DNA from: Botryllus schlosseri
Lineage: Eukaryota
Assembly: GCA_051294905.1 (NCBI GenBank)
Contig: CM119375.1
Span: 3,720,001 to 3,784,000 of the forward strand
Length of the DNA: 64,000 nucleotides
Direction: 5' to 3'
The notes beneath the pieces were generated by a model, which saw nothing but the letters and a program-made list of their open reading frames with translations, searched no databases and was not told the origin of the DNA. Each line of letters opens with the position of its first letter. Within the stretch, counting starts at the first letter, position 1. The position numbers were made by a program, and so were the translations under genes. Below, one piece after another: positions 1 to 64,000 of this stretch.

Positions 1-201
1 AAGGTCATAAAAAGGTATCTATGGTGTGCTGTGCATGTTCAAAATATTGTCGGTATGCAACATGCCTCCGTACAAATCGAGATACTACATGACATAACAT
101 ACACTAAGAAAGAAAGGTTGAATGCTACACGAGTATAATCCCACTGGGACTTCAGAGATACTCACACCGTGGAACAAACATGAGAAAACGAAATCACACA
201 C

Positions 202-3200
202 CTGATATCACCGAGTTGATCCTAGTTGTCTGCTTCAGCGTCTCTCCTTTCCTGTAGAACATCGCCGTAGGCTGTGGTTTCCCAGTGAAAGGGATAACAA
301 CATCCACATTGGTGCCGACCTAAATTAACAGAGGAAGTTGCAGTTAAGTTATTGAGTCAGGACTAAAAATAGACGCTGCAGATGACAGCTGGCAGGAGGC
401 CTCCTGATCGCAAGCAGGATTATACACTCGCCTTTTGAGAGATGGTATCATTGAAAAACTGGCTCATGTCAATGGAGGGAGAGATAAGCACTTCACGGAT
501 TGTGACAGCTCCGGATTCTCGAGCGTCTGATATTCCTGACTCATTCTGCAAAGGAAAATGAAATTTGTTCATAAAGCAATTTCCAAATAGGTTTCGAAAT
601 CACTAGCAAAATAAGAGGAGATAGATAGATTCATTTCCACAAGCCACAAGTTCAGGCAAGTGCCGAAATTTGTGATGCAAAACAATGTTTGATTGGTATT
701 GACTGGTACTGGTGATGTAATTATAACCATCTTTGTGTCAACAGAACCCAAAGTTCTTCATTTTTCGAACATTATAATATAGTCATAAAGTGATATATGA
801 TAGTCATAGAATTAAATTTTTGTATGAAGAGAGAAGTAAAATATTTTATAGCAAGATAATATACAATTGAACAGCATATTCATAATGAAATGAACCCGAA
901 TATTTTCGGCTGGCCCTCGTCATGGGTAATCGTGAGCAACTAGTAGAGAATTGGAAAGGTCATTGCATATCAACTATCGTATCCCGAGATATGATGAATT
1001 TTCATGCCGGTGACGTCATATTTTGTGATACGATTGTTGATATACAATGTTCTTTCAAATTCTTTACTAGTTGCTGACGATTACCCCTGACAAGTGTCCG
1101 CTGGATATATTCGCGTACATTTCAATATGAATATACTATTCAATTGCATATTGAAGTTCTTTACCTCCAAGAAGGTCTTCAAGAAAGATAATAATAAAAC
1201 CGATCTAAATTAGATTATTAGATTATTAGAGATAATGTATCATATGAATTTGCAAAAATACAAATCTTAGAACAGCAATGGTAAATATAATGACAAAGGA
1301 TACACATTTACAAATACTTTCTTGTCTTTATGAACGCTTGAGAAATGGGAAGACATATCGAACCTGTGCTCTGACACGGAAAAGATATTCTTTATTCGTA
1401 ATAAGTCCGTCTATCACTTGTCGTAGGTTCTTTGTCGTTGCGGCCACAGTCCACGATGATCTATTTTCTTTCAATGCATATTCGATGACATATCCGGTTA
1501 TTGGAGTGCCTCCGTCATGCTCTGGTCGTGACCATTCCACTGCGCACGACGTGTCCAGGATGTCGGTAATTTCAAGTTGTCCTGGAGTACTGGGCGCTTC
1601 CGATATTTTAACGGCTTGCTTCGTTTCGCAAGGTACACCCATGCCATGTTCGTTTTCCGCTGTCACTCTAAATAACAAAGGTGGGTGAATTTCAAATGCA
1701 GCTTACACATTTGAATCATGTGCTAGTGCATATCGTACATAGACCATACTAATAAATATATATCATCTATCATATATCATGCGGTAGTGCAGACCGTGTC
1801 TCGTACATTTGGTACATGACTTTAATAATATATAAAATGCAGAATATAACATTATATCATCCCTACACTAGGGTGCTGTACACAAGGGTTATACAAAGGG
1901 CTGTACAAGGGTAATAGTATATCGTACATATAACATATATATCATATATCATGCGTTAATCGATATCGCGTCTCATACATATCGCACATGATTTTAATAT
2001 TATGTATGGCGTTGAATGTTGCAAAATATAGCAATAAATATTACTTTATATATAAAAGACGGGATTGCATAGTTGCAAAGAAAGAATGAGCCCTACAATG
2101 CTATTGTAATTGGAATGTACGTTTAAATAAAAGCGTTTTGCTTTTACACTTAAAAACAGATAATCTGATGAAAGCTGGCAAATATGAATTGATAGTTACT
2201 GATAATTATGGGGAATGTCATATCAGACATCAATCTAACTAGTGATTTATACACAAGGGTACTTGAACAACTGAAGAATTATATAACAACTTTTATGATG
2301 GAATGAATCGGGCTGTACCTGAAGAAATAAGATTCTCCCTCTTGTAAGCCAGTGCACTTGTACGCAGTTCTTGATATAACGGAACCAACAACTTGCCACG
2401 CTTTTCGAGTTGATATTCGTTTTTCAATTTGATAATTGGTTATGACTGAGCCACCGTCAGCGTCAGGTACGTCCCATGACAAATTGACGTGTTCCAAAGA
2501 CATATCTTTCACTTTCAAATCCTTCACCGGCCCCGGCGTATCAATAACTTTGACCGTTATCGATACGGCTTTGGAGCCAGAAGAGTTTTCCACGTTCAGA
2601 GTGTACCTGCATAAACGAAACGTAGATAAGACAACTGTGAGACGTATTCAATCTCCATTTAACAAGGTAGAGTCTTGGATATTACAATACTATATGCTAG
2701 TTGACAAATTTATTGGAAAAATATACAATGACTTCTTTATAAGTAAATTTTACGGGATAGACCAATGTGAGCCATAATCGGTTTTTGTGACATGCGTAAT
2801 AAGCAGAGGTAGTAAAAGTCAGGGTTGTAACCAAGTCACAGTCAATCTCACTTTTATAGTTTTGACTCGACTCACGTCAAGTCATTTTCAGTTCATCCCT
2901 GAGTCAAGTCCGAGTCCAAGTGTTTAGCGAGTCCGAGTCCAAGTCATTATGTTCACTGTTCTGTTTTCAGATCAATCCGGTTCAATGCACTTATTTCAAT
3001 TCTGGTCGAATGATATAGAATGTCCTGCATTCATAATATCTAAATTTTCCGCAATTTTAACAATTTTTGGCCCTATTTTCCAAGTATCAGGACTGATAAT
3101 ACCAATAATGTGGAGCTTTACTATACTTTGAAGTTGCAAAGAAATGTCAGTCGTGGCCGTCCTAGTCTCGAGTCATATGACTTGGTTCGAGTCATATGAT

Positions 3201-3630
3201 TTGGTTCGAGTCATGCAAAATGACTGGAGAACAAGTCGAGTCAATAGAAAAATTGACCTGAGTTGAGTCATTTCAAGCTTTTGAAAAAATGACTCGAGTC
3301 AATTTGAGTCACCAAAAAAATCGCGACTCGAGTCGAGCCATGACTCAAGTAATTACAATCTTGCTGATAACCTTTGGTGACATGCACTGAGTGATGCAAT
3401 AGATATATTTACCGTCCTGCGTCGTCTCTGGTACAGTTGTCGATGAACAACGAGCTTGAAAAGTCATTCGTGTCCGTGATGGAGTTAGGATTGAAATCAC
3501 CATTCTCCTTTGTCCACTTTACGACAGGCGTTGGTCTTCCGCGAATAGCGCAGAACATACGAATAGCATTCCCTGCTTTTACTGTGATATACTGCCCTGT
3601 GTGCGGGTCTGTTTCTATTTCAGGCGCGAT
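202..3630 (-). CDS. TTN: TTN C-zone super-repeat 5, first 3.5 domains (Ig-F-F-Ig...), continues beyond the window
   Basis: Exons 3413-3843 (part), 2319-2606, 1364-1667, 432-545 (GC donor; [12 protein letters not shown]...DTISQK) and 202-319 ([17 protein letters not shown]...). The last two are not in the ORF track. Confidence 0.88.
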
Positions 3631-6600
3631 TTGTATGTCTTTAGGTTGGTACAGCTGCTCAAGCTGATTGAACTCTCCCGGTCCGGCTTCGTTGACAGCA
3701 CGAACTCGTATTTTGTACTCTTTGTTACCATGTAAACCGGTGACGGTGTATTTGGTGTCTTGCAATCCAGACGACGGGGAGCATACGGCCCAATCTTCTT
3801 CCTCTGCAGATTCGGGTAGTATTTCCACCAAATAGCCCGTGATCTAAATGTTAAAAACGAATGAATTGGGATCATTTTGGGTCGGTAATTTTTGTGGAAT
3901 TACTTTGCTTTTGCAACTAATGCAACTTGAGCTGTCTTTGACGATTGATTTTGTTTGCTCCTGGCTTTATTAATCTATTATTCTATTATCCTACTATCAT
4001 TATTATTAATATAATATGCGTCATTGCTTAGTTATGGTAAGGTTGCGAATAAAGGTGATCGCTATTTATAGTGCGCTGATGGCTTACCTCGTACACAGCA
4101 GATTTGAAATAGTTTTTTAAGAACACAGCAGCGACGAAAAGAGAATATATTAACTGCATTTCGTGAGAGGTATCCCTAACACTGGTGTCATTCAAATTAA
4201 GATAATATCAAGTAGGACCTTCATGATACCTCATGCTTACCGTGAGAAATATATATAAGAACTGTTATGTAAGTAATATTGTCATATTTTTGTTGAATAA
4301 TAATGCTTTTTGTAAAATATTATGTATATAACCGAATTTGGAATTGTTTCAATATATATCACATGCTGGGCGGATGGCAGTCAACAAATCAGCGTGTTCA
4401 CGGTGTCCGTGTTTATGAGAAAGGCTATCTTAGTATGTCACGTTAACAAATTGGTTCACATATTTAACGCCTTGACTTTGAGAAAACATCAATTGCACAG
4501 CAGCATACTTAATACGTATACACAATCAGTCTTTTAGAATCAGATGACACAATAACCCAAACACAAGCTTTGCATTATAGGGATGAGAATACTTACCTCG
4601 CTTCCGCCATCGTAAGTAGGCGGGTTCCAAACCACAGTGATACTGCTTTGCGTGGTATCAGTCACTTTTGGTGCGCGTGGTTGACCAGGAGGATATATCG
4701 GGTCTTGAACTTTGACGGTGTCTGAGCAAGCACTCGGTTTGCCGATACCTTCAGAATTTTCAGCGTAGACCTGAAATTTAATTCATGTGGAATTTCGGGT
4801 AACGTCATATCTTCCCCATAAACCAGTGCAATTTCCAATGCATGTCAAAATTAATTAAGGGTATAAAATTTTTAAAACCACGTTTTCTCTATGTTTCCGT
4901 GGGTCCTAGTTGGGGCTAAAGCCGTTCAAGAGATATTGGCAAATATAGTGAATTTTGGAGTTATAAACATTTTTGAAACCAAGTTTTTTATCTGTTTCCG
5001 GGGTTCTATAGTAAAGGTTTTGGGATCAGATTGTATAACTCGAAGATTTACATCTAAATCCTAGTTGTGGCTAAAGCCGTTTAAGATATATTGGCAAATA
5101 TAGCAAATTTTAATATTACTTATTGAGACTTATTACAAACCTGGAATTCATATCTTTGTCCCTCTAGCAATCCTGTGATCTTAGATCTATTCTCCGGTAT
5201 CGCTCTCATCGTGACTTTAGACCACTTGGCCGCCAGCTTATCACGTTTTTCGACGATATAGTTTGTCACTTCCGCGCCACCGTCATCAGTGGGTCGGTCC
5301 CAAGTTAACACCAGACCCGTTCTAGTGATATTGCTGGCACTCGGCTTTCCAGGAGGTCCGGGCACGTGGAATGGATTTTTCATGACCGCCGGTTGAGATT
5401 CGACCACGTCTCCAACTCCAAAAGTATTCTCAGCCCGTACTCTGCATACAACAAATGTGATAAGATAATCTTTATCTGCCATCTGTGCAAATCAGTAACA
5501 TACGAAATGCAATTGGGTGAATTGTGATATACATATAAGCAAGGTATAGATGAGGATCGATATAACGGAGTCGTTTAATCCGAGCCACTCAGGCCCGGAT
5601 AATATTACAAAAGAAGCCGCTAGCCTCAAAACTTAAGATTTCCGAAATATAAAATATGAAGAAGCAGATATCATCATGGGAAAATAGGAAATTAAATAAA
5701 TAAATAAGGTCATTGCCAAACAATTATTCTGTATCTTCAGAACAATTTGTCAAAACATTGTTTGGTAAAATACGTAGACCAAACATTAAGTTATCTATGA
5801 ACTTTGCAGTATCCGAAAATATCCAGATCATGTGCTTACCGGAAAATATATTCATTATCTTTCACCAAATTGGAAATCTTTATGTATCGAGACGGTACAT
5901 TTGAAGACACCAATGACCAAGATACTCTACTGGTTTCTCTCTTCTCCACGACGTAGTTTGTGATTTCAGAACCACCGTTTTCGAGAGGCGTGTCCCACGT
6001 TAGGGAGCATTTGTTGGCGGTAATGTCGCCTACAGTCAAATTGCCAACGGCGCCTGGTACGTCAAGGACCTTCACTTGTACCGTTAATGATCTTTCGCCG
6101 GCGTCATTCCGCACATACAAAGTGTATTGTCCTGAATGTAAAAAAATGATCATTTACTATTCAAATAATAAAGGAATTTTATGAATTTTCATATACAATA
6201 TTCAGTGTCAAAACTGGTTTCATATTACAGCCGTTAACTAGTATAGAGTTTCAGTTCCATAGTTACATGTTCTAACCCTAACAGAAATGTATATTCATTA
6301 AAGTCACATCGAGTGTGCTAATATTCCTAGCGTAATCTGGCAATTTAGTGAATGGAGTCGATATCAGTTTATAAAAAACACCTTCCGTACATGACTAAAT
6401 CAGATGTGTCACGATACTTTCCAGGTAATACAAGCAATAGAGATTGGAAACTTGTCTCAGGTCTGCAAAAATTATATATTATTGAAAGTCAAGTATAGGT
6501 TCAGAACTTTGGAAGTTAAGATCACCCATGGACTCGCACAAGTCAAATTAGTCGCATTTATCGAAAGATGTGTGTTACCACCTTACTGGACGCTCTTTAG

Positions 6601-9600
6601 ATAATCTTACAGTGTACGAGTTGCAATTGCATTATAATAAACAACATTTGTGATATATAAAGACTGGTACATAACAAAAATTTCATTTTGAGACAGCAAA
6701 AAGGTTGCCAATCTCAGCAAGAGTAGATAACATGGTAGACTATTAGTAGAGTAATATACAAATGAATGAATGAATACTTACCGCTATCTTTTCTGCTACT
6801 CTCAAAGATATTGAGAGATGACTGTGTAGTAGTACGACCCAATTTAATTCTGGGACACGTATCCAAATCCCGACCATTTCTCGTCCATCTGACTGCTGGC
6901 TGAGGCTTCCCGTAAATTTTAGCCTCAAATTGAATCGCGTCGCCAGCTTTGACGGTGATTCCGTCGCTTAGTTTTGACTCATATTCAATATACGGTGGTT
7001 CCAATTCGTCACGGCAAATAACAGGGCTGGTGGGCTCTGAAGGCTCGGACAATGTACCTGCGAGAGAAAATACAATGGTATCCATTTCAAAAAAGTGTTG
7101 AAGGTACAGAACTTCAACGTACAATTAGATAATGTATTCATATTGAAATAAACCCAAACGTTCGGGTTTATTACAACATAAATATTAAATATATCATAAT
7201 AGAGAAAAAGCAAAGCAAGAATTACCAATCGCGTTTTTGGCTATAACCCTGAACTGATGCTTTGAATTTTCAGTGAGCCCATCAATTTTGAAGCAGGTTT
7301 CGGTGACGTTGCTGAAGTTGCATTTGTACCATTTTTCAGTCGGCAATTCGCATTTTTCGATATTATAACCAGTCAAGGTACTGCCGCCATCGTATTCCGG
7401 CTTCTTCCATTCGATAGTCACATATCTGCTTGCGACTTGTATAACCTCTGGCTTGGTGGGAGGGTCGATCGGGTCTCTGCATATGACGCTATCGGAAACC
7501 TTGCTGACAGGACTGATTCCGGCAGCGTTTTCCGCGTAAGCTCTGAACTCATATTCCAAACCGTTTTCTAGTCCGGTGACTTTAAATTCAGTTCCGGGTA
7601 CGACGATCTTGTTTGCTTTCTGAAATGCGGAAAGTGCATCGTAAATTATCAGAACCTTGGACCAGATAATGGAGCAGCAGTATGGGCAAACAGATTTGGT
7701 TAAAGTAATCATAGCTAGTATTGAAGAAGTAGAAGTGAGGCCATAAATTTCTATACAATTACAAGTACACGAGGTGTTAAAATTATTTCAATTAGAAAAA
7801 AGACTATTATGAAATGATTAAAAATAAATAAATTGATAAAAAATATGCGATTTTACCAAAAAAATGAAACTGTCATAGGGTTTATTTCATTCATTTCACA
7901 CATAAAGTAATGTGAAACTATCCAAAACAACAAAAAGTGAGTGGTTTTGCCTAAAAATCAGTTAAAAGAGCTTATTGGAGGTACAGAACTTCGTTATACA
8001 ATCGATTAGTATATTCATATTTAAATGAACCTGAATATTTTCGGCTATCCCTCGCCGGGGGTAATCGTCACCAATTAGTGATACGATAGTTGATCTACAA
8101 TTTTTTTTTCAAATTCTCCACTTGTTGCTGACGATTACCCCTGAGGAGTGTCAGCCGAAAATATTCGGTTTCATTTCAATACCAATATAGGCTACTATTC
8201 AATTGTACGAAAACAGGCCATGAACTCGTCGTTGGGAGGGGTCGTTCACACTTTCATTTGTGTGCCGTGGAAGCTACTTTTATCAAAATACGCCAGCCAT
8301 GACTGTGTCAACAAAAGAAGTTTGTGTACCATCAAAAATAGTACATTAAACACTCTCTTATTCGAAATTTCATGTTGGTGACGTCATGATGACGATCGTT
8401 GATATACAATGTTCTTTCCAATTTTCTACTAGTTACTGACGATTACCCCCAACGAGTGTCAGCCGAAATTATTCGGGTTCATTTCAATGTGAATATACTA
8501 ATCAAAACCAGTTGTGCAGAAGTTGGAGTAATTTGAAACCAAATGTACAGCAACTTTTTTGGGTGTTCAAGAAGATTTTGACTACTGCACTACTGCACTA
8601 CTATTTTTGTCCTTGATTTTTTTGCGGCATATACACCGACTCATGATACACATGCACACAATCTGTACTAATGCATATCATGAGCGCATGATACGCATAT
8701 GCCGCTGGACAAGGAAGTGCAGATATAGCCTTAACGGCTTTCTAAGTCATGCACCACCCCTCCATGCTATCCCAGTAATGCATGAGCACCAAGCAGGGAA
8801 GTCATGGATACCAGAGTTACTAATCAGGTCTTTGGTCTGACCCGGCCGGGGAACGAACCCACAACCTACCGATCAAGATGCTGGACGCTTCACCATTACG
8901 CTATCTTGTCGGTAAGGTCGGATAAATTATTGCGAACAGGCAAAACCTACTTAAATCCTCCCAAAAAATGAGTTCTTCGTTACAGTTCTGGACGCAAAGA
9001 GTCAATTACTAATTTGCATTTGTCACTTGTTTAAACAAGCAAATTTATAATTTCAGAACTGTGTTTATCATAAATAAGCATTTAAAGTAAATCAAGGTTC
9101 CTACCCTCCATAAAATAGAGTTCCGATCTTTCATTTCAACTTGATAGCCGGTAATTGGCGAGCCCCCATCTTGAAGAGGTGGCTGCCATTTCAGCACCAC
9201 CGTATCTTTAGTGGCCCGCACAATATCAGGTCTCCCTGGCGGGCCAGGTACCGTAAAGGCGTGTTTCGCTATTATCAAGTCCGACGTCAAAGCGGGTCCC
9301 ACACCAAATCGATTTTCCGCCCTTATCCTAAACACGTATTCCGTCCCATTGACCAATTTTGGTGCTTTGATCGTTGTACGAGCGCAAGCAGCCGATACAG
9401 TTGACCACACCTGAACGTAATAATGTCATTTTAAAATAATTACAAAAATTATACTACGTGATAATTAGAGCCAATTAAAAAAAATATTGGTATCAGTCAT
9501 TAGATGTAAAAGATGTTAGCAATTCATATGACGTCGTAACATGGTAGCAGGAAGTCAGTGAACTATAATCTGCGATTGGTATACTTAGGATATTAATATA

Positions 9601-12600
9601 TTTCTTATAGCTCACAGGCATCAAGATGCAGCCATTCTATTTTATTTCATGTCCAATATGGTTGTTCAAAACTAACTATTTTCTTCAAATGTATTTGGTT
9701 ATTTGAAGAAAACTGTTAGCTTTGCCAAAAAAAGTGCTGCACACCAAATTTAACTAAATTCCAACATGTAAATGAGAAGCTAATGGTGTTCAAATTTTGG
9801 ATTTGTATTAGCATAATTTATGACGGGCATTCTATCATTAAAAATTATAAAATTTTCCACCGTAACTACCATTTTTATGAAATCCAAAATTTTGCACACC
9901 GATAATATTGCTTCTACTATTTGGAAATAAGCAGAATTTCATGTTCATCGTTTTTTCTAGACAACTTAGCAATTTTGTGGGGTTGACGGTTGAATTTCAA
10001 AAAAAAATTGATTCATTTTTAATATATTAAAAATTTTCTAATTCTAGTAGCTAATTCTGGTTGAAATTGAGATAAATTATGTGTCCAGCGTTTTTTAAGT
10101 CAACCTAACAATTTTCTCGATACCTGTCAAATCCGAAGAAAAAAGTTGTCTTTGGACACTCATAATTCTCAAGCTTAGCACAGGCTGTAAAGTTGTGCAA
10201 ATAAATGCTCTGAAGTTTTGGAAATGTATCAAAATTTAGATCCTTCGAATATCGGCTAAATATATCAGGGTTATCGGTGAGGGTACTAGTTATCAGTTTT
10301 ATCGTCATAATAGTCATAATACAAACCATGCTTGTCGCTTCTCTCTTCTCTACGATGTAGCTCGAAATAGGACTTCCGCCAACAAAAGTCGGTGGTTCCC
10401 AAGAGAGGTGCACAGAATCGGCAGAGACGGAATCAAATTTCACAGGACCGGTTGGAGCGCTGGGCTTGTCGTAGACCACTATTTCTACTGGAGATTTTGC
10501 CGTGTTTGATGAATTCACCGCTGTTATTACATAGTCGCCGGCGTCTTCGACAACACAATCTAAAATAAAGTGTAGCTTTCATTAGTTGTATCATAAAGAA
10601 TCAAACAGTGTTTAAGAGTATCAGCTAACAGATGTCAAGCTGTAGATAATTTGTACAACAAAAGCATAAGCTGATATATCAATCAGGTCTTGATGACATT
10701 GTCAATGAGTGTTTATGTTTGTTCATCAATACCATATAGGTGGGCAGTCACCCTCTTATTTGATAATAACCCTCTGGTTATCATGCATGAAGGACATAAA
10801 TTACACTGTGCTACATATTGTGATATATTATTGAGCTGTAATATTAATTAGGCAACATATAAGCTGAAGTCATTCTATCGCGTTGTATGAGTATAAAAGA
10901 AATTGAGTCCTGATATTTATTGAGTCATTTCTGAGCATTGAAGATCTTATTGTTAGGACAGAACTCTCAGGTTAAGTAGCCAAGCAAGTCAGCTTATCAT
11001 ATTGGTTAGCTATGCTTACTGCTACAGGAACTGACAAGTCGTTTTAACCATGTAACTGCTATTATACAGCAAAACACATTGGCGATACACTTGAACTTAT
11101 TATTAGTTAGGTGTCAGATTATACTACCGTATATCTTGAAAAACAGTCTAACCGTTATGTAAGGAAAGCTAAATAAATTTCGGTCGTGTTAGCATTTGTC
11201 TTATTTATACGAATCACTGTACCTTTTAGCGTCAGCGTGCTCGAGTTATCATCATTTTCCAAATTGACTCGACTTGTCTGCTTAATCTCTTGCCCGTCCT
11301 TGTACCATTTCGTTTCTGGGAATGGTTTGCCGGAAATAGACACTCTCGCTTTCAAATCTGACCCTTTCTTGCCGTAAAATATCAGCTTCGTCAGTCCGTT
11401 CGTATCGATATGAGCCGGTTCCATTTCGTCCTTCGCCACTACCGATTGGAACAATTCTCTGGCTTCCCCTACGCCTTTCTCGTTGATAGCTTTGACGCGG
11501 ACGTGATAGGCTTTGCCTTCTGATAATTTTGAGATCGTTCCGACAAGTTGCTTGACCTGTCCGCCTAATTTCCATTCGTTTGTATCCTTCTCTTTGTACT
11601 CCATCAAATAACCTTCGAATAAATATTTTATTCAATTTAACTTTGTGGTTATATGCTGTATCTGGGGATGCGCATAATTGAGTGCCAGATGTGGAAAGCT
11701 CGCAAATGGACTTTTTGTACCACAAAGAATATAATACCAGTTTTACATCACATTTATGATTATTCAGTATTTTTTTCGATCATACCTATTCCATCACACT
11801 TTGTTACAATGATGTGAGTTTATCACGATTTCACAGATATGGCATTTCCATTGAAGTGCATATCTTTGTATTACATGTTTCTTATGCTGTGATATGACCA
11901 ATCGAGGTTTAAAGCCTTCAACAGTGGAAAATGGTAAAAAAAACTATAAATCTTGTTGGTAAAGTTAACTCTTAATGACAAGAAGCATGTTATTTTAGTA
12001 CTCTCCCTGCCAAATTACAATCATTAGAATTGTTACCTATTCAAACCATTGGCAGGACCATACCTGTGATTTTACTGCCTCCGTCCGAGTCTGGTTTTGT
12101 CCAAGATAGAGAGATGCTTTTGCCGGTCGTGCCGGTGACTTCCAGCCTGCCGGGACCGCTTGGAATTTCGGAGGCCTTGATGGCACCCTTGGTCTCGCAC
12201 GGGGGACCAGTTCCGTATTCGTTTTCGGCCATTACCCGGAAGTAATAGCTGCTTCCCTCTTCCAAATTTGGTACCTACAACAACAACTCATAATTCACTA
12301 TGAATTTTCTTAAATTTATATGAAAGTATCGTGCCACAGAAAGTCATATCAAATTAAGTAACATATTCCCAAGGAAAAGATATTAAAACCTCAGTGGGTA
12401 TCAGCTTTTGATGAATATAATACCTTGAAGCTGTTGCGGACGCAATTAAGGGTCACTGTCGACCACTTTTTCTTAGTAGTTTCCTTCTTCTCAACAATAT
12501 ATCCGGTGATAATGCTGCCACCATTATTTAAAGGCGCATCCCAAGACAGCGTAACTGACTCTTTGGTGACTTCTTTGGCAATAAGATTAGTCGGGGCGGA

Positions 12601-15600
12601 TGGGCTGTCCAATACTATTACAGAGACGGCTGAGGTCTTTGTTCCAGCACTGTTCTCGAGCGTCAAAGTATACTGCCCGGTGTGATCTCTGCAACATACA
12701 GTTAAATAGTATATTTGTATTGAAATAAACCCGAATATTTTCGGCTGACACTCATCAGGGGTAATCGTCAGGCACTAGTATAGATTTCAAAACTACTTTG
12801 CATATATGAATGTTGATCTATTATTATGGTATACCTTGCAGATCTTTCAATCAGCATCAACGTAGTACTATCGCTTGTGTTCACGTTAGCTTGATCTGGT
12901 AAGAACGTGTCGTCCTTGCGCCAAGTGACAGAAGGAATTGGACTTCCGTGATACGTCGCTAGTATCCTGACCGAGTTGCCTGCTTTGACCTTCAAAGCCT
13001 GTCTCAAGCTGACGTCCATATCCATATCAGGAGCCGATAAGATGTCTCGTACCGAGACTTGACCTGGTACTAAGGCTGGTTCTCCAACGCCTGATTGATT
13101 TGTAGCAGACACTCTGTAACGAAAACAGATTTGGGAATAACAATGTTAACTATAATAACGTCAAAATGCGAGCCCTCCAGGTTTAGTTTTGCTTGAGAAA
13201 CGAAAAACTGATAAGTAAAATTGAAAAATGTTATAAACATAACCAATTATACACAAGTACCCCAAATCGTAGTCATAATTCGTTAGTGACCCGATCTGAT
13301 GATCCCTGGCATGGGGTACACGCAATGGTGAGATTAAAACCTCTAAAAGTGCTGACGTCACAATATTTGAGTCAAATATACTGAAGTAAAAAAAAAATTC
13401 TGGTTATTTATAGAAATATTTTTACCGAATTTTGTACTCCGCATTTTCCGACAATCCTTTGACCGCGAATTCGTGATCCTTGAATCCAAGCGGCATATTG
13501 CATTTGACCCAATTTACTTCGTCTTCTCCCGCTTGTAATTTCGCGTATTCCACCAAATATCCCGATATATCTTGCCCACCATCGTAATTCGGCTTTTTCC
13601 AAGTCAAATCCACGCTGTTCCGAGTGGTTGAGACCACGGCTGGTGACAATGGTGGCCCTGGTGGGTACACCGGGTCTACGATGCTGATGTGAGGTGAAGG
13701 TTCTGACGGCTCGCCTGGGCCGGCTGCGTTTTCGGCAATGACACGGAACTCTACTTCTGAATCTTCAACTAGTCCAGTCACCCTGAAACGCTTTTCAGTG
13801 ATGTTTTTCTTGGTTGCGCGCACCCAGCGTGTGCCTTTCCTGATATAGAAATAAATTTTGTATTGAGTTTATGGCAATGTTGAGATTTCTTGAGTCACGT
13901 TTTACGTGACTCGAGTGACTACCCTCAAAGTCGCTCAACTTGTATGTTTTGACTCTTGTCTCAGAGTCAAATTTTAAAGTCCATTTTCAAGTCATTGAGT
14001 ATTCTACCACACAGCATTGTGGACTTCTCAGCCTCTTAAATTGACTGTGTCATCAATATTTTGGAGTAGTAGTAGTAGTAGTATTTAATACCAACACAGG
14101 TTGATGACAAATGTAGCAATGTAGAAAGGGAGAAGGTATTGAAATCCAGACATATCAATTTGTTATACATAAATGTGCTTTGAAAATACTTTACCTGTCT
14201 CTTTTCTGTAGAATATAGTTGGTGATTTCAGCACCGCCATCGTTCTTTGGTCTTTCCCAAGTTACGACACAAGAGTCTTTGGTGACATTAGCAATTTCCG
14301 GCAGCGAGGGCTTTCCGGGGGCCGTGAATTGGTTTTCGGCACGGAAGGGCTCGGATTCTTTAGGCTCCCCTCGTCCGTATTTATTGACGGCCATCACGCG
14401 CACCACATACTCGTTGTGCTCGATGAAATTTGTGGCTTTCAGTGAATTGCCTTCAGCCTGAAAACATGGGATCACAAATTGCGCTCTTTCTTAGTATTGA
14501 TGATTTTATACAATGCATGCCATTCAAAAGATTTGATTTCTTTTTTGTCTCAATTCAAAATTTCTTGAAATTTTCAATGTCATAGAAAAAAAAATCCATT
14601 AGCCCTGGGGTTCTTAACCGGTGGTACGGGTCCATGAAAAGTCAAGGCTGAAATTACAACTATAAACTATAAAACTACATTGTCCTTATGTGTCCTTTTT
14701 GACTCATATACAACTTACGATAAAGACAATATTAATTGCATTTGAACTGGTAATCAGCTCCCTAAATTTCGTGGTTACGGCATCCACATCCAAGTAATCA
14801 CCAAAAAAAATTTCGAAGTCAGTGCTACAAAATGGATAAGAACCATTTTGGATTTATAAGATCATGAATTGATAAATTACCAATACATAAGGCTAATATT
14901 GTAGATGGACCTTTATTTTATCCCTAGATCGTCAGAAAGCAAGTCAAAAATTTATAGATAAGGAACAACGCATCATCAAGTCACATAATAACCAACTCAC
15001 ATTGCTATCGATTAGAGTCCACGTTAGTCTGCTTGTCTCGCGTTTTTCCACCACATAGTGGGTGACATTGGCGCCTCCATTGTCACTGGGGGTAGCCCAT
15101 GATATTTTCACTCGTCCTGCACTGATGTCAGACACCGTTACAGAGCCGGGTGGTCCAGGTCTATCCAGAACTTTGACGGTAACGCCGAGAGTTTTTGCCC
15201 CGCCAATGTTTTTCAAGTGAAGCACGTATTGACCGGAATTGGTGCGCCGTGCGTCGCGTATGTGTACTGCGCTGGACGTATCACCGTTTTCAATACCGAG
15301 TGCTGGATTTTCAAGCAATTTTTCGCCATCTTTTTCCCAAGCAATATCAGGTCTGGGTTTGCCTATTGGAAAACAGTAATGTATTTAGCGTTAACTGCTT
15401 CAGTTTGAGAGATATGTCCTTTGTATGTAATAGTGCTCCATTTACTTGAACATGGCAAAGTTGATTTATAACCTGATGAGGCAGTCATATATCCAAACTT
15501 TCATCAATTCAAAAACACCACAACATTGCCATATAATTAAAAGATAAGAGGGTGCTGAAATGACTTGGAATAGCTTTTTAATAAAATACATATGTATGAC

Positions 15601-18600
15601 TAATTAATATTAGCAATGTTGTAATTACTGTATTTTATAACAGGCACCGCTTATAATCAAGAGATTCACCTTGAATTTTATTTAACATCGATAACTAGTA
15701 AATCCATTTTTCCAATATCCATCACAAGATGAAGGAAGCATTCTAATCTTTTTAAACAGTGAAATCGGGAAAGTCCAATACCTAGTTTTAATGCTACTAA
15801 CATCAAATGATATCGGCAGAAATTATTTCACCTGCTATCTTCGCTTCTAGTTTTACTTGTTCGCCGGCTTTCACAACAATAGTGTCTCGGTATTTGGCAT
15901 CAAATTCGATTCTCGGTGGTATAACCTCATCGCGACAGGTAACAGGATAGGATTCGTCAGAATAGTCGGATGACGAATCGGCTGCGTTTTTAGCCAGTAT
16001 CCTTCAAAATAACTCAATGTCACATATATAATATATCACATATACCATATATCACACATACAATATATCGCATATATCACGTTTATCATATATTACATAT
16101 ATCATATATACCACATATATCAGATATCATAGTCATTAGTCGTGATCTAACCTGAATATGTATTCAGCACCTTCGTTTAGACCAGTCACAGTAAATGTAG
16201 TATCAGCAACATTATTGAAGTTACATTTGAGCCACCGACCATCGGGCAATTCTTTCTTTTCGATGACATAGCCTGAATAAGAAATATGCCATGTTATACA
16301 ATATTTCCACACACATTACATGGTTATACCAGTAATTCTTGTTCCGCCATTGTACTCAGGCTTCTTCCACTGAAGCTTAACCATATTGCGTCCAACTTCG
16401 AGTACCTCAGGTCTGCCGGGTGTGTCAATTTTGTCTCGGCATATCACGGACTCGGACGGTTTGCTGAATTTACCATTTCCGGCCATATTTTCGGCACACA
16501 CTCGAAACGAGTATTCCAGATTTTCGGTCAAACCTCCCACCTGGCAGTTGCAATGCGATATTTTATGTTCCACCACAGAGATATTTATTAACTTACCTTT
16601 GCGGAAGTCGTTTTTACAGGACTGCGAATAGCAGGCGTCCACAGGATCGAGTTTTTATCTTTCTTTTCAACATGATAAGCAAATATCTTTTCTCCTGAAT
16701 GACATCATGATTTCGTGTGATTCAATCATCAAAGTCAATAAAAATAATGGCAGATACACGGCCAGAGGTGGTCAGCAATGAAGTGCTATCACTCATTTGG
16801 AGTACTTAAGAAGGTTTTACTTTTGTTAGGTAATAAATTAAATTGAAGATGGAAGGATATACATGAATTATCCTATATAAAATATATTGATACAAATCCT
16901 ACCTCCATCATGATCCGGAGCTTGCCATTCAAGTGATACGGAATCTGATGTGACATTAAGAATGTCTGGTATGCCTGGTGCCCCTGGTTCCTTGAACGGG
17001 TATTCAATCAACACTGGTGTGGAATCCAACGGATCCGATCGACCGAATCTATTGTCAGCATATATGCGGAATATATATTCATGGTCTTTGTCTAGCCGTG
17101 ACACTTTCAAAGTGGTTCTTGTGACAGCGCCTGCGACTTCAGTCCATTTTTCGTTATCTTTCTTGCGTTTTCGCACCAGGTAACTGTTGATTGGTGCTGC
17201 GCCGTCAAATTCAGGAGCTGCCCATGTCAGAGTAACGGAATCTCCGTTTATGTTACTGAATTCGACCGGGCCTTTTGGTGGACTTGGTCGGTCGAACACA
17301 ACAACCTGTCGAACGCACAGTGAGATTCATCATCTGCTACCATTTCTACTAGCAATACGGTAAGTTTTTGGTATTAAGACGGGGGAATTGATAATATAGG
17401 CACAAGGTATTGAAACAGTTCATATTATGTCTTATATACTCATACTAAAGCAGGGCCCAACGATTTGAGCACTGCATACAAATCAAGTATAAATTGCAAA
17501 AATCTTAGTGTAGTTGCGGAATAATGATATTAGGTAGTTCTGCAACTCAGAATCATTTCATCAACAAGAATTATAACTACAATACTTTCGTCTCAGTGTG
17601 GGAGTCTTCAAGCATGCAGGGCAAGGAACGTACATAACTTTCGTTGTTAGTCAAATCTATATTTCTATATTACATTGCTCTTGCATAAGAGATACTTATA
17701 TGCACTCTCTTACTCTGTGTAATGTCACTACTACTAGAATTAGAACACTCAACTCTAAGCTTAATGCTTGACTCGTAAATAACTCAAATCAGGTTCTTGA
17801 TTTGCACAAGCCTGATTACATAGTTTTTCGAAATATTTATTGTTACAAACCTTCACAGGTATAGTTTTGGTACCAGCAGAGTTGCTAACGACGAGATCAT
17901 ATGTGCCAGCATCGTCTCGACAACAATTTTTTATATTCAGCATTGCATCGTTGCCGACGGTCTCAGCGTTGACGCGCTGGTTTTCTTTCAGATTTTCTGC
18001 ATTTCTCATCCATTGCACAGTAGGCATTGGCTTGCCTGCGAAACATATAGATTTAGAGACACCGTCATTTAAGTCAGTGCAAAAAGAATTAGTACCAAGC
18101 AATGGCAACTTCAGAGCGATATGCGACCCTGCTTTGGCGTTGATAGATCCCATATACAGGGCACTGAGATCAATGTCCGGCTTTGAAATATCATCCTTCA
18201 CCAGAATCGGATGTCTTGTCTGTAATGGTTCCCCTTCGCCGACTTGATTTACGGCCTTCACCCGGACGTGATACTCAGATCCCTCGTGCAAATCAGCAAT
18301 AAACGCACTGTAAGTGAATGAGACATTCATATTGAAATGAGCCAGGATGTTTTCGGCAGCCATTAGTCAAAGGTAATATATCCGCAGCTAGCAGAAAGTT
18401 CCAAAAAAAATTCAATATAAGCAATCTCAGTAGAAACTCTTGGAAGTACAGGACTTCAATATAGATTTGAATAATATATTCATATTGAAATTCACCCAAA
18501 TAATTTTGGCTGATCCTCGTCAGAGGTTAATCATCAGTAACTAGTTGAGAATTGAAAAAAATATTGTACAGGAACATCGTATCATCGAATGGTATAAAAA

Positions 18601-21600
18601 TTCAAATAATAAAGGCGAACAAATCGCTAAAGCCAAATCTGTACTATTTTTATATTATACAAAAACTCCTTCTTTTGTTCACCTCGAATATTCGAATTTC
18701 GTTTAAAGGGGTTTGTGTATAATCTAAAGTTAGTACATTGATCTTACGATATTTGTTCGCCTTGATTATTCGGATTCTCACGCCTGTAACGTCATATTTG
18801 ATGATATAACTGTTGACATACACTGTTCTCTATAGTTATTTACTAGTTACTGACGAATACCCCTAATGAGTAACAGTGGAAAATCGCAGGTTTATTTCAC
18901 TATGAATATATCATTTGAATAATAATCGGAAGAATTGAAGGATTTGATATACTCACGATAGTTTCGAAGTCGTGCATTTCGTAATCCAAGGTTCTGAGCC
19001 GCATTTTTGAATTTCAACGACGTAACTGCTGATGGCGCTTCCACCATCAGACTCAGGCTTCACCCAAGAGATTGACAAAGATGATTTCGTTACATCGTCA
19101 ACAGTTATAGATTTTGGAGATCCCGGCACTTCACACATCATTACAGGCCGTTTTGTGTCTTCCGGCTCTCCGATACCGTACTTGTTTTCTGCCATAACCC
19201 TGAAGAAATACTCTTGACCTTCTTCCAATCCTGTGACTTTGAACGTGTCCCTGTGGACTTCAGTAGCGACTGTAGTCCAAGCTTTCCTCGTGGGCATACG
19301 TTTTTCTACCAAGTAATTAGTGATGGCAGCGCCTCCATCTAGTTTCGGTTCATCCCATAACAAGAACGCAGAGCTTTTAGTGACATCTTTCACTGCTAGA
19401 TTTTGTACCGGTCCAGGTGCATCCAACACTTTTACGTTAAGCGACAAAACTTTAGTGCCGGCCGCGTTCGCGAGAAGCAATTCGTATTTTCCTGCATCAC
19501 TACACTTAGCTTTCTCAATGATTAGCAAACTGTATGACGAAGTGGTCTCAACAGTGCTTCGATCTGACGGAATACCGCCCTCTTTGGTCCATGTTATTTC
19601 AGGAGTGGGGCGTCCACGTATGGTTACAAACATACGTATGGATCCCCCGGCGCGGACTGTGATGGTTTTTCTCATGTCGGCGTCTAGTTCGTAGTTTGGC
19701 GCTTCCAAAACTTCGACCGGTGTCATTTCGTTGCTGGCGTTGCTGGGTTCTGACTTGCCTGCATTGTTGATTGCGATGACTCGGAATCTGTGAGTAGCGA
19801 ATGAAGGAAATCAGTAAAAGCAGTGAGCTGTAACAAGTAGTGAAATGTTTCTTTGCTGTTATTCTAATTCGAATCAAATTTTTGTGATTTTTTATTATCT
19901 AGTTTTAATTCTAATTGAGTTTATGGCTTTCCCGAAAGTGCTACAGGCGAACCATATGGTACCATTCAATCTTGCTATAGAAACATTTGCTATTCCTATG
20001 CTTATAGTAATGGACTCATGGATTAATGGATTTCATACGAACTGAACTTCATTTAATGTCAAAAGTTTTGCGAATTCACTAATTCCATTCTAATTTGGAT
20101 AAAAATTGTGTAGCTATAATTATAATTCGAATCTAATTTGGGAAAGCTGAAAAAAGATATTCATTTACCATGATACAGGTGCCATTTTGCCAATCGTTAT
20201 GAAAATTTCACTCATAATAACGATGAATAACGTATCGCAAAACCATCTTCTACTTTCAAAGAAAGGTACAAAAGTAGAAAATTCTGCCTCATAAAGAGTC
20301 GCAAAAAAGTAGAAGTATTTTGAAACATACTTTGAAGATATAGCAGATAATTACCAGTCCGAGAGCGTTACTAACCTGTACGTAGTGTCAGATTTCAAAT
20401 CAGGAATCACGCATTCTTCCTTCGTTATTTTCCTGTTCGTACTGCGAGTCGGCACAAAATCAAATGATCCAGCAATGACGACTTCAACCTCATATTCTGT
20501 TATAGGCGCGCCTCCATCGTAAGTGGGTTTACTCCAAGACAGAGTAATTGTGCTTTTGGTCGAATCTGACATATGCGGCGCCGTAGGTGTGCCTGGTACG
20601 TCTGTAATTTTTTTTGTTTAGTAACAGGCGCACATGATTTTGACAGCCTTTCTTACAAATTGGATCTCGTGCTATCGATATGTTAGAGCTGTCGCTGATT
20701 GGCCCAATCCCGGCTTTATTTTCCGAAGACACTCGGAATTCATATTCAGTATTTTCGTTCAATCCAGTGACGCGAAGTCTGTTTTCATGGACAGGTTCCT
20801 TGTTACATCTGAATATATATTTATAAAAACGATGTACAATGGAATGTTGAATCGTCAGCAACTATTACAGAATTGGAAAGAACGTTGTATATCAGTAATA
20901 TACTGTGCTTATTCTTTTTTTTTGGCAAATTTTTCAAAATCTGCACCACTAGTCATTTCAGTCTTCATCAAATGATTTTGACATTTCAAAAACCCAATGC
21001 ATTACCCACCTAATCCATTTAAGACCGGATTTGGTCTTTCGCTCCAAGTTGTATCCGATAATCTCACTTCCACCATCCGATTCTGGCCTCTCCCAAGTCA
21101 CAGTCATGGTGTTGCCGGTCGTTTTGGTAACTTCAGGCTTGCCAGGCTTACCGGGTACATCTACGCAAATACACAGCTTCGTATATCCCTTCTACGTTAT
21201 ATTGGAATGGGTATAGAAATGTACCAAATGGATTCTTTGCGATCACCGATGCAGATTCAGCAGGCGGGCCAACACCGTATTTATTCTGAGCCGATACTCG
21301 GAAAATGTATTGGTTTCCGGCGATGAGTTTGGTACAGTTGATGTTGCAGTGCATGCCAGATTCACCAACCTACGAAATTTCAGAAGTCTCATTTTAAGTA
21401 AATGCAGCTGTGCAGTTGCAAGGTCATTGCGCTCTAAATATAATGCAAAAATATTATTGGCATCCTCCGTTTTCTTCAAGAAGCAGACATATTTGAATTG
21501 CAGCTAAGATTTTAAGAAGCGGAATGTAACCTCCATGAAAATCATTCAGCTGCAGTACGAATACAGTGGATTTCTGAGAAACATGGATACTCAATGAATT

Positions 21601-24600
21601 TTTCTCACATCTTGAACCTCAATTTGATGTCACATCATATTTAGAGATCAATGCCGCATAACAAATATCTCACCGAAGTCCAAAGCAAGCGACTTGTCTC
21701 TCGTTTTTCAACGATATAATTGGTGATTTGACTTCCGCCATTTTGCTTAGGCTCACTCCAAGACAGCTTGCATTTTTCTGCCATTACGTCGCTTATCTTA
21801 ATAGGTCCTACAGGTCCTGGTTTATCTGTAATGGTTCAGAAATATTTGATCAGTCAATATAACATGAGAATGATGAGGGAAACAATTCCATGGTTACCCA
21901 AAACATCCACTTTGCAAGACACGGATTTGATCCCGTATTTATTAGACGCTGTCAAGGTATATTCGCCTGCGTTCGCCAATTTAACCTCTTTCACGCGTAA
22001 CGTTGAGTGTGTCAATGTACGTTCGAGCTTAACGCCATCTTTTTCTCGTATGTCCAAGTCATTCAATGTCCATGCAGCTGTAAGTGGACAAGGTTTGTCA
22101 TTGATTCGAATACGATTCTATTCATTTGACTTACCAGTGGGTACAGGCTTGCCTTCTATTTCAGCTCTGAGTTGTAAGTCCTGACCGGCTCGTAATGTGA
22201 CTCCATTGATCAAGTTTGCGTCCAGGGTAATAGATGGAGTTTCTAATGTGTATAACAAAATCAGATTAGAATACTATCTTCGTATTAAAATTAGAATCGT
22301 CAGTAACCAGTAAAGAATATGAAAGAGCTGTGTGCATCAACAGCAGCATCACTGAATATGATCAAAATGAAGAACACATGTAATTGTAGAGACTAGAGAT
22401 GTATTATATAATTATATAATTACATATGGAATAAAGAGAAAAATGAAGTTTGAATTTACAAATGACTTTACTGCATCCACCAAACTAAATTTGACTCTCA
22501 ACTTGGTTGTGAAGTTTCGATGATATATTTTAGACTAAAAATGTATAGAACACTCCAAATGAGCCTCGACAAACTGCAATAAACTACTTCTAAGCTTTCA
22601 ATTTTTGTTTGAGATGAGCTCTGCTCAAGATGTGATTGGTATGACTCTAATTAGGAACATAATTTCATTACTTTTGTTCAATTTTGGTCTTTAGTCACAT
22701 ATGTATATTTATTTTTTGTATTAATTAATTAGTTATGCAGATTGTAATTGATCCCAAAATACTTGGCATCCGGTATGACTCACCAAATTCTTCCTTACAG
22801 ACGATAGGTCCAAGTGGGTAAGAAGGAAGTGATGTATTTCCTGCAGCGTTTTTAGCAGTGACTCGGAAGCAGTAGCTTTCTCCAGCGATTAGATTTCCAG
22901 CCTTAACATATTTGCAGTATAAATTGGAATGATTTAATAAGCAGGGAGATATGGTACTTACCACAAAGTCTGTGGCTGATACGTTGCTGACATTGCATTT
23001 CATCCAAAGCGGCGCTGGCAAGCTCTGTTTTTCTATATCATAACCAACGATTCTGTGTCCGCCATCCGATTTTGGTGGTTCCCATCGTAAACTTATCGAT
23101 TCATTTGTAGAACCGTATACACATAAGTTATATGGTGCATCTGAAAGCACAATACGTTACATATCTACTCTGATGTGATTGACAATCCTCTATACCGATC
23201 GGATCCAATGCGAAGTGTGCGCTGCTACTTAACGATGGCTCTGATTGTCCCGATTGGTTTATAGCCATAACACGGTATTGATATTCGAGGCCTTCCGTGA
23301 GACCGTGAACTTTATACTCTGCATAACAGAAGACCATGTTCGTCAACATAGTTATAAAGTCAGAGTTGAATTTATTCTTTATAAGAAATTTCATAAAAAA
23401 TCAGAATTGGATTTCGCGAAAGATATACAGGCTCCATTGTCTAGTCAGAATCACACTACTTTAATATCAAAGCAAACGATCTCAAATGTTACTAAAATGA
23501 TGTTTCAGTTACAGATGCTATTAAGATTTTCAAGTTTGCTGGCCTTCGCCACCTTACTTTATTCCTGCAGGCATAGTTTTATTTACCAATTAATATTTCA
23601 AAAAATTGACCGATTCAATCGTCAATATTAATAATTAAAAAATGGAATAAACTTGTTATTTGCTGAAATTTACGGGTATGTTCGAGTTGGAGTTCTGTGA
23701 CAAAATACTCAGAGTCAGGAGTCTGTATATTGAGAATATCTGGAGTAAGATTAGTAGTTGCAGTCAACAGATCTGTTAGGCCCTAAATAACATTTCTGAT
23801 ACACGAATTTCAGCGCTACCTGTGCTGTGAGTCTTTCCCGCATTCTTCCACATAATTGAGTTACGTTCCTTCATCTCTACGATATATCCAGTAATGGGCG
23901 ATCCACCATCTTTAGCTGGAGGAGACCAGCTAATATCCATCGAATCTCGCTTCACATCATCGACAGTAACATCCTCGGGAGGTTGTGGTACATCTACATT
24001 ACAGATAGCCATGAGCATTAAATATATATATATTGTGAATTCGGTGTGCATACCAAAAGGATATTTCGCGATTACTGTCTCTGAAAGAACGGGAGAGCTC
24101 ATCCCGTGCCGATTTTCTGCCATTACCCTGAAGGTGTATTCGTTGCCTCCAAGCAGTCCAGACACTCTACAGGTTGTCCTGGCTATTGACGATGTCACGG
24201 TGACCCAGTTTCCGTTCATGGTGTCACGTTTTTCAACGACATAATTTGTTATTTCAGATCCTGCATCAATAATTACCTTCATTGGAAGCAACAAGATGTA
24301 TAAATCTAGTATTCAATTATTTCTATTCTCATACAGATATATAGGTTGTTTAATTGAAGTATTACAAATATATATGATTCTCAATCTGATACACATATAC
24401 AGCAGAGACGCATATTTGATGAAAATGATCTTAGGACCAAACTAAACACAAAATTGCATGTGACATAATGTTCTAATATTAATGGTGTCATGTCTAGAGT
24501 GAGACAACATTCCATCTCTAAATTTTACTTTATAATACATCTGGCTCAAACCTCCATCATCTTTAGGTGGGCTCCAGTTCAAGACTGCAAATTCCGCCGT

Positions 24601-27600
24601 CAGCTCCGAAATATCTAGCCGGCCATCGATCGGCCCTGGCTTGCCAACGACTGCGACTTTTACGTCACAGGATTTTCTTCCAGCAGAATTGGAGGCGGAT
24701 ATGTTATATTCACCTGTCATTGATAACATATTGATATTGAGATATTCAAACACGCCTTTCTAGGTACATAACTTACCAATTATATAAAATAATAACTTCG
24801 AAGCTATTGCTTCCTGTAATCTTTAATTTTATAAGTACAAGAAATTTTACCTGCATCTTCTCGTCTTGTTTGCTTTATCACCATGATATTGGCAGTGGGC
24901 GTGCTTTCGAATGCAATTCTAGTGTCTTCCTTCACGGCAACACCATCCGTTGCCCAAACACATTCAGGCTTTGGAATTCCAGCAACAGGCAATATCAGTT
25001 TTGCCGGAACGCCTTCCTTCACCGTGAACGTTTTGTTTTGCAATTTCGACAGGTCAAAAGTCGGAGGTTCAATCTGAAAGAGTAGCGTTTAAAATGATGC
25101 TGACGCGATTTTTGAAATTGTGAAAATTTCGGATTCGCAAAAATGCCTGGACGGTCGGTAATCTCAGAATTATGAATGAAAAGCTGTAGACAATTTCGTG
25201 GGATTGACAGTGAAATTTGAAATATTAGAAAAAAAATTATTGTAAATTCAGAATTTTCAAACTCCTGCGCGTTCACATTTACCAGTTGGAATTGAGTCAA
25301 ATTTGATGTGCGGCGTTTTTTTTAGGCAACCCAACTGTTTAATCAATGAATTCACAGAATCAGGAAAGAAAAGTAATTTTTGAACAGCCTTAACCGGCAT
25401 ATACTTGAAATTGATGTTCAATATTACGTATAACAATGAACCATCCCAGTATTTACGAGAAATTCTTGATGACGTATCTTACCAGATCCTTCGCAACAAA
25501 ATGTCTCTCTCTCGGTTGTCCGACGCCGGCTTCATTTTTAGCCGATACGCGCACCGTATACTCTTCATTTTCTTTCAACCCATTGATCTAACGCAAGTGA
25601 GCAATTTAGAATAGGTAACAAAAGCAGAGGATTTTATTTTGTCACCTTATGAGTGGCGGTTTTGACTTCGCCGTCAATTTTCCATTCGTCTTTGTTTTTC
25701 GGCGTGATTTCAACTAGATATCCTGAAATTCTAGATCCTCCATCAAAACTGGGTTTTTCCCAAGACAAGTTGACTGAAGATTTGTTGGTGTCGGAGACAT
25801 CCAATTTTTGAACAGGCCCTGGTTCTTTAGTGATCTTCACTGGTTCGGGTGTCTCTACCGGTACTCCGATGCCGAATTCGTTTTCAGCCATGACTCTGCA
25901 ACGATATTCATGCAGTGAAGTCTTAATAACTTTACCGCTATACAATTGAATAGTATATTCGGATTGAAGTCAAAGTGAGTACTTTCGACTGACACTCGTC
26001 AGGGGTAATCCTCAGCAACTAGTAGAGAATTGGAAAAAACATTGTACATCAACAACTGTATCACAAAATATGATGTCACTGGAATGAAATTTCAAATAAT
26101 CGGGGAGAAGAGAGCGCTTAAGCTTATGTACTATTTTTATATGGTACACAAATTCTTTCTGTAGGTACAGGCTTGGTTGACGTATTTTGATAAAAATCTA
26201 CTCCAAGGCAACAAAACGATAGTGTGAACAGCGTCTCCCGACAATACGAAATCAGACGTGATGAACTAGGATAAATAATGAAATCGTAACAGAATTTGTT
26301 AGTTACAAGCATATTTTCTGGAATTGTATGGCAAAAATGTAACTAAAATACGCATTCGAATTTTTATTCACAAGAACCTATCTCTTTTTCTCATCAGAAT
26401 ATTAATCTGAAATTGCATACTAAATAAAATAACTTTCTCCAAATTACAATCCTCCACTGATCGTGTGCATTATTCCTATCAGAATATGCTATCAATTAGA
26501 AATTCTCATGGGATATCAAAGTAATTATCTGATCTGCATGCAATGAGAAGATTACTTTATCCTGATTTCAATCCTGGACCTCATCGTGTGAATCATTTTT
26601 ACCAGAATTTACTATTTACAAGAATTTTGTCATAATATAACAATATATATTTGTATTTGGATACCAAAACGGACAAATTTTTCTTGTCGCCAATCTTTAA
26701 ATAGATGGTGTGGATAAATCTTACCAGAATTAGCTGTCTACAAGCACTTTAGTCATAGTATCAAAATAATTATCCCAGTTTGCGTACTAGAGAAGACAAC
26801 TTTTCTGAATTTGTATAACAAAAACGACTATTTACTAGTGTGTCAATTAGGCTTATTAGACTTTTCTCATAATGTCAGGACAATCCACAGAATTTGCATA
26901 CCGGAAAAGATAACTTTTTCCGGCTTCCAATCCTTGAACATTGTACGACGTTCTAGTACATTGCGTCGCGACGGTGGACCAGGCTTTCATAGTACTTTCT
27001 TTCTTTTCAACTATGTAATTGGTAATCAAAGCCCCGCCATCGTTGACCGGCTGGTCCCAAGTGATAGCCGCCGATTCCAAGGTCACTTCTTTTATGCTTA
27101 TCAGACCGGGCGGTCCCGGTGAATCTTGGACACGTACAGTCACGGTGGCAGTCTTTTTTCCGCTGGAATTTTCCATTTCAAGGACATACTTCCCTGTCGT
27201 CAAATGCAAAATGTGGTGAAACAATTGTAATAAACATAATATATATATTTATTTGAAGAGATTCTTGGAGGTACAGAACTTCAATATACAATTGAATAAT
27301 TGCAGTCACGTTGAAAGAAGCCTCAATATGTTCAGTAGGGCTCTTCAAAAATTACCTTTTTTCTCAAATCGTACTCGCTACTGGATAAAATTGTTAGGTT
27401 TCCTAATTTAAGCCTACACACAAAATTTGGTTCAATTCCAACCAGTAGCCGCATTGCTACAGGAGAAGAAAGTTTCTATTTATTATATAATAATTAATAT
27501 CAAAAAATTTGAAAATTTTCTGTTCACCACATGAAACTGTTAGGTTGTCTATAGAAACGATGTTCACCAGATTTCGTTCAATTCCAACCAGTGGAAGCGG

Positions 27601-30600
27601 AGTTATTGCTGACGAAAAATTTTGATTTGAATAAAATAGTATTTACGGTGAGCACAACTATAATAAATGAACAAAGAATCGGTCACCGTAAATACTATTT
27701 TATTCAAATCAAAATTTTTCGACGGCAATAACTCCGCTTCCACTGCTTGGAATTGAACCAAATTTGGCGAACATCCTTCCTATAGACAACGTAACACATT
27801 CATGGGGCGAACAGAACATTATCAATTTTTTTATTATTTATTTTCATATAATAAATCGAAACTTTCTTCTCCTGTAGCAATGCGGCTACTGGTTGGAATT
27901 GAACCAAATTTTGTGTGTAGGCCTAAATTAGGTAGCCTAACAATTTTAGTAGCCAGCAGGATTTGAGAAAAAAAGTCATTTTTGAAGAACCCTAATGTTC
28001 AGCTGACAAGCCTCAATATGTTCGGCTGACACTTGTTACGGGTAATCGTCAGCAAATAGCATAGAATTCAAAAGAACCAAGTATATAAATAGTTGTATCC
28101 CCAAACATGATATCATATGCATAAAAATTTGCCTTGATTATTGGTATTTGTGACATCATGTCTGGTGATATGACAGGTGATTGAAATGGTTATTTTCTAT
28201 TCTCTATAAGTGGATGACGATTATCCCTGACAATATTCGGGTGTATTTTAATGTTAAACAATGAGTTAAACAATGGTACCTGTGTCATCACGATTGCAGT
28301 TTGGTATCACCAACAACGTGTCCCAGTCTGAGGTTTTGATTTCGGTCCTGGACATTTCAAGCTCTCCGTCTTGTTTAGACCAACTTATTTGGGGTATCGG
28401 TCTTCCCTTTATCGTACAGTATAATCTTATTGAGTTTCCGGCACGAACCCAAACCGTTTTTGTCAAGGTTGCATCCAATTCGTATGAAGGCATTTCTGTG
28501 TATTGTACAAATATAGCATAATTTCAATAATATTCAAATAAAGTAATGCTAGATTACCAAGAATATCCTTTGGTGTGACATGTTCCGGCACACTGCTAGG
28601 CTCCGACTCGCCAATTTTATTCACTGCTTTGACTCTGAAATCGTAACTTTTACCCTCTTGCAGACCTGTGATGTTGTAACGCGTTGCTGTAATCGTTGTG
28701 ACTTTGTGGTATCTGTCTGGCTTGTCAGGATTGTTCATTTCGACGATATATCCTGTAATCGGACTGCCTCCGTCGTAAGCAGGTTTGCTCCAAGCTAATT
28801 CGACAGAACTTTTAGTCGTGTCGACTGCTTTTGGAAACCCGGGCGGTGCTGGTGGATCTACAAGAAACTTGTGTTCATGAAAAGTCACAAATACGTTATT
28901 ATTAATATACATGTAGGATCGACAGCTGTAGCCGGGTTTGAAGACTGGCTGGGTTGTCCCATTCCGGCCGCGTTTTCGGCGATGACTCGAAATTCATATT
29001 CGCTGCCTTCCGTCAGTCCGGTGACCTTTAGAGTACGGTCTAATACTGGACGCCTTGAAAAGAATTGGGATATTTAAAGGTCATAATGTCCAATGACGTC
29101 ATAATTTCATACATTTGTGCACAATTGCAAGTAGAAGATTACAGTAGGATTACTATACAATTATTCCTCCCTTCGCCCAAATGTTCTTCTTTGATGCAAT
29201 TATAGTTTATAATACCAAAAATGACCACGGATTACACAAAATGTGGGCTGAAGTGACGAGACAGATATTTCTGGAGTCGAGTTTGAAAATTGACTGTTTT
29301 TAAGTCAAGTTGCCTAATATAAGCTACAAACGGGTATTTCGGGAGTCGAGTTGGAAAAATGACCTTTTTATTGTCAAATCAATGACATTAGCTGTATAAA
29401 TTCGAAAACCACATGTTTTCTCGTCCGCAATAGTAACTTTTGGAGCCTGTGAAAAGTGTCCTAGTTTGTGAATCTCAATATATGGCGACTTTTCAAATCA
29501 CCAATGAACTATTGAAAAATCTCTAATAACACTATAAATATGTGTAATTTTAAACCTGTTTTCAGTTACAGGGAGAAGAGAGCTATATTGCACAGACAAT
29601 TTGATGCACAAAAGTGATACAAACTTATCCACAAACTACTTTTAGCTTTAGAAAATATAAAGTGTACGAGGTTATGGTTTTATCTAAAAAATTGCCGGCA
29701 GAACTAGCTAAAAAACACTTCAGCGAGCAGTAGAAGTAACCACGTAAAAGGGAGAAATATTCCGTCACTAAACATGACTGCTTCTGATAATGCATAGCAT
29801 CAGTGATACCTGTTGACTTTATTCCATTGCACGGCTTTTGTTTCTCTCTTTTCCAAATAATATCCCGTGATAGGCTTCCCACCATCATTTTCCGGTGATT
29901 TCCAAGTCACCGTCATATGCTCCTTTGTAGCATTAGTGACGACGGGCGCATCTGCAGCTTTTGGCTCAGCTGAACATCAATGTTTTGCACAGTGAATTGC
30001 AGACAATCTCGGAAAGTATATATAGCTTACCGAATGGATTTTTAGCAGTAACTGGCTCTGTGATCAACGAGGCTCCGACGCCATACTTGTTTTCAGCTGA
30101 TATGCGGAATTCATACTCGTGATCTTTCACTAATCTTGTGACGGCCAACTGAGTCCCGATTACGTTAGAATTGACTAATGTCCACGTAGCTCTAGATGTC
30201 TCTCGTCTATAACATGAGAGAGAGAGAAAAAAGTTTAAACGTAGAATTCAGATTTCACATGATAGATAAAATATTGATTGGACAGAGTATGCGAAATACA
30301 GTTCATGAATGAAATATGATATAAAATGCATGTTTGTAGATATATATATATATACAGACATAATGTATATGTTCACTTGTTGTGAGATGGAACTGTAGCC
30401 AAGAGATCTGGTATCATGCTATTAGGTGTCATTGGATCTATATTGAGTACATTGAAATTATAACATTAAATACTGAATATGACATAATAACGTGAGTACT
30501 GTTACTGAAAAGTCAAATTATGTAGGAAATATTATTAATAATATCTAGATCAACACACACATATAAGTTGGTTGGAGCTACACACTGAGCAATGACTATT

Positions 30601-33600
30601 TAGTACATACATGGCATAATGAGTGAAGCATCAATATATAAAATATGAAATGATCGTATCAAAATCGAAATGTAATATTTCAACAGAAATCACTACCTTT
30701 CAACGACATAACTGGTAACTGGCGATCCACCATCATACAAAGGCGGGTTCCAAGATAGCTTCAGTTTGTCAGCAAGAACATTTGTGAATTTGGTCGGTTT
30801 TTCAGGGGCGCTCGGCACGTCGAGTACCTTGCATTTAACAGTTACAGTTGTGGTACCACTGGGATTTTCGAGAGTGAGAGCATAGCTTCCGGAATCCTCT
30901 CTCTTCGCAGATCTTAAAAGCAAACAGCTGAAGCTAAATTCTCAAACATGGAATCACATTGTTGCAACATACTTGATCGAAATCTGAGTATTGTTAAGGG
31001 AGGATTCAACTCTTGCGGAACCATCCCGCGACGATGTGTATTCCTCTCCGTCTTTCGTCCATTTTATGGTCGGTTTAGGTTTGCCGAAAATAGTTGCGTC
31101 TATGAGAATGTCCTGACCGGCACGAACCTCAACACCGTTCTTGCATTTGGTTCCGAGCTCGATGCGTGGTGATTCTGTATCAGGAAAATCGATATCGGCA
31201 CAACGTTACATTAATATTGCAACAAAGATTATGTGTATATTGTGAAATTTATTCCGCTCGAAGTTTTTGACTGACTCTTAAAATATGGTTACCATATTTT
31301 GAGATCATGAAGAGCAGACACTTTTTACAAATCACAACTTATAATATCGAACGGGAAAACAGCGAATTTGAAAATTTGCACTGGAAATACAGTAGTTTCA
31401 TTAAAAAAATCGTCATTTTGCCAACATTGAAATGAACTCCCGGAAGGCCCGCTCTAATGAAATATAGGTTGTGGTAGACCTTTTCTTCAGTCATCCTTGC
31501 CTTCACCACCGCCGAATTCCGGATTTCGCCTCATTGATAGTGTTTTTTTAGTTGGTATGGTAACCCTACTTAACAGGGGCAAACATCAAAAACTGTGGTC
31601 AACTTAATTAGAAGTATAGAAAAAATTTTGCCGTTATGACGTAATATTGACAAGTATAAAGACTCGCGAACGGTATATCATAACCAATATCATCAATATT
31701 TCATAAATTACAGAATTCCAATTGCACCACATATTTTTTATGATTTCCGTCCTTTTAGCAGATGCCATATGCACGATTTTGCATTGAAACAATATCTCTA
31801 CGCTTGTAGCTAAAATATAATGTGAGATATATTCTCTAATCTATAATAATACTCGCCTATAGCCTGTCTCAGTAAGACAGCGTCGGTTTCTTCTGAAGGC
31901 AGTGAAGTCACGGTTGTCGTTTTCGCGTAAACCCTGAAGCAATATCGCTCTCCTTCTTCCACATCTGTGACAGTGGCGAAAGGATCGTCTGTTCTCGTAG
32001 ACACCGCAACGGTCCATTTGGATTCTGGTAGTTTCTGCTTCTCCACCGTATATCCTATGATCCTGTTACCCCCATTTTTCAGTGGTGGCGTCCACTTCAG
32101 TTCTACCGATGTATTGGTAACGTCGATAACGTCTGGCTTGCCTGGTGGATCTGTGAATTGACCGGGAAATATTGTTTATGAGAAACGTATGATTTATGAA
32201 GTACGTATTAAACCAAGTTTATTTAATTGTGCACTGATTCTAAAAGTCACACTTACCACATGGATCTCTTGCAGTTTTTGGTTCAGTGACATCGGAATAT
32301 GGTCCGTAACCAGCCGTGTTGCTGGCCCGGACACGGTAAGTATATTCAAGTCCTTCTACGATGCCGTTGTCAATGTATTCGGTACGTTTGGTAAGATTCT
32401 GTCAAAAAACAAATAATCAATGTACAGAACATTGTACAATGTATATACTGTACATGATTGGTGTTCGACTCCAAAAAATTGGTATGAATTTGATAAAATC
32501 GATGTGAGAGTAGTTGAAAATACCGAAATTTCAACTTGTGTATATATACAATAATATACAAAAACAATTTTACAGATGATAACCAGGTTCAATTCTATAT
32601 GTAATACCCTTGTTTAATCACAAGCTATCTCCCAAAGCACTCAAACATAATCATTGAAGTATAATAATCTCATAAATATTAATTGCAGATCCGACATATG
32701 TGATGCATTACATTGCAAATTTAGCATCATACAAATTCCAACAGGATAAAACACGGTACCTTATTCACAGCAGTCCATAGTAGGCTGTTAGTTTCCTTAC
32801 GCTCCAAGCTGTACCCTTCAATTTTATTGCCACCATCAGATTCTGGCTGTTCCCATGCCAGTGTTGCAGATTCACGGCCGATTTCTTTCAATATCAAGTT
32901 CCTTGGCGCACAGGGCACATCTTAACCATAAGATTAAGGTCATATTGATCACGGCAGGAACAAATTGCAAAAACAGTCTTACCGAAAGGATAGCTAGCTT
33001 TTACTAAGTCAGATGACAAGACGTCGCTCACACCACACTTGTTTTCAGCTCGAATTCGGAAAACGTACTCGAAATCTTTGCTCAACTTGGAAACGCGGAG
33101 AGAAGTTCGGGAAACGGTGTTGCTTAGAGTCTTTGATAGATATTATGTGACAATATTATATCACGAAACATTTTCAAATATCACTCCTTACCCGGAAGCC
33201 GGGATGTTCTGCTTCTGACATTTCAACAATGTAGTTACTGACCGGGCAGCCACCATCGTCTGTTGGTGCTTGCCATAGTAATGTTAACGAATCAACGTTA
33301 ATGTCTTTGAATTCTACGGGCCCCATTGGCGCAGTAGGTCGATCTGTATGGGTAGAGATGGTCAATGTAGTTACTGATGATACTGACGTAGACGTAATGT
33401 CTTAAAATTCTACCAAAGTAAGAGTAGAAGTAGCAATTAAGAAGTAAATAAAGGGAATATTACAGACTTACTTTTGCGTATGCAACTCAAGTAGAAGTTG
33501 CAATTTTCAAGCAACTAATAGGGAAATATTCAAAGTCTAGTGTTGCTTGCTAAATTTTCAATACTAACAAATCAAACACCACAAGAGACTCAAAGTTAGT

Positions 33601-36600
33601 TACTAGGTAAATGTAGGAAAATGGTGGCATTACCTAGAACTTCAACTTTGGTCACCGCCTCTGTTTTTCCATTATTATTCTCCGCTTTCAAGACGTATTG
33701 ACCAGAGTCTGATCTCTGTGCCTTTGCGGTCGTCAGCAATGTTGTGTCACCCGATTTTTCTATCTTGGTTCTTTCGTTGTCGAAGATTTCCTTCTCGTCT
33801 TTAAGCCAGAATGTGATGGGATGCGGCTTTCCTGATATTAAACCTTCGATGACCAGTTTTTCTTCTGCCTTGATTTTGATTTCTTTGGGAAGTTTTGCAG
33901 TCGGCGGCTCTGAAATAATGGCATAGATTTGCATTGTGCGTATATAAAATATTCTACTAGACACGGTGGAAGTTAATACATGAATTTGAATTTCGTACCG
34001 GCTGGTTCTCTGACTTCGATAACGTCCGTTTCTCTTGGCGGCCCTTCCAATTCTTCATTAGTTGCCTTGATCCTGAACTGGTATTTCTTGTCAGTTACGA
34101 GTTGCACGACTTTGACTTGAGTTTCCACTACCGAACGGAAAAGCGTCCAATTCGACATCCCTTCGCCCTTAGTAATGCGACAAAATTAATAGCATTTGAC
34201 ATATGCTATAAAATTATCAACGTCACCCTTACTTGATATTCGACTAGGTATCCGGTGATGCGACTGCCACCGGTCTGATCAGGAGCAAGCCAAGAAAGAC
34301 TAACTGAAGATTTTCCAACATCTGTGACACGAAGTCTGTTGACCGGACCAGGTTCCGCTGAAAAACATTTTCATTGGCATTCAATGATACTGTATTCACT
34401 GCAAGCATCTTTTCCATTTTATTTCGTTATAATTGGACACCTACAATATCTATAGAACTAGGAGTTACAATTCACATAGAAAACACTGGAAATCAGTTCT
34501 GAATAAACATTGATGATTTGTTAATCAAACTTAAGAAAGCTTTACAGATGTGCTGCAGTGTTATCTCTGGATTTCTTCAACAGAAACACATAATTGGCCG
34601 ATTTCTCTAAAGGACTTTACAACGTGCATGACAAAATATATCACCAGCGGAGGTAACAAATAAAGTGAATACACTCCCACAAACCACTCCAGAATGATAC
34701 CTTGGCGCTTGAAATTAACAGACCTCATATCTGACATATCAATTTCACCTACCTAACCATACCTGTTCATTTTCATTAATAAACCTTTTATCTCATCTTA
34801 TGTTATATTTAATTTAGAGTACATGACTCCTATGTTTATTAGGGGTGTTCAAAAATGCCTTTTTTTCTCAAGTGAAAGCGGAGTTATCGCCGTCGAAAAA
34901 TTTGGATTTGAATAAAATAGTATTTACGGTGGGCACACCTATAATAAATAATTACAGAATTGGCCACCGCAAATACTATTTTATTGATAATCAAAATTTT
35001 TCGACGGCAAAAACTCCGCTTCCACTGGTTGGAATTGATCCAGATTTGGCGAACATTATTCCGTAGACAACGTAACACTTTCATGGGGTGAACAGAAAAT
35101 TTTGATGTTTTTGTTTATTTCTGTTTATGTAATAAATAAAAACTTTCTTCTCCTGTAGCAATGCGGCAACAGGTTGGAATTGAAGCAAATTTGGTGTGTA
35201 GGTTTAAATTAGGTAACCTAACAATTTTATCAAGTAGCCAGTACAATTTGAGAAAAAAAGTCATTTATGAACACCCCTATATATGTTCTAAGCCGTGGTG
35301 GGTGTCTGATTGATAGAATACAACAACAACTTGACATTATTTTGATACAAGATTCCTAATTAAAAACTCCACATCTGATATTGAGCTCCCATTATCTCAC
35401 TTATCGGATCCTTTGCTCTGACAGGCTTCAAGGTCTCAGCAGGCATGCCAATTCCGTAGTTATTTTCAGCCAAAACGCGGAAGTAATAATCCTTTCCGTC
35501 CACAAGCTTCAGCACCCTGAACGCCGTTTTCGAACAAGTCGTGGTGGCAGTTGACCATGTTTTCTTGTCCGCCTCTCGTTTTTCGACGATATAATTATGC
35601 ACGGGAGATCCTCCATCGTTATCGGGAGGTGACCAGGACACTTGTGCCGAATTGGCTGTGATATCCTTCACGATAATGTTAGACACAGAACCTGGCGAAT
35701 CTGAAAATGACAAACGGAAAGCTGAAGTCACATATCTCACAGATAGACCATCTATTGTTTCAATATCAAATTTGTTAATATACCCTTGCAGGTACAGAAC
35801 TTCAATATATAATTGAAAATAATATAGTCCTATTGAAACGAAACCAACTGATTTTGATTAACACTGGTCCCTAGCTTATAATCATTACCCAAACGAGTTT
35901 CAGTCTGAAATATTTGTGTTTATTTCAATATAAACTTATTATTCAACTGTATATTGAGCTCCTATGCCTACAAGAATCTCTTCAATGGATTGGCTCATAA
36001 AAAAACATAAATTTGTATAGGGTTTATGATATGACCTGTAAAGTTCTTACTACCATTATTGCAGTTTCTGTATTTACAAAGCAGATAGTTTACAAACCAT
36101 ATGTGAAAACGTGGAAGAAGAAACAACAAATATATAATGTAACAGCAGTTGAGGAAATATGCTGACCGTAATAATGTAAAACTGGACGCAGTAACAAATC
36201 ACAAACCCAGAATTTTGACGTTGATGTTGACGGATTTCGACCCTTTAGCGTTGCTCAGTGTCAATGTATATTTTCCGGAATCATCCCTGCTTGTGTCTGG
36301 TACAGTCACGGTGGTCGTGACATCCTTGGTTTCAATATCCGCACGCCTTGACAGGGGCTCACCCTGAGAATCATAGAAAGATTTGTAAAAATTATGACTA
36401 TGACGTAATTCGATTTTGAATCCGGACCTGTTTCGTCCATGAGACCTTGGGCTTTGGTCTGCCTGATACTGTTGCGAATAAGCGTAGAGATAGTCCTGCT
36501 TTTAGCTCAATATTTTTCCTCATTTCAGCGTCGAGTTCTACGTCGGGTTCTTCCAGTATCTCTTTGGGCTGTGCAGCACCGGGGACCTGTAGTAGCAGGA

Positions 36601-39600
36601 ATTTTTGACTTAAAAACAATTTGAAGTGATGAAACGTAAGTTAAGTCACTGTTTGATTAGAATTAGAAGAGTTTGAATTGTATTTCGACTATGGCCAGGG
36701 GCGGTTAGCAGCAAAGTATTTCAACTTGTTTGTATTACTACAGGTACATTTGGCATCATTCAAACATGAACAGATTACCTCCGCATATGCACCAGTTCCG
36801 ACATTGTTAATGGCCGCAACCTTGAAAACGTATGACTTTTCTGCCCTCAGCCCGGTGACAGTAAACTCGTGATTGTGAACGTTACTCTTGCACCAATCCT
36901 CTTTGCCTTCGACACTGTGTTCCAATATATATCCTATGATTGGGGAACCACCGTCGAAAGCCGGAGCACGCCATTGCACAGAAATTGATGATCTGAAAAA
37001 GAGAGAGAATTGTTTTTAGTCAACCGTGCATAACAGTAACGTATATACAAAATTGCAATTGGATGAAATGTGACATATAGATATGCAAAGGTAATGTCGG
37101 AAGGCTTGATATAATAGCATCATCAAAGCATAGTGGAAGTATTTTCACTTTTGAAAGTCAAGGAAGGCATTTGAGGGCTTGTACCTGGTTGAATCGACAA
37201 CTCTTGGATTGGAAGGTGGTCCTGGTACTTCCACCATTTCTTTTGCAAGCACTGGTTTGGACGGCTCGCTTGGTTCACCCACGCCGATTTCATTCTCAGC
37301 TTTTACACGGAATCGATACTCGGATCCTTCCGTCAGCCCGGTGACATGTAACCTTGAAAAGACAAGATCAAACATTCGAGGACCCTTCATTTACTAAAAA
37401 CGATTTTTTTATAATGAAAAAAGCCCAATAATCACAAATTTTCCTACTTTAAATTAGTCAATTGAGCTTTATGAATTCACACTGCATGTGCAGATATGTA
37501 TTTATTTCCTAAGAAAAACTTATTTGGATTAGAAGCTTTTTCCCCTGAAATTTACGGTGATTAGAATCTACAAAGAGCACCCAGAAGAATTATCACTGAA
37601 AAATTCGACCACGAGAATTTTTGCCTAAACTTGTTCACAAAATCACGGGAACACGGTAAAAGTGAAAATATTTCGGTTATTTCTCACCGAATTTACCCAA
37701 CGTTATGATATTTAGTGAAGCACCTTGTGTCTAAATTTCAGAACGATTGCTTCACCAGTTTCAAAGATATGGGGGTATGACTGATTTTTCAATTGGAGGA
37801 GTAGGCTCGCCAATCGCAATTACTAAAGCAAAGCAAGGTTCCCACACTTACCTTCGATCAGTTACTATTTTGGTATTACAGGGCGACCATCGGACTCCCC
37901 GTTTTTCCTGCTTTTCGAGCCAGTATCCTTGAATATCTCGTCCGCCATCAGTGCGAGGCGCGGACCACGTAACCATCGCGTTATCTTTTCCGACTTTAGT
38001 GATCTCAGGCTTCTCCGGCGCACACGGTTTACCTTGACATTAAAGTAACACTATATTAATGACACGATCAATGTCATTGTATGGGATGGTCTCTTTCATT
38101 TGAAAGTGTTAGAATCAAAAAAAAATTCAGACAAAGTTTCTGAAAACATTAAAGACCTTAAAGAGTTTCTGTATAACTTACAAATCTCCTATTAGTTATT
38201 GTGTTATTGTGTTTCAGATATATCCCATCACATATTTTATACTTCAAAGTCTGAAGGATATTCGAGGAAGTACAGAACTTCAGTTTTGGATCGAATCATA
38301 TATTTCGATTGAAATAAACCACACTATTTTTGGCTGACTCTCGTCAGAGCTAATGGTCAGCAATTAGTAGAGAATTGAAACCAACAATGGTGATTACTTA
38401 GGCAGAAAATTCTCTGATTTGATTTCAATACTTCATCGTTTGTTGTTTCCATTGTTGCAATTCCAATTTCATGGTTTGTAATTCTGATAGCTACGACATA
38501 CTTTGTCATATTTCGTTTTTACTCTTGAATCTGTATGAATCCCTTTAGTGTGCCGATAACTGTTGATAAATCACACTCGAAAAGTCTTCAAATTTCAAAT
38601 ATGTAATCTTGAAATGGATGTTGTAATGAAAGCAATAAAATATCGGATTATAGGTATCATACCATACGGGCTCTTTGCGACAATCGGTACTGATTCGATT
38701 GCCTGGCCTACTCCCATTTTATTCTCGGCTTTCACACGAAATACGTATTCGTTTCCCTCTATGAGGCGAGGCACTTGCAGAACGCATGCAGTCACAGACG
38801 ACGAAACCACAGACCAAACCTGTAAAGGAAGTTAGCAATGGAAGCACAATTCTAAAATTATAAACATGAAGATAAAATCACCATCTTGCTTGTCACTGCC
38901 TTTTCCAACACATAATTTGTGACGTCGCATCCACCATTATCCTGGGGCGGCTCCCAGGTAACGGTACATTTATCTTTTTGAATTGAGACAATGTTCAGGG
39001 GACCCTTACAAGGACCAGGTTTGTCTAAACATAAACATATGTCACGGTAAAGAAGATAAGACAACTGTGTCTTCGTCGTACCAAGAACGTTGACTTTTGC
39101 TGAAGCTTCCGCTTTTCCGCATTTATTCACAGCAGTGAGCACGTATGTTCCTACATCGCTGCGTGTTGCGTTCTTAATGGTAATTTTGGTGGAGCCCTCT
39201 TCTGTTTTGATGCTAGATCTGGCCGCTTTGAACAGGTCGTCTCCGTTCCATGACCATTTGATATCTGGAGATGGTTTTCCAATAACCTGTAAATTCAAAG
39301 CAGAAAGCTATTACCCCTAGCTTACAAAGTAGTTTGAATTCTCCACTAGTCGCTGAGTATTACAGCGGACAAGTGCCAGCTGAAAATATATTTGGGTGTA
39401 TTCTGTCACACATAAAATCTGATGAAGGAATGTTGTGTGTAGATCAGTTTCAAAACATATATATCAAGACATAATCAGCTATCTAGTAACAGAACTTTAC
39501 GACAGACAACACTTTAAACATACCTAGTGCCTACAATGAGAAACATAGAAAAGTCGTTCATGCTCAACAATATGGTATTTGTGTGGAATATAAATATATA

Positions 39601-42600
39601 CTATTGAGGCTGTTCTCATATGTTAAAGAAGAGTACAACAGCATACACAAGCAACATTCTAGAGTCGGATGACACAAGAATACAAATGTTTATCTTCATA
39701 ATAACTTCAAATCATACCGTAGCATTGATAGTAATATCCGTTGCGGCACGAACAACCACAGTTCCTTTTACGAGCGGCGTAGTAATTTTCACAACAGGCG
39801 CTTCCACATCTTCCCTCACAACCACATAATCCTTGATCACGCAGGGATCGCTGGGACCTTGTTTGTTAATCGCGCAAACATCAAACTTGTACTCGGAATC
39901 GGTTTCCAAATTGGAGATTCTTAAAATACAAGCCATTTTCATCTTCAGTACTGACTTAAACCTAGTAGTAGTAGTATAACATACTTGAATGAGCATTTGT
40001 CTGATTTAGTGTCAATTTCTACAGGCTCATCGCAACCACGTTTTGACGCAGTGATGACGTACGATGTCACGAGACTGCCACCGTCCCATTCCGGCTTAGA
40101 CCAAGCCAATGATACCGATGTTTGATCAGTGTGGACCACTTTAGCATCTCTCGGAGGTTGAGGTACCTGAGATAGAATAATCACAGTTTATCTTGCCAAG
40201 CATTAATAGATATGCACTGCGTCTTTATAGCTGTTACGGTGGCAATCTGCCCTGAAGTAGCAATTAACAAGTCATTCCTTTATAAATGTTGATTTGGTGT
40301 TGCGTCCTTAGTTTATTCGGCTAGCTGTCACTTTGTCGCTGTTACAGCATGTTATGTATGGTTCTTTGTCTGAATCTTCATAGAGGTTTGTTGTCCCTAA
40401 ACTGAAGGCGACTACGATATCAAAACCTAGTTTCCAGACCTAGTTCTATCTTGCTGTATTCCGGACATTCATTCAGTTATGGCATTTATTTAAATATCAA
40501 CTATCACAAACGAAGCTTCATTTCTCAAACCTGATGTTAGTTTTGAATGTTTTTGGGATAAAACGCACCTGAATCGGATCACTGGCGGTTACTGCTTCCT
40601 TTAGTTCAATCGGTTCTCCAACTCCGCACTTATTTTCAGCAGAAACCCGGAACAAGTACTGATGATTTTCCAGCAGAGATATCTTCATCATTTTCTTGGT
40701 GTCTGCATAAAACCGCAATAAAGATCTCTCCCAGATGAAACTTGAAATAAAACGAGTATACCTCCTGATGAAACTATAGTCCAGCCAAGCGATAGTATTC
40801 CAGCTGTTGACGGTTCTTTCATCTCAAGGTTGTAACCAATAAGTGGAGTACCACCATCATCTTCTGGTACATCCCATTTCACGATGCAAGAGTTTTTAGT
40901 GACATATCCGACGCTGAGATTTTTGCATTTGCCTGGTTTATCTGTGACAGTGGTAGAGTAAGTTATTATTATTTTCTTCCTGTCGAGTGATATTAGAAAT
41001 CATGACTTACCAAGCACGTTCACCTTGATCACAGATTCTTTAGTACCCGTATCATTGGTCGCTTTGATTTTGTATTCTCCAGAATCTGAGCGTTCCGAAT
41101 TTTTCAAAGTCATTGTGCATTCTTGTTGGTTTCTGCGTGACAAGATGAAGGATTGTATTTATTCATTAATAGATAGCACTAAAATTATACAGTTCAAAAT
41201 ATTTACCTTTCCATGTTAACTCGTGTGTCTTCAAGAGTTCTGTCTCCACAAAACCATGTTAGAACAGGCTCGGGCCTTCCGCTTACTCTGGCCTGCAGTT
41301 TGATAGTTTGACCGGACCGGACAGTGATACATCCCGACATGCTTGTGTCCAATTCAATGTCAGGATGTTCTACCTGATCCTTGATTATAATCGAAGAAGC
41401 TACTTCCGCAGGCTCACCCTCACCAGCTTCATTTAAGGCACTGACTCGGAATCTGTTGCAATAACAAAGTACGATTGAATGTTAATTTCATATTGAAACA
41501 GACTCGAATACTTTCGGCTGACATTCGTCAGTAGTAATCGTCACCAACTAGTAGAGAATTGAAAAAAACCATGCATACAACAATAGACAATGATGAATTT
41601 ATTTCAATATGTGTATGTCTTTCAGTCGTTTATATATACAAGTTCTTCACCTCAAAGAATCTCTCTAAATAACAGAATATTACGCAAAAGGAGATGTGAA
41701 TTCATCTTGAAATGATGAAAAACATGAACGAATTCAATCTTGAACGCACCTATACTCCTCGCCGTCCTCCAGATGCTTCGCAGTAAACTGACAGTGTTCT
41801 ATCGTCTTAGTATGTGCAATTTTCCAATTCAAATCACCATCTTTCTGCAATCGGTAAGAAACAAAGTATCCCAAGACAGGGCTACCGCCATCTTTCAAAG
41901 GCTTATGCCATTTGAGGGTAGCAGATGATTTATCGTAGTCTTCAATAGTCGGGTTGACTGGTGGGCCAGGAACAGCTACAAAATGACACATTTATAGCGT
42001 TTCAGCCGTTTCCAAAATATAACATGACACATACCTATCGGTCTTAAAGCTTTGATTAATTCAGATTCGCCAGAGGGTCTGCTAAGCCCGGCAGCGTTTT
42101 CAGCACACACCCGAAAAGCGTACTGTCTGTTTTCTATCAATCCTTTAATGGATATGGACAGTCCGTTGATAGCATCCTGGGATATCTTCGACCAGCGTCC
42201 TGTATGCTTGTCAAGACGTTCCACATGGTACCTGACAAATGTCAAACCCGTTATGAACAGTTTTGATGCTATTTTTGGTATAGTCTTTTCTCTGATCTTA
42301 TGTGAGTGATAATAAAATAAAATTTCCTTTAAAGATTGATATAAAAAATTACACTTACCCGGTAATTGGGCTACCGCCATCAGCGGCCGGAGTTTCCCAG
42401 TGTACAGTGCAGCCTGTCTCTGCAACGTCCGATATGGTTGGAGCAGGAGGAGACTCGGGAACATCTGGATTTAAGAGTGGCAATTGAAGATTTTTAAAGA
42501 CAGAGAACTTCAATATACAATTAGGTAATATATTCATATCGAAACGAACTTGGATATTTTTGTCTCACACTCGTCAACAAATAGTCTATCAAAAGTCGTA

Positions 42601-45600
42601 TGACCAAGTATGACATCACAGGCATCCAATAATAATCAAAGCAAAGAAAGGACTTTAGCTCAATGTGCTATTTTTAGATTATATGCAAACAGAAGGTGTT
42701 TATAGGAGTGTATTTGAAAGCAGTTAGAATTGATGCAAAAAATTTCTTCCGTAAAATCCTTACCGAACGAATGTTTAGCAACCTCAGGAGAAGACTCCAG
42801 CTCGTCGCTGAGACCGTATTTATTTTCCGCCCGAACTCGGAACAGATATTTGTTTCCTTGGACCAGCCGGGGAATTTTGCATTTGGTTCTAGTGCCTTTC
42901 GAGCTCACAATCCCCCAAGTTTGTTTCGACGTGTCTTTTTTTTCCACGAGGTAGCTGGTAATGGCGGAGCCGCCATCATCTTTTGGCTCTCGCCAAGATA
43001 TCACGGCATTTTCAGGCGTCATTTCGAGGATATTCAACGGTCCGATTGGTGCTGATGGTCGATCTACATATGGGGTAAGCAATAAAAGTATTATGGATTT
43101 TAAAGATTTTTTGATCTCATGTTGTTAGGTACAGTAAACTAACGAACGATCAAGCATGCAGATAAGTCATAATGATACCAAATACCGCATTTGTGTTTAT
43201 TTGTGTATTAACATTACCATCTATGTTCACAGTGAAACTGGTAAACACACACAATTCGAGGATCAATGTGTTAACTATGGAAAATGTGGAGATTGAAGAA
43301 AACATTGAAAATTTTATTTGTGTGAGTTCCAAAGGTAGACATATTTGAAAGTGAATAGTCAAAATTTACTCAAGCTAGACTATGATTTCCGAGTCCAAGT
43401 CTAATTAGTCCAGCCTTGCATTCAAGGTCTTCCAGAAGAATATGCATAGTTATTAAGTTATTCATGGTTCCCCTTCATCTTTTTTATTATTATTGCAATT
43501 AGCTTGTTGTGTATTTCAGTTGAATATATAATAAAATTACTCTTTCCCATATATTACTTACCAAGTACGCTGACGTGGGCCGAAGCCGCCTTGATGCCCC
43601 TTTCGTTTTTCACAGTAACCGTGTAATCTCCGGAATCAGGTCTTTGTATATTTTTCAAAGTAAGCACTGTTGATCGGTCGTCTGTATCGATGACAACATT
43701 GTCGCTCGGTTCCAGTATGTTCCCGTCGACTTTACTCCACGACACTTCCGGAGTGGGGACGCCCCTGAATTTTGCCGACATCCGTGCGGTGGTGCCAGCT
43801 CGGACTGTCGGAAATACCATATTTTCAACTTGATATACGATACTGCATATTTATCTACACAAAAGTCTGTATTCAATAAGTAACTATTTAGGTTTTTCAT
43901 AAAATCAGTCATGTCCTATGCAGTAATCCTACTTAACTGTCATATTCATTGTTCCCTATTATTGCTCCGATATACGCAATATAGATATGATTACTATCAA
44001 CAGATGCAGCAGACTCAATGATCCCCTGCTCACTTCACTGCAGGTCTGTCTCACAAATACTGTACCTTTTTTACAGATATATATCTGCTAATATCCATTT
44101 TATATCACAATTCTTTTATGAACTGCATTTGCAGCACTCTATCCAATCAATATATTTTGCATAATGAGAAGTTTTAATTCTTTGTAGGAATTTATGAGGC
44201 GATGAACCATTTTCCTATCTGTATCATATGTTGTAAAGCATAATAATGTAAGGCTACACACCTGACAAGCCGTCTTGAGCTTTGAGGTCTAAGTCCACTG
44301 TTGGCAGCACTAGTTTTTGTTTGGTAGCAACTGCGCCTGTCATATTAGGCCTGCTTTCTCCGGCTTCGTTGACGGATCTCACCCGTATCTTATAAAGCAT
44401 TCCTTCTGTAAGGTCTGAAACAGTGACAGCAAAAGTTCAGATTTCGCAACAAACACTATATTCATGTCATCAAATTTACTGTACTCCAAATATTTCGACA
44501 GACTTTCATACGAATATGACTCTCACATAAATTTATTACCATCTGAATTCTTTTACATACTGATAAATACCGTACCTGTTACTTAGATTTGAATATGAAT
44601 AGGTAGTATATTCATAATGAAATGAACTTGATATATATGTTGCAACCCTTGAAAAAAATTACTGACAATACTCACTAGCTATAGTGCATGTAGTTTCTGA
44701 TAAAGTATCGAAATTCTGCCAATTTTCGGTCAGCGCAGGCAACGTCACGCCGGCTTTCCTCATCATTTCCATTTCGCTTTCAAGTCCACATTCACAATAG
44801 TCCACAATGTATTCTTGGTATAATAAAAGTTATCACGGTTAGATATACACATGCAATGACTCAATGGGTCTTACCGGATGGGCAAACTCCAGATTCTCGA
44901 TCTGGCTTGGACCAGGTCACGGTTAGTGCACTCTTATCCACGTCTGTGACTTCCAGATCTTTTGGCGGGCCGGGCGCGCGAATCGGGTCTCTTGCCACAA
45001 TCTCTTCGGACACAGCCCAGTCGCTGCATCCAAACTGGTTTTCTGCCGCGATTCTGATCGAGTCAAGAGAAGGGCGATAAAAAAAGGAGTAAAGGAGAGA
45101 GGAAAGTGAAAATGGAAAAAGAGGAATAAAGACACTATTGTTATTAATAATTTTGTGATTATATTACGACACAATGGTTTGAGGATTCGAATCTTAATCG
45201 AGCATTAATTTTAACGATTTGAGTCGAGTGGTGAGAGATAATTTTTGAGCAATGAAATTATACGCTCCTTGCTGATAAGAGTTAATATATCCTATTCCAG
45301 TTTTTCACCTGAATTTGTAGTGACGTCCTTCCGTCAAGTAATTCACCATGAGGCTGGTCTTTTGAGTAGACAGAGATACCGGCTTCCAAGCTTTTGTTTC
45401 CTTACTAGACTTCTCAACCCTGAAGATAGCAAGTAGAAATATCAATAAAGATAGGATAGCAGATGATGTTGTATGTTTTAATCTTTGATCATTTTGCGGC
45501 ATAGACACAGGCTCATGATATACATACACACGATCTGTGCATATGCATATCATTAGTGCATGATATACATGTGTCGCTGGGTAAGGAGGGTGCAGATATA

Positions 45601-48600
45601 GCCTTCTAAGGCTTTTTAAGTCTTGCACCACACGCCCATGCTATCCCTGTCATGCTGAGCGCCAAGCAGGGAAGTCATGGATACCAGTGTTACTAATCAG
45701 GTCTATGGGCTGACTTGGCTGGAATTGAACCCACGGCTTACCAATCAAGAAGCCGGATGCTCTGCCATCACGCTATCTTGTCGCAAATTTGGATATAGTT
45801 TAGTTTTTCTTTTTTACACCATTTGTACCATTTGTATATCTACTTGTTTCGTATAGTTCGATTGACAGCAGTTATACGTCATGTACAATGTACATAAATA
45901 TAATATGCAGATTACATTAAAAAACATAGGCATATAAGCCTATATATGAGAACATAATATGACCCATTGGTCGCTGACCAGGATTTCATGGAATTATTGG
46001 CTGTCATGTTTTCAAAGTATGGTGACAATAAAAGTCATACTGACTTGTAGTTGGTTATGACTGCGCCTCCGTTGTTTGACGGTGATTTCCATTTCAAATA
46101 GCACGAATCGCATCGAATCTCCGAGACTCTGATGTGAGACGGAGGCGCCGGCGCATCAAGCACGCTGATCATAACGGACACTGATTTCCGACCGGCTGGA
46201 TTCTGCGCCATCAATGTGTATCTGCCGCTGTCGGTACGCATCTAGAGTAACAGCACAACAATGTCAAGACTTGCATGCAGAGTAGGGCTGTTCAAAAATA
46301 ACCTTTTCTTTCAAATTTTACTGGCTACTTCATAAAATTGTTAGGTTGCCTAAAAAAATGATGTACACCAATTTTGGCTCAATTTCAACCTATAGCAATA
46401 TAGCTATATAAAAGAAAAGTTTCGGAGTTATTTAATAAACAAACATATAAAAAAATTAGGAGCAAGTAATTAAGTCATGCTTGGAGTATTTTCAAAAGTT
46501 GAAGTACTGCGTTACTGACCTCCTTTACGTCGGTTACATGCAAGGGATAGAAGAAACTCACCGATTTTTCTACATTCAATGACGCTTTTCCAGTGGACGG
46601 ATCCTCCTTGACGTTACATCTTTCCTTGTCGACATCCTGATCGTTTAAGGACCAGGTCAGACTCGGGAACGGATTGCCCTTCACTAAAGTCTTGATGGCG
46701 AAATCCGTTCCTGCCTTTAAGAGTTGATCGCGCGACACGCTAACATCCAATTCAATTTCTGGAGCAACTGAGAATTACAAAATCTGCTATAATCTCCTAT
46801 TATTTCTTATTCAGTGTTTGAAGAGACTCTTGGAGAGAACTTCAATAAGAAATAGCTGAATAATATATTCATATCAAAATAAATGATATATTTCGGCTGA
46901 CACTCGTGGAGGTAATTAATGGTCAGAAACTAGCAGACAATTTAAGGACGTTGTATATCAATAGTCGCATCAGCAAATATGATGTCAACATTAAACCAAT
47001 AATATTCATGCTCATTCCAATATGAATATATAAATCAATTTTTATTCAGTGTGGCCTCATATTTACATTTTATCGCATTCTTGTGTTGTTTTGAATCAAT
47101 AAGATTGTGAATTAACTCAATGAAGGTATGAATCATACTGCCTGTTTAAAGGAGTGGAAACACCTATTTTGACATACCCTGTTTTTCTTTAACGACAACA
47201 GTCCCTTTCATATTGGCCGGTTCGCTTTGCCCCGCCTTGTTCACGGCCGACACGCGTACTCTGTATTCGTTATTTTCGAGTAAATTCGGAATAGTGAATG
47301 TCGTGTCCTTGCAAGTTTCTTCCGTGCACCATGTCTTCCACTTTTCGGCACCGGCTTTCTGCGTCTCGACGACATATCCAGCCACGGCAGATCCGCCATC
47401 GCTCCTAATAAAGAATAAAATATGGAATATCTGATACACAAATTGGAATCGGCTAAAAAATCTAAAGCCTAATAGTTCAGAAGACGCTCTTGGAGGTACA
47501 GAACTTCAATATACTATTAGGTAATGTATTGATATTGCATTAAGACCGAATATTTTCAGCTGACACTCGTCAGGGGTGATCCTACGGATTTCAAAAGAAC
47601 TTTGCATAACATATTTGATGATACGGCAGTTGATATATGAATTTTTTTGAAAGGCATACTAGTTGCTGAAAATTTCATTTAAACAGTGTCAGCAAAAAAT
47701 ATTCCATTAAATTTCAATATAAATGTAATATTCAATTCAGATAGAAATGTTTTAGCATATTCAATATGTTCAGATAACTTGCCTTGGTTTTGTCCAAGTC
47801 AGAGTGACAGATGTCTTGGTGATAGTGGTGAGGGTGATCAATTGTGGCGGACTCGGTGGCACAATGGGATCTTCCGCTTTGACAGCCTTGGTAGGCAACG
47901 AAAATGATCCAACTCCCATACTGTTTTCTGCAGCCACACGGAATTCATATTCGTTTCCTTTGAAGAGTCCAGCTACGCTGCAGCTGGTATCGTCGATGAT
48001 TTCCTGCAAATAATCATTTGGTTACATTGGATTGTACTCTATGTGCATTGAATGGATGGAAATACTAGAATCAGTGACAATAATTATGATTTTTATTGTA
48101 AATAATGTGGATACATTAATATCGATGATGGAGATAATTCATTCTGTATATCAGAAATAAGATAAGCACATACCATTCAGCACAACTTAGAGCTGGTTTG
48201 AGGTAATTAGTTTGAGTTATTTTAACGAAATATATTGGTATAATGCCATTTTAATAATAGTCAATAGGGAGTTGGTAAACCTTACGTAGTTCCCTGAACT
48301 GAAACCCGATAAGGCCTTCGTGAGTCGTATATTTTGTCGTGTGAACGTAGATAACAAAGTATAAATCGTACGATGTTTGGTGCATGTAATCTGTTGTGGT
48401 TATGATATAGGTACGGATGTAATACAGCGTATATATACATTCATGATTATTAGATAGTTCGGAGGTCGATATACAATCATGATTATTTGCTGGTTTGGAA
48501 GTCGACAGACATTCATAAGTATTTCGCTGGTTTGGTGGAGATATATTGCATTTTGAACCGTACGTGATATTCAATAAAGTTACAAGTCGGGGAGACGGAA

Positions 48601-51600
48601 ACAAAATATATTCGTCAGTGTGATCCATCGAATACGTGTGCAAGAGACAGGCTTGGTGGTACGTCAGCCAACAAGGTCGTAAGGAGTGGTTAGCCGGTCC
48701 GTCGAACGGAAGAAGAAACACGCAGCGAATTGTAAACGCAACCTTCTTGGAGTCAGATATACAATTATACAACTACAAACGTTCGCTCTGCGTTAAAGTT
48801 ATCATGTTCAAGTATGTGGGCTACTTTCTCACTGTTGCTAATTGGTATAATTACACTTGAATGGTAACAAATACTGTGTATTATACTCTGTGTATAAAAT
48901 CCCTATGTTTTTCAGAACCGCACATGTTTATAATACTCTATTGCGACATTGTTAGCAATTCTCATTAATGGATTTGCTCTTGCGGAAAAAATCAGTCTGA
49001 CTACAGCTACTCTTCAAGTATTTCAAACCACACTGTATATCGAAATGGTTTTTTTTTCTGACATGGAATATCACTCTATCTAACCACATAATAGAAAAAC
49101 GATAAAGTGAATTATAGGCAAAAGCTGATAGGGATAGTAGAAAATTACAAATCACCTTGGTAACTCGTGTCCAACGTTCACTTTTTGTTTCCCGTTTCTC
49201 CACTATGAAATTAAAGATTTCTTTTCCTCCATCGTAGGGCTTGTTCCATTCCAGTTCCGCTGAGTCTTTGAATATTTCCTTCACTACCAACGAGTCAGGA
49301 GCATCGGGCACACCTTGAAATCGAAGTGTATCGCAAATAGAATTAGGAATCAAAAAGACATTGTACTTACGGAATCGATCTTTTACAACAATTCCTTGCG
49401 TTTCGATAGGCTGTGATCGTCCTTGCGCGTTTTCCGCCATCACACGGAATATATATTCATTTCCTTCTGTTAGTTTTCCCACTGTCACGTCAGTTTTCAA
49501 TGTACTGGACTTTACTGTGGTCCAAGCATTTCGTGAAATTTCTTCAAAACAACAGACGTTAGTTGCAGAGTCGTACCAATAAGCATATTTCTCGAATGCT
49601 AACCTCTTTTCTCAATGACATAGTTTGATATTTCAGTACCACCATCGTCTTCCGGAGCACTCCATGCTAAGATTACATGCTCTTTAGTGACTTCCTTAAC
49701 CTCAAGATCCTTTGGAGGTTGTGGTTTGTCTAGATAACGAACGAGAGAAGACTTAGCAACAACACATCAAGCATATGATGTAAATTCTTTTAATGGTGCA
49801 CACCTTTTATTTCTACATACATTGATTTCATACATGACGAAAATCTATTGTAGAGAATGTAACGGTGATTAGAATATGGTTTGGCTAACTCATTTCCACG
49901 TCATAAAACAATCTTATTTCACAAAGCACAGAATATTACCAACAGTCATACAATTTGCATGGACTCTGACTATATCTAAGCATATATATACATATAATGT
50001 GTATACGCATGTACTGCACTCATATACACATATATCTGAGTACATATATATATATAACATAAACCTCATATGCAATTAAATTTGTAATTGTTTCTCACCA
50101 ATGACAGCAATGAAAACTTTTGTGTCTCTTTGGCCTGCAGTATTACTCGCAATGATCTTGTAAAATCCTGTATCGTCTCTCAAAGCATGAGGGATCTCCA
50201 TCAAACTAGATTTTTCTGTCGTTTTGATCTGCATTAATATGGAAAATGCCATCAATCATTGGATTTTTGTTGACACAATAACTACATTACTTATATAAAC
50301 TGACTTTATATTGGGATATTGTTCTATTCGACATTTCAAAAATACTGATGTTTACTGACCGTCATTCTATCGTTGGTCTCTAAATCTGTTCCGTCTCTTT
50401 CCCATGTAACAGTTGGTGAGGGTTTTCCGGCAATTTTGACGCTGACCCGGCATTCGTCAGCAACTTTAACAGTTACTTTGTCTCGTCCTTGCAATTCGAT
50501 CGATGGCGGTTCTATTGAAAGTGTGATGAAAATGTAACATCAGGTGTATCGCCCTTGACATTTATCAATGTGATAAGACACTGTTTAGCTAAGTGAAATT
50601 TGAAATTGCGATATCTCATAAACTATCGTGTCTAGGTTATAAACAATTGGTGAGTTCATAGTACTTTCCATTCTCTACTAAGTTAAATTTCAGCACTTGA
50701 AAATAATTCCTACAGTCCAAATTTGCTAACATCTTTACATTCGACTCAAAATTCAATATACCTTGAATTTCGCAACAAATGACAGGTTTAGTCGGGAAAG
50801 AAGGTTGCCCGACACCCACTTCATTCTTTGCCGAAACGCGGAATTCAAAATGGTCGCCTTCCTTGAAGCCGGTCACAACTTGGAATGTGTCTGTGACCTT
50901 TTCATCGGTCGCCGGCGTGTATTCTTCCTTGCCGACTTGACGCTTCTCCACCAGATACTCGGTGATTTCGGAACCGCCGTCTGATTTTGGGGGCTTCCAT
51001 TTCAAGGCGACTGAATTCTTTTTGGCGTCAGTGATCTTGAGGTCGTCGGGCCTGTTTGGCACAGCTAAAAAAGTTTGGTGGTAATAATTAGTTAATATAT
51101 TCCATAAATCAAGAATTAGTGCAAGCTCTCTGTCACATGCAAAAATTTGGATGAAAAAAGTTTGATACAAGTAACATTGTAAATTTTAACTCAAGTACCA
51201 ATTTACAACACATATTAAAACTAATTAAAATGGAAAAATAATATCAAGTGCTGAGAAGCACCCAGTAGTAAGTACTACGTAGTAGTAGCGTTGATCTATT
51301 TCCGAAATTGTGCTGTGCATTAGCATGAGTAACATAAAAATTGCTTATGACAAATAGGTGCCACTTTCATAAATAAGTTCATTGTTCAGTTATTGAGAAA
51401 CAAATGCTGTTTCTCCCAGTAATAACGACAATGTGTGACACAAACATACCCCAAAACCATTTTTTAAATTACAAAACTAAAAGTGTACAAATTAAGTAGT
51501 TTTAATAGAAAACTTCATGAAAATGAGGAAGTATCCACAAAACATAACCTTGAGAGTACTTCCTGGAAGTACATTGTTACTGACAACATCTGAATATATA

Positions 51601-54600
51601 CATTATTTTGCTGCTGGGTTCTACTTGAAGCAAAACGTTGAAATTGGCTTCCAATACTCACTTAACGGCTCTTTGATCACGATGGCGTCCTTGGTCTCAA
51701 GTCCAGACCCCACGCCGAGCATGTTCTCGGCTGAAACCCGGAACAAATAAGACTCGCCTCGAGTCAGCCCTTGTACGAGAGTAGACGTTCTAGTCAAAGT
51801 CATAGACACTTTAGTCCATGATCGTCTAGACAATTCACGTTTTTCTACGACGTAGTTAGTGATCACTGATCCACCGTCATCTGTAGGGGGTTGCCAAGAT
51901 AGAGACACAGAATCGTGGGTTGCGTTTTCGCATTTCATGTCAGAACATAGTCCTGGTATGTCTTGCACTAAAACGGAAACGTCAAAGCGCTTTTCTCCTG
52001 CGGCGTTCTGAGCCAGTATTGAATATTTTCCGGAATGGGCACGGCTGCACTCTTTGATGACGAGTGTGTTGCTTATCGACGAACGTTCGATAACTGCTTC
52101 TGATGGAACATCGTCATCTAAAAAACATAACAAGAGAGGTGGTAAGTCATGAAATATGTCTGGTCCGCAAAATACAATAGAATTTTATATTGCAATTCCA
52201 AGATGAAAGAATTTGGACGAATGTCCATGAATTAAATAAATAAAACATCAAATTTTAGTTAGATTCAGAACTTTTGAATGTAGTTTCCTGCGAGGTGTCG
52301 TAATATTAGTTCATGGTGTAATTTGCTCACAATTCAAGTCATTTTCAATTCACCACCGAGTCAATTCCAATCAGCTAGTAGAGGGTCGAGTTCGAGTCGT
52401 AGCGTTTTTGACTCGAATCCGAGTCCAAGTCATTACTTTCACTGTTCAGTTTTTAGTTCAATGTACTTCAACCCACTTTTTTAAACTCTGCTTGAGTGAC
52501 ACAGAATGGCTCACATTCGTAATATAGTAAATTTCCTCGGTCTTAACAGTTTCTGGCCCTATCTTCCAAGTATTGGGACTGATAGACAGAATACCAATAA
52601 TGTGATCACTTAAATAGTCTTCGATGTTATAATGAAATGTCTGTCTATATCTGTCTTTGCCGTCTTAGTATCGAGTCATATGACTTGGTTCGAGTCATGC
52701 GCAATGACTCGAGTTGAGTTGACCCACCCCAAACTGCTAAAAATATGCGACCCATTGAACAAATCTACTTCTACAAACTACTTATTTGAGAAATTGTCAG
52801 ACCTTTCATGCATTATTATTTGAGTAAAAATTGTCAGAGCTACCTCTACTTCTACCTGATTACCAATCCCCCACTACTTTTAACGCTTTGGAGGAGTATT
52901 TATAACTCACCATCCTTTCTCCAAGATATTTCAGGCTCCGGTCTCCCTTTGATGTAAACATATATCCTTACCACACCTCCGGCACGGAACACAAGCTGGT
53001 CTTTCACAGACGCGTCCAAGTCGATTTCAGGCATTTCTGTAATCACAAGTCTTATATCATCCAGTCAAAATCTGACACAGACACACCAAGGAGTTACCGA
53101 TTTTATCCTTAATGTTGATAACGCCCGGGACTTCGCCAGGTTGCCCAGGGCCGGCAGAGTTAATGGCCGTCACTCTGAACCGGTAATTTCCGCCTTCTTT
53201 CAAATTTTCAACCAGATATTCCGTCGAACGTATTTCTTGAGGAGAGACTGTGCTCCAATCATCACTGCCTTCTTCTTGTAGTTCTACGGAGTAGTTTTTG
53301 ATCTTGGAACCGCCGTCAGAAATGGGCGGCGTCCATGACAGAGAGGCTGAGTTTTTAGTCGTGTCGTTCACACTCGGCACGGGAATACCAGGTGATGCTG
53401 CATGTATGGAAAATGTTACATATGCGAAATTTATGTTGAAAAATCGGTACCAGTGTAGTTTTTTGTCTACGTCGAGGAGTATTCCTAGTGACAATCGTCG
53501 ATTAGCGTTCCCCGTGAACATCAATGTTATGATTACGAACTGTGTTCACCGCGAAACTCAATATATGCATGCCGTAGACGAAATGTTTATAATTTGTAAC
53601 AAACTTTGATATATTCATGGTGAACGCTGATCGTCACCGGGAACACCTCTCGATGTTGATAAGAAAGAACTTTGTACAAAAAAATTCAACTATTACCAAT
53701 CGGTACTCTTGCCATAACAGATTTGGTCGGTTCTGAGAATTTTCCTTGTCCTGCGGCGTTGATAGCTGCGACGCGGTACGTATATTCCTGCCCTTCTTGC
53801 AAGCCACGTATGCGGTATTGCGTTCCGGCTATCGTGTCATTGGACACTTGACTCCATTTTCTGCTGATGCGAGATTTCTTCTCCAGCATGTAACCGGTGA
53901 TTGGCGCACCGCCATCGTTTTCTGGTTCGTCCCAGGACACAGTCATAGCGTCCTTGCTCACGTCGGTGACTTCCAAATTTTCAGGAATTCCAGGCAAGTC
54001 ATACGGATCCTTTGCTTCGACTTCGTCTGTCACGCCCCATTCGCTTTTACCGAGGCTATTCACTGCCCTGTAACGTAATTTCAAAAATAGTATCGTCGTA
54101 TTTTTAATATCAAAGTGGATTTATCACATGATTTGGCATCTTAGGCACTGGCAATGTTTTTTTCAATGAACTACAGAGGCCCTGTCGATGGAAAATGTCA
54201 CAAACTTAGAATTGCTAAGTTATAATATCAGCATTTACAATGCACATATTGTCAACATACCAACAGAATTTGAAAATTAATCCGATGGTCAATTTGAAAA
54301 GCAGTATCGAAAAGTATTGATTTCATTCTCATAGTAGCTTTTTTATGTATATTTGATGATAAAAGCGTTTACTACACTACATATTAACAGCATAGTGTTG
54401 ATAATATGAAATTTGTTTCCACGTACATTATATATTATGCCGCAAATGTTGTATCATGGATTGATTTGCGAATATTTCATGATGTATACAAAATGAACAG
54501 TACTGCTGCCCACCGTCCCTACTAACATGACCAATTACGCAATGCAAAAACAAATTGTTTGTGATTTCATTGCGGAATAGAGTTTAATTTGAAAATCTGA

Positions 54601-57600
54601 TTTTTTATCAATCATACTGCTTCAAAGTACATTTTGCACTCATTTTTTTGTGTGTGAACGGAATCCTACATGTATTTTCAAGTCACACCCCCCTCCAATT
54701 TTTTTTCATCTGTAACTTTTTTTCCTTCGGTTTAGAGCGAAAAAGTTAATTTTTTTAAATTCCTAGGCCTAGAATTGTATAATTAGACATTTTAATTGAT
54801 TCTCCACCATCATTAAAGCAAAAAATATGGATGTTAGAGATTTTTGCATGCAGCGCCACCTAGTAGGAAGAGAATTTTGCATCGCTTTATCTTTTGAACC
54901 GCTGGAAATTTTTCAATTTAATATTTTGTAATGTACCTAGAATTCAAAAAAAAAAAGAACAGCATTTGTAAATATTGGACAATTCTGAGGGTATGCATTA
55001 CAGATGTCAAAAAATTTGCTAAATTATAATGGAACGAGTCCTTATGGATTTATTTACTAATTCATTTCTTTTTCTCGGAAACTGCCAACACTGAGTGTAC
55101 TCTACGAGAGGTGACGGTGTATTGAGGCCACGTCGTCTTCTTGCCATATTCAGTGGTTTTACAGAAAAAATTATTCTAGCCTTATACACAGATCATATTG
55201 TGCAAATAAGTCTAGCATTGTTAAACCAAATTTTCAATAACTTTTGTCCAATCAGGTAGCTCATGTCGATTACATCTTAAGAACTACTACATATAATGCA
55301 TTTTGGCTGGTAAAATGAAACGGTTACCTTAATATACCATTTAAATACAGAACAATTCAGCATTACCTTATTCTGTAGGTATATTTCTTTCCTTTCTTGA
55401 CAGCGGTATCATTGTATCTCAAGTCTTTGATATCGCCAACGGCAAGCCAGTAGTCGCGGCCAGCTTCTTGTCTCTCGACAATGTAATGGCTGATACGACT
55501 GCCGCCGTCGTCTTTCGGCATATTCCATGACAACACCAGGCTGTTTGAGGTTACTGAGGAAAAGGTGTAAGGCTTCTCGGGCTCGTTTGGCTTCCCTAAA
55601 AAAGGTAGGAAGGTCATTGAATTCACAAATGTGAAGTATTGCAGCAATGTTCTGCATGTGTGACACAAAATTACAGCATACAAAGATTTAGAACAGGAGG
55701 TGATCAAAGTAGCCGGCGATGGTACTTGAGTGGAAGTAGATACTCCAACACAAATAGAAGTAGCTATTCTAAAACATACCGAAACTATTTCAAGGGCAAG
55801 AAAATAATGGAAGTCTTTTAGGGTTCTAGGTTTCCGAAAGTAAATTTCATTGATAAAATCACATACTTTAAGCAGTTAGTCGAAGTCAGTTTCTTAGGAA
55901 TTGTAGGAAGCTACTTCACGACTTACACTAAACGAAAGAAGTAAGGTACATTTTCAAAAATATGTTCCGTTACTGTGATAAAGAAGAGTTTCACTCAGTT
56001 GTTGACAATCCCACTCATTAAAGTTATGCAAACATACCCCACTCTCATACTTTCTACATTACACAATCTACAATTTAAAAATCAAGTAGTTTCGCATAAA
56101 CATCTGTGAAGTTGAAGTAGGATTAGTCAGCACTACATTGTTACCGAAAGATTTTGCCTCGGTACCTAGAATGCTGACTTTGATGTTTTTGGAGGCTTGC
56201 CCGGCAGTATTTTTGGCAATAACTTGATACACGCCACAATCCTCTCTTGTGGCTGATTGTATTATCAAGTTGGTGGATACGTCAGAAGTGTTGATGGAGA
56301 CCCTATCAGATTCTTCGATATTCTTCTCGTCCAAAACCCACGTCAGGGACGGCGTGGGCTTTCCTTTGTACTTGGCGAATAAATCGATCACAGACCCGAC
56401 TTCCAGCTCCTTGAATTCAACCGTCTCGACAGTCGGAAACACTGTAACATGAAATGGTGTCAGAGAGATAAACTTTTATTTTTATCCAATAGAACTATGT
56501 ACCGTACAAACGGCAAGAATATTGACACATAAAAAATGCAACCACAGTATTCGACACAAAATTGAAATGATCATTACAACCAACGAGTCTAATCACAAAT
56601 ATGGTAATTATATAGTATTTGCATTATGTACAGTAGTTTATATAATTTCAAGGCTAATTTAAAGCCACAAGTATATAAAATTGGGAGAAAAATCTGGACT
56701 ACGCATGGCAACAGTGTCAAATTATATTAAGTGCCTCTTTTTAACCCTATCGTAGAGCAAATGGATGGATATTGTGGTAGCGTACACCAAATTATAGGTC
56801 CCGAGTATTCAATAGAACTCTAAATTGGCTTACTGTTACGTGGGGAAAGAAGATATTTATTTCTCTTCGCCGTGGAAGAGTGAAACCCTGAACATTATTA
56901 GCAGGAGTAAAAAACATCACCAAACACATTAAGCAAACTATTTGAAAAATATTTACGTATAACTTCTCACTCTTCGGAAGAAATATAGGAATATAGATAT
57001 AAACTAACATATAAAAATACACATATTTAAACTACATATCCTCGAAATGGAATCAAAGTGACTTATGTCCAGTTTTCAAACTTTTACGGTCTATTTTTAA
57101 AACTTGAAAAAATTGAGTTTTCGAAAAATTTTCACTTTTTTTCAGCTGTACCTTGGCCATGGCTATGTCTGTTTCATTATTTCAAACTTAATAAGGGCCA
57201 ATATATGGATGAAAGAAGATGAAAACTTTACCTGAAGTCAATTTACTAAAAATGTGTAAAATGGACATGGGTCACTTTGATTCCACTATACTACTATATA
57301 GAAATTAACTAGCCAACACACCGATTTCATCTTTGCAATCGACAGGTCCAACTGCATTTGAAGGTCTGCTGTTTCCAGCTTCATTCACAGCAATTACTCT
57401 CAATGTTGGTTTTTCATTCTTCAATCCACCGACCGTATAACTCGTATTTTTAACATCGTTTAAATTGCAACGTGTCCATTTGTCAACAGTTTTCCCATCT
57501 ACATCTTCACGACATAATTTCTCAACTATATACGTCAAGAGAGGTAAATTTCCAAGATTTTGTGGAGCGTTCCACTTCAAGGAAACGCTGGCTGCCGTCA

Positions 57601-60600
57601 CACTGTCCACACGTAAATAAGACGGTGGGTCGGGTACTGATACTGGGTCTCGAATAAGCGTGGACTCTTCTGTCGTGCATGGAGGACCTTGACCTGAGGC
57701 ATTAACAGCGCTGACTCGGAAAAAGAACTTGTATCCTTCAAGTAAATCGCTTATGGTGCATTGCGTGCCGGACATTGATGCATCGACCTAGATAGAAAAA
57801 AGAGAATTTTATTTAAAAAATTGCTGGTCTTATTGTGAAATGTAGACCTATGTTTCATTTGAGAGTCCTGGAATCCTAAATTATTCAGTTGACCAAGCCA
57901 ATTTTATGCAAACAAAAAGTCTTTATGCATGAATTACACATCTTCCATTGTTTTGCGTTATTTTGTGTATTGGCTGTTGTTTTTATACATTCAGAGTTGC
58001 AATTAGCCTCGTTACAAAGCAGATTACATGGTCTGTAACTCTGATTGTTACGTCATACTTTTTCATACTGGTTTTACTTTTGAATCTCTTTGAATCCATT
58101 TAGTTCCCAGATAACAAATGGTTGCAATGCTAATAATACAGAGGTGCATGTTTTCTTATAACTTTGGATACATCAAAACAGATACTTTTGATTGAAATAT
58201 AACCAATTCACTACGTAAGCGTAAACATATTAAGATTGGACACTGAAAAAATATTCAATTTCCTTGCCTTGATCCACGCTCGGCCATCATTCCTCCGTTT
58301 TTCAACAATGTATTTCTGAACCTTCGAACCTCCATCATTAAGAGGCGGCGTCCAATCAAGCCGTGCGGTACGTTTCGTAACATGCGACACTACCAAGTCC
58401 TGCGGTGGTCCTGGAGTATCTGTGGTAAGGAAACAAATACAATGATAGAATAAAATCTAATGAAATATACTCACATTGCTTCCAACTATACAAATATATA
58501 ATTTAAAAATACCTTTTACAATGACTCTGCAGCTCGCATTTCTGCTGCCACCAAGATTTTTGCAAACAATCGTGTATTTCCCCGAATGATCTCGCGTGCA
58601 CTCCGGTATTAACAGCACTGACTTATTTTCTGTATTTTCAATCGAACATTTCCGATCAACCGGTTGTTTCTCTCCCATTTCCCATTTGATCTAATGCACA
58701 GAATGAAACTTTATTACTACAAACATCCGAAAGCATACGCAGCACTTTAAGGAGGCACTCAACTTCGATATACAATTGAATATTATATTCATATTGAAAT
58801 ATGTTTGAATATTTTCAGCTGAAACTCGTCAGCAACTAGTAGAGAATTCAAAAGAACGACTATTGATATACAAAGTACTATTAGTTGTTGATATAATAGT
58901 TCCTGGCGATTAATCCCGATGTACGCCAGTCAAAAATATTTGGATTTATTTCAATATGAATACATTATTTGATCGCACTTATAAAAAGAAATATATATTT
59001 CAAATAAAAAGGTGCTGTACTTCTGGCGGTGGTCTTGCTCTGATGTTGGCTACAATTTTACATGTAGTGCCTGCCTTCGCTTCAATCACATTTTGAGCCC
59101 CGATTTCCAACGTAATCACAGGAGGCTCTGAAGTGGAAATATTGACATTCAACATCAAATTTATCATCCAAATTCCAGCTAAGATTGACACACCGATCTT
59201 ATCCTTGACCTCCACATCTTTGGAAGTAGATGATGGCTGACTTTTGCCGGCTCTGTTTACGGCTGTGACTCTAAATTGATAGCGCAACCCCGTTTTTAGA
59301 TCTGGGATCACAATTTCCGTTTTAGATATCAACTCTTGGTCTTCTATTACGGCCTCGTTCCATTGTAAGCATACCTAGGTAGACACAAAATTATTTTTAT
59401 TCACTGTGATGTAAATCAAATTGAAAAATTCTGACTTCATCAAGTGCTTCTACTCTGTAACCCAGCACAGGTGCCCCGCCATCGCTTTTAGGCGGTGTCC
59501 ATGATAATGAAACGGTATGCGCCGTAACATCAATGATATCTGGTGTGCCGGGCTGGCTCGGTGGAAAGATTGGATCTTCCGCGCATTCTGGTTCAGATTC
59601 TGTGGACCAAGGACCGATTCCAGCTTTGTTGACGGCACTGACTCGGAATTGGTAAGAGAGATTCTCCTTCAGTTGGGCAACCTACAAAAACACATAACTT
59701 AGTCTAATACAGTGGTTCTCAGACTCCAAATACTTTACAAGTTCATTCTAATTTGCAAAATGTAACAGCTGGAAGTATATTCCATGAATTATAGAAATGA
59801 AACCTCAAGCCTTGAACCAAATTAGAAATTTGGATAGTTATCTTGAAACCATTCTAACGTTATATAGAGTTCATGGTGCATCGACATATCCTACACCAAA
59901 ATGCTGTGAGATTAAAAGATATATTTATTCACGAATATTTACCTCAAAGTAAATAGTGGCGATAGGAATAGGACACTATATAGTTCAGTCCTTGATGTTT
60001 CGCGGCATATACACCGACTCATGATGTACATACACACTATCAGTGCATATGCATAGCTGGACAAGCAAGGTGCAGTTATAATCTTGTAAGGCTTTCTAAA
60101 TCTTGCATCATCCCTCCGTGCTATCCCAATAGAAATGCGATAATCATGTACGAATACATTCATTTTTTACATTCATACACTAACAGCTTCAACTGTTAAG
60201 GGGTACCTTGTAGGAACAATCTCTAGCCGGTATCGACGATTTCGAAACTTTTCTCCATTTACTGGATTCGACTTCCTTCATTTCAAGCCAATAGCTCTCA
60301 ATAACCGCCCCGCCATCGCTGGCAGGCGGACTCCAAGTTACTAGCATGGAAGACTTGTTCGTGTCGGACACTTCGGGTGTGAAAGGCGGTCCAGGGAGAT
60401 CTACAATGAACAAATTGTTCAGATTACTGAACAATTTCAGAACTTCTAATTTTGAACATACCATATGGATCTTTAGCCATTACAGGTTCGGATATACCAT
60501 GAGCCCCAACCCCGTACTTGTTTTCGGCGGCGACTCGGAAACGATAAGTACTATTCCTTGTTAACTTAGTCACTCTATAATTGCAGTAAACCACATTAGA

Positions 60601-63600
60601 CATCACATAAAACTTGAGAATAATAACTCAGATACCTATACTTTGTGTCGATAACTGAGTTAGTCAAAGGCCCCCAATTGTCATTCTCGCAATCGCTTTT
60701 TTCAACAACATAGTTCATGATGTCAGCTCCACCGTTATCCAATGGAGGTTGCCATGTTACCACAAGACTTTCTGCGGTCACTTTTTCTGCGTTTACATGC
60801 TGTGGGGAGGATGGCGTATCTGTAATATTGCGTTAGATTAGCATAAAAATTCACGAAAAGTGCTACAGTGCAAGCCGTACCGTAGACTTCTACATCAATC
60901 TTTGCCGTTTTGCTGCCTATGGGATTGGTGGCTGTGACATGATATATTCCACGATCATTTCTGATGCATTTTGGTATTAAAAGAGATGCTTCTTTCTCTG
61001 TGTCCAGATATGTGTTATAAGAACGACTATGATGCTATTTCTTGATGAATCTTAGTTTACCGTTGCGTGTCAATTTGACATTGTCGCTTTCCGAAATTTC
61101 AGAATCATCATCTTTCTTCCATTGCAGCTCAGGTGCAGGGACTCCATACACAGTGGCGGGTAAGTTCAACGCGTCACCAGCTCTAACTTGAAGTATGCCT
61201 TTGATTCCCACTTGAAGAGAGACTTCTGGTGCAGCTGCAAAGATAGATATGTAGTATTATCGGTGTGTATATATGAATAGATGTATGAATATGATATATC
61301 TATACGTAATATACATCATGATATATGAATATGCATGTGAATAGCATGCCTTACACACGTATATCTGAATTTTACATCTGTAAATAATGTTATTTCTATA
61401 GAAACATGAAGCTAAATGAGACTCTAAACCAATATTCGCAATTTTGGTAAGACTCTGTCGCAATCCATTGAGTGGAAAGTAATTCAAAGGATTGATGTCA
61501 TGTTATGTAGTCTCAACACAATTGATTCATTAATGCATCTCTGATAAAACTATAAAATCACGTTAAGTTTTCCAGTACCATCTGGCTCCTTGCATTCTGT
61601 CAATGGAGTCTGTGCTGCTTCTCCCGGTCCAACACTATTGACCGCTTTCACTTGAACGATATAGTTCACGCCGGTGGTTAGTGCATCAACAACATATTTC
61701 AACACGTCAATAGGTTTCCTGGATAAAAAAAATTGAGTTAAATACATAATAATATACATCACATGTCAATGAGTCTTGCATTTCAATAACCTTACGCAAT
61801 ATCAATGAAACTGTTTGTAGAGACATAAGAAATATCGTTATTATCATCATTTTAATCATTATATTACTTATCATCAGTCCTAACAATCAGAAAACACTCA
61901 CTCATTGCATTGCACCCAATCTTCCGAATCTTCCATTTGATATTCAATAGTGTAGCCAATAATTTTCTTCCCTCCATTAGTTCTTGGTGGCGCCCATCTC
62001 AACTCAATTGAAGTGTCCTTTTTATCCACTATACGAAGACTTTCAGGCCGACCAGGCACATCTGTACAATAAATAAGTGAAACCATATAGTTTTCAAGAG
62101 AAGCTTTCTATACCTAAATCGTGTTTATATGACATCTTTAAATAAATGAAAAAATGATAAAAATACATACCAATTGGATCTTGACACAGAACTGAAGGAC
62201 ATTCTACCCAGGGTCCTTTGCCCATTGCATTTTCTGCACAAACTCTAAACGCATAGCTTGCAGCCTCATGGACATTGGTAACATCCATGTTGAACTATTG
62301 GGAGATAAAATACATTTCATAAAAGACTTGAGAATAAATGAGATTGAGCTACCTTTTCCACTGAGCCCACACTAAGCCACGCCTTCATCGTGATGTCACG
62401 TTTCTCAACGTGATATTTCTTTATTGGTCTTCCGCCGTCGTCCAAAGGTGACCTCCATTTTAATCCGATCATCGATTTAGTTACTGCGCCGGTCTTGAAT
62501 TCCTGTAGAAAAGATGGTTTGAGAACCTTCAAAGCTGCAGCTACCGGATGGATACATTTTGAAATATATTTTTATTAAAATTGTAAAATCAATTCAAAAA
62601 CACCAAAATATTGCAGCAATGTATTGTTCCTACCTAGGTCACAACATCGAAATACTAGGATTGTACACAAAATTATAAAACGGCAATCCAATATTAAATT
62701 CAATTTTGTGATCTGATGCTCATAATTACATGGAAATAGTCTGAAAACATCAAAAGATTGGTGAATTGATTAACGCCTACCTAAATCTCAACGTCAAAAT
62801 ATGATTCTTCGGTCTAAAGGTATATAACAGTAATCCAACACTAAACTCAAATCTTGTGATTCGATACTCCCAATTCAATGGAGTGCTAATATCATTTCAG
62901 CAAATTATTGAGCCTTGGAACAATTTTCCTTACCACAACTTCCCCAGGAACATCGAGAACGTTGACCGTACAAGTCACGAATTTAGAGCCAGAAGAATTT
63001 TTTGCCGTGACTTTATATTCGCCCCAGTCCGACCGCTTGCACTTCCGGACTGTGACTGTACTTCCTGTCAAATGTAACCAATATTAGCTGTGTCACGACA
63101 AAACTGATACCAGACACCTACCGTCTTCAGTTTTCTTTACAAAAGCGCGATCCGAAAGTTCTTCTCCCAATCCTTTAGTCCAAGTAATGTCAGGGTACGG
63201 TCTGCCGGTTACGATCGCCGGAATTTCGAATGTCTTCCCGGCGTCTACAGTTACGCCGTTCATCACAGATGCGTCCAAATCAACAGTGGGTGCCACTACG
63301 TTTAAAAGAATCATCATTATTGAAGTGGCCTTGTTATCAGGTGCATATGCAGACGAACCTCCGTTCATCATATTGAATTAGTTTAAGCAGAGTGACTAGA
63401 TGATTAACTAGCACAACACTTGTATAACAGTAACAGAATGTCTATAATTTTAGTATATGATATTTGGAATACTATTTTCAAAGATTCTATCTAAATGTAG
63501 CCACGTTAGTCACTTTGCGCTGGTCGCGAAGATGCATTTTGCGATCTCATAAGTAGCCAACTCTGACAACCTGATCAAAGTGTGCAAACCCACGACCTGC

Positions 63601-64000
63601 ATGTGAACCTACATATTATATCTTCATTTTCTACATCTACTTGAAGCAGTTAGTTACTAGTTCTACTTTTCAGTGTAAATTTATGGCAACACTTCTACTA
63701 CTATATGAGTATAGACTCTGACTACTTCATGAGCACTTCCGATAATAGCATATTTGATTTCTTAACAAACTAAATTACTATAGAATTCATACCTGTTTTC
63801 TCTCTAGCCGCCATTTCCGGCAGTGACACTGGAAGGCTTTCGCCAGCCCTGTTACAAGCCTTCATTCTAAACAAGTACATCCGTCCGGAAGACAAGTTCT
63901 CGATATTGTAAGACAGAGTTTTCAAGTTTTTATCGTTGCATCTACTCCAAGATCCGTCCTCAAGCCTTTGTTCGATGACATACGATATATTCGAGTCACC
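202..64000 (-). CDS. TTN: Titin/connectin, A-band D-zone to C-zone segment; multi-exon CDS, partial at both ends; 117 exons, ~8,241 aa, 84 Ig-I/FN3 domains
   Basis: Minus-strand ORF fragments carry repeated FN3 motifs (P-G-P-P..W..P..DGG..I..Y.VE..W....Y.FRV.A.N..G) and Ig motifs (G.P.P...W.K....D.G.Y). All fragments join at GT(GC)-AG sites with consistent phases; total 24,724 nt = 3x8241+1, matching a phase-1 donor at 201. The 7- then 11-domain super-repeat order is diagnostic of chordate titin A-band (established knowledge). Exon lists are in the segment features below. Confidence 0.96.
855..1180. mobile_element. Family A fold-back copy (two inverted arms, short spacer)
   Basis: atatacaattgaa...ggtaatcgtgagcaactagtagagaattgg... 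is complementary to ...actagttgctgacgattacccctgac...caattgcatattgaagttc. Confidence 0.85.
2820..3363. mobile_element. GAGTC/GACTC-rich element with imperfect TIR (CAGGGTTGTAAC / CAAGATTGTAAT), probably a non-autonomous DNA transposon
   Basis: Dense subterminal gagtc/gactc motifs at both ends; interior shared with 52385-52735. Confidence 0.65.
3631..13037 (-). CDS. TTN: TTN C-zone 11-domain super-repeat 4
   Basis: Exons 12835-13113 (part), 12424-12688, 12064-12274, 11223-11612, 10327-10559, 9105-9410, 7226-7619, 6782-7057, 5840-6131, 5141-5441, 4597-4770, and the 5' part of 3413-3843. Confidence 0.92.
4870..5110. repeat. Direct repeat with 155-bp period
   Basis: cctagttggggctaaagccgttcaagagatattggcaaatatag at 4905 and cctagttgtggctaaagccgtttaagatatattggcaaatatag at 5060; a second subrepeat at ~4874 and ~4975. 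Confidence 0.75.
7097..7170. mobile_element. Family A outer-arm fragment
   Basis: ggtacagaacttcaacgtacaattagataatgtattcatattgaaataaaccc. Confidence 0.65.
7972..8500. mobile_element. Family A cluster (one forward arm, two reverse arms)
   Basis: ggaggtacagaacttc...gggggtaatcgtcacc; reverse arms at ~8075-8185 and ~8375-8500. Confidence 0.8.
8581..8911 (-). mobile_element. tRNA-derived SINE, full length, copy 1
   Basis: Minus strand begins GACAAGATAGCGTAATGG (A-box-like)...GGTTCGTTCCC (B-box-like)...GGTCAGACCAAAGACCTG; the body is shared with two other copies; ends in an A-rich stretch plus an (AGTAGTGC)n tail. Confidence 0.85.
9657..10164. mobile_element. Diverged family B-like MITE, both arms
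   Basis: Left tatggttgttcaaaactaac..., right ...ttttaagtcaacctaacaatttt...ttggacactcata; resembles the family B arms. Confidence 0.55.
12703..12810. mobile_element. Family A single arm filling a 146-nt intron
   Basis: ttgaaataaacccgaatattttcggctgacactcatcaggggtaatcgtcag. Confidence 0.75.
13038..19705 (-). CDS. TTN: TTN C-zone 11-domain super-repeat 3
   Basis: Exons 18957-19787 (831 nt, largest in the window), 18096-18307, 17851-18035, 16903-17305, 16597-16694, 16330-16540, 16152-16272, 15832-16001, 15001-15362, 14195-14457, 13426-13839, and the 5' part of 12835-13113. Confidence 0.92.
16020..16130. repeat. Low-complexity (ATATCAC/ATATCAT)n microsatellite-like tract
   Basis: Directly visible; related ATATC-rich tracts at ~1729-2010, ~49980-50060 and ~61250-61340. 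Confidence 0.7.
18425..18925. mobile_element. Long-TIR fold-back element (family A), most complete copy
   Basis: Left arm ctcttggaagtacaggacttcaatat...aaataataaaggcgaacaaatcg (to ~18627) is reverse-complementary to the right arm cgatatttgttcgccttgattatt...tttatttcactatgaatata; ~120-bp spacer. Confidence 0.8.
19706..28495 (-). CDS. TTN: TTN C-zone 11-domain super-repeat 2
   Basis: Exons 28280-28495, 26902-27193, 25646-25895, 25483-25587, 24851-25073, 24552-24713, 24054-24260, 23820-23993, 23196-23318, 22962-23140, 22784-22901, 22135-22242, 21898-22077, 21674-21825, 21225-21369, 21010-21160, 20657-20808, 20376-20601, and the 5' part of 18957-19787. Confidence 0.92.
25260..25392. mobile_element. 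Family B right-arm fragment
   Basis: Reverse complement reads taaggctgttcaaaaattacttttc...gttgggttgcctaaaaaaa...aatttgactcaattccaac. Confidence 0.65.
25922..26100. mobile_element. Family A single arm
   Basis: tacaattgaatagtatattc...ctgacactcgtcaggggtaatcctcagcaactagtagagaattgg...cacaaaatatgatgtcac. Confidence 0.75.
27255..28255. mobile_element. Family A copy interrupted by the family B hAT MITE
   Basis: The left arm starts gaagagattcttggaggtacagaacttc at ~27255, breaks at 27335 and resumes at ~28003 (ttcggctgacacttgttacgggtaatcgtcagc); reverse-arm remnant at ~28130-28255. Confidence 0.8.
27336..27994. mobile_element. hAT-type MITE, 659-bp near-perfect palindrome with 8-bp TSD (family B)
   Basis: Termini TAGGGCTCTTCAAAAAT.../...ATTTTTGAAGAACCCTA; arms complementary almost to the centre (~27660); direct repeat ATGTTCAG at 27328-27335 and 27995-28002. 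Confidence 0.9.
28558..36553 (-). CDS. TTN: TTN C-zone 11-domain super-repeat 1 (Ig-F-F-Ig-F-F-F-Ig-F-F-F)
   Basis: Exons 36428-36586 (part), 36207-36363, 35401-35700, 34233-34357, 33999-34167, 33634-33909, 33192-33343, 32983-33130, 32760-32920, 32257-32398, 31857-32150 (GC donor), 30973-31174, 30697-30912, 30031-30206, 29810-29969, 28911-29053, 28558-28857. Confidence 0.92.
34840..35279. mobile_element. Family B MITE, internally deleted left arm
   Basis: TAGGGGTGTTCAAAAAT...ATTTATGAACACCCCTA termini; interior matches 27590-27994; no clean TSD. Confidence 0.8.
35778..35985. mobile_element. Family A fold-back copy, centre deleted
   Basis: gcaggtacagaacttcaatatataattgaa... and ...ttcaactgtatattgagctcctatgcctacaagaatctcttcaa. 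Confidence 0.7.
36554..41370 (-). CDS. TTN: TTN D-zone 7-domain super-repeat e (last D-zone repeat)
   Basis: Exons 41207-41452 (part), 41011-41132, 40762-40941, 40569-40702, 39985-40166, 39718-39919, 39082-39286, 38882-39024, 38663-38819, 37852-38032, 37185-37352, 36779-36992, 36428-36586 (part). Confidence 0.92.
38258..38390. mobile_element. Family A single arm (forward)
   Basis: ggaagtacagaacttcag...ttggctgactctcgtcagagctaatggtcagcaattagtagagaattg. Confidence 0.65.
39332..39405. mobile_element. Family A single arm (reverse)
   Basis: ttgaattctccactagtcgctgagtattac...tgccagctgaaaatatatttggg. Confidence 0.55.
41371..46767 (-). CDS. TTN: TTN D-zone 7-domain super-repeat d (third domain has an ~18-aa loop insertion)
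   Basis: Exons 46562-46767, 46045-46241, 45309-45419, 44875-45053, 44676-44813, 44262-44414, 43562-43804, 42764-43063, 42359-42464, 42035-42231, 41750-41975, and the 5' part of 41207-41452. Confidence 0.9.
41475..41670. mobile_element. Family A copy (forward arm plus short reverse remnant)
   Basis: catattgaaacagactcgaatactttcggctgacattcgtcagtagtaatcgtcaccaactagtagagaattg; reverse remnant aagttcttcacctcaaagaatctc. Confidence 0.7.
42481..42578. mobile_element. Family A outer-arm fragment abutting a splice acceptor
   Basis: cagagaacttcaatatacaattaggtaatatattcatatcgaaacgaac; starts ~15 nt from the acceptor at 42465. Confidence 0.6.
45484..45783 (-). mobile_element. tRNA-derived SINE, copy 2
   Basis: GACAAGATAGCGTGATGG...GGTTCAATTCC head; body aligns by eye with 8600-8911 along its length. 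Confidence 0.85.
46283..46455. mobile_element. Family B left-arm fragment
   Basis: tagggctgttcaaaaataacc...aaaattgttaggttgcctaaaa...ttggctcaatttcaacc. Confidence 0.7.
46817..47035. mobile_element. Family A copy
   Basis: gaagagactcttggagagaacttc...ttcggctgacactcgtggaggtaat...atatgatgtc. Confidence 0.7.
47178..53036 (-). CDS. TTN: TTN D-zone 7-domain super-repeat c
   Basis: Exons 52911-53036, 51662-52117, 50762-51064, 50360-50511, 50099-50228, 49604-49729, 49371-49541, 49156-49313, 47783-48003 (GC donor), 47178-47404. Confidence 0.92.
47478..47745. mobile_element. Family A fold-back copy filling most of a GC-AG intron
   Basis: ctcttggaggtacagaacttc...gctgacactcgtcagggg and reverse arm actagttgctga...gtgtcagc...tttcaatataaat. 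Confidence 0.75.
48438..48545. repeat. Three degenerate 36-bp tandem units
   Basis: cattcatgattattagatagttcggaggtcgatata / caatcatgattatttgctggtttggaagtcgacaga / cattcataagtatttcgctggtttggtggagatata. Confidence 0.75.
52385..52735. mobile_element. Second, truncated copy of the GAGTC-rich element
   Basis: ccgagtccaagtcatta..ttcactgttc, ggccctat.ttccaagtat, and cgagtcatatgacttggttcgagtcatgc are shared with 2930-3220 in the same orientation. Confidence 0.7.
53098..59127 (-). CDS. TTN: TTN D-zone 7-domain super-repeat b
   Basis: Exons 59021-59127, 58513-58690, 58268-58419 (GC donor), 57322-57787, 56166-56441, 55367-55595, 53697-54067, 53098-53397. Confidence 0.92.
53474..53649. repeat. Short imperfect inverted repeat (mini-MITE or hairpin)
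   Basis: gaggagtattcctagtgacaatc...tagcgttccccgtgaacat vs reverse complement gaggtgttcccggtgacgatcagcgttcaccatgaatat. Confidence 0.55.
57048..57285. mobile_element. MITE with ~28-bp terminal inverted repeats
   Basis: TGGAATCAAAGTGACTTATGTCCAGTTTT (57048-57076) vs reverse complement of 57257-57285, TGGAATCAAAGTGACCCATGTCCATTTTA. Confidence 0.75.
58750..58975. mobile_element. Family A fold-back copy
   Basis: aacttcgatatacaattgaat...ctcgtcagcaactagtagagaattc and reverse arm aatatttggatttatttcaatatgaata. Confidence 0.75.
59194..63295 (-). CDS. TTN: TTN D-zone 7-domain super-repeat a (Ig-FN3-FN3-Ig-FN3-FN3-FN3)
   Basis: Exons 63122-63295, 62934-63064, 62353-62502, 62171-62294, 61902-62061, 61579-61718, 61061-61234, 60881-60997, 60636-60819, 60462-60574, 60207-60400, 59436-59681, 59194-59374; all GT-AG, phases consistent. 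Confidence 0.92.
59988..60130 (-). mobile_element. Same SINE family, 5'-truncated copy 3
   Basis: Only the 3' half is present (gcggcatatacaccgactcatgat...gctggacaag...gctttctaa...tgctatccca); no tRNA head. Confidence 0.75.
63793..64000 (-). CDS. TTN: TTN exon(s): C-terminal part of an FN3 domain, probably last domain of the preceding 7-domain repeat (runs off the window)
   Basis: Reads [22 protein letters not shown]...[15 protein letters not shown]...AREKT; donor CAG|gtatga at 63792. Confidence 0.9.

What the first reader, a model, noticed from the sequence alone, without database searches (positions are those of the whole stretch)
202..20656. Sharp switch in intron logic at ~20.6 kb: candidate fossil of a giant titin exon re-invaded by introns
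Seen: from 64000 to 20602, 38 of 57 domain junctions carry a phase-1 intron exactly in the linker (e.g. DPI G|D, KVL G|D) and two more carry phase-0 introns there. The last is intron 20602-20656, just before the 11th domain of C-repeat 2. Beyond it, none of the 26 junctions has a boundary intron; all 28 introns interrupt domain interiors, in mixed phases. Mean exon size also rises from ~189 to ~281 nt. Established: human TTN has mostly domain-sized A-band exons, but one ~17.1-kb exon (exon 326, meta-transcript numbering) encodes a large block of the C-zone. My rough, memory-based residue count puts its 5' end near the last FN3 of C-repeat 2, i.e. about the same place; this is unverified. Inference: the intron-free block predates the split from vertebrates, and this lineage later gained dozens of new introns inside it. 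That would be a built-in natural experiment on intron gain into a giant exon.
Basis: partly seen in the sequence, partly recalled or inferred. Interest (0 to 1): 0.88.

Follow-up and report, generated by a model that had tools for sequence, protein, structure and literature searches.

The report
Fossil giant titin exon, intron-invaded
In this tunicate's titin gene the ancient introns between protein domains stop exactly where the 17-kb giant titin exon of vertebrates begins, so that intron-free block probably predates the tunicate-vertebrate split and was later broken up by about one new intron per domain.

Summary
Observation confirmed almost to the digit. My gene model of the minus-strand titin A-band gene has 116 exons, 8,210 aa and 84 Ig/FN3 domains.

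- **Before the switch:** 38 of 57 domain junctions carry a phase-1 intron at one fixed linker position. Two more carry phase-0 introns within 4 nt of it.
- **After the switch:** past intron 20602-20656, which sits before the 11th domain of C-repeat 2, 0 of 26 junctions do (Fisher p = 1e-9).
- **Exon size:** the mean rises from 190 to 281 nt.
- **RNA:** contigs confirm 12 junctions around the switch.

Giant-exon ORFs from many vertebrates start with exactly that FN3 domain, followed by five 11-domain repeats plus Ig-FN3 (58 domains). Mouse exons 305-325 encode C1+C2. The 5' ends therefore coincide.

A related tunicate contig shows the same switch: 12 of 17 canonical boundary introns before it and 0 of 45 after. 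So does a more distant homolog.

- Interior introns are about as dense upstream (0.84 per domain) as downstream (0.99). The block is marked by missing boundary introns, not by extra invasion.
- These introns are old, because the relatives share them.

In the amphioxus D-zone nearly every junction has a boundary intron, and no interior position is shared with the tunicate. That favours lineage-specific gain.

Not tested: the block's 3' end and the amphioxus C2-C8 exon map.

The scan has noted the same gene twice before (s1-274255, s1-231987).

The parts
1..64000 (-). Titin/connectin A-band gene segment. It runs through both ends of the window: 116 exons, 8,210 aa, 84 Ig/FN3 domains (last FN3 of a D-zone repeat, 5 D-zone repeats, C1-C4, start of C5).
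   Evidence: Gene model and HMM domain string. Pfam I-set and fn3 on exons. Collinear 50% identity to Ciona savignyi titin H2YLF2.
20657..64000 (-). Pre-switch part. Of 57 domain junctions, 38 have the canonical phase-1 linker intron and 2 have near-canonical phase-0 introns. There are also 48 interior introns (0.84 per domain). Mean exon 190 nt.
20602..20656 (-). The last canonical boundary intron: 55 nt, GT-AG, phase 1, IARDPI|YVPGTPT. It sits before domain 58, the 11th domain (FN3) of C-repeat 2. This position matches the intron preceding the vertebrate giant exon.
   Evidence: Model. The RNA contig's loose end at 20601 continues with the reverse complement of the end of exon 20657-20808. 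Orthologous introns in L002 (7208-7301) and L005 (4028-4102).
202..20601 (-). Boundary-intron-free block: domains 58-84, 28 exons with a mean of 281 nt. It holds 27 introns in mixed phases, 26 interior and one 13 nt from a boundary. 0 of 26 junctions carry the canonical intron.
   Evidence: Exon lengths and phases are conserved in L002.
18957..19787 (-). Largest exon (831 nt). It covers the end of FN3-58, Ig-59, FN3-60 and the start of FN3-61, so three junctions lie inside one exon. In both relatives it is split by a phase-0 intron.
   Evidence: An RNA contig spans 18957-19591 and joins 18307 to 18957 and 19787 to 20376. L002/L005 have 658+173 nt.
17306..17850 (-). Phase-0 intron 13 nt upstream of the Ig62|FN3-63 boundary (KTIPVK|VVVFDRP). 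It is the only near-boundary intron of the block in this species and is shared with L002 and L005.
   Evidence: RNA loose end at 17848.
18036..18095 (-). 60-nt, in-frame, stop-free interior intron in Ig-62, at G|KP. It is easily misread as coding sequence.
   Evidence: An RNA contig skips 60 nt here. Exons of 212+185 nt are conserved in L002 and L005.
12689..12834 (-). 146-nt phase-2 intron in Ig-70. Almost its whole length is one copy of a dispersed MITE-like repeat.
   Evidence: Repeat families D2-D4 and D6. Alignment to other copies. An intron is present at the same position in L002.
320..431 (-). GC-AG intron (donor GCGAGT) after a 114-nt exon (432-545). The FN3-83|Ig-84 junction lies inside it.
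   Evidence: The orthologous 114-nt exon in L002 has a GT donor.
31175..31856 (-). GC-AG canonical boundary intron (phase 1, LLRQAI|ESPRIEL) before Ig-44.
47405..47782 (-). GC-AG interior intron (phase 2) in FN3-22.

Best explanation
The window holds the D-zone and early C-zone of a tunicate titin (connectin) gene. I propose four steps.

1. **Ancestral state.** The chordate gene had a phase-1 intron in every inter-domain linker, the classic 1-1 exon pattern of Ig/FN3 modules. Amphioxus still shows this in its D-zone.
2. **Loss of a block of introns.** Before tunicates and vertebrates split, one contiguous stretch lost all its introns. It starts with the 11th domain of C-repeat 2 and in vertebrates runs 58 domains to C8-2. 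The most likely mechanism is recombination with a partly reverse-transcribed spliced transcript, which removes neighbouring introns together. Vertebrates keep this stretch as the 17.1-kb exon.
3. **Gain in the tunicate lineage.** New introns then entered the whole A-band coding sequence at roughly one per domain, preferentially at (A/C)AG|G-like sites. Outside the block they sit on top of the surviving linker introns. Inside the block they are the only introns.
4. **What is seen today.** The switch at 20.6 kb is therefore a sudden absence of canonical linker introns, not an excess of interior ones.

Shown here:
- the intron map and its RNA support;
- the same switch in two related sequences;
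- the coincidence with the vertebrate exon's 5' end;
- that interior introns are not shared with amphioxus (D-zone only) or among paralogous repeats.

Inferred: the single ancestral loss event, its mechanism, and that all block introns are gains.
For: 1. **Sharp switch.** 38/57 versus 0/26 canonical phase-1 junction introns, p = 1e-9. RNA contigs confirm the junctions across the switch.
2. **Relatives.** Same switch at the same intron in a relative with 69% aa identity: 12/17 before, 0/45 after, reaching C7-1. Also in a 55-58% identical homolog, L005.
3. **Vertebrate giant-exon ORFs.** P0001 starts at an FN3 start directly after a pyrimidine-tract read-through. P0001, P0003 and P0363 share the domain string F+5x11+IF. 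P0001 aligns at 65% identity in one register to whale-shark titin. The clusters are large and one includes a human titin chain.
4. **Literature.** Mouse exons 305-325 = C1+C2 (PMC5648799). The central C-zone is a single long exon (PMC10665226). The largest exon is 17,106 bp (PMC12198301).
5. **Amphioxus.** The D-zone has the canonical phase-1 intron at nearly every junction, so it is the ancestral class. 0 tunicate interior introns coincide with amphioxus ones at any of three registers.
6. **Paralogous repeats.** Interior introns are not shared between equivalent domains of C1/C2 or C3/C4/C5 (my reading of the table).
7. **Exon flanks.** Interior and block introns sit in AG| (52-59%) and |G (48-63%) contexts, against 17% and 10% for linker introns.
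8. **Density.** Interior-intron density is similar on both sides: 0.84 versus 0.99 per domain.
Against: - The 3' end of the block lies outside the window. At the local coding density that is somewhat further than 58 domains would predict.
- The number of the super-repeat (C2) rests on counting 11-domain repeats in the window and on the mouse paper. Domain-by-domain similarity cannot separate registers (227 versus 226 versus 223 mean score).
- The amphioxus exon map inside C2-C8 could not be fetched, so loss in the tunicate-vertebrate stem versus earlier is open. Shared interior introns inside the block are not excluded.
- The relative has several near-boundary introns inside the block: FN3 column 9 phase 0 (twice), Ig column 7 phase 0, and FN3 columns 11 and 14 phase 1. 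These could be slid remnants of linker introns rather than gains.
- No DNA of the vertebrate exon's acceptor was read. Its phase is inferred from the ORF's N-terminal peptide.
Confidence: 0.7

Rival explanations
1. Convergence. The tunicate lineage lost the linker introns of this stretch on its own, for example by its own cDNA-mediated conversion in the most conserved central C-zone. The match with the vertebrate exon's 5' end is then chance, or reflects a shared hotspot.
For: Tunicates are known for heavy intron turnover. Upstream, 19 of 57 junctions lack the canonical intron, so loss is common. Losses and gains continue among the three tunicate sequences. The 3' end is unverified.
Against: The switch falls on exactly the same junction out of 83 in the window, roughly a 1-2% chance. 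It is a run of 26 empty junctions (45 in the relative) against a 67% background. The pattern predates a 55%-identity divergence.
Confidence: 0.15
2. Retention. The interior introns are ancestral. The common ancestor lost only the linker introns in this block, and vertebrates later lost interior introns everywhere, which produced the giant exon as a by-product. No intron gain is needed.
For: Amphioxus also has about one interior intron per domain. Some position classes recur in both lineages (FN3 column 70 phase 0, columns 58-59 phase 0, Ig column 44 phase 0).
Against: 0 orthologous coincidences between tunicate and amphioxus interior introns at any register. No sharing among paralogous repeats. 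The frequent tunicate class at FN3 column 82 phase 2 is absent from the amphioxus sample. Flanks resemble proto-splice sites. Selective loss of linker introns alone over 58 domains has no known mechanism.
Confidence: 0.1
3. Artefact. The pattern comes from errors in a de novo gene model of a highly repetitive gene.
For: FN3 domain 25 is still incomplete.
Against: RNA contigs confirm 12 junctions across the switch. Exon lengths and phases are reproduced in a compact relative whose 60-120 nt introns leave no room for hidden exons.
Confidence: 0.02

Closest known systems
Vertebrate TTN giant A-band exon (human exon 326 in meta-transcript numbering, 17,106 bp)
   Same: Same gene region. It starts with the same domain (the FN3 that closes C-repeat 2), preceded by an intron at the same linker position. 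It has the same super-repeat architecture. In the relative, canonical linker introns are absent for at least 46 domains.
   Different: In the tunicate the stretch is not one exon. It is cut by about one intron per domain, at non-linker positions and in all three phases. Its 3' limit is unknown here.
Amphioxus (Branchiostoma floridae) connectin/titin gene, I/A junction to D-zone
   Same: Same canonical phase-1 linker introns and the same D-zone domain pattern. It also carries roughly one interior intron per domain.
   Different: The interior introns lie at different positions: 0 shared in 13-27 compared domain pairs. Its linker introns are present at nearly every junction, against 67% in the tunicate. 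The C2-C8 region was not examined.
Intron gain into formerly intronless genes of tunicates (horizontally acquired cellulose synthase CesA, GH6, rusticalin) and into retrogenes
   Same: Spliceosomal introns colonise coding sequence that was intron-free in an ancestor, in the same animal group.
   Different: Here the intron-free ancestor is an internal block of a resident giant gene. It is inferred from the sister lineage, not from a bacterial donor. The comparison with CesA and the others rests on paper abstracts listed and on general knowledge.
Introner or transposon-derived intron gain
   Same: One block intron (12689-12834) consists almost wholly of a dispersed MITE-like element.
   Different: The other block introns show no shared sequence. 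The element also sits inside long introns of both regions. The intron position predates the element, because it is shared with L002. So this is probably insertion into an existing intron.

Membership tests
Chordate-type titin/connectin A-band | Tandem I-set Ig and FN3 domains in 7-domain (Ig-F-F-Ig-F-F-F) repeats followed by 11-domain (Ig-F-F-Ig-F-F-F-Ig-F-F-F) super-repeats | tested here: met
   Domain string of the spliced product: 5 D-type repeats, then C1-C4 and part of C5. Pfam fn3 and I-set on exons.
Chordate-type titin/connectin A-band | Collinear sequence homology to known titins | tested here: met
   50% identity over 5,300 aa to Ciona savignyi titin. 41-43% over 4,500-5,200 aa to vertebrate giant-exon ORFs and whale-shark titin.
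Chordate-type titin/connectin A-band | Titin kinase and M-band region downstream | not testable with these tools
   Outside the window. Only earlier unchecked notes mention a titin kinase, and on another piece of the genome.
Chordate-type titin/connectin A-band | Transcribed and spliced | tested here: met
   RNA contigs of run X1 join the predicted exons. The run's RNA nature is flagged as guessed by the tool.
Homolog of the vertebrate TTN giant exon | 5' end at the start of the FN3 that closes C-repeat 2, after a linker intron | tested here: met
   Tunicate: intron 20602-20656 before domain 58, the 11th domain of C2. Vertebrates: the ORFs start with an FN3 followed by the first Ig of a super-repeat. 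Mouse exons 305-325 = C1+C2. The repeat number comes from counting, not from sequence.
Homolog of the vertebrate TTN giant exon | One uninterrupted exon of about 17 kb | tested here: not met
   27 introns within 202-20601. It is a block free of canonical linker introns, not an exon.
Homolog of the vertebrate TTN giant exon | Spans 58 domains, ending after C8-2 (Ig-FN3) | tested here: inconclusive
   The window covers 27 of the 58 domains. The relative's contigs cover 46 (to C7-1) without a canonical linker intron, and then all contigs end.
Introner/TE-generated introns | Introns of the set share a common mobile-element sequence reaching the splice sites | tested here: not met
   Repeat families occur in about 20 places in long introns on both sides of the switch. 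Only intron 12689-12834 is essentially one element copy.

The most novel reading that the evidence does not exclude
The 17-kb titin exon is not a vertebrate invention. [quoted passage not shown] The tunicate gene then preserves its outline as a block holding only gained introns: at least 27 here and about 60 expected over the full block. That would be a rare, internally controlled set of bona fide old intron gains, with ancestral linker introns beside it as a control. It could be dated intron by intron across tunicates. It could also test why gains land about once per domain, since exon sizes in the block are far more even than random insertion would give.
Probability: 0.6. Interest if true: 0.75.

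Novelty: new variant of a known kind. Interest (0 to 1): 0.68.

Why it matters
- **Age of the exon.** The giant exon is the site of many human cardiomyopathy truncations. This finding would date it to before the tunicate-vertebrate split and show that it arose as one block event.
- **A clean gain data set.** Every intron inside the block must be younger than the block. The same gene supplies an ancestral control class (phase-1 linker introns) a few kilobases away. The two classes already differ in phase, exon-flank sequence and length.
- **Exon size.** The near one-per-domain spacing, and the further splitting of the largest exons in a relative, hint at a limit on exon size in these genomes. 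The size figures are my hand arithmetic on the exon list: CV about 0.5, and all but one exon are 98-431 nt.
- **Practical use.** The intron map flags in-frame 60-nt introns and GC-AG introns that automatic annotation of this gene would get wrong.

I found no paper describing this.

Tried and rejected
- **Orthology by sequence.** Summed domain-by-domain alignment scores at super-repeat offsets 0, +1 and +2 differ by about 1%. The longest BLAST alignments sit in several registers at 41-42% identity. This cannot decide the repeat number.
- **Whale-shark titin P0423 as an anchor across the D-to-C transition.** Its domain string is irregular, probably from missing exons.
- **Salmon locus L001 (P0005).** It lies inside the giant exon (one 8-kb exon) and does not show the exon's start.
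B. floridae L007 reaches only to about D5 plus 9.7 kb.
- **Amphioxus protein models alone.** The B. lanceolatum models end and start in mid-FN3 at C3-11 and C7-11, leaving four repeats unannotated. The B. belcheri model P0392 is in a different register. Neither is informative on exon structure.
- **The amphioxus and Ciona connectin papers** (PMID 21510959, 22245513) are not held.
- **Bulk RNA runs X14, X16 and X18.** They gave no usable titin reads. The X14 joints are cross-mapping reads of the intronic repeat.
- **Walking the relative's contigs further 3'.** All three contigs stop within about 600 nt of each other.
- **A middle exon for FN3 domain 25** (candidate in 44415-44874). It needs a weak phase-0 donor and is left unresolved.
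- **Introner origin of the block introns.** Rejected apart from one intron.

Full report
**What is in the window**

The minus strand carries one gene that runs through both ends of the window. Stop-free segments translate to titin-like FN3 and Ig sequence.

I bootstrapped Ig and FN3 profile HMMs from the window's own domains. I then wrote a dynamic-programming exon chainer that combined HMM coverage, codon usage and trained splice-site matrices, and later allowed GC donors.

After corrections guided by a related genome, the model has 116 exons, 8,210 aa, no internal stop and 84 domains. These are one FN3, five 7-domain D-zone repeats, then the 11-domain repeats C1, C2, C3, C4 and four domains of C5. 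Pfam finds I-set and fn3 on single exons, with a domain junction in mid-exon.

The spliced protein is collinear with Ciona savignyi titin at 50% identity over 5,300 aa. It matches vertebrate titin at 41-43% and amphioxus at 35-38%. The organism is therefore a tunicate, but not Ciona. No same-species protein was in the libraries.

**The observation**

I aligned every domain to the HMMs and gave each intron a column and a phase. One class stands out: phase-1 introns at column 8 of the following domain, in contexts such as DPI|DVPGRPE and KEPD|AAPEVSL.

| Measure | Before the switch | After the switch |
|---|---|---|
| Junctions examined | 57 (1\|2 to 57\|58) | 26 (58\|59 to 83\|84) |
| Canonical phase-1 linker introns | 38 | 0 |
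| Near-canonical introns | 2 in phase 0, 2 and 4 nt away | 1 in phase 0, 13 nt upstream (17306-17850) |
| Mean exon size | 190 nt | 281 nt |
| Interior introns per domain | 0.84 | 0.99 |

- The difference in canonical introns gives Fisher p = 1.1e-9.
- The last canonical intron is 20602-20656, before domain 58, the 11th domain of C2.
- The block holds 27 introns, plus one beginning at 201.

RNA contigs of run X1 skip the predicted introns between 17.8 and 23.3 kb, six of them exactly and four to within 1-3 nt. Their loose ends read from 20601 straight into the end of exon 20657-20808.

The rise in exon size is explained entirely by the missing linker introns, because interior-intron density is about the same on both sides. 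There is no block-specific invasion.

**Related sequences**

A search with the 831-nt exon found ORFs on genomic contigs of relatives.

- **L002, L008 and L009** come from overlapping contigs of two runs. They are 69% identical in protein and have introns of 60-120 nt.
- **L005** is 55-58% identical to both the window and L002, so it is an outgroup or an older paralog. It comes from the same runs.
- **Shared structure.** Exon lengths and phases are almost the same as in the window. All but a handful of introns fall on identical alignment columns and phases.
- **Same switch.** In the relative, 12 of 17 junctions before the orthologous intron are canonical. 0 of 45 after it are, up to the first Ig of C7 (p = 3e-9). 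L005 shows the same switch.

The pattern, and most block introns, are therefore old.

Turnover continues. The window lacks two introns that both relatives have, and L002 lacks one that the window and L005 share.

Inside the block the relative has several introns near, but not at, the canonical site: column 9 phase 0 (twice), Ig column 7 phase 0, and columns 11 and 14 phase 1.

**The vertebrate side**

The protein libraries hold many ORFs of 5,650-5,800 aa called on 20-60 kb genomic contigs. They fall into clusters of 13, 121 and 144 members, one of which contains a human titin chain. I annotated three of these ORFs (P0001, P0003, P0363).

- P0001 begins 'MYTCNLFFKYIFFHL|DVPGPP'. That is a translated pyrimidine tract followed by the start of an FN3 domain. 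It ends '...ATKIT|G'.
- The annotated ORFs all read F + 5 x (IFFIFFFIFFF) + I F, which is 58 domains.
- P0001 aligns to whale-shark titin in a single best register at 65% identity.
- P0003 is only 42% identical to P0001 but collinear from end to end. It shows the same exon in a deeply diverged vertebrate-like lineage.

The literature agrees. The largest human exon is 17,106 bp (PMC12198301). The central C-zone is one long exon (PMC10665226). [quoted passage not shown]

An exon that opens with the FN3 just before a super-repeat's first Ig, directly after the C1-C2 exons, opens with C2-11. That is the tunicate's domain 58.

Sequence similarity cannot confirm the repeat number, because scores at different super-repeat offsets differ by about 1%. 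That step rests on counting.

**The outgroup**

Only the I/A junction to D-zone part of the B. floridae gene could be fetched (L007, protein P0480). I threaded the protein exactly onto the DNA. That gave about 76 introns, of which 71 were resolved exactly.

- The canonical phase-1 intron is present at nearly every junction, so it is the ancestral class.
- There is also about one interior intron per domain.
- None of the interior introns coincides in column and phase with a tunicate interior intron, at any of the three type-consistent registers (13-27 domain pairs).

Interior introns are also not shared between equivalent domains of C1/C2 or of C3/C4/C5 in the tunicate (table).

Exon flanks differ between the classes:

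| Intron class | Preceded by AG | Followed by G |
|---|---|---|
| Linker introns | 17% | 10% |
| Interior introns, upstream | 52% | 48% |
| Block introns | 59% | 63% |

Together these results favour lineage-specific gain at proto-splice-like sites.

**Interpretation**

The simplest history has three steps:
1. Linker introns were present everywhere in the ancestor.
2. One contiguous loss, starting at C2-11, happened before tunicates and vertebrates split.
3. Gene-wide interior gains then occurred in tunicates, and independently in amphioxus.

| Reading | My confidence | Comment |
|---|---|---|
| Shared ancestral block | about 0.7 | |
| Convergent loss in tunicates | about 0.15 | Would need a 1-2% coincidence of position |
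| Retention of ancestral interior introns with selective loss of linker introns | about 0.1 | Contradicted by the lack of shared positions and lacks a mechanism |
| Gene-model artefact | about 0.02 | Excluded by RNA and cross-species conservation |

**Limits**

- The 3' end of the block is outside the window. An earlier unchecked note (s1-231987) reports a second switch 34.9 kb beyond the window start. At this region's density of about 756 nt per domain, that is rather further than the 31 remaining domains would need.
- The amphioxus exon map inside C2-C8 was not obtainable.
- FN3 domain 25 (45053-44262) lacks its middle and may hide an exon.
- The phase of the vertebrate acceptor is inferred from a peptide, not from DNA.

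Noticed in passing
window 840-1145, 7079-7185, 7956-8200, 8392-8507, 12675-12831, 18421-18573, 18812-18882, 20850-20894, 22295-22339, 25919-26075, 27246-27300, 27976-28246, 35767-35946, 38264-38396, 41468-41604, 42475-42581, 46988-47038, 47471-47737, 58749-58974: A dispersed MITE/SINE-like repeat of about 140-300 nt, with copies 60-85% alike and in both orientations. It sits in about 20 places in the longer introns on both sides of the switch. Its stop-free translations mimic ORFs, and it attracts cross-mapping RNA reads (the X14 joints 18487->20850).
   Followed up: partly
window 47405-47782, 31175-31856, 320-431: Three GC-AG introns (donors GCAAGT or GCGAGT) out of 115. A GT-only model mis-splices all three and loses the 114-nt exon 432-545. 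The orthologous donor of the last one is GT in L002.
   Followed up: yes
window 202-20601 versus 20602-64000: Block introns are longer. Only 3 of 27 are 75 nt or shorter, against 34 of 88 upstream (Fisher p = 0.009). Medians are 451 versus 197 nt. Repeat insertions explain only part of this. In the relative all introns are 60-120 nt. Unexplained.
   Followed up: partly
window 18036-18095 and 22902-22961: Two 60-nt introns are in frame and stop-free, so retention would add 20 residues inside a domain without breaking the frame. The RNA contigs show them spliced out.
   Followed up: partly
window 44262-45053: FN3 domain 25 lacks HMM columns 38-71. A candidate middle exon in 44415-44874 (frame with '[10 protein letters not shown]...') would need a weak phase-0 donor. 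This is either a degenerate domain or a missed exon.
   Followed up: partly
L007 (B. floridae CM022903.1:16986075-17056824), 10001-60750: Amphioxus titin has about two exons per domain in the I/A junction and D-zone. About one interior intron per domain sits at positions not shared with the tunicate. This suggests parallel, independent interior intron gain in two chordate lineages, while vertebrates have almost none.
   Followed up: partly
L005 (SRR10746997_27613) and L002 (SRR10746996_4620): Two homologous titin A-band contigs, 58% identical in protein, occur in the same sequencing runs. This means either two species in the sample or two old titin paralogs in one genome. Earlier notes also report a second titin-like A-band on another piece of this window's genome.
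   Followed up: no
proteins P0002 and P0004 (B. lanceolatum XP_066264227.1, XP_066263902.1): The two NCBI models end and begin in mid-FN3, at C3-11 and C7-11. Four whole super-repeats between them are left unannotated. This points to a collapsed or mis-modelled stretch in that annotation.
   Followed up: no
window 202-20601 (exon list): Exon sizes in the block are much more even than random insertion would give. The CV is about 0.5 by hand arithmetic, and all but one exon (831 nt) are 98-431 nt. C4 has exactly one interior intron per domain. The relative splits the four largest exons further. This may be an exon-size constraint.
   Followed up: no
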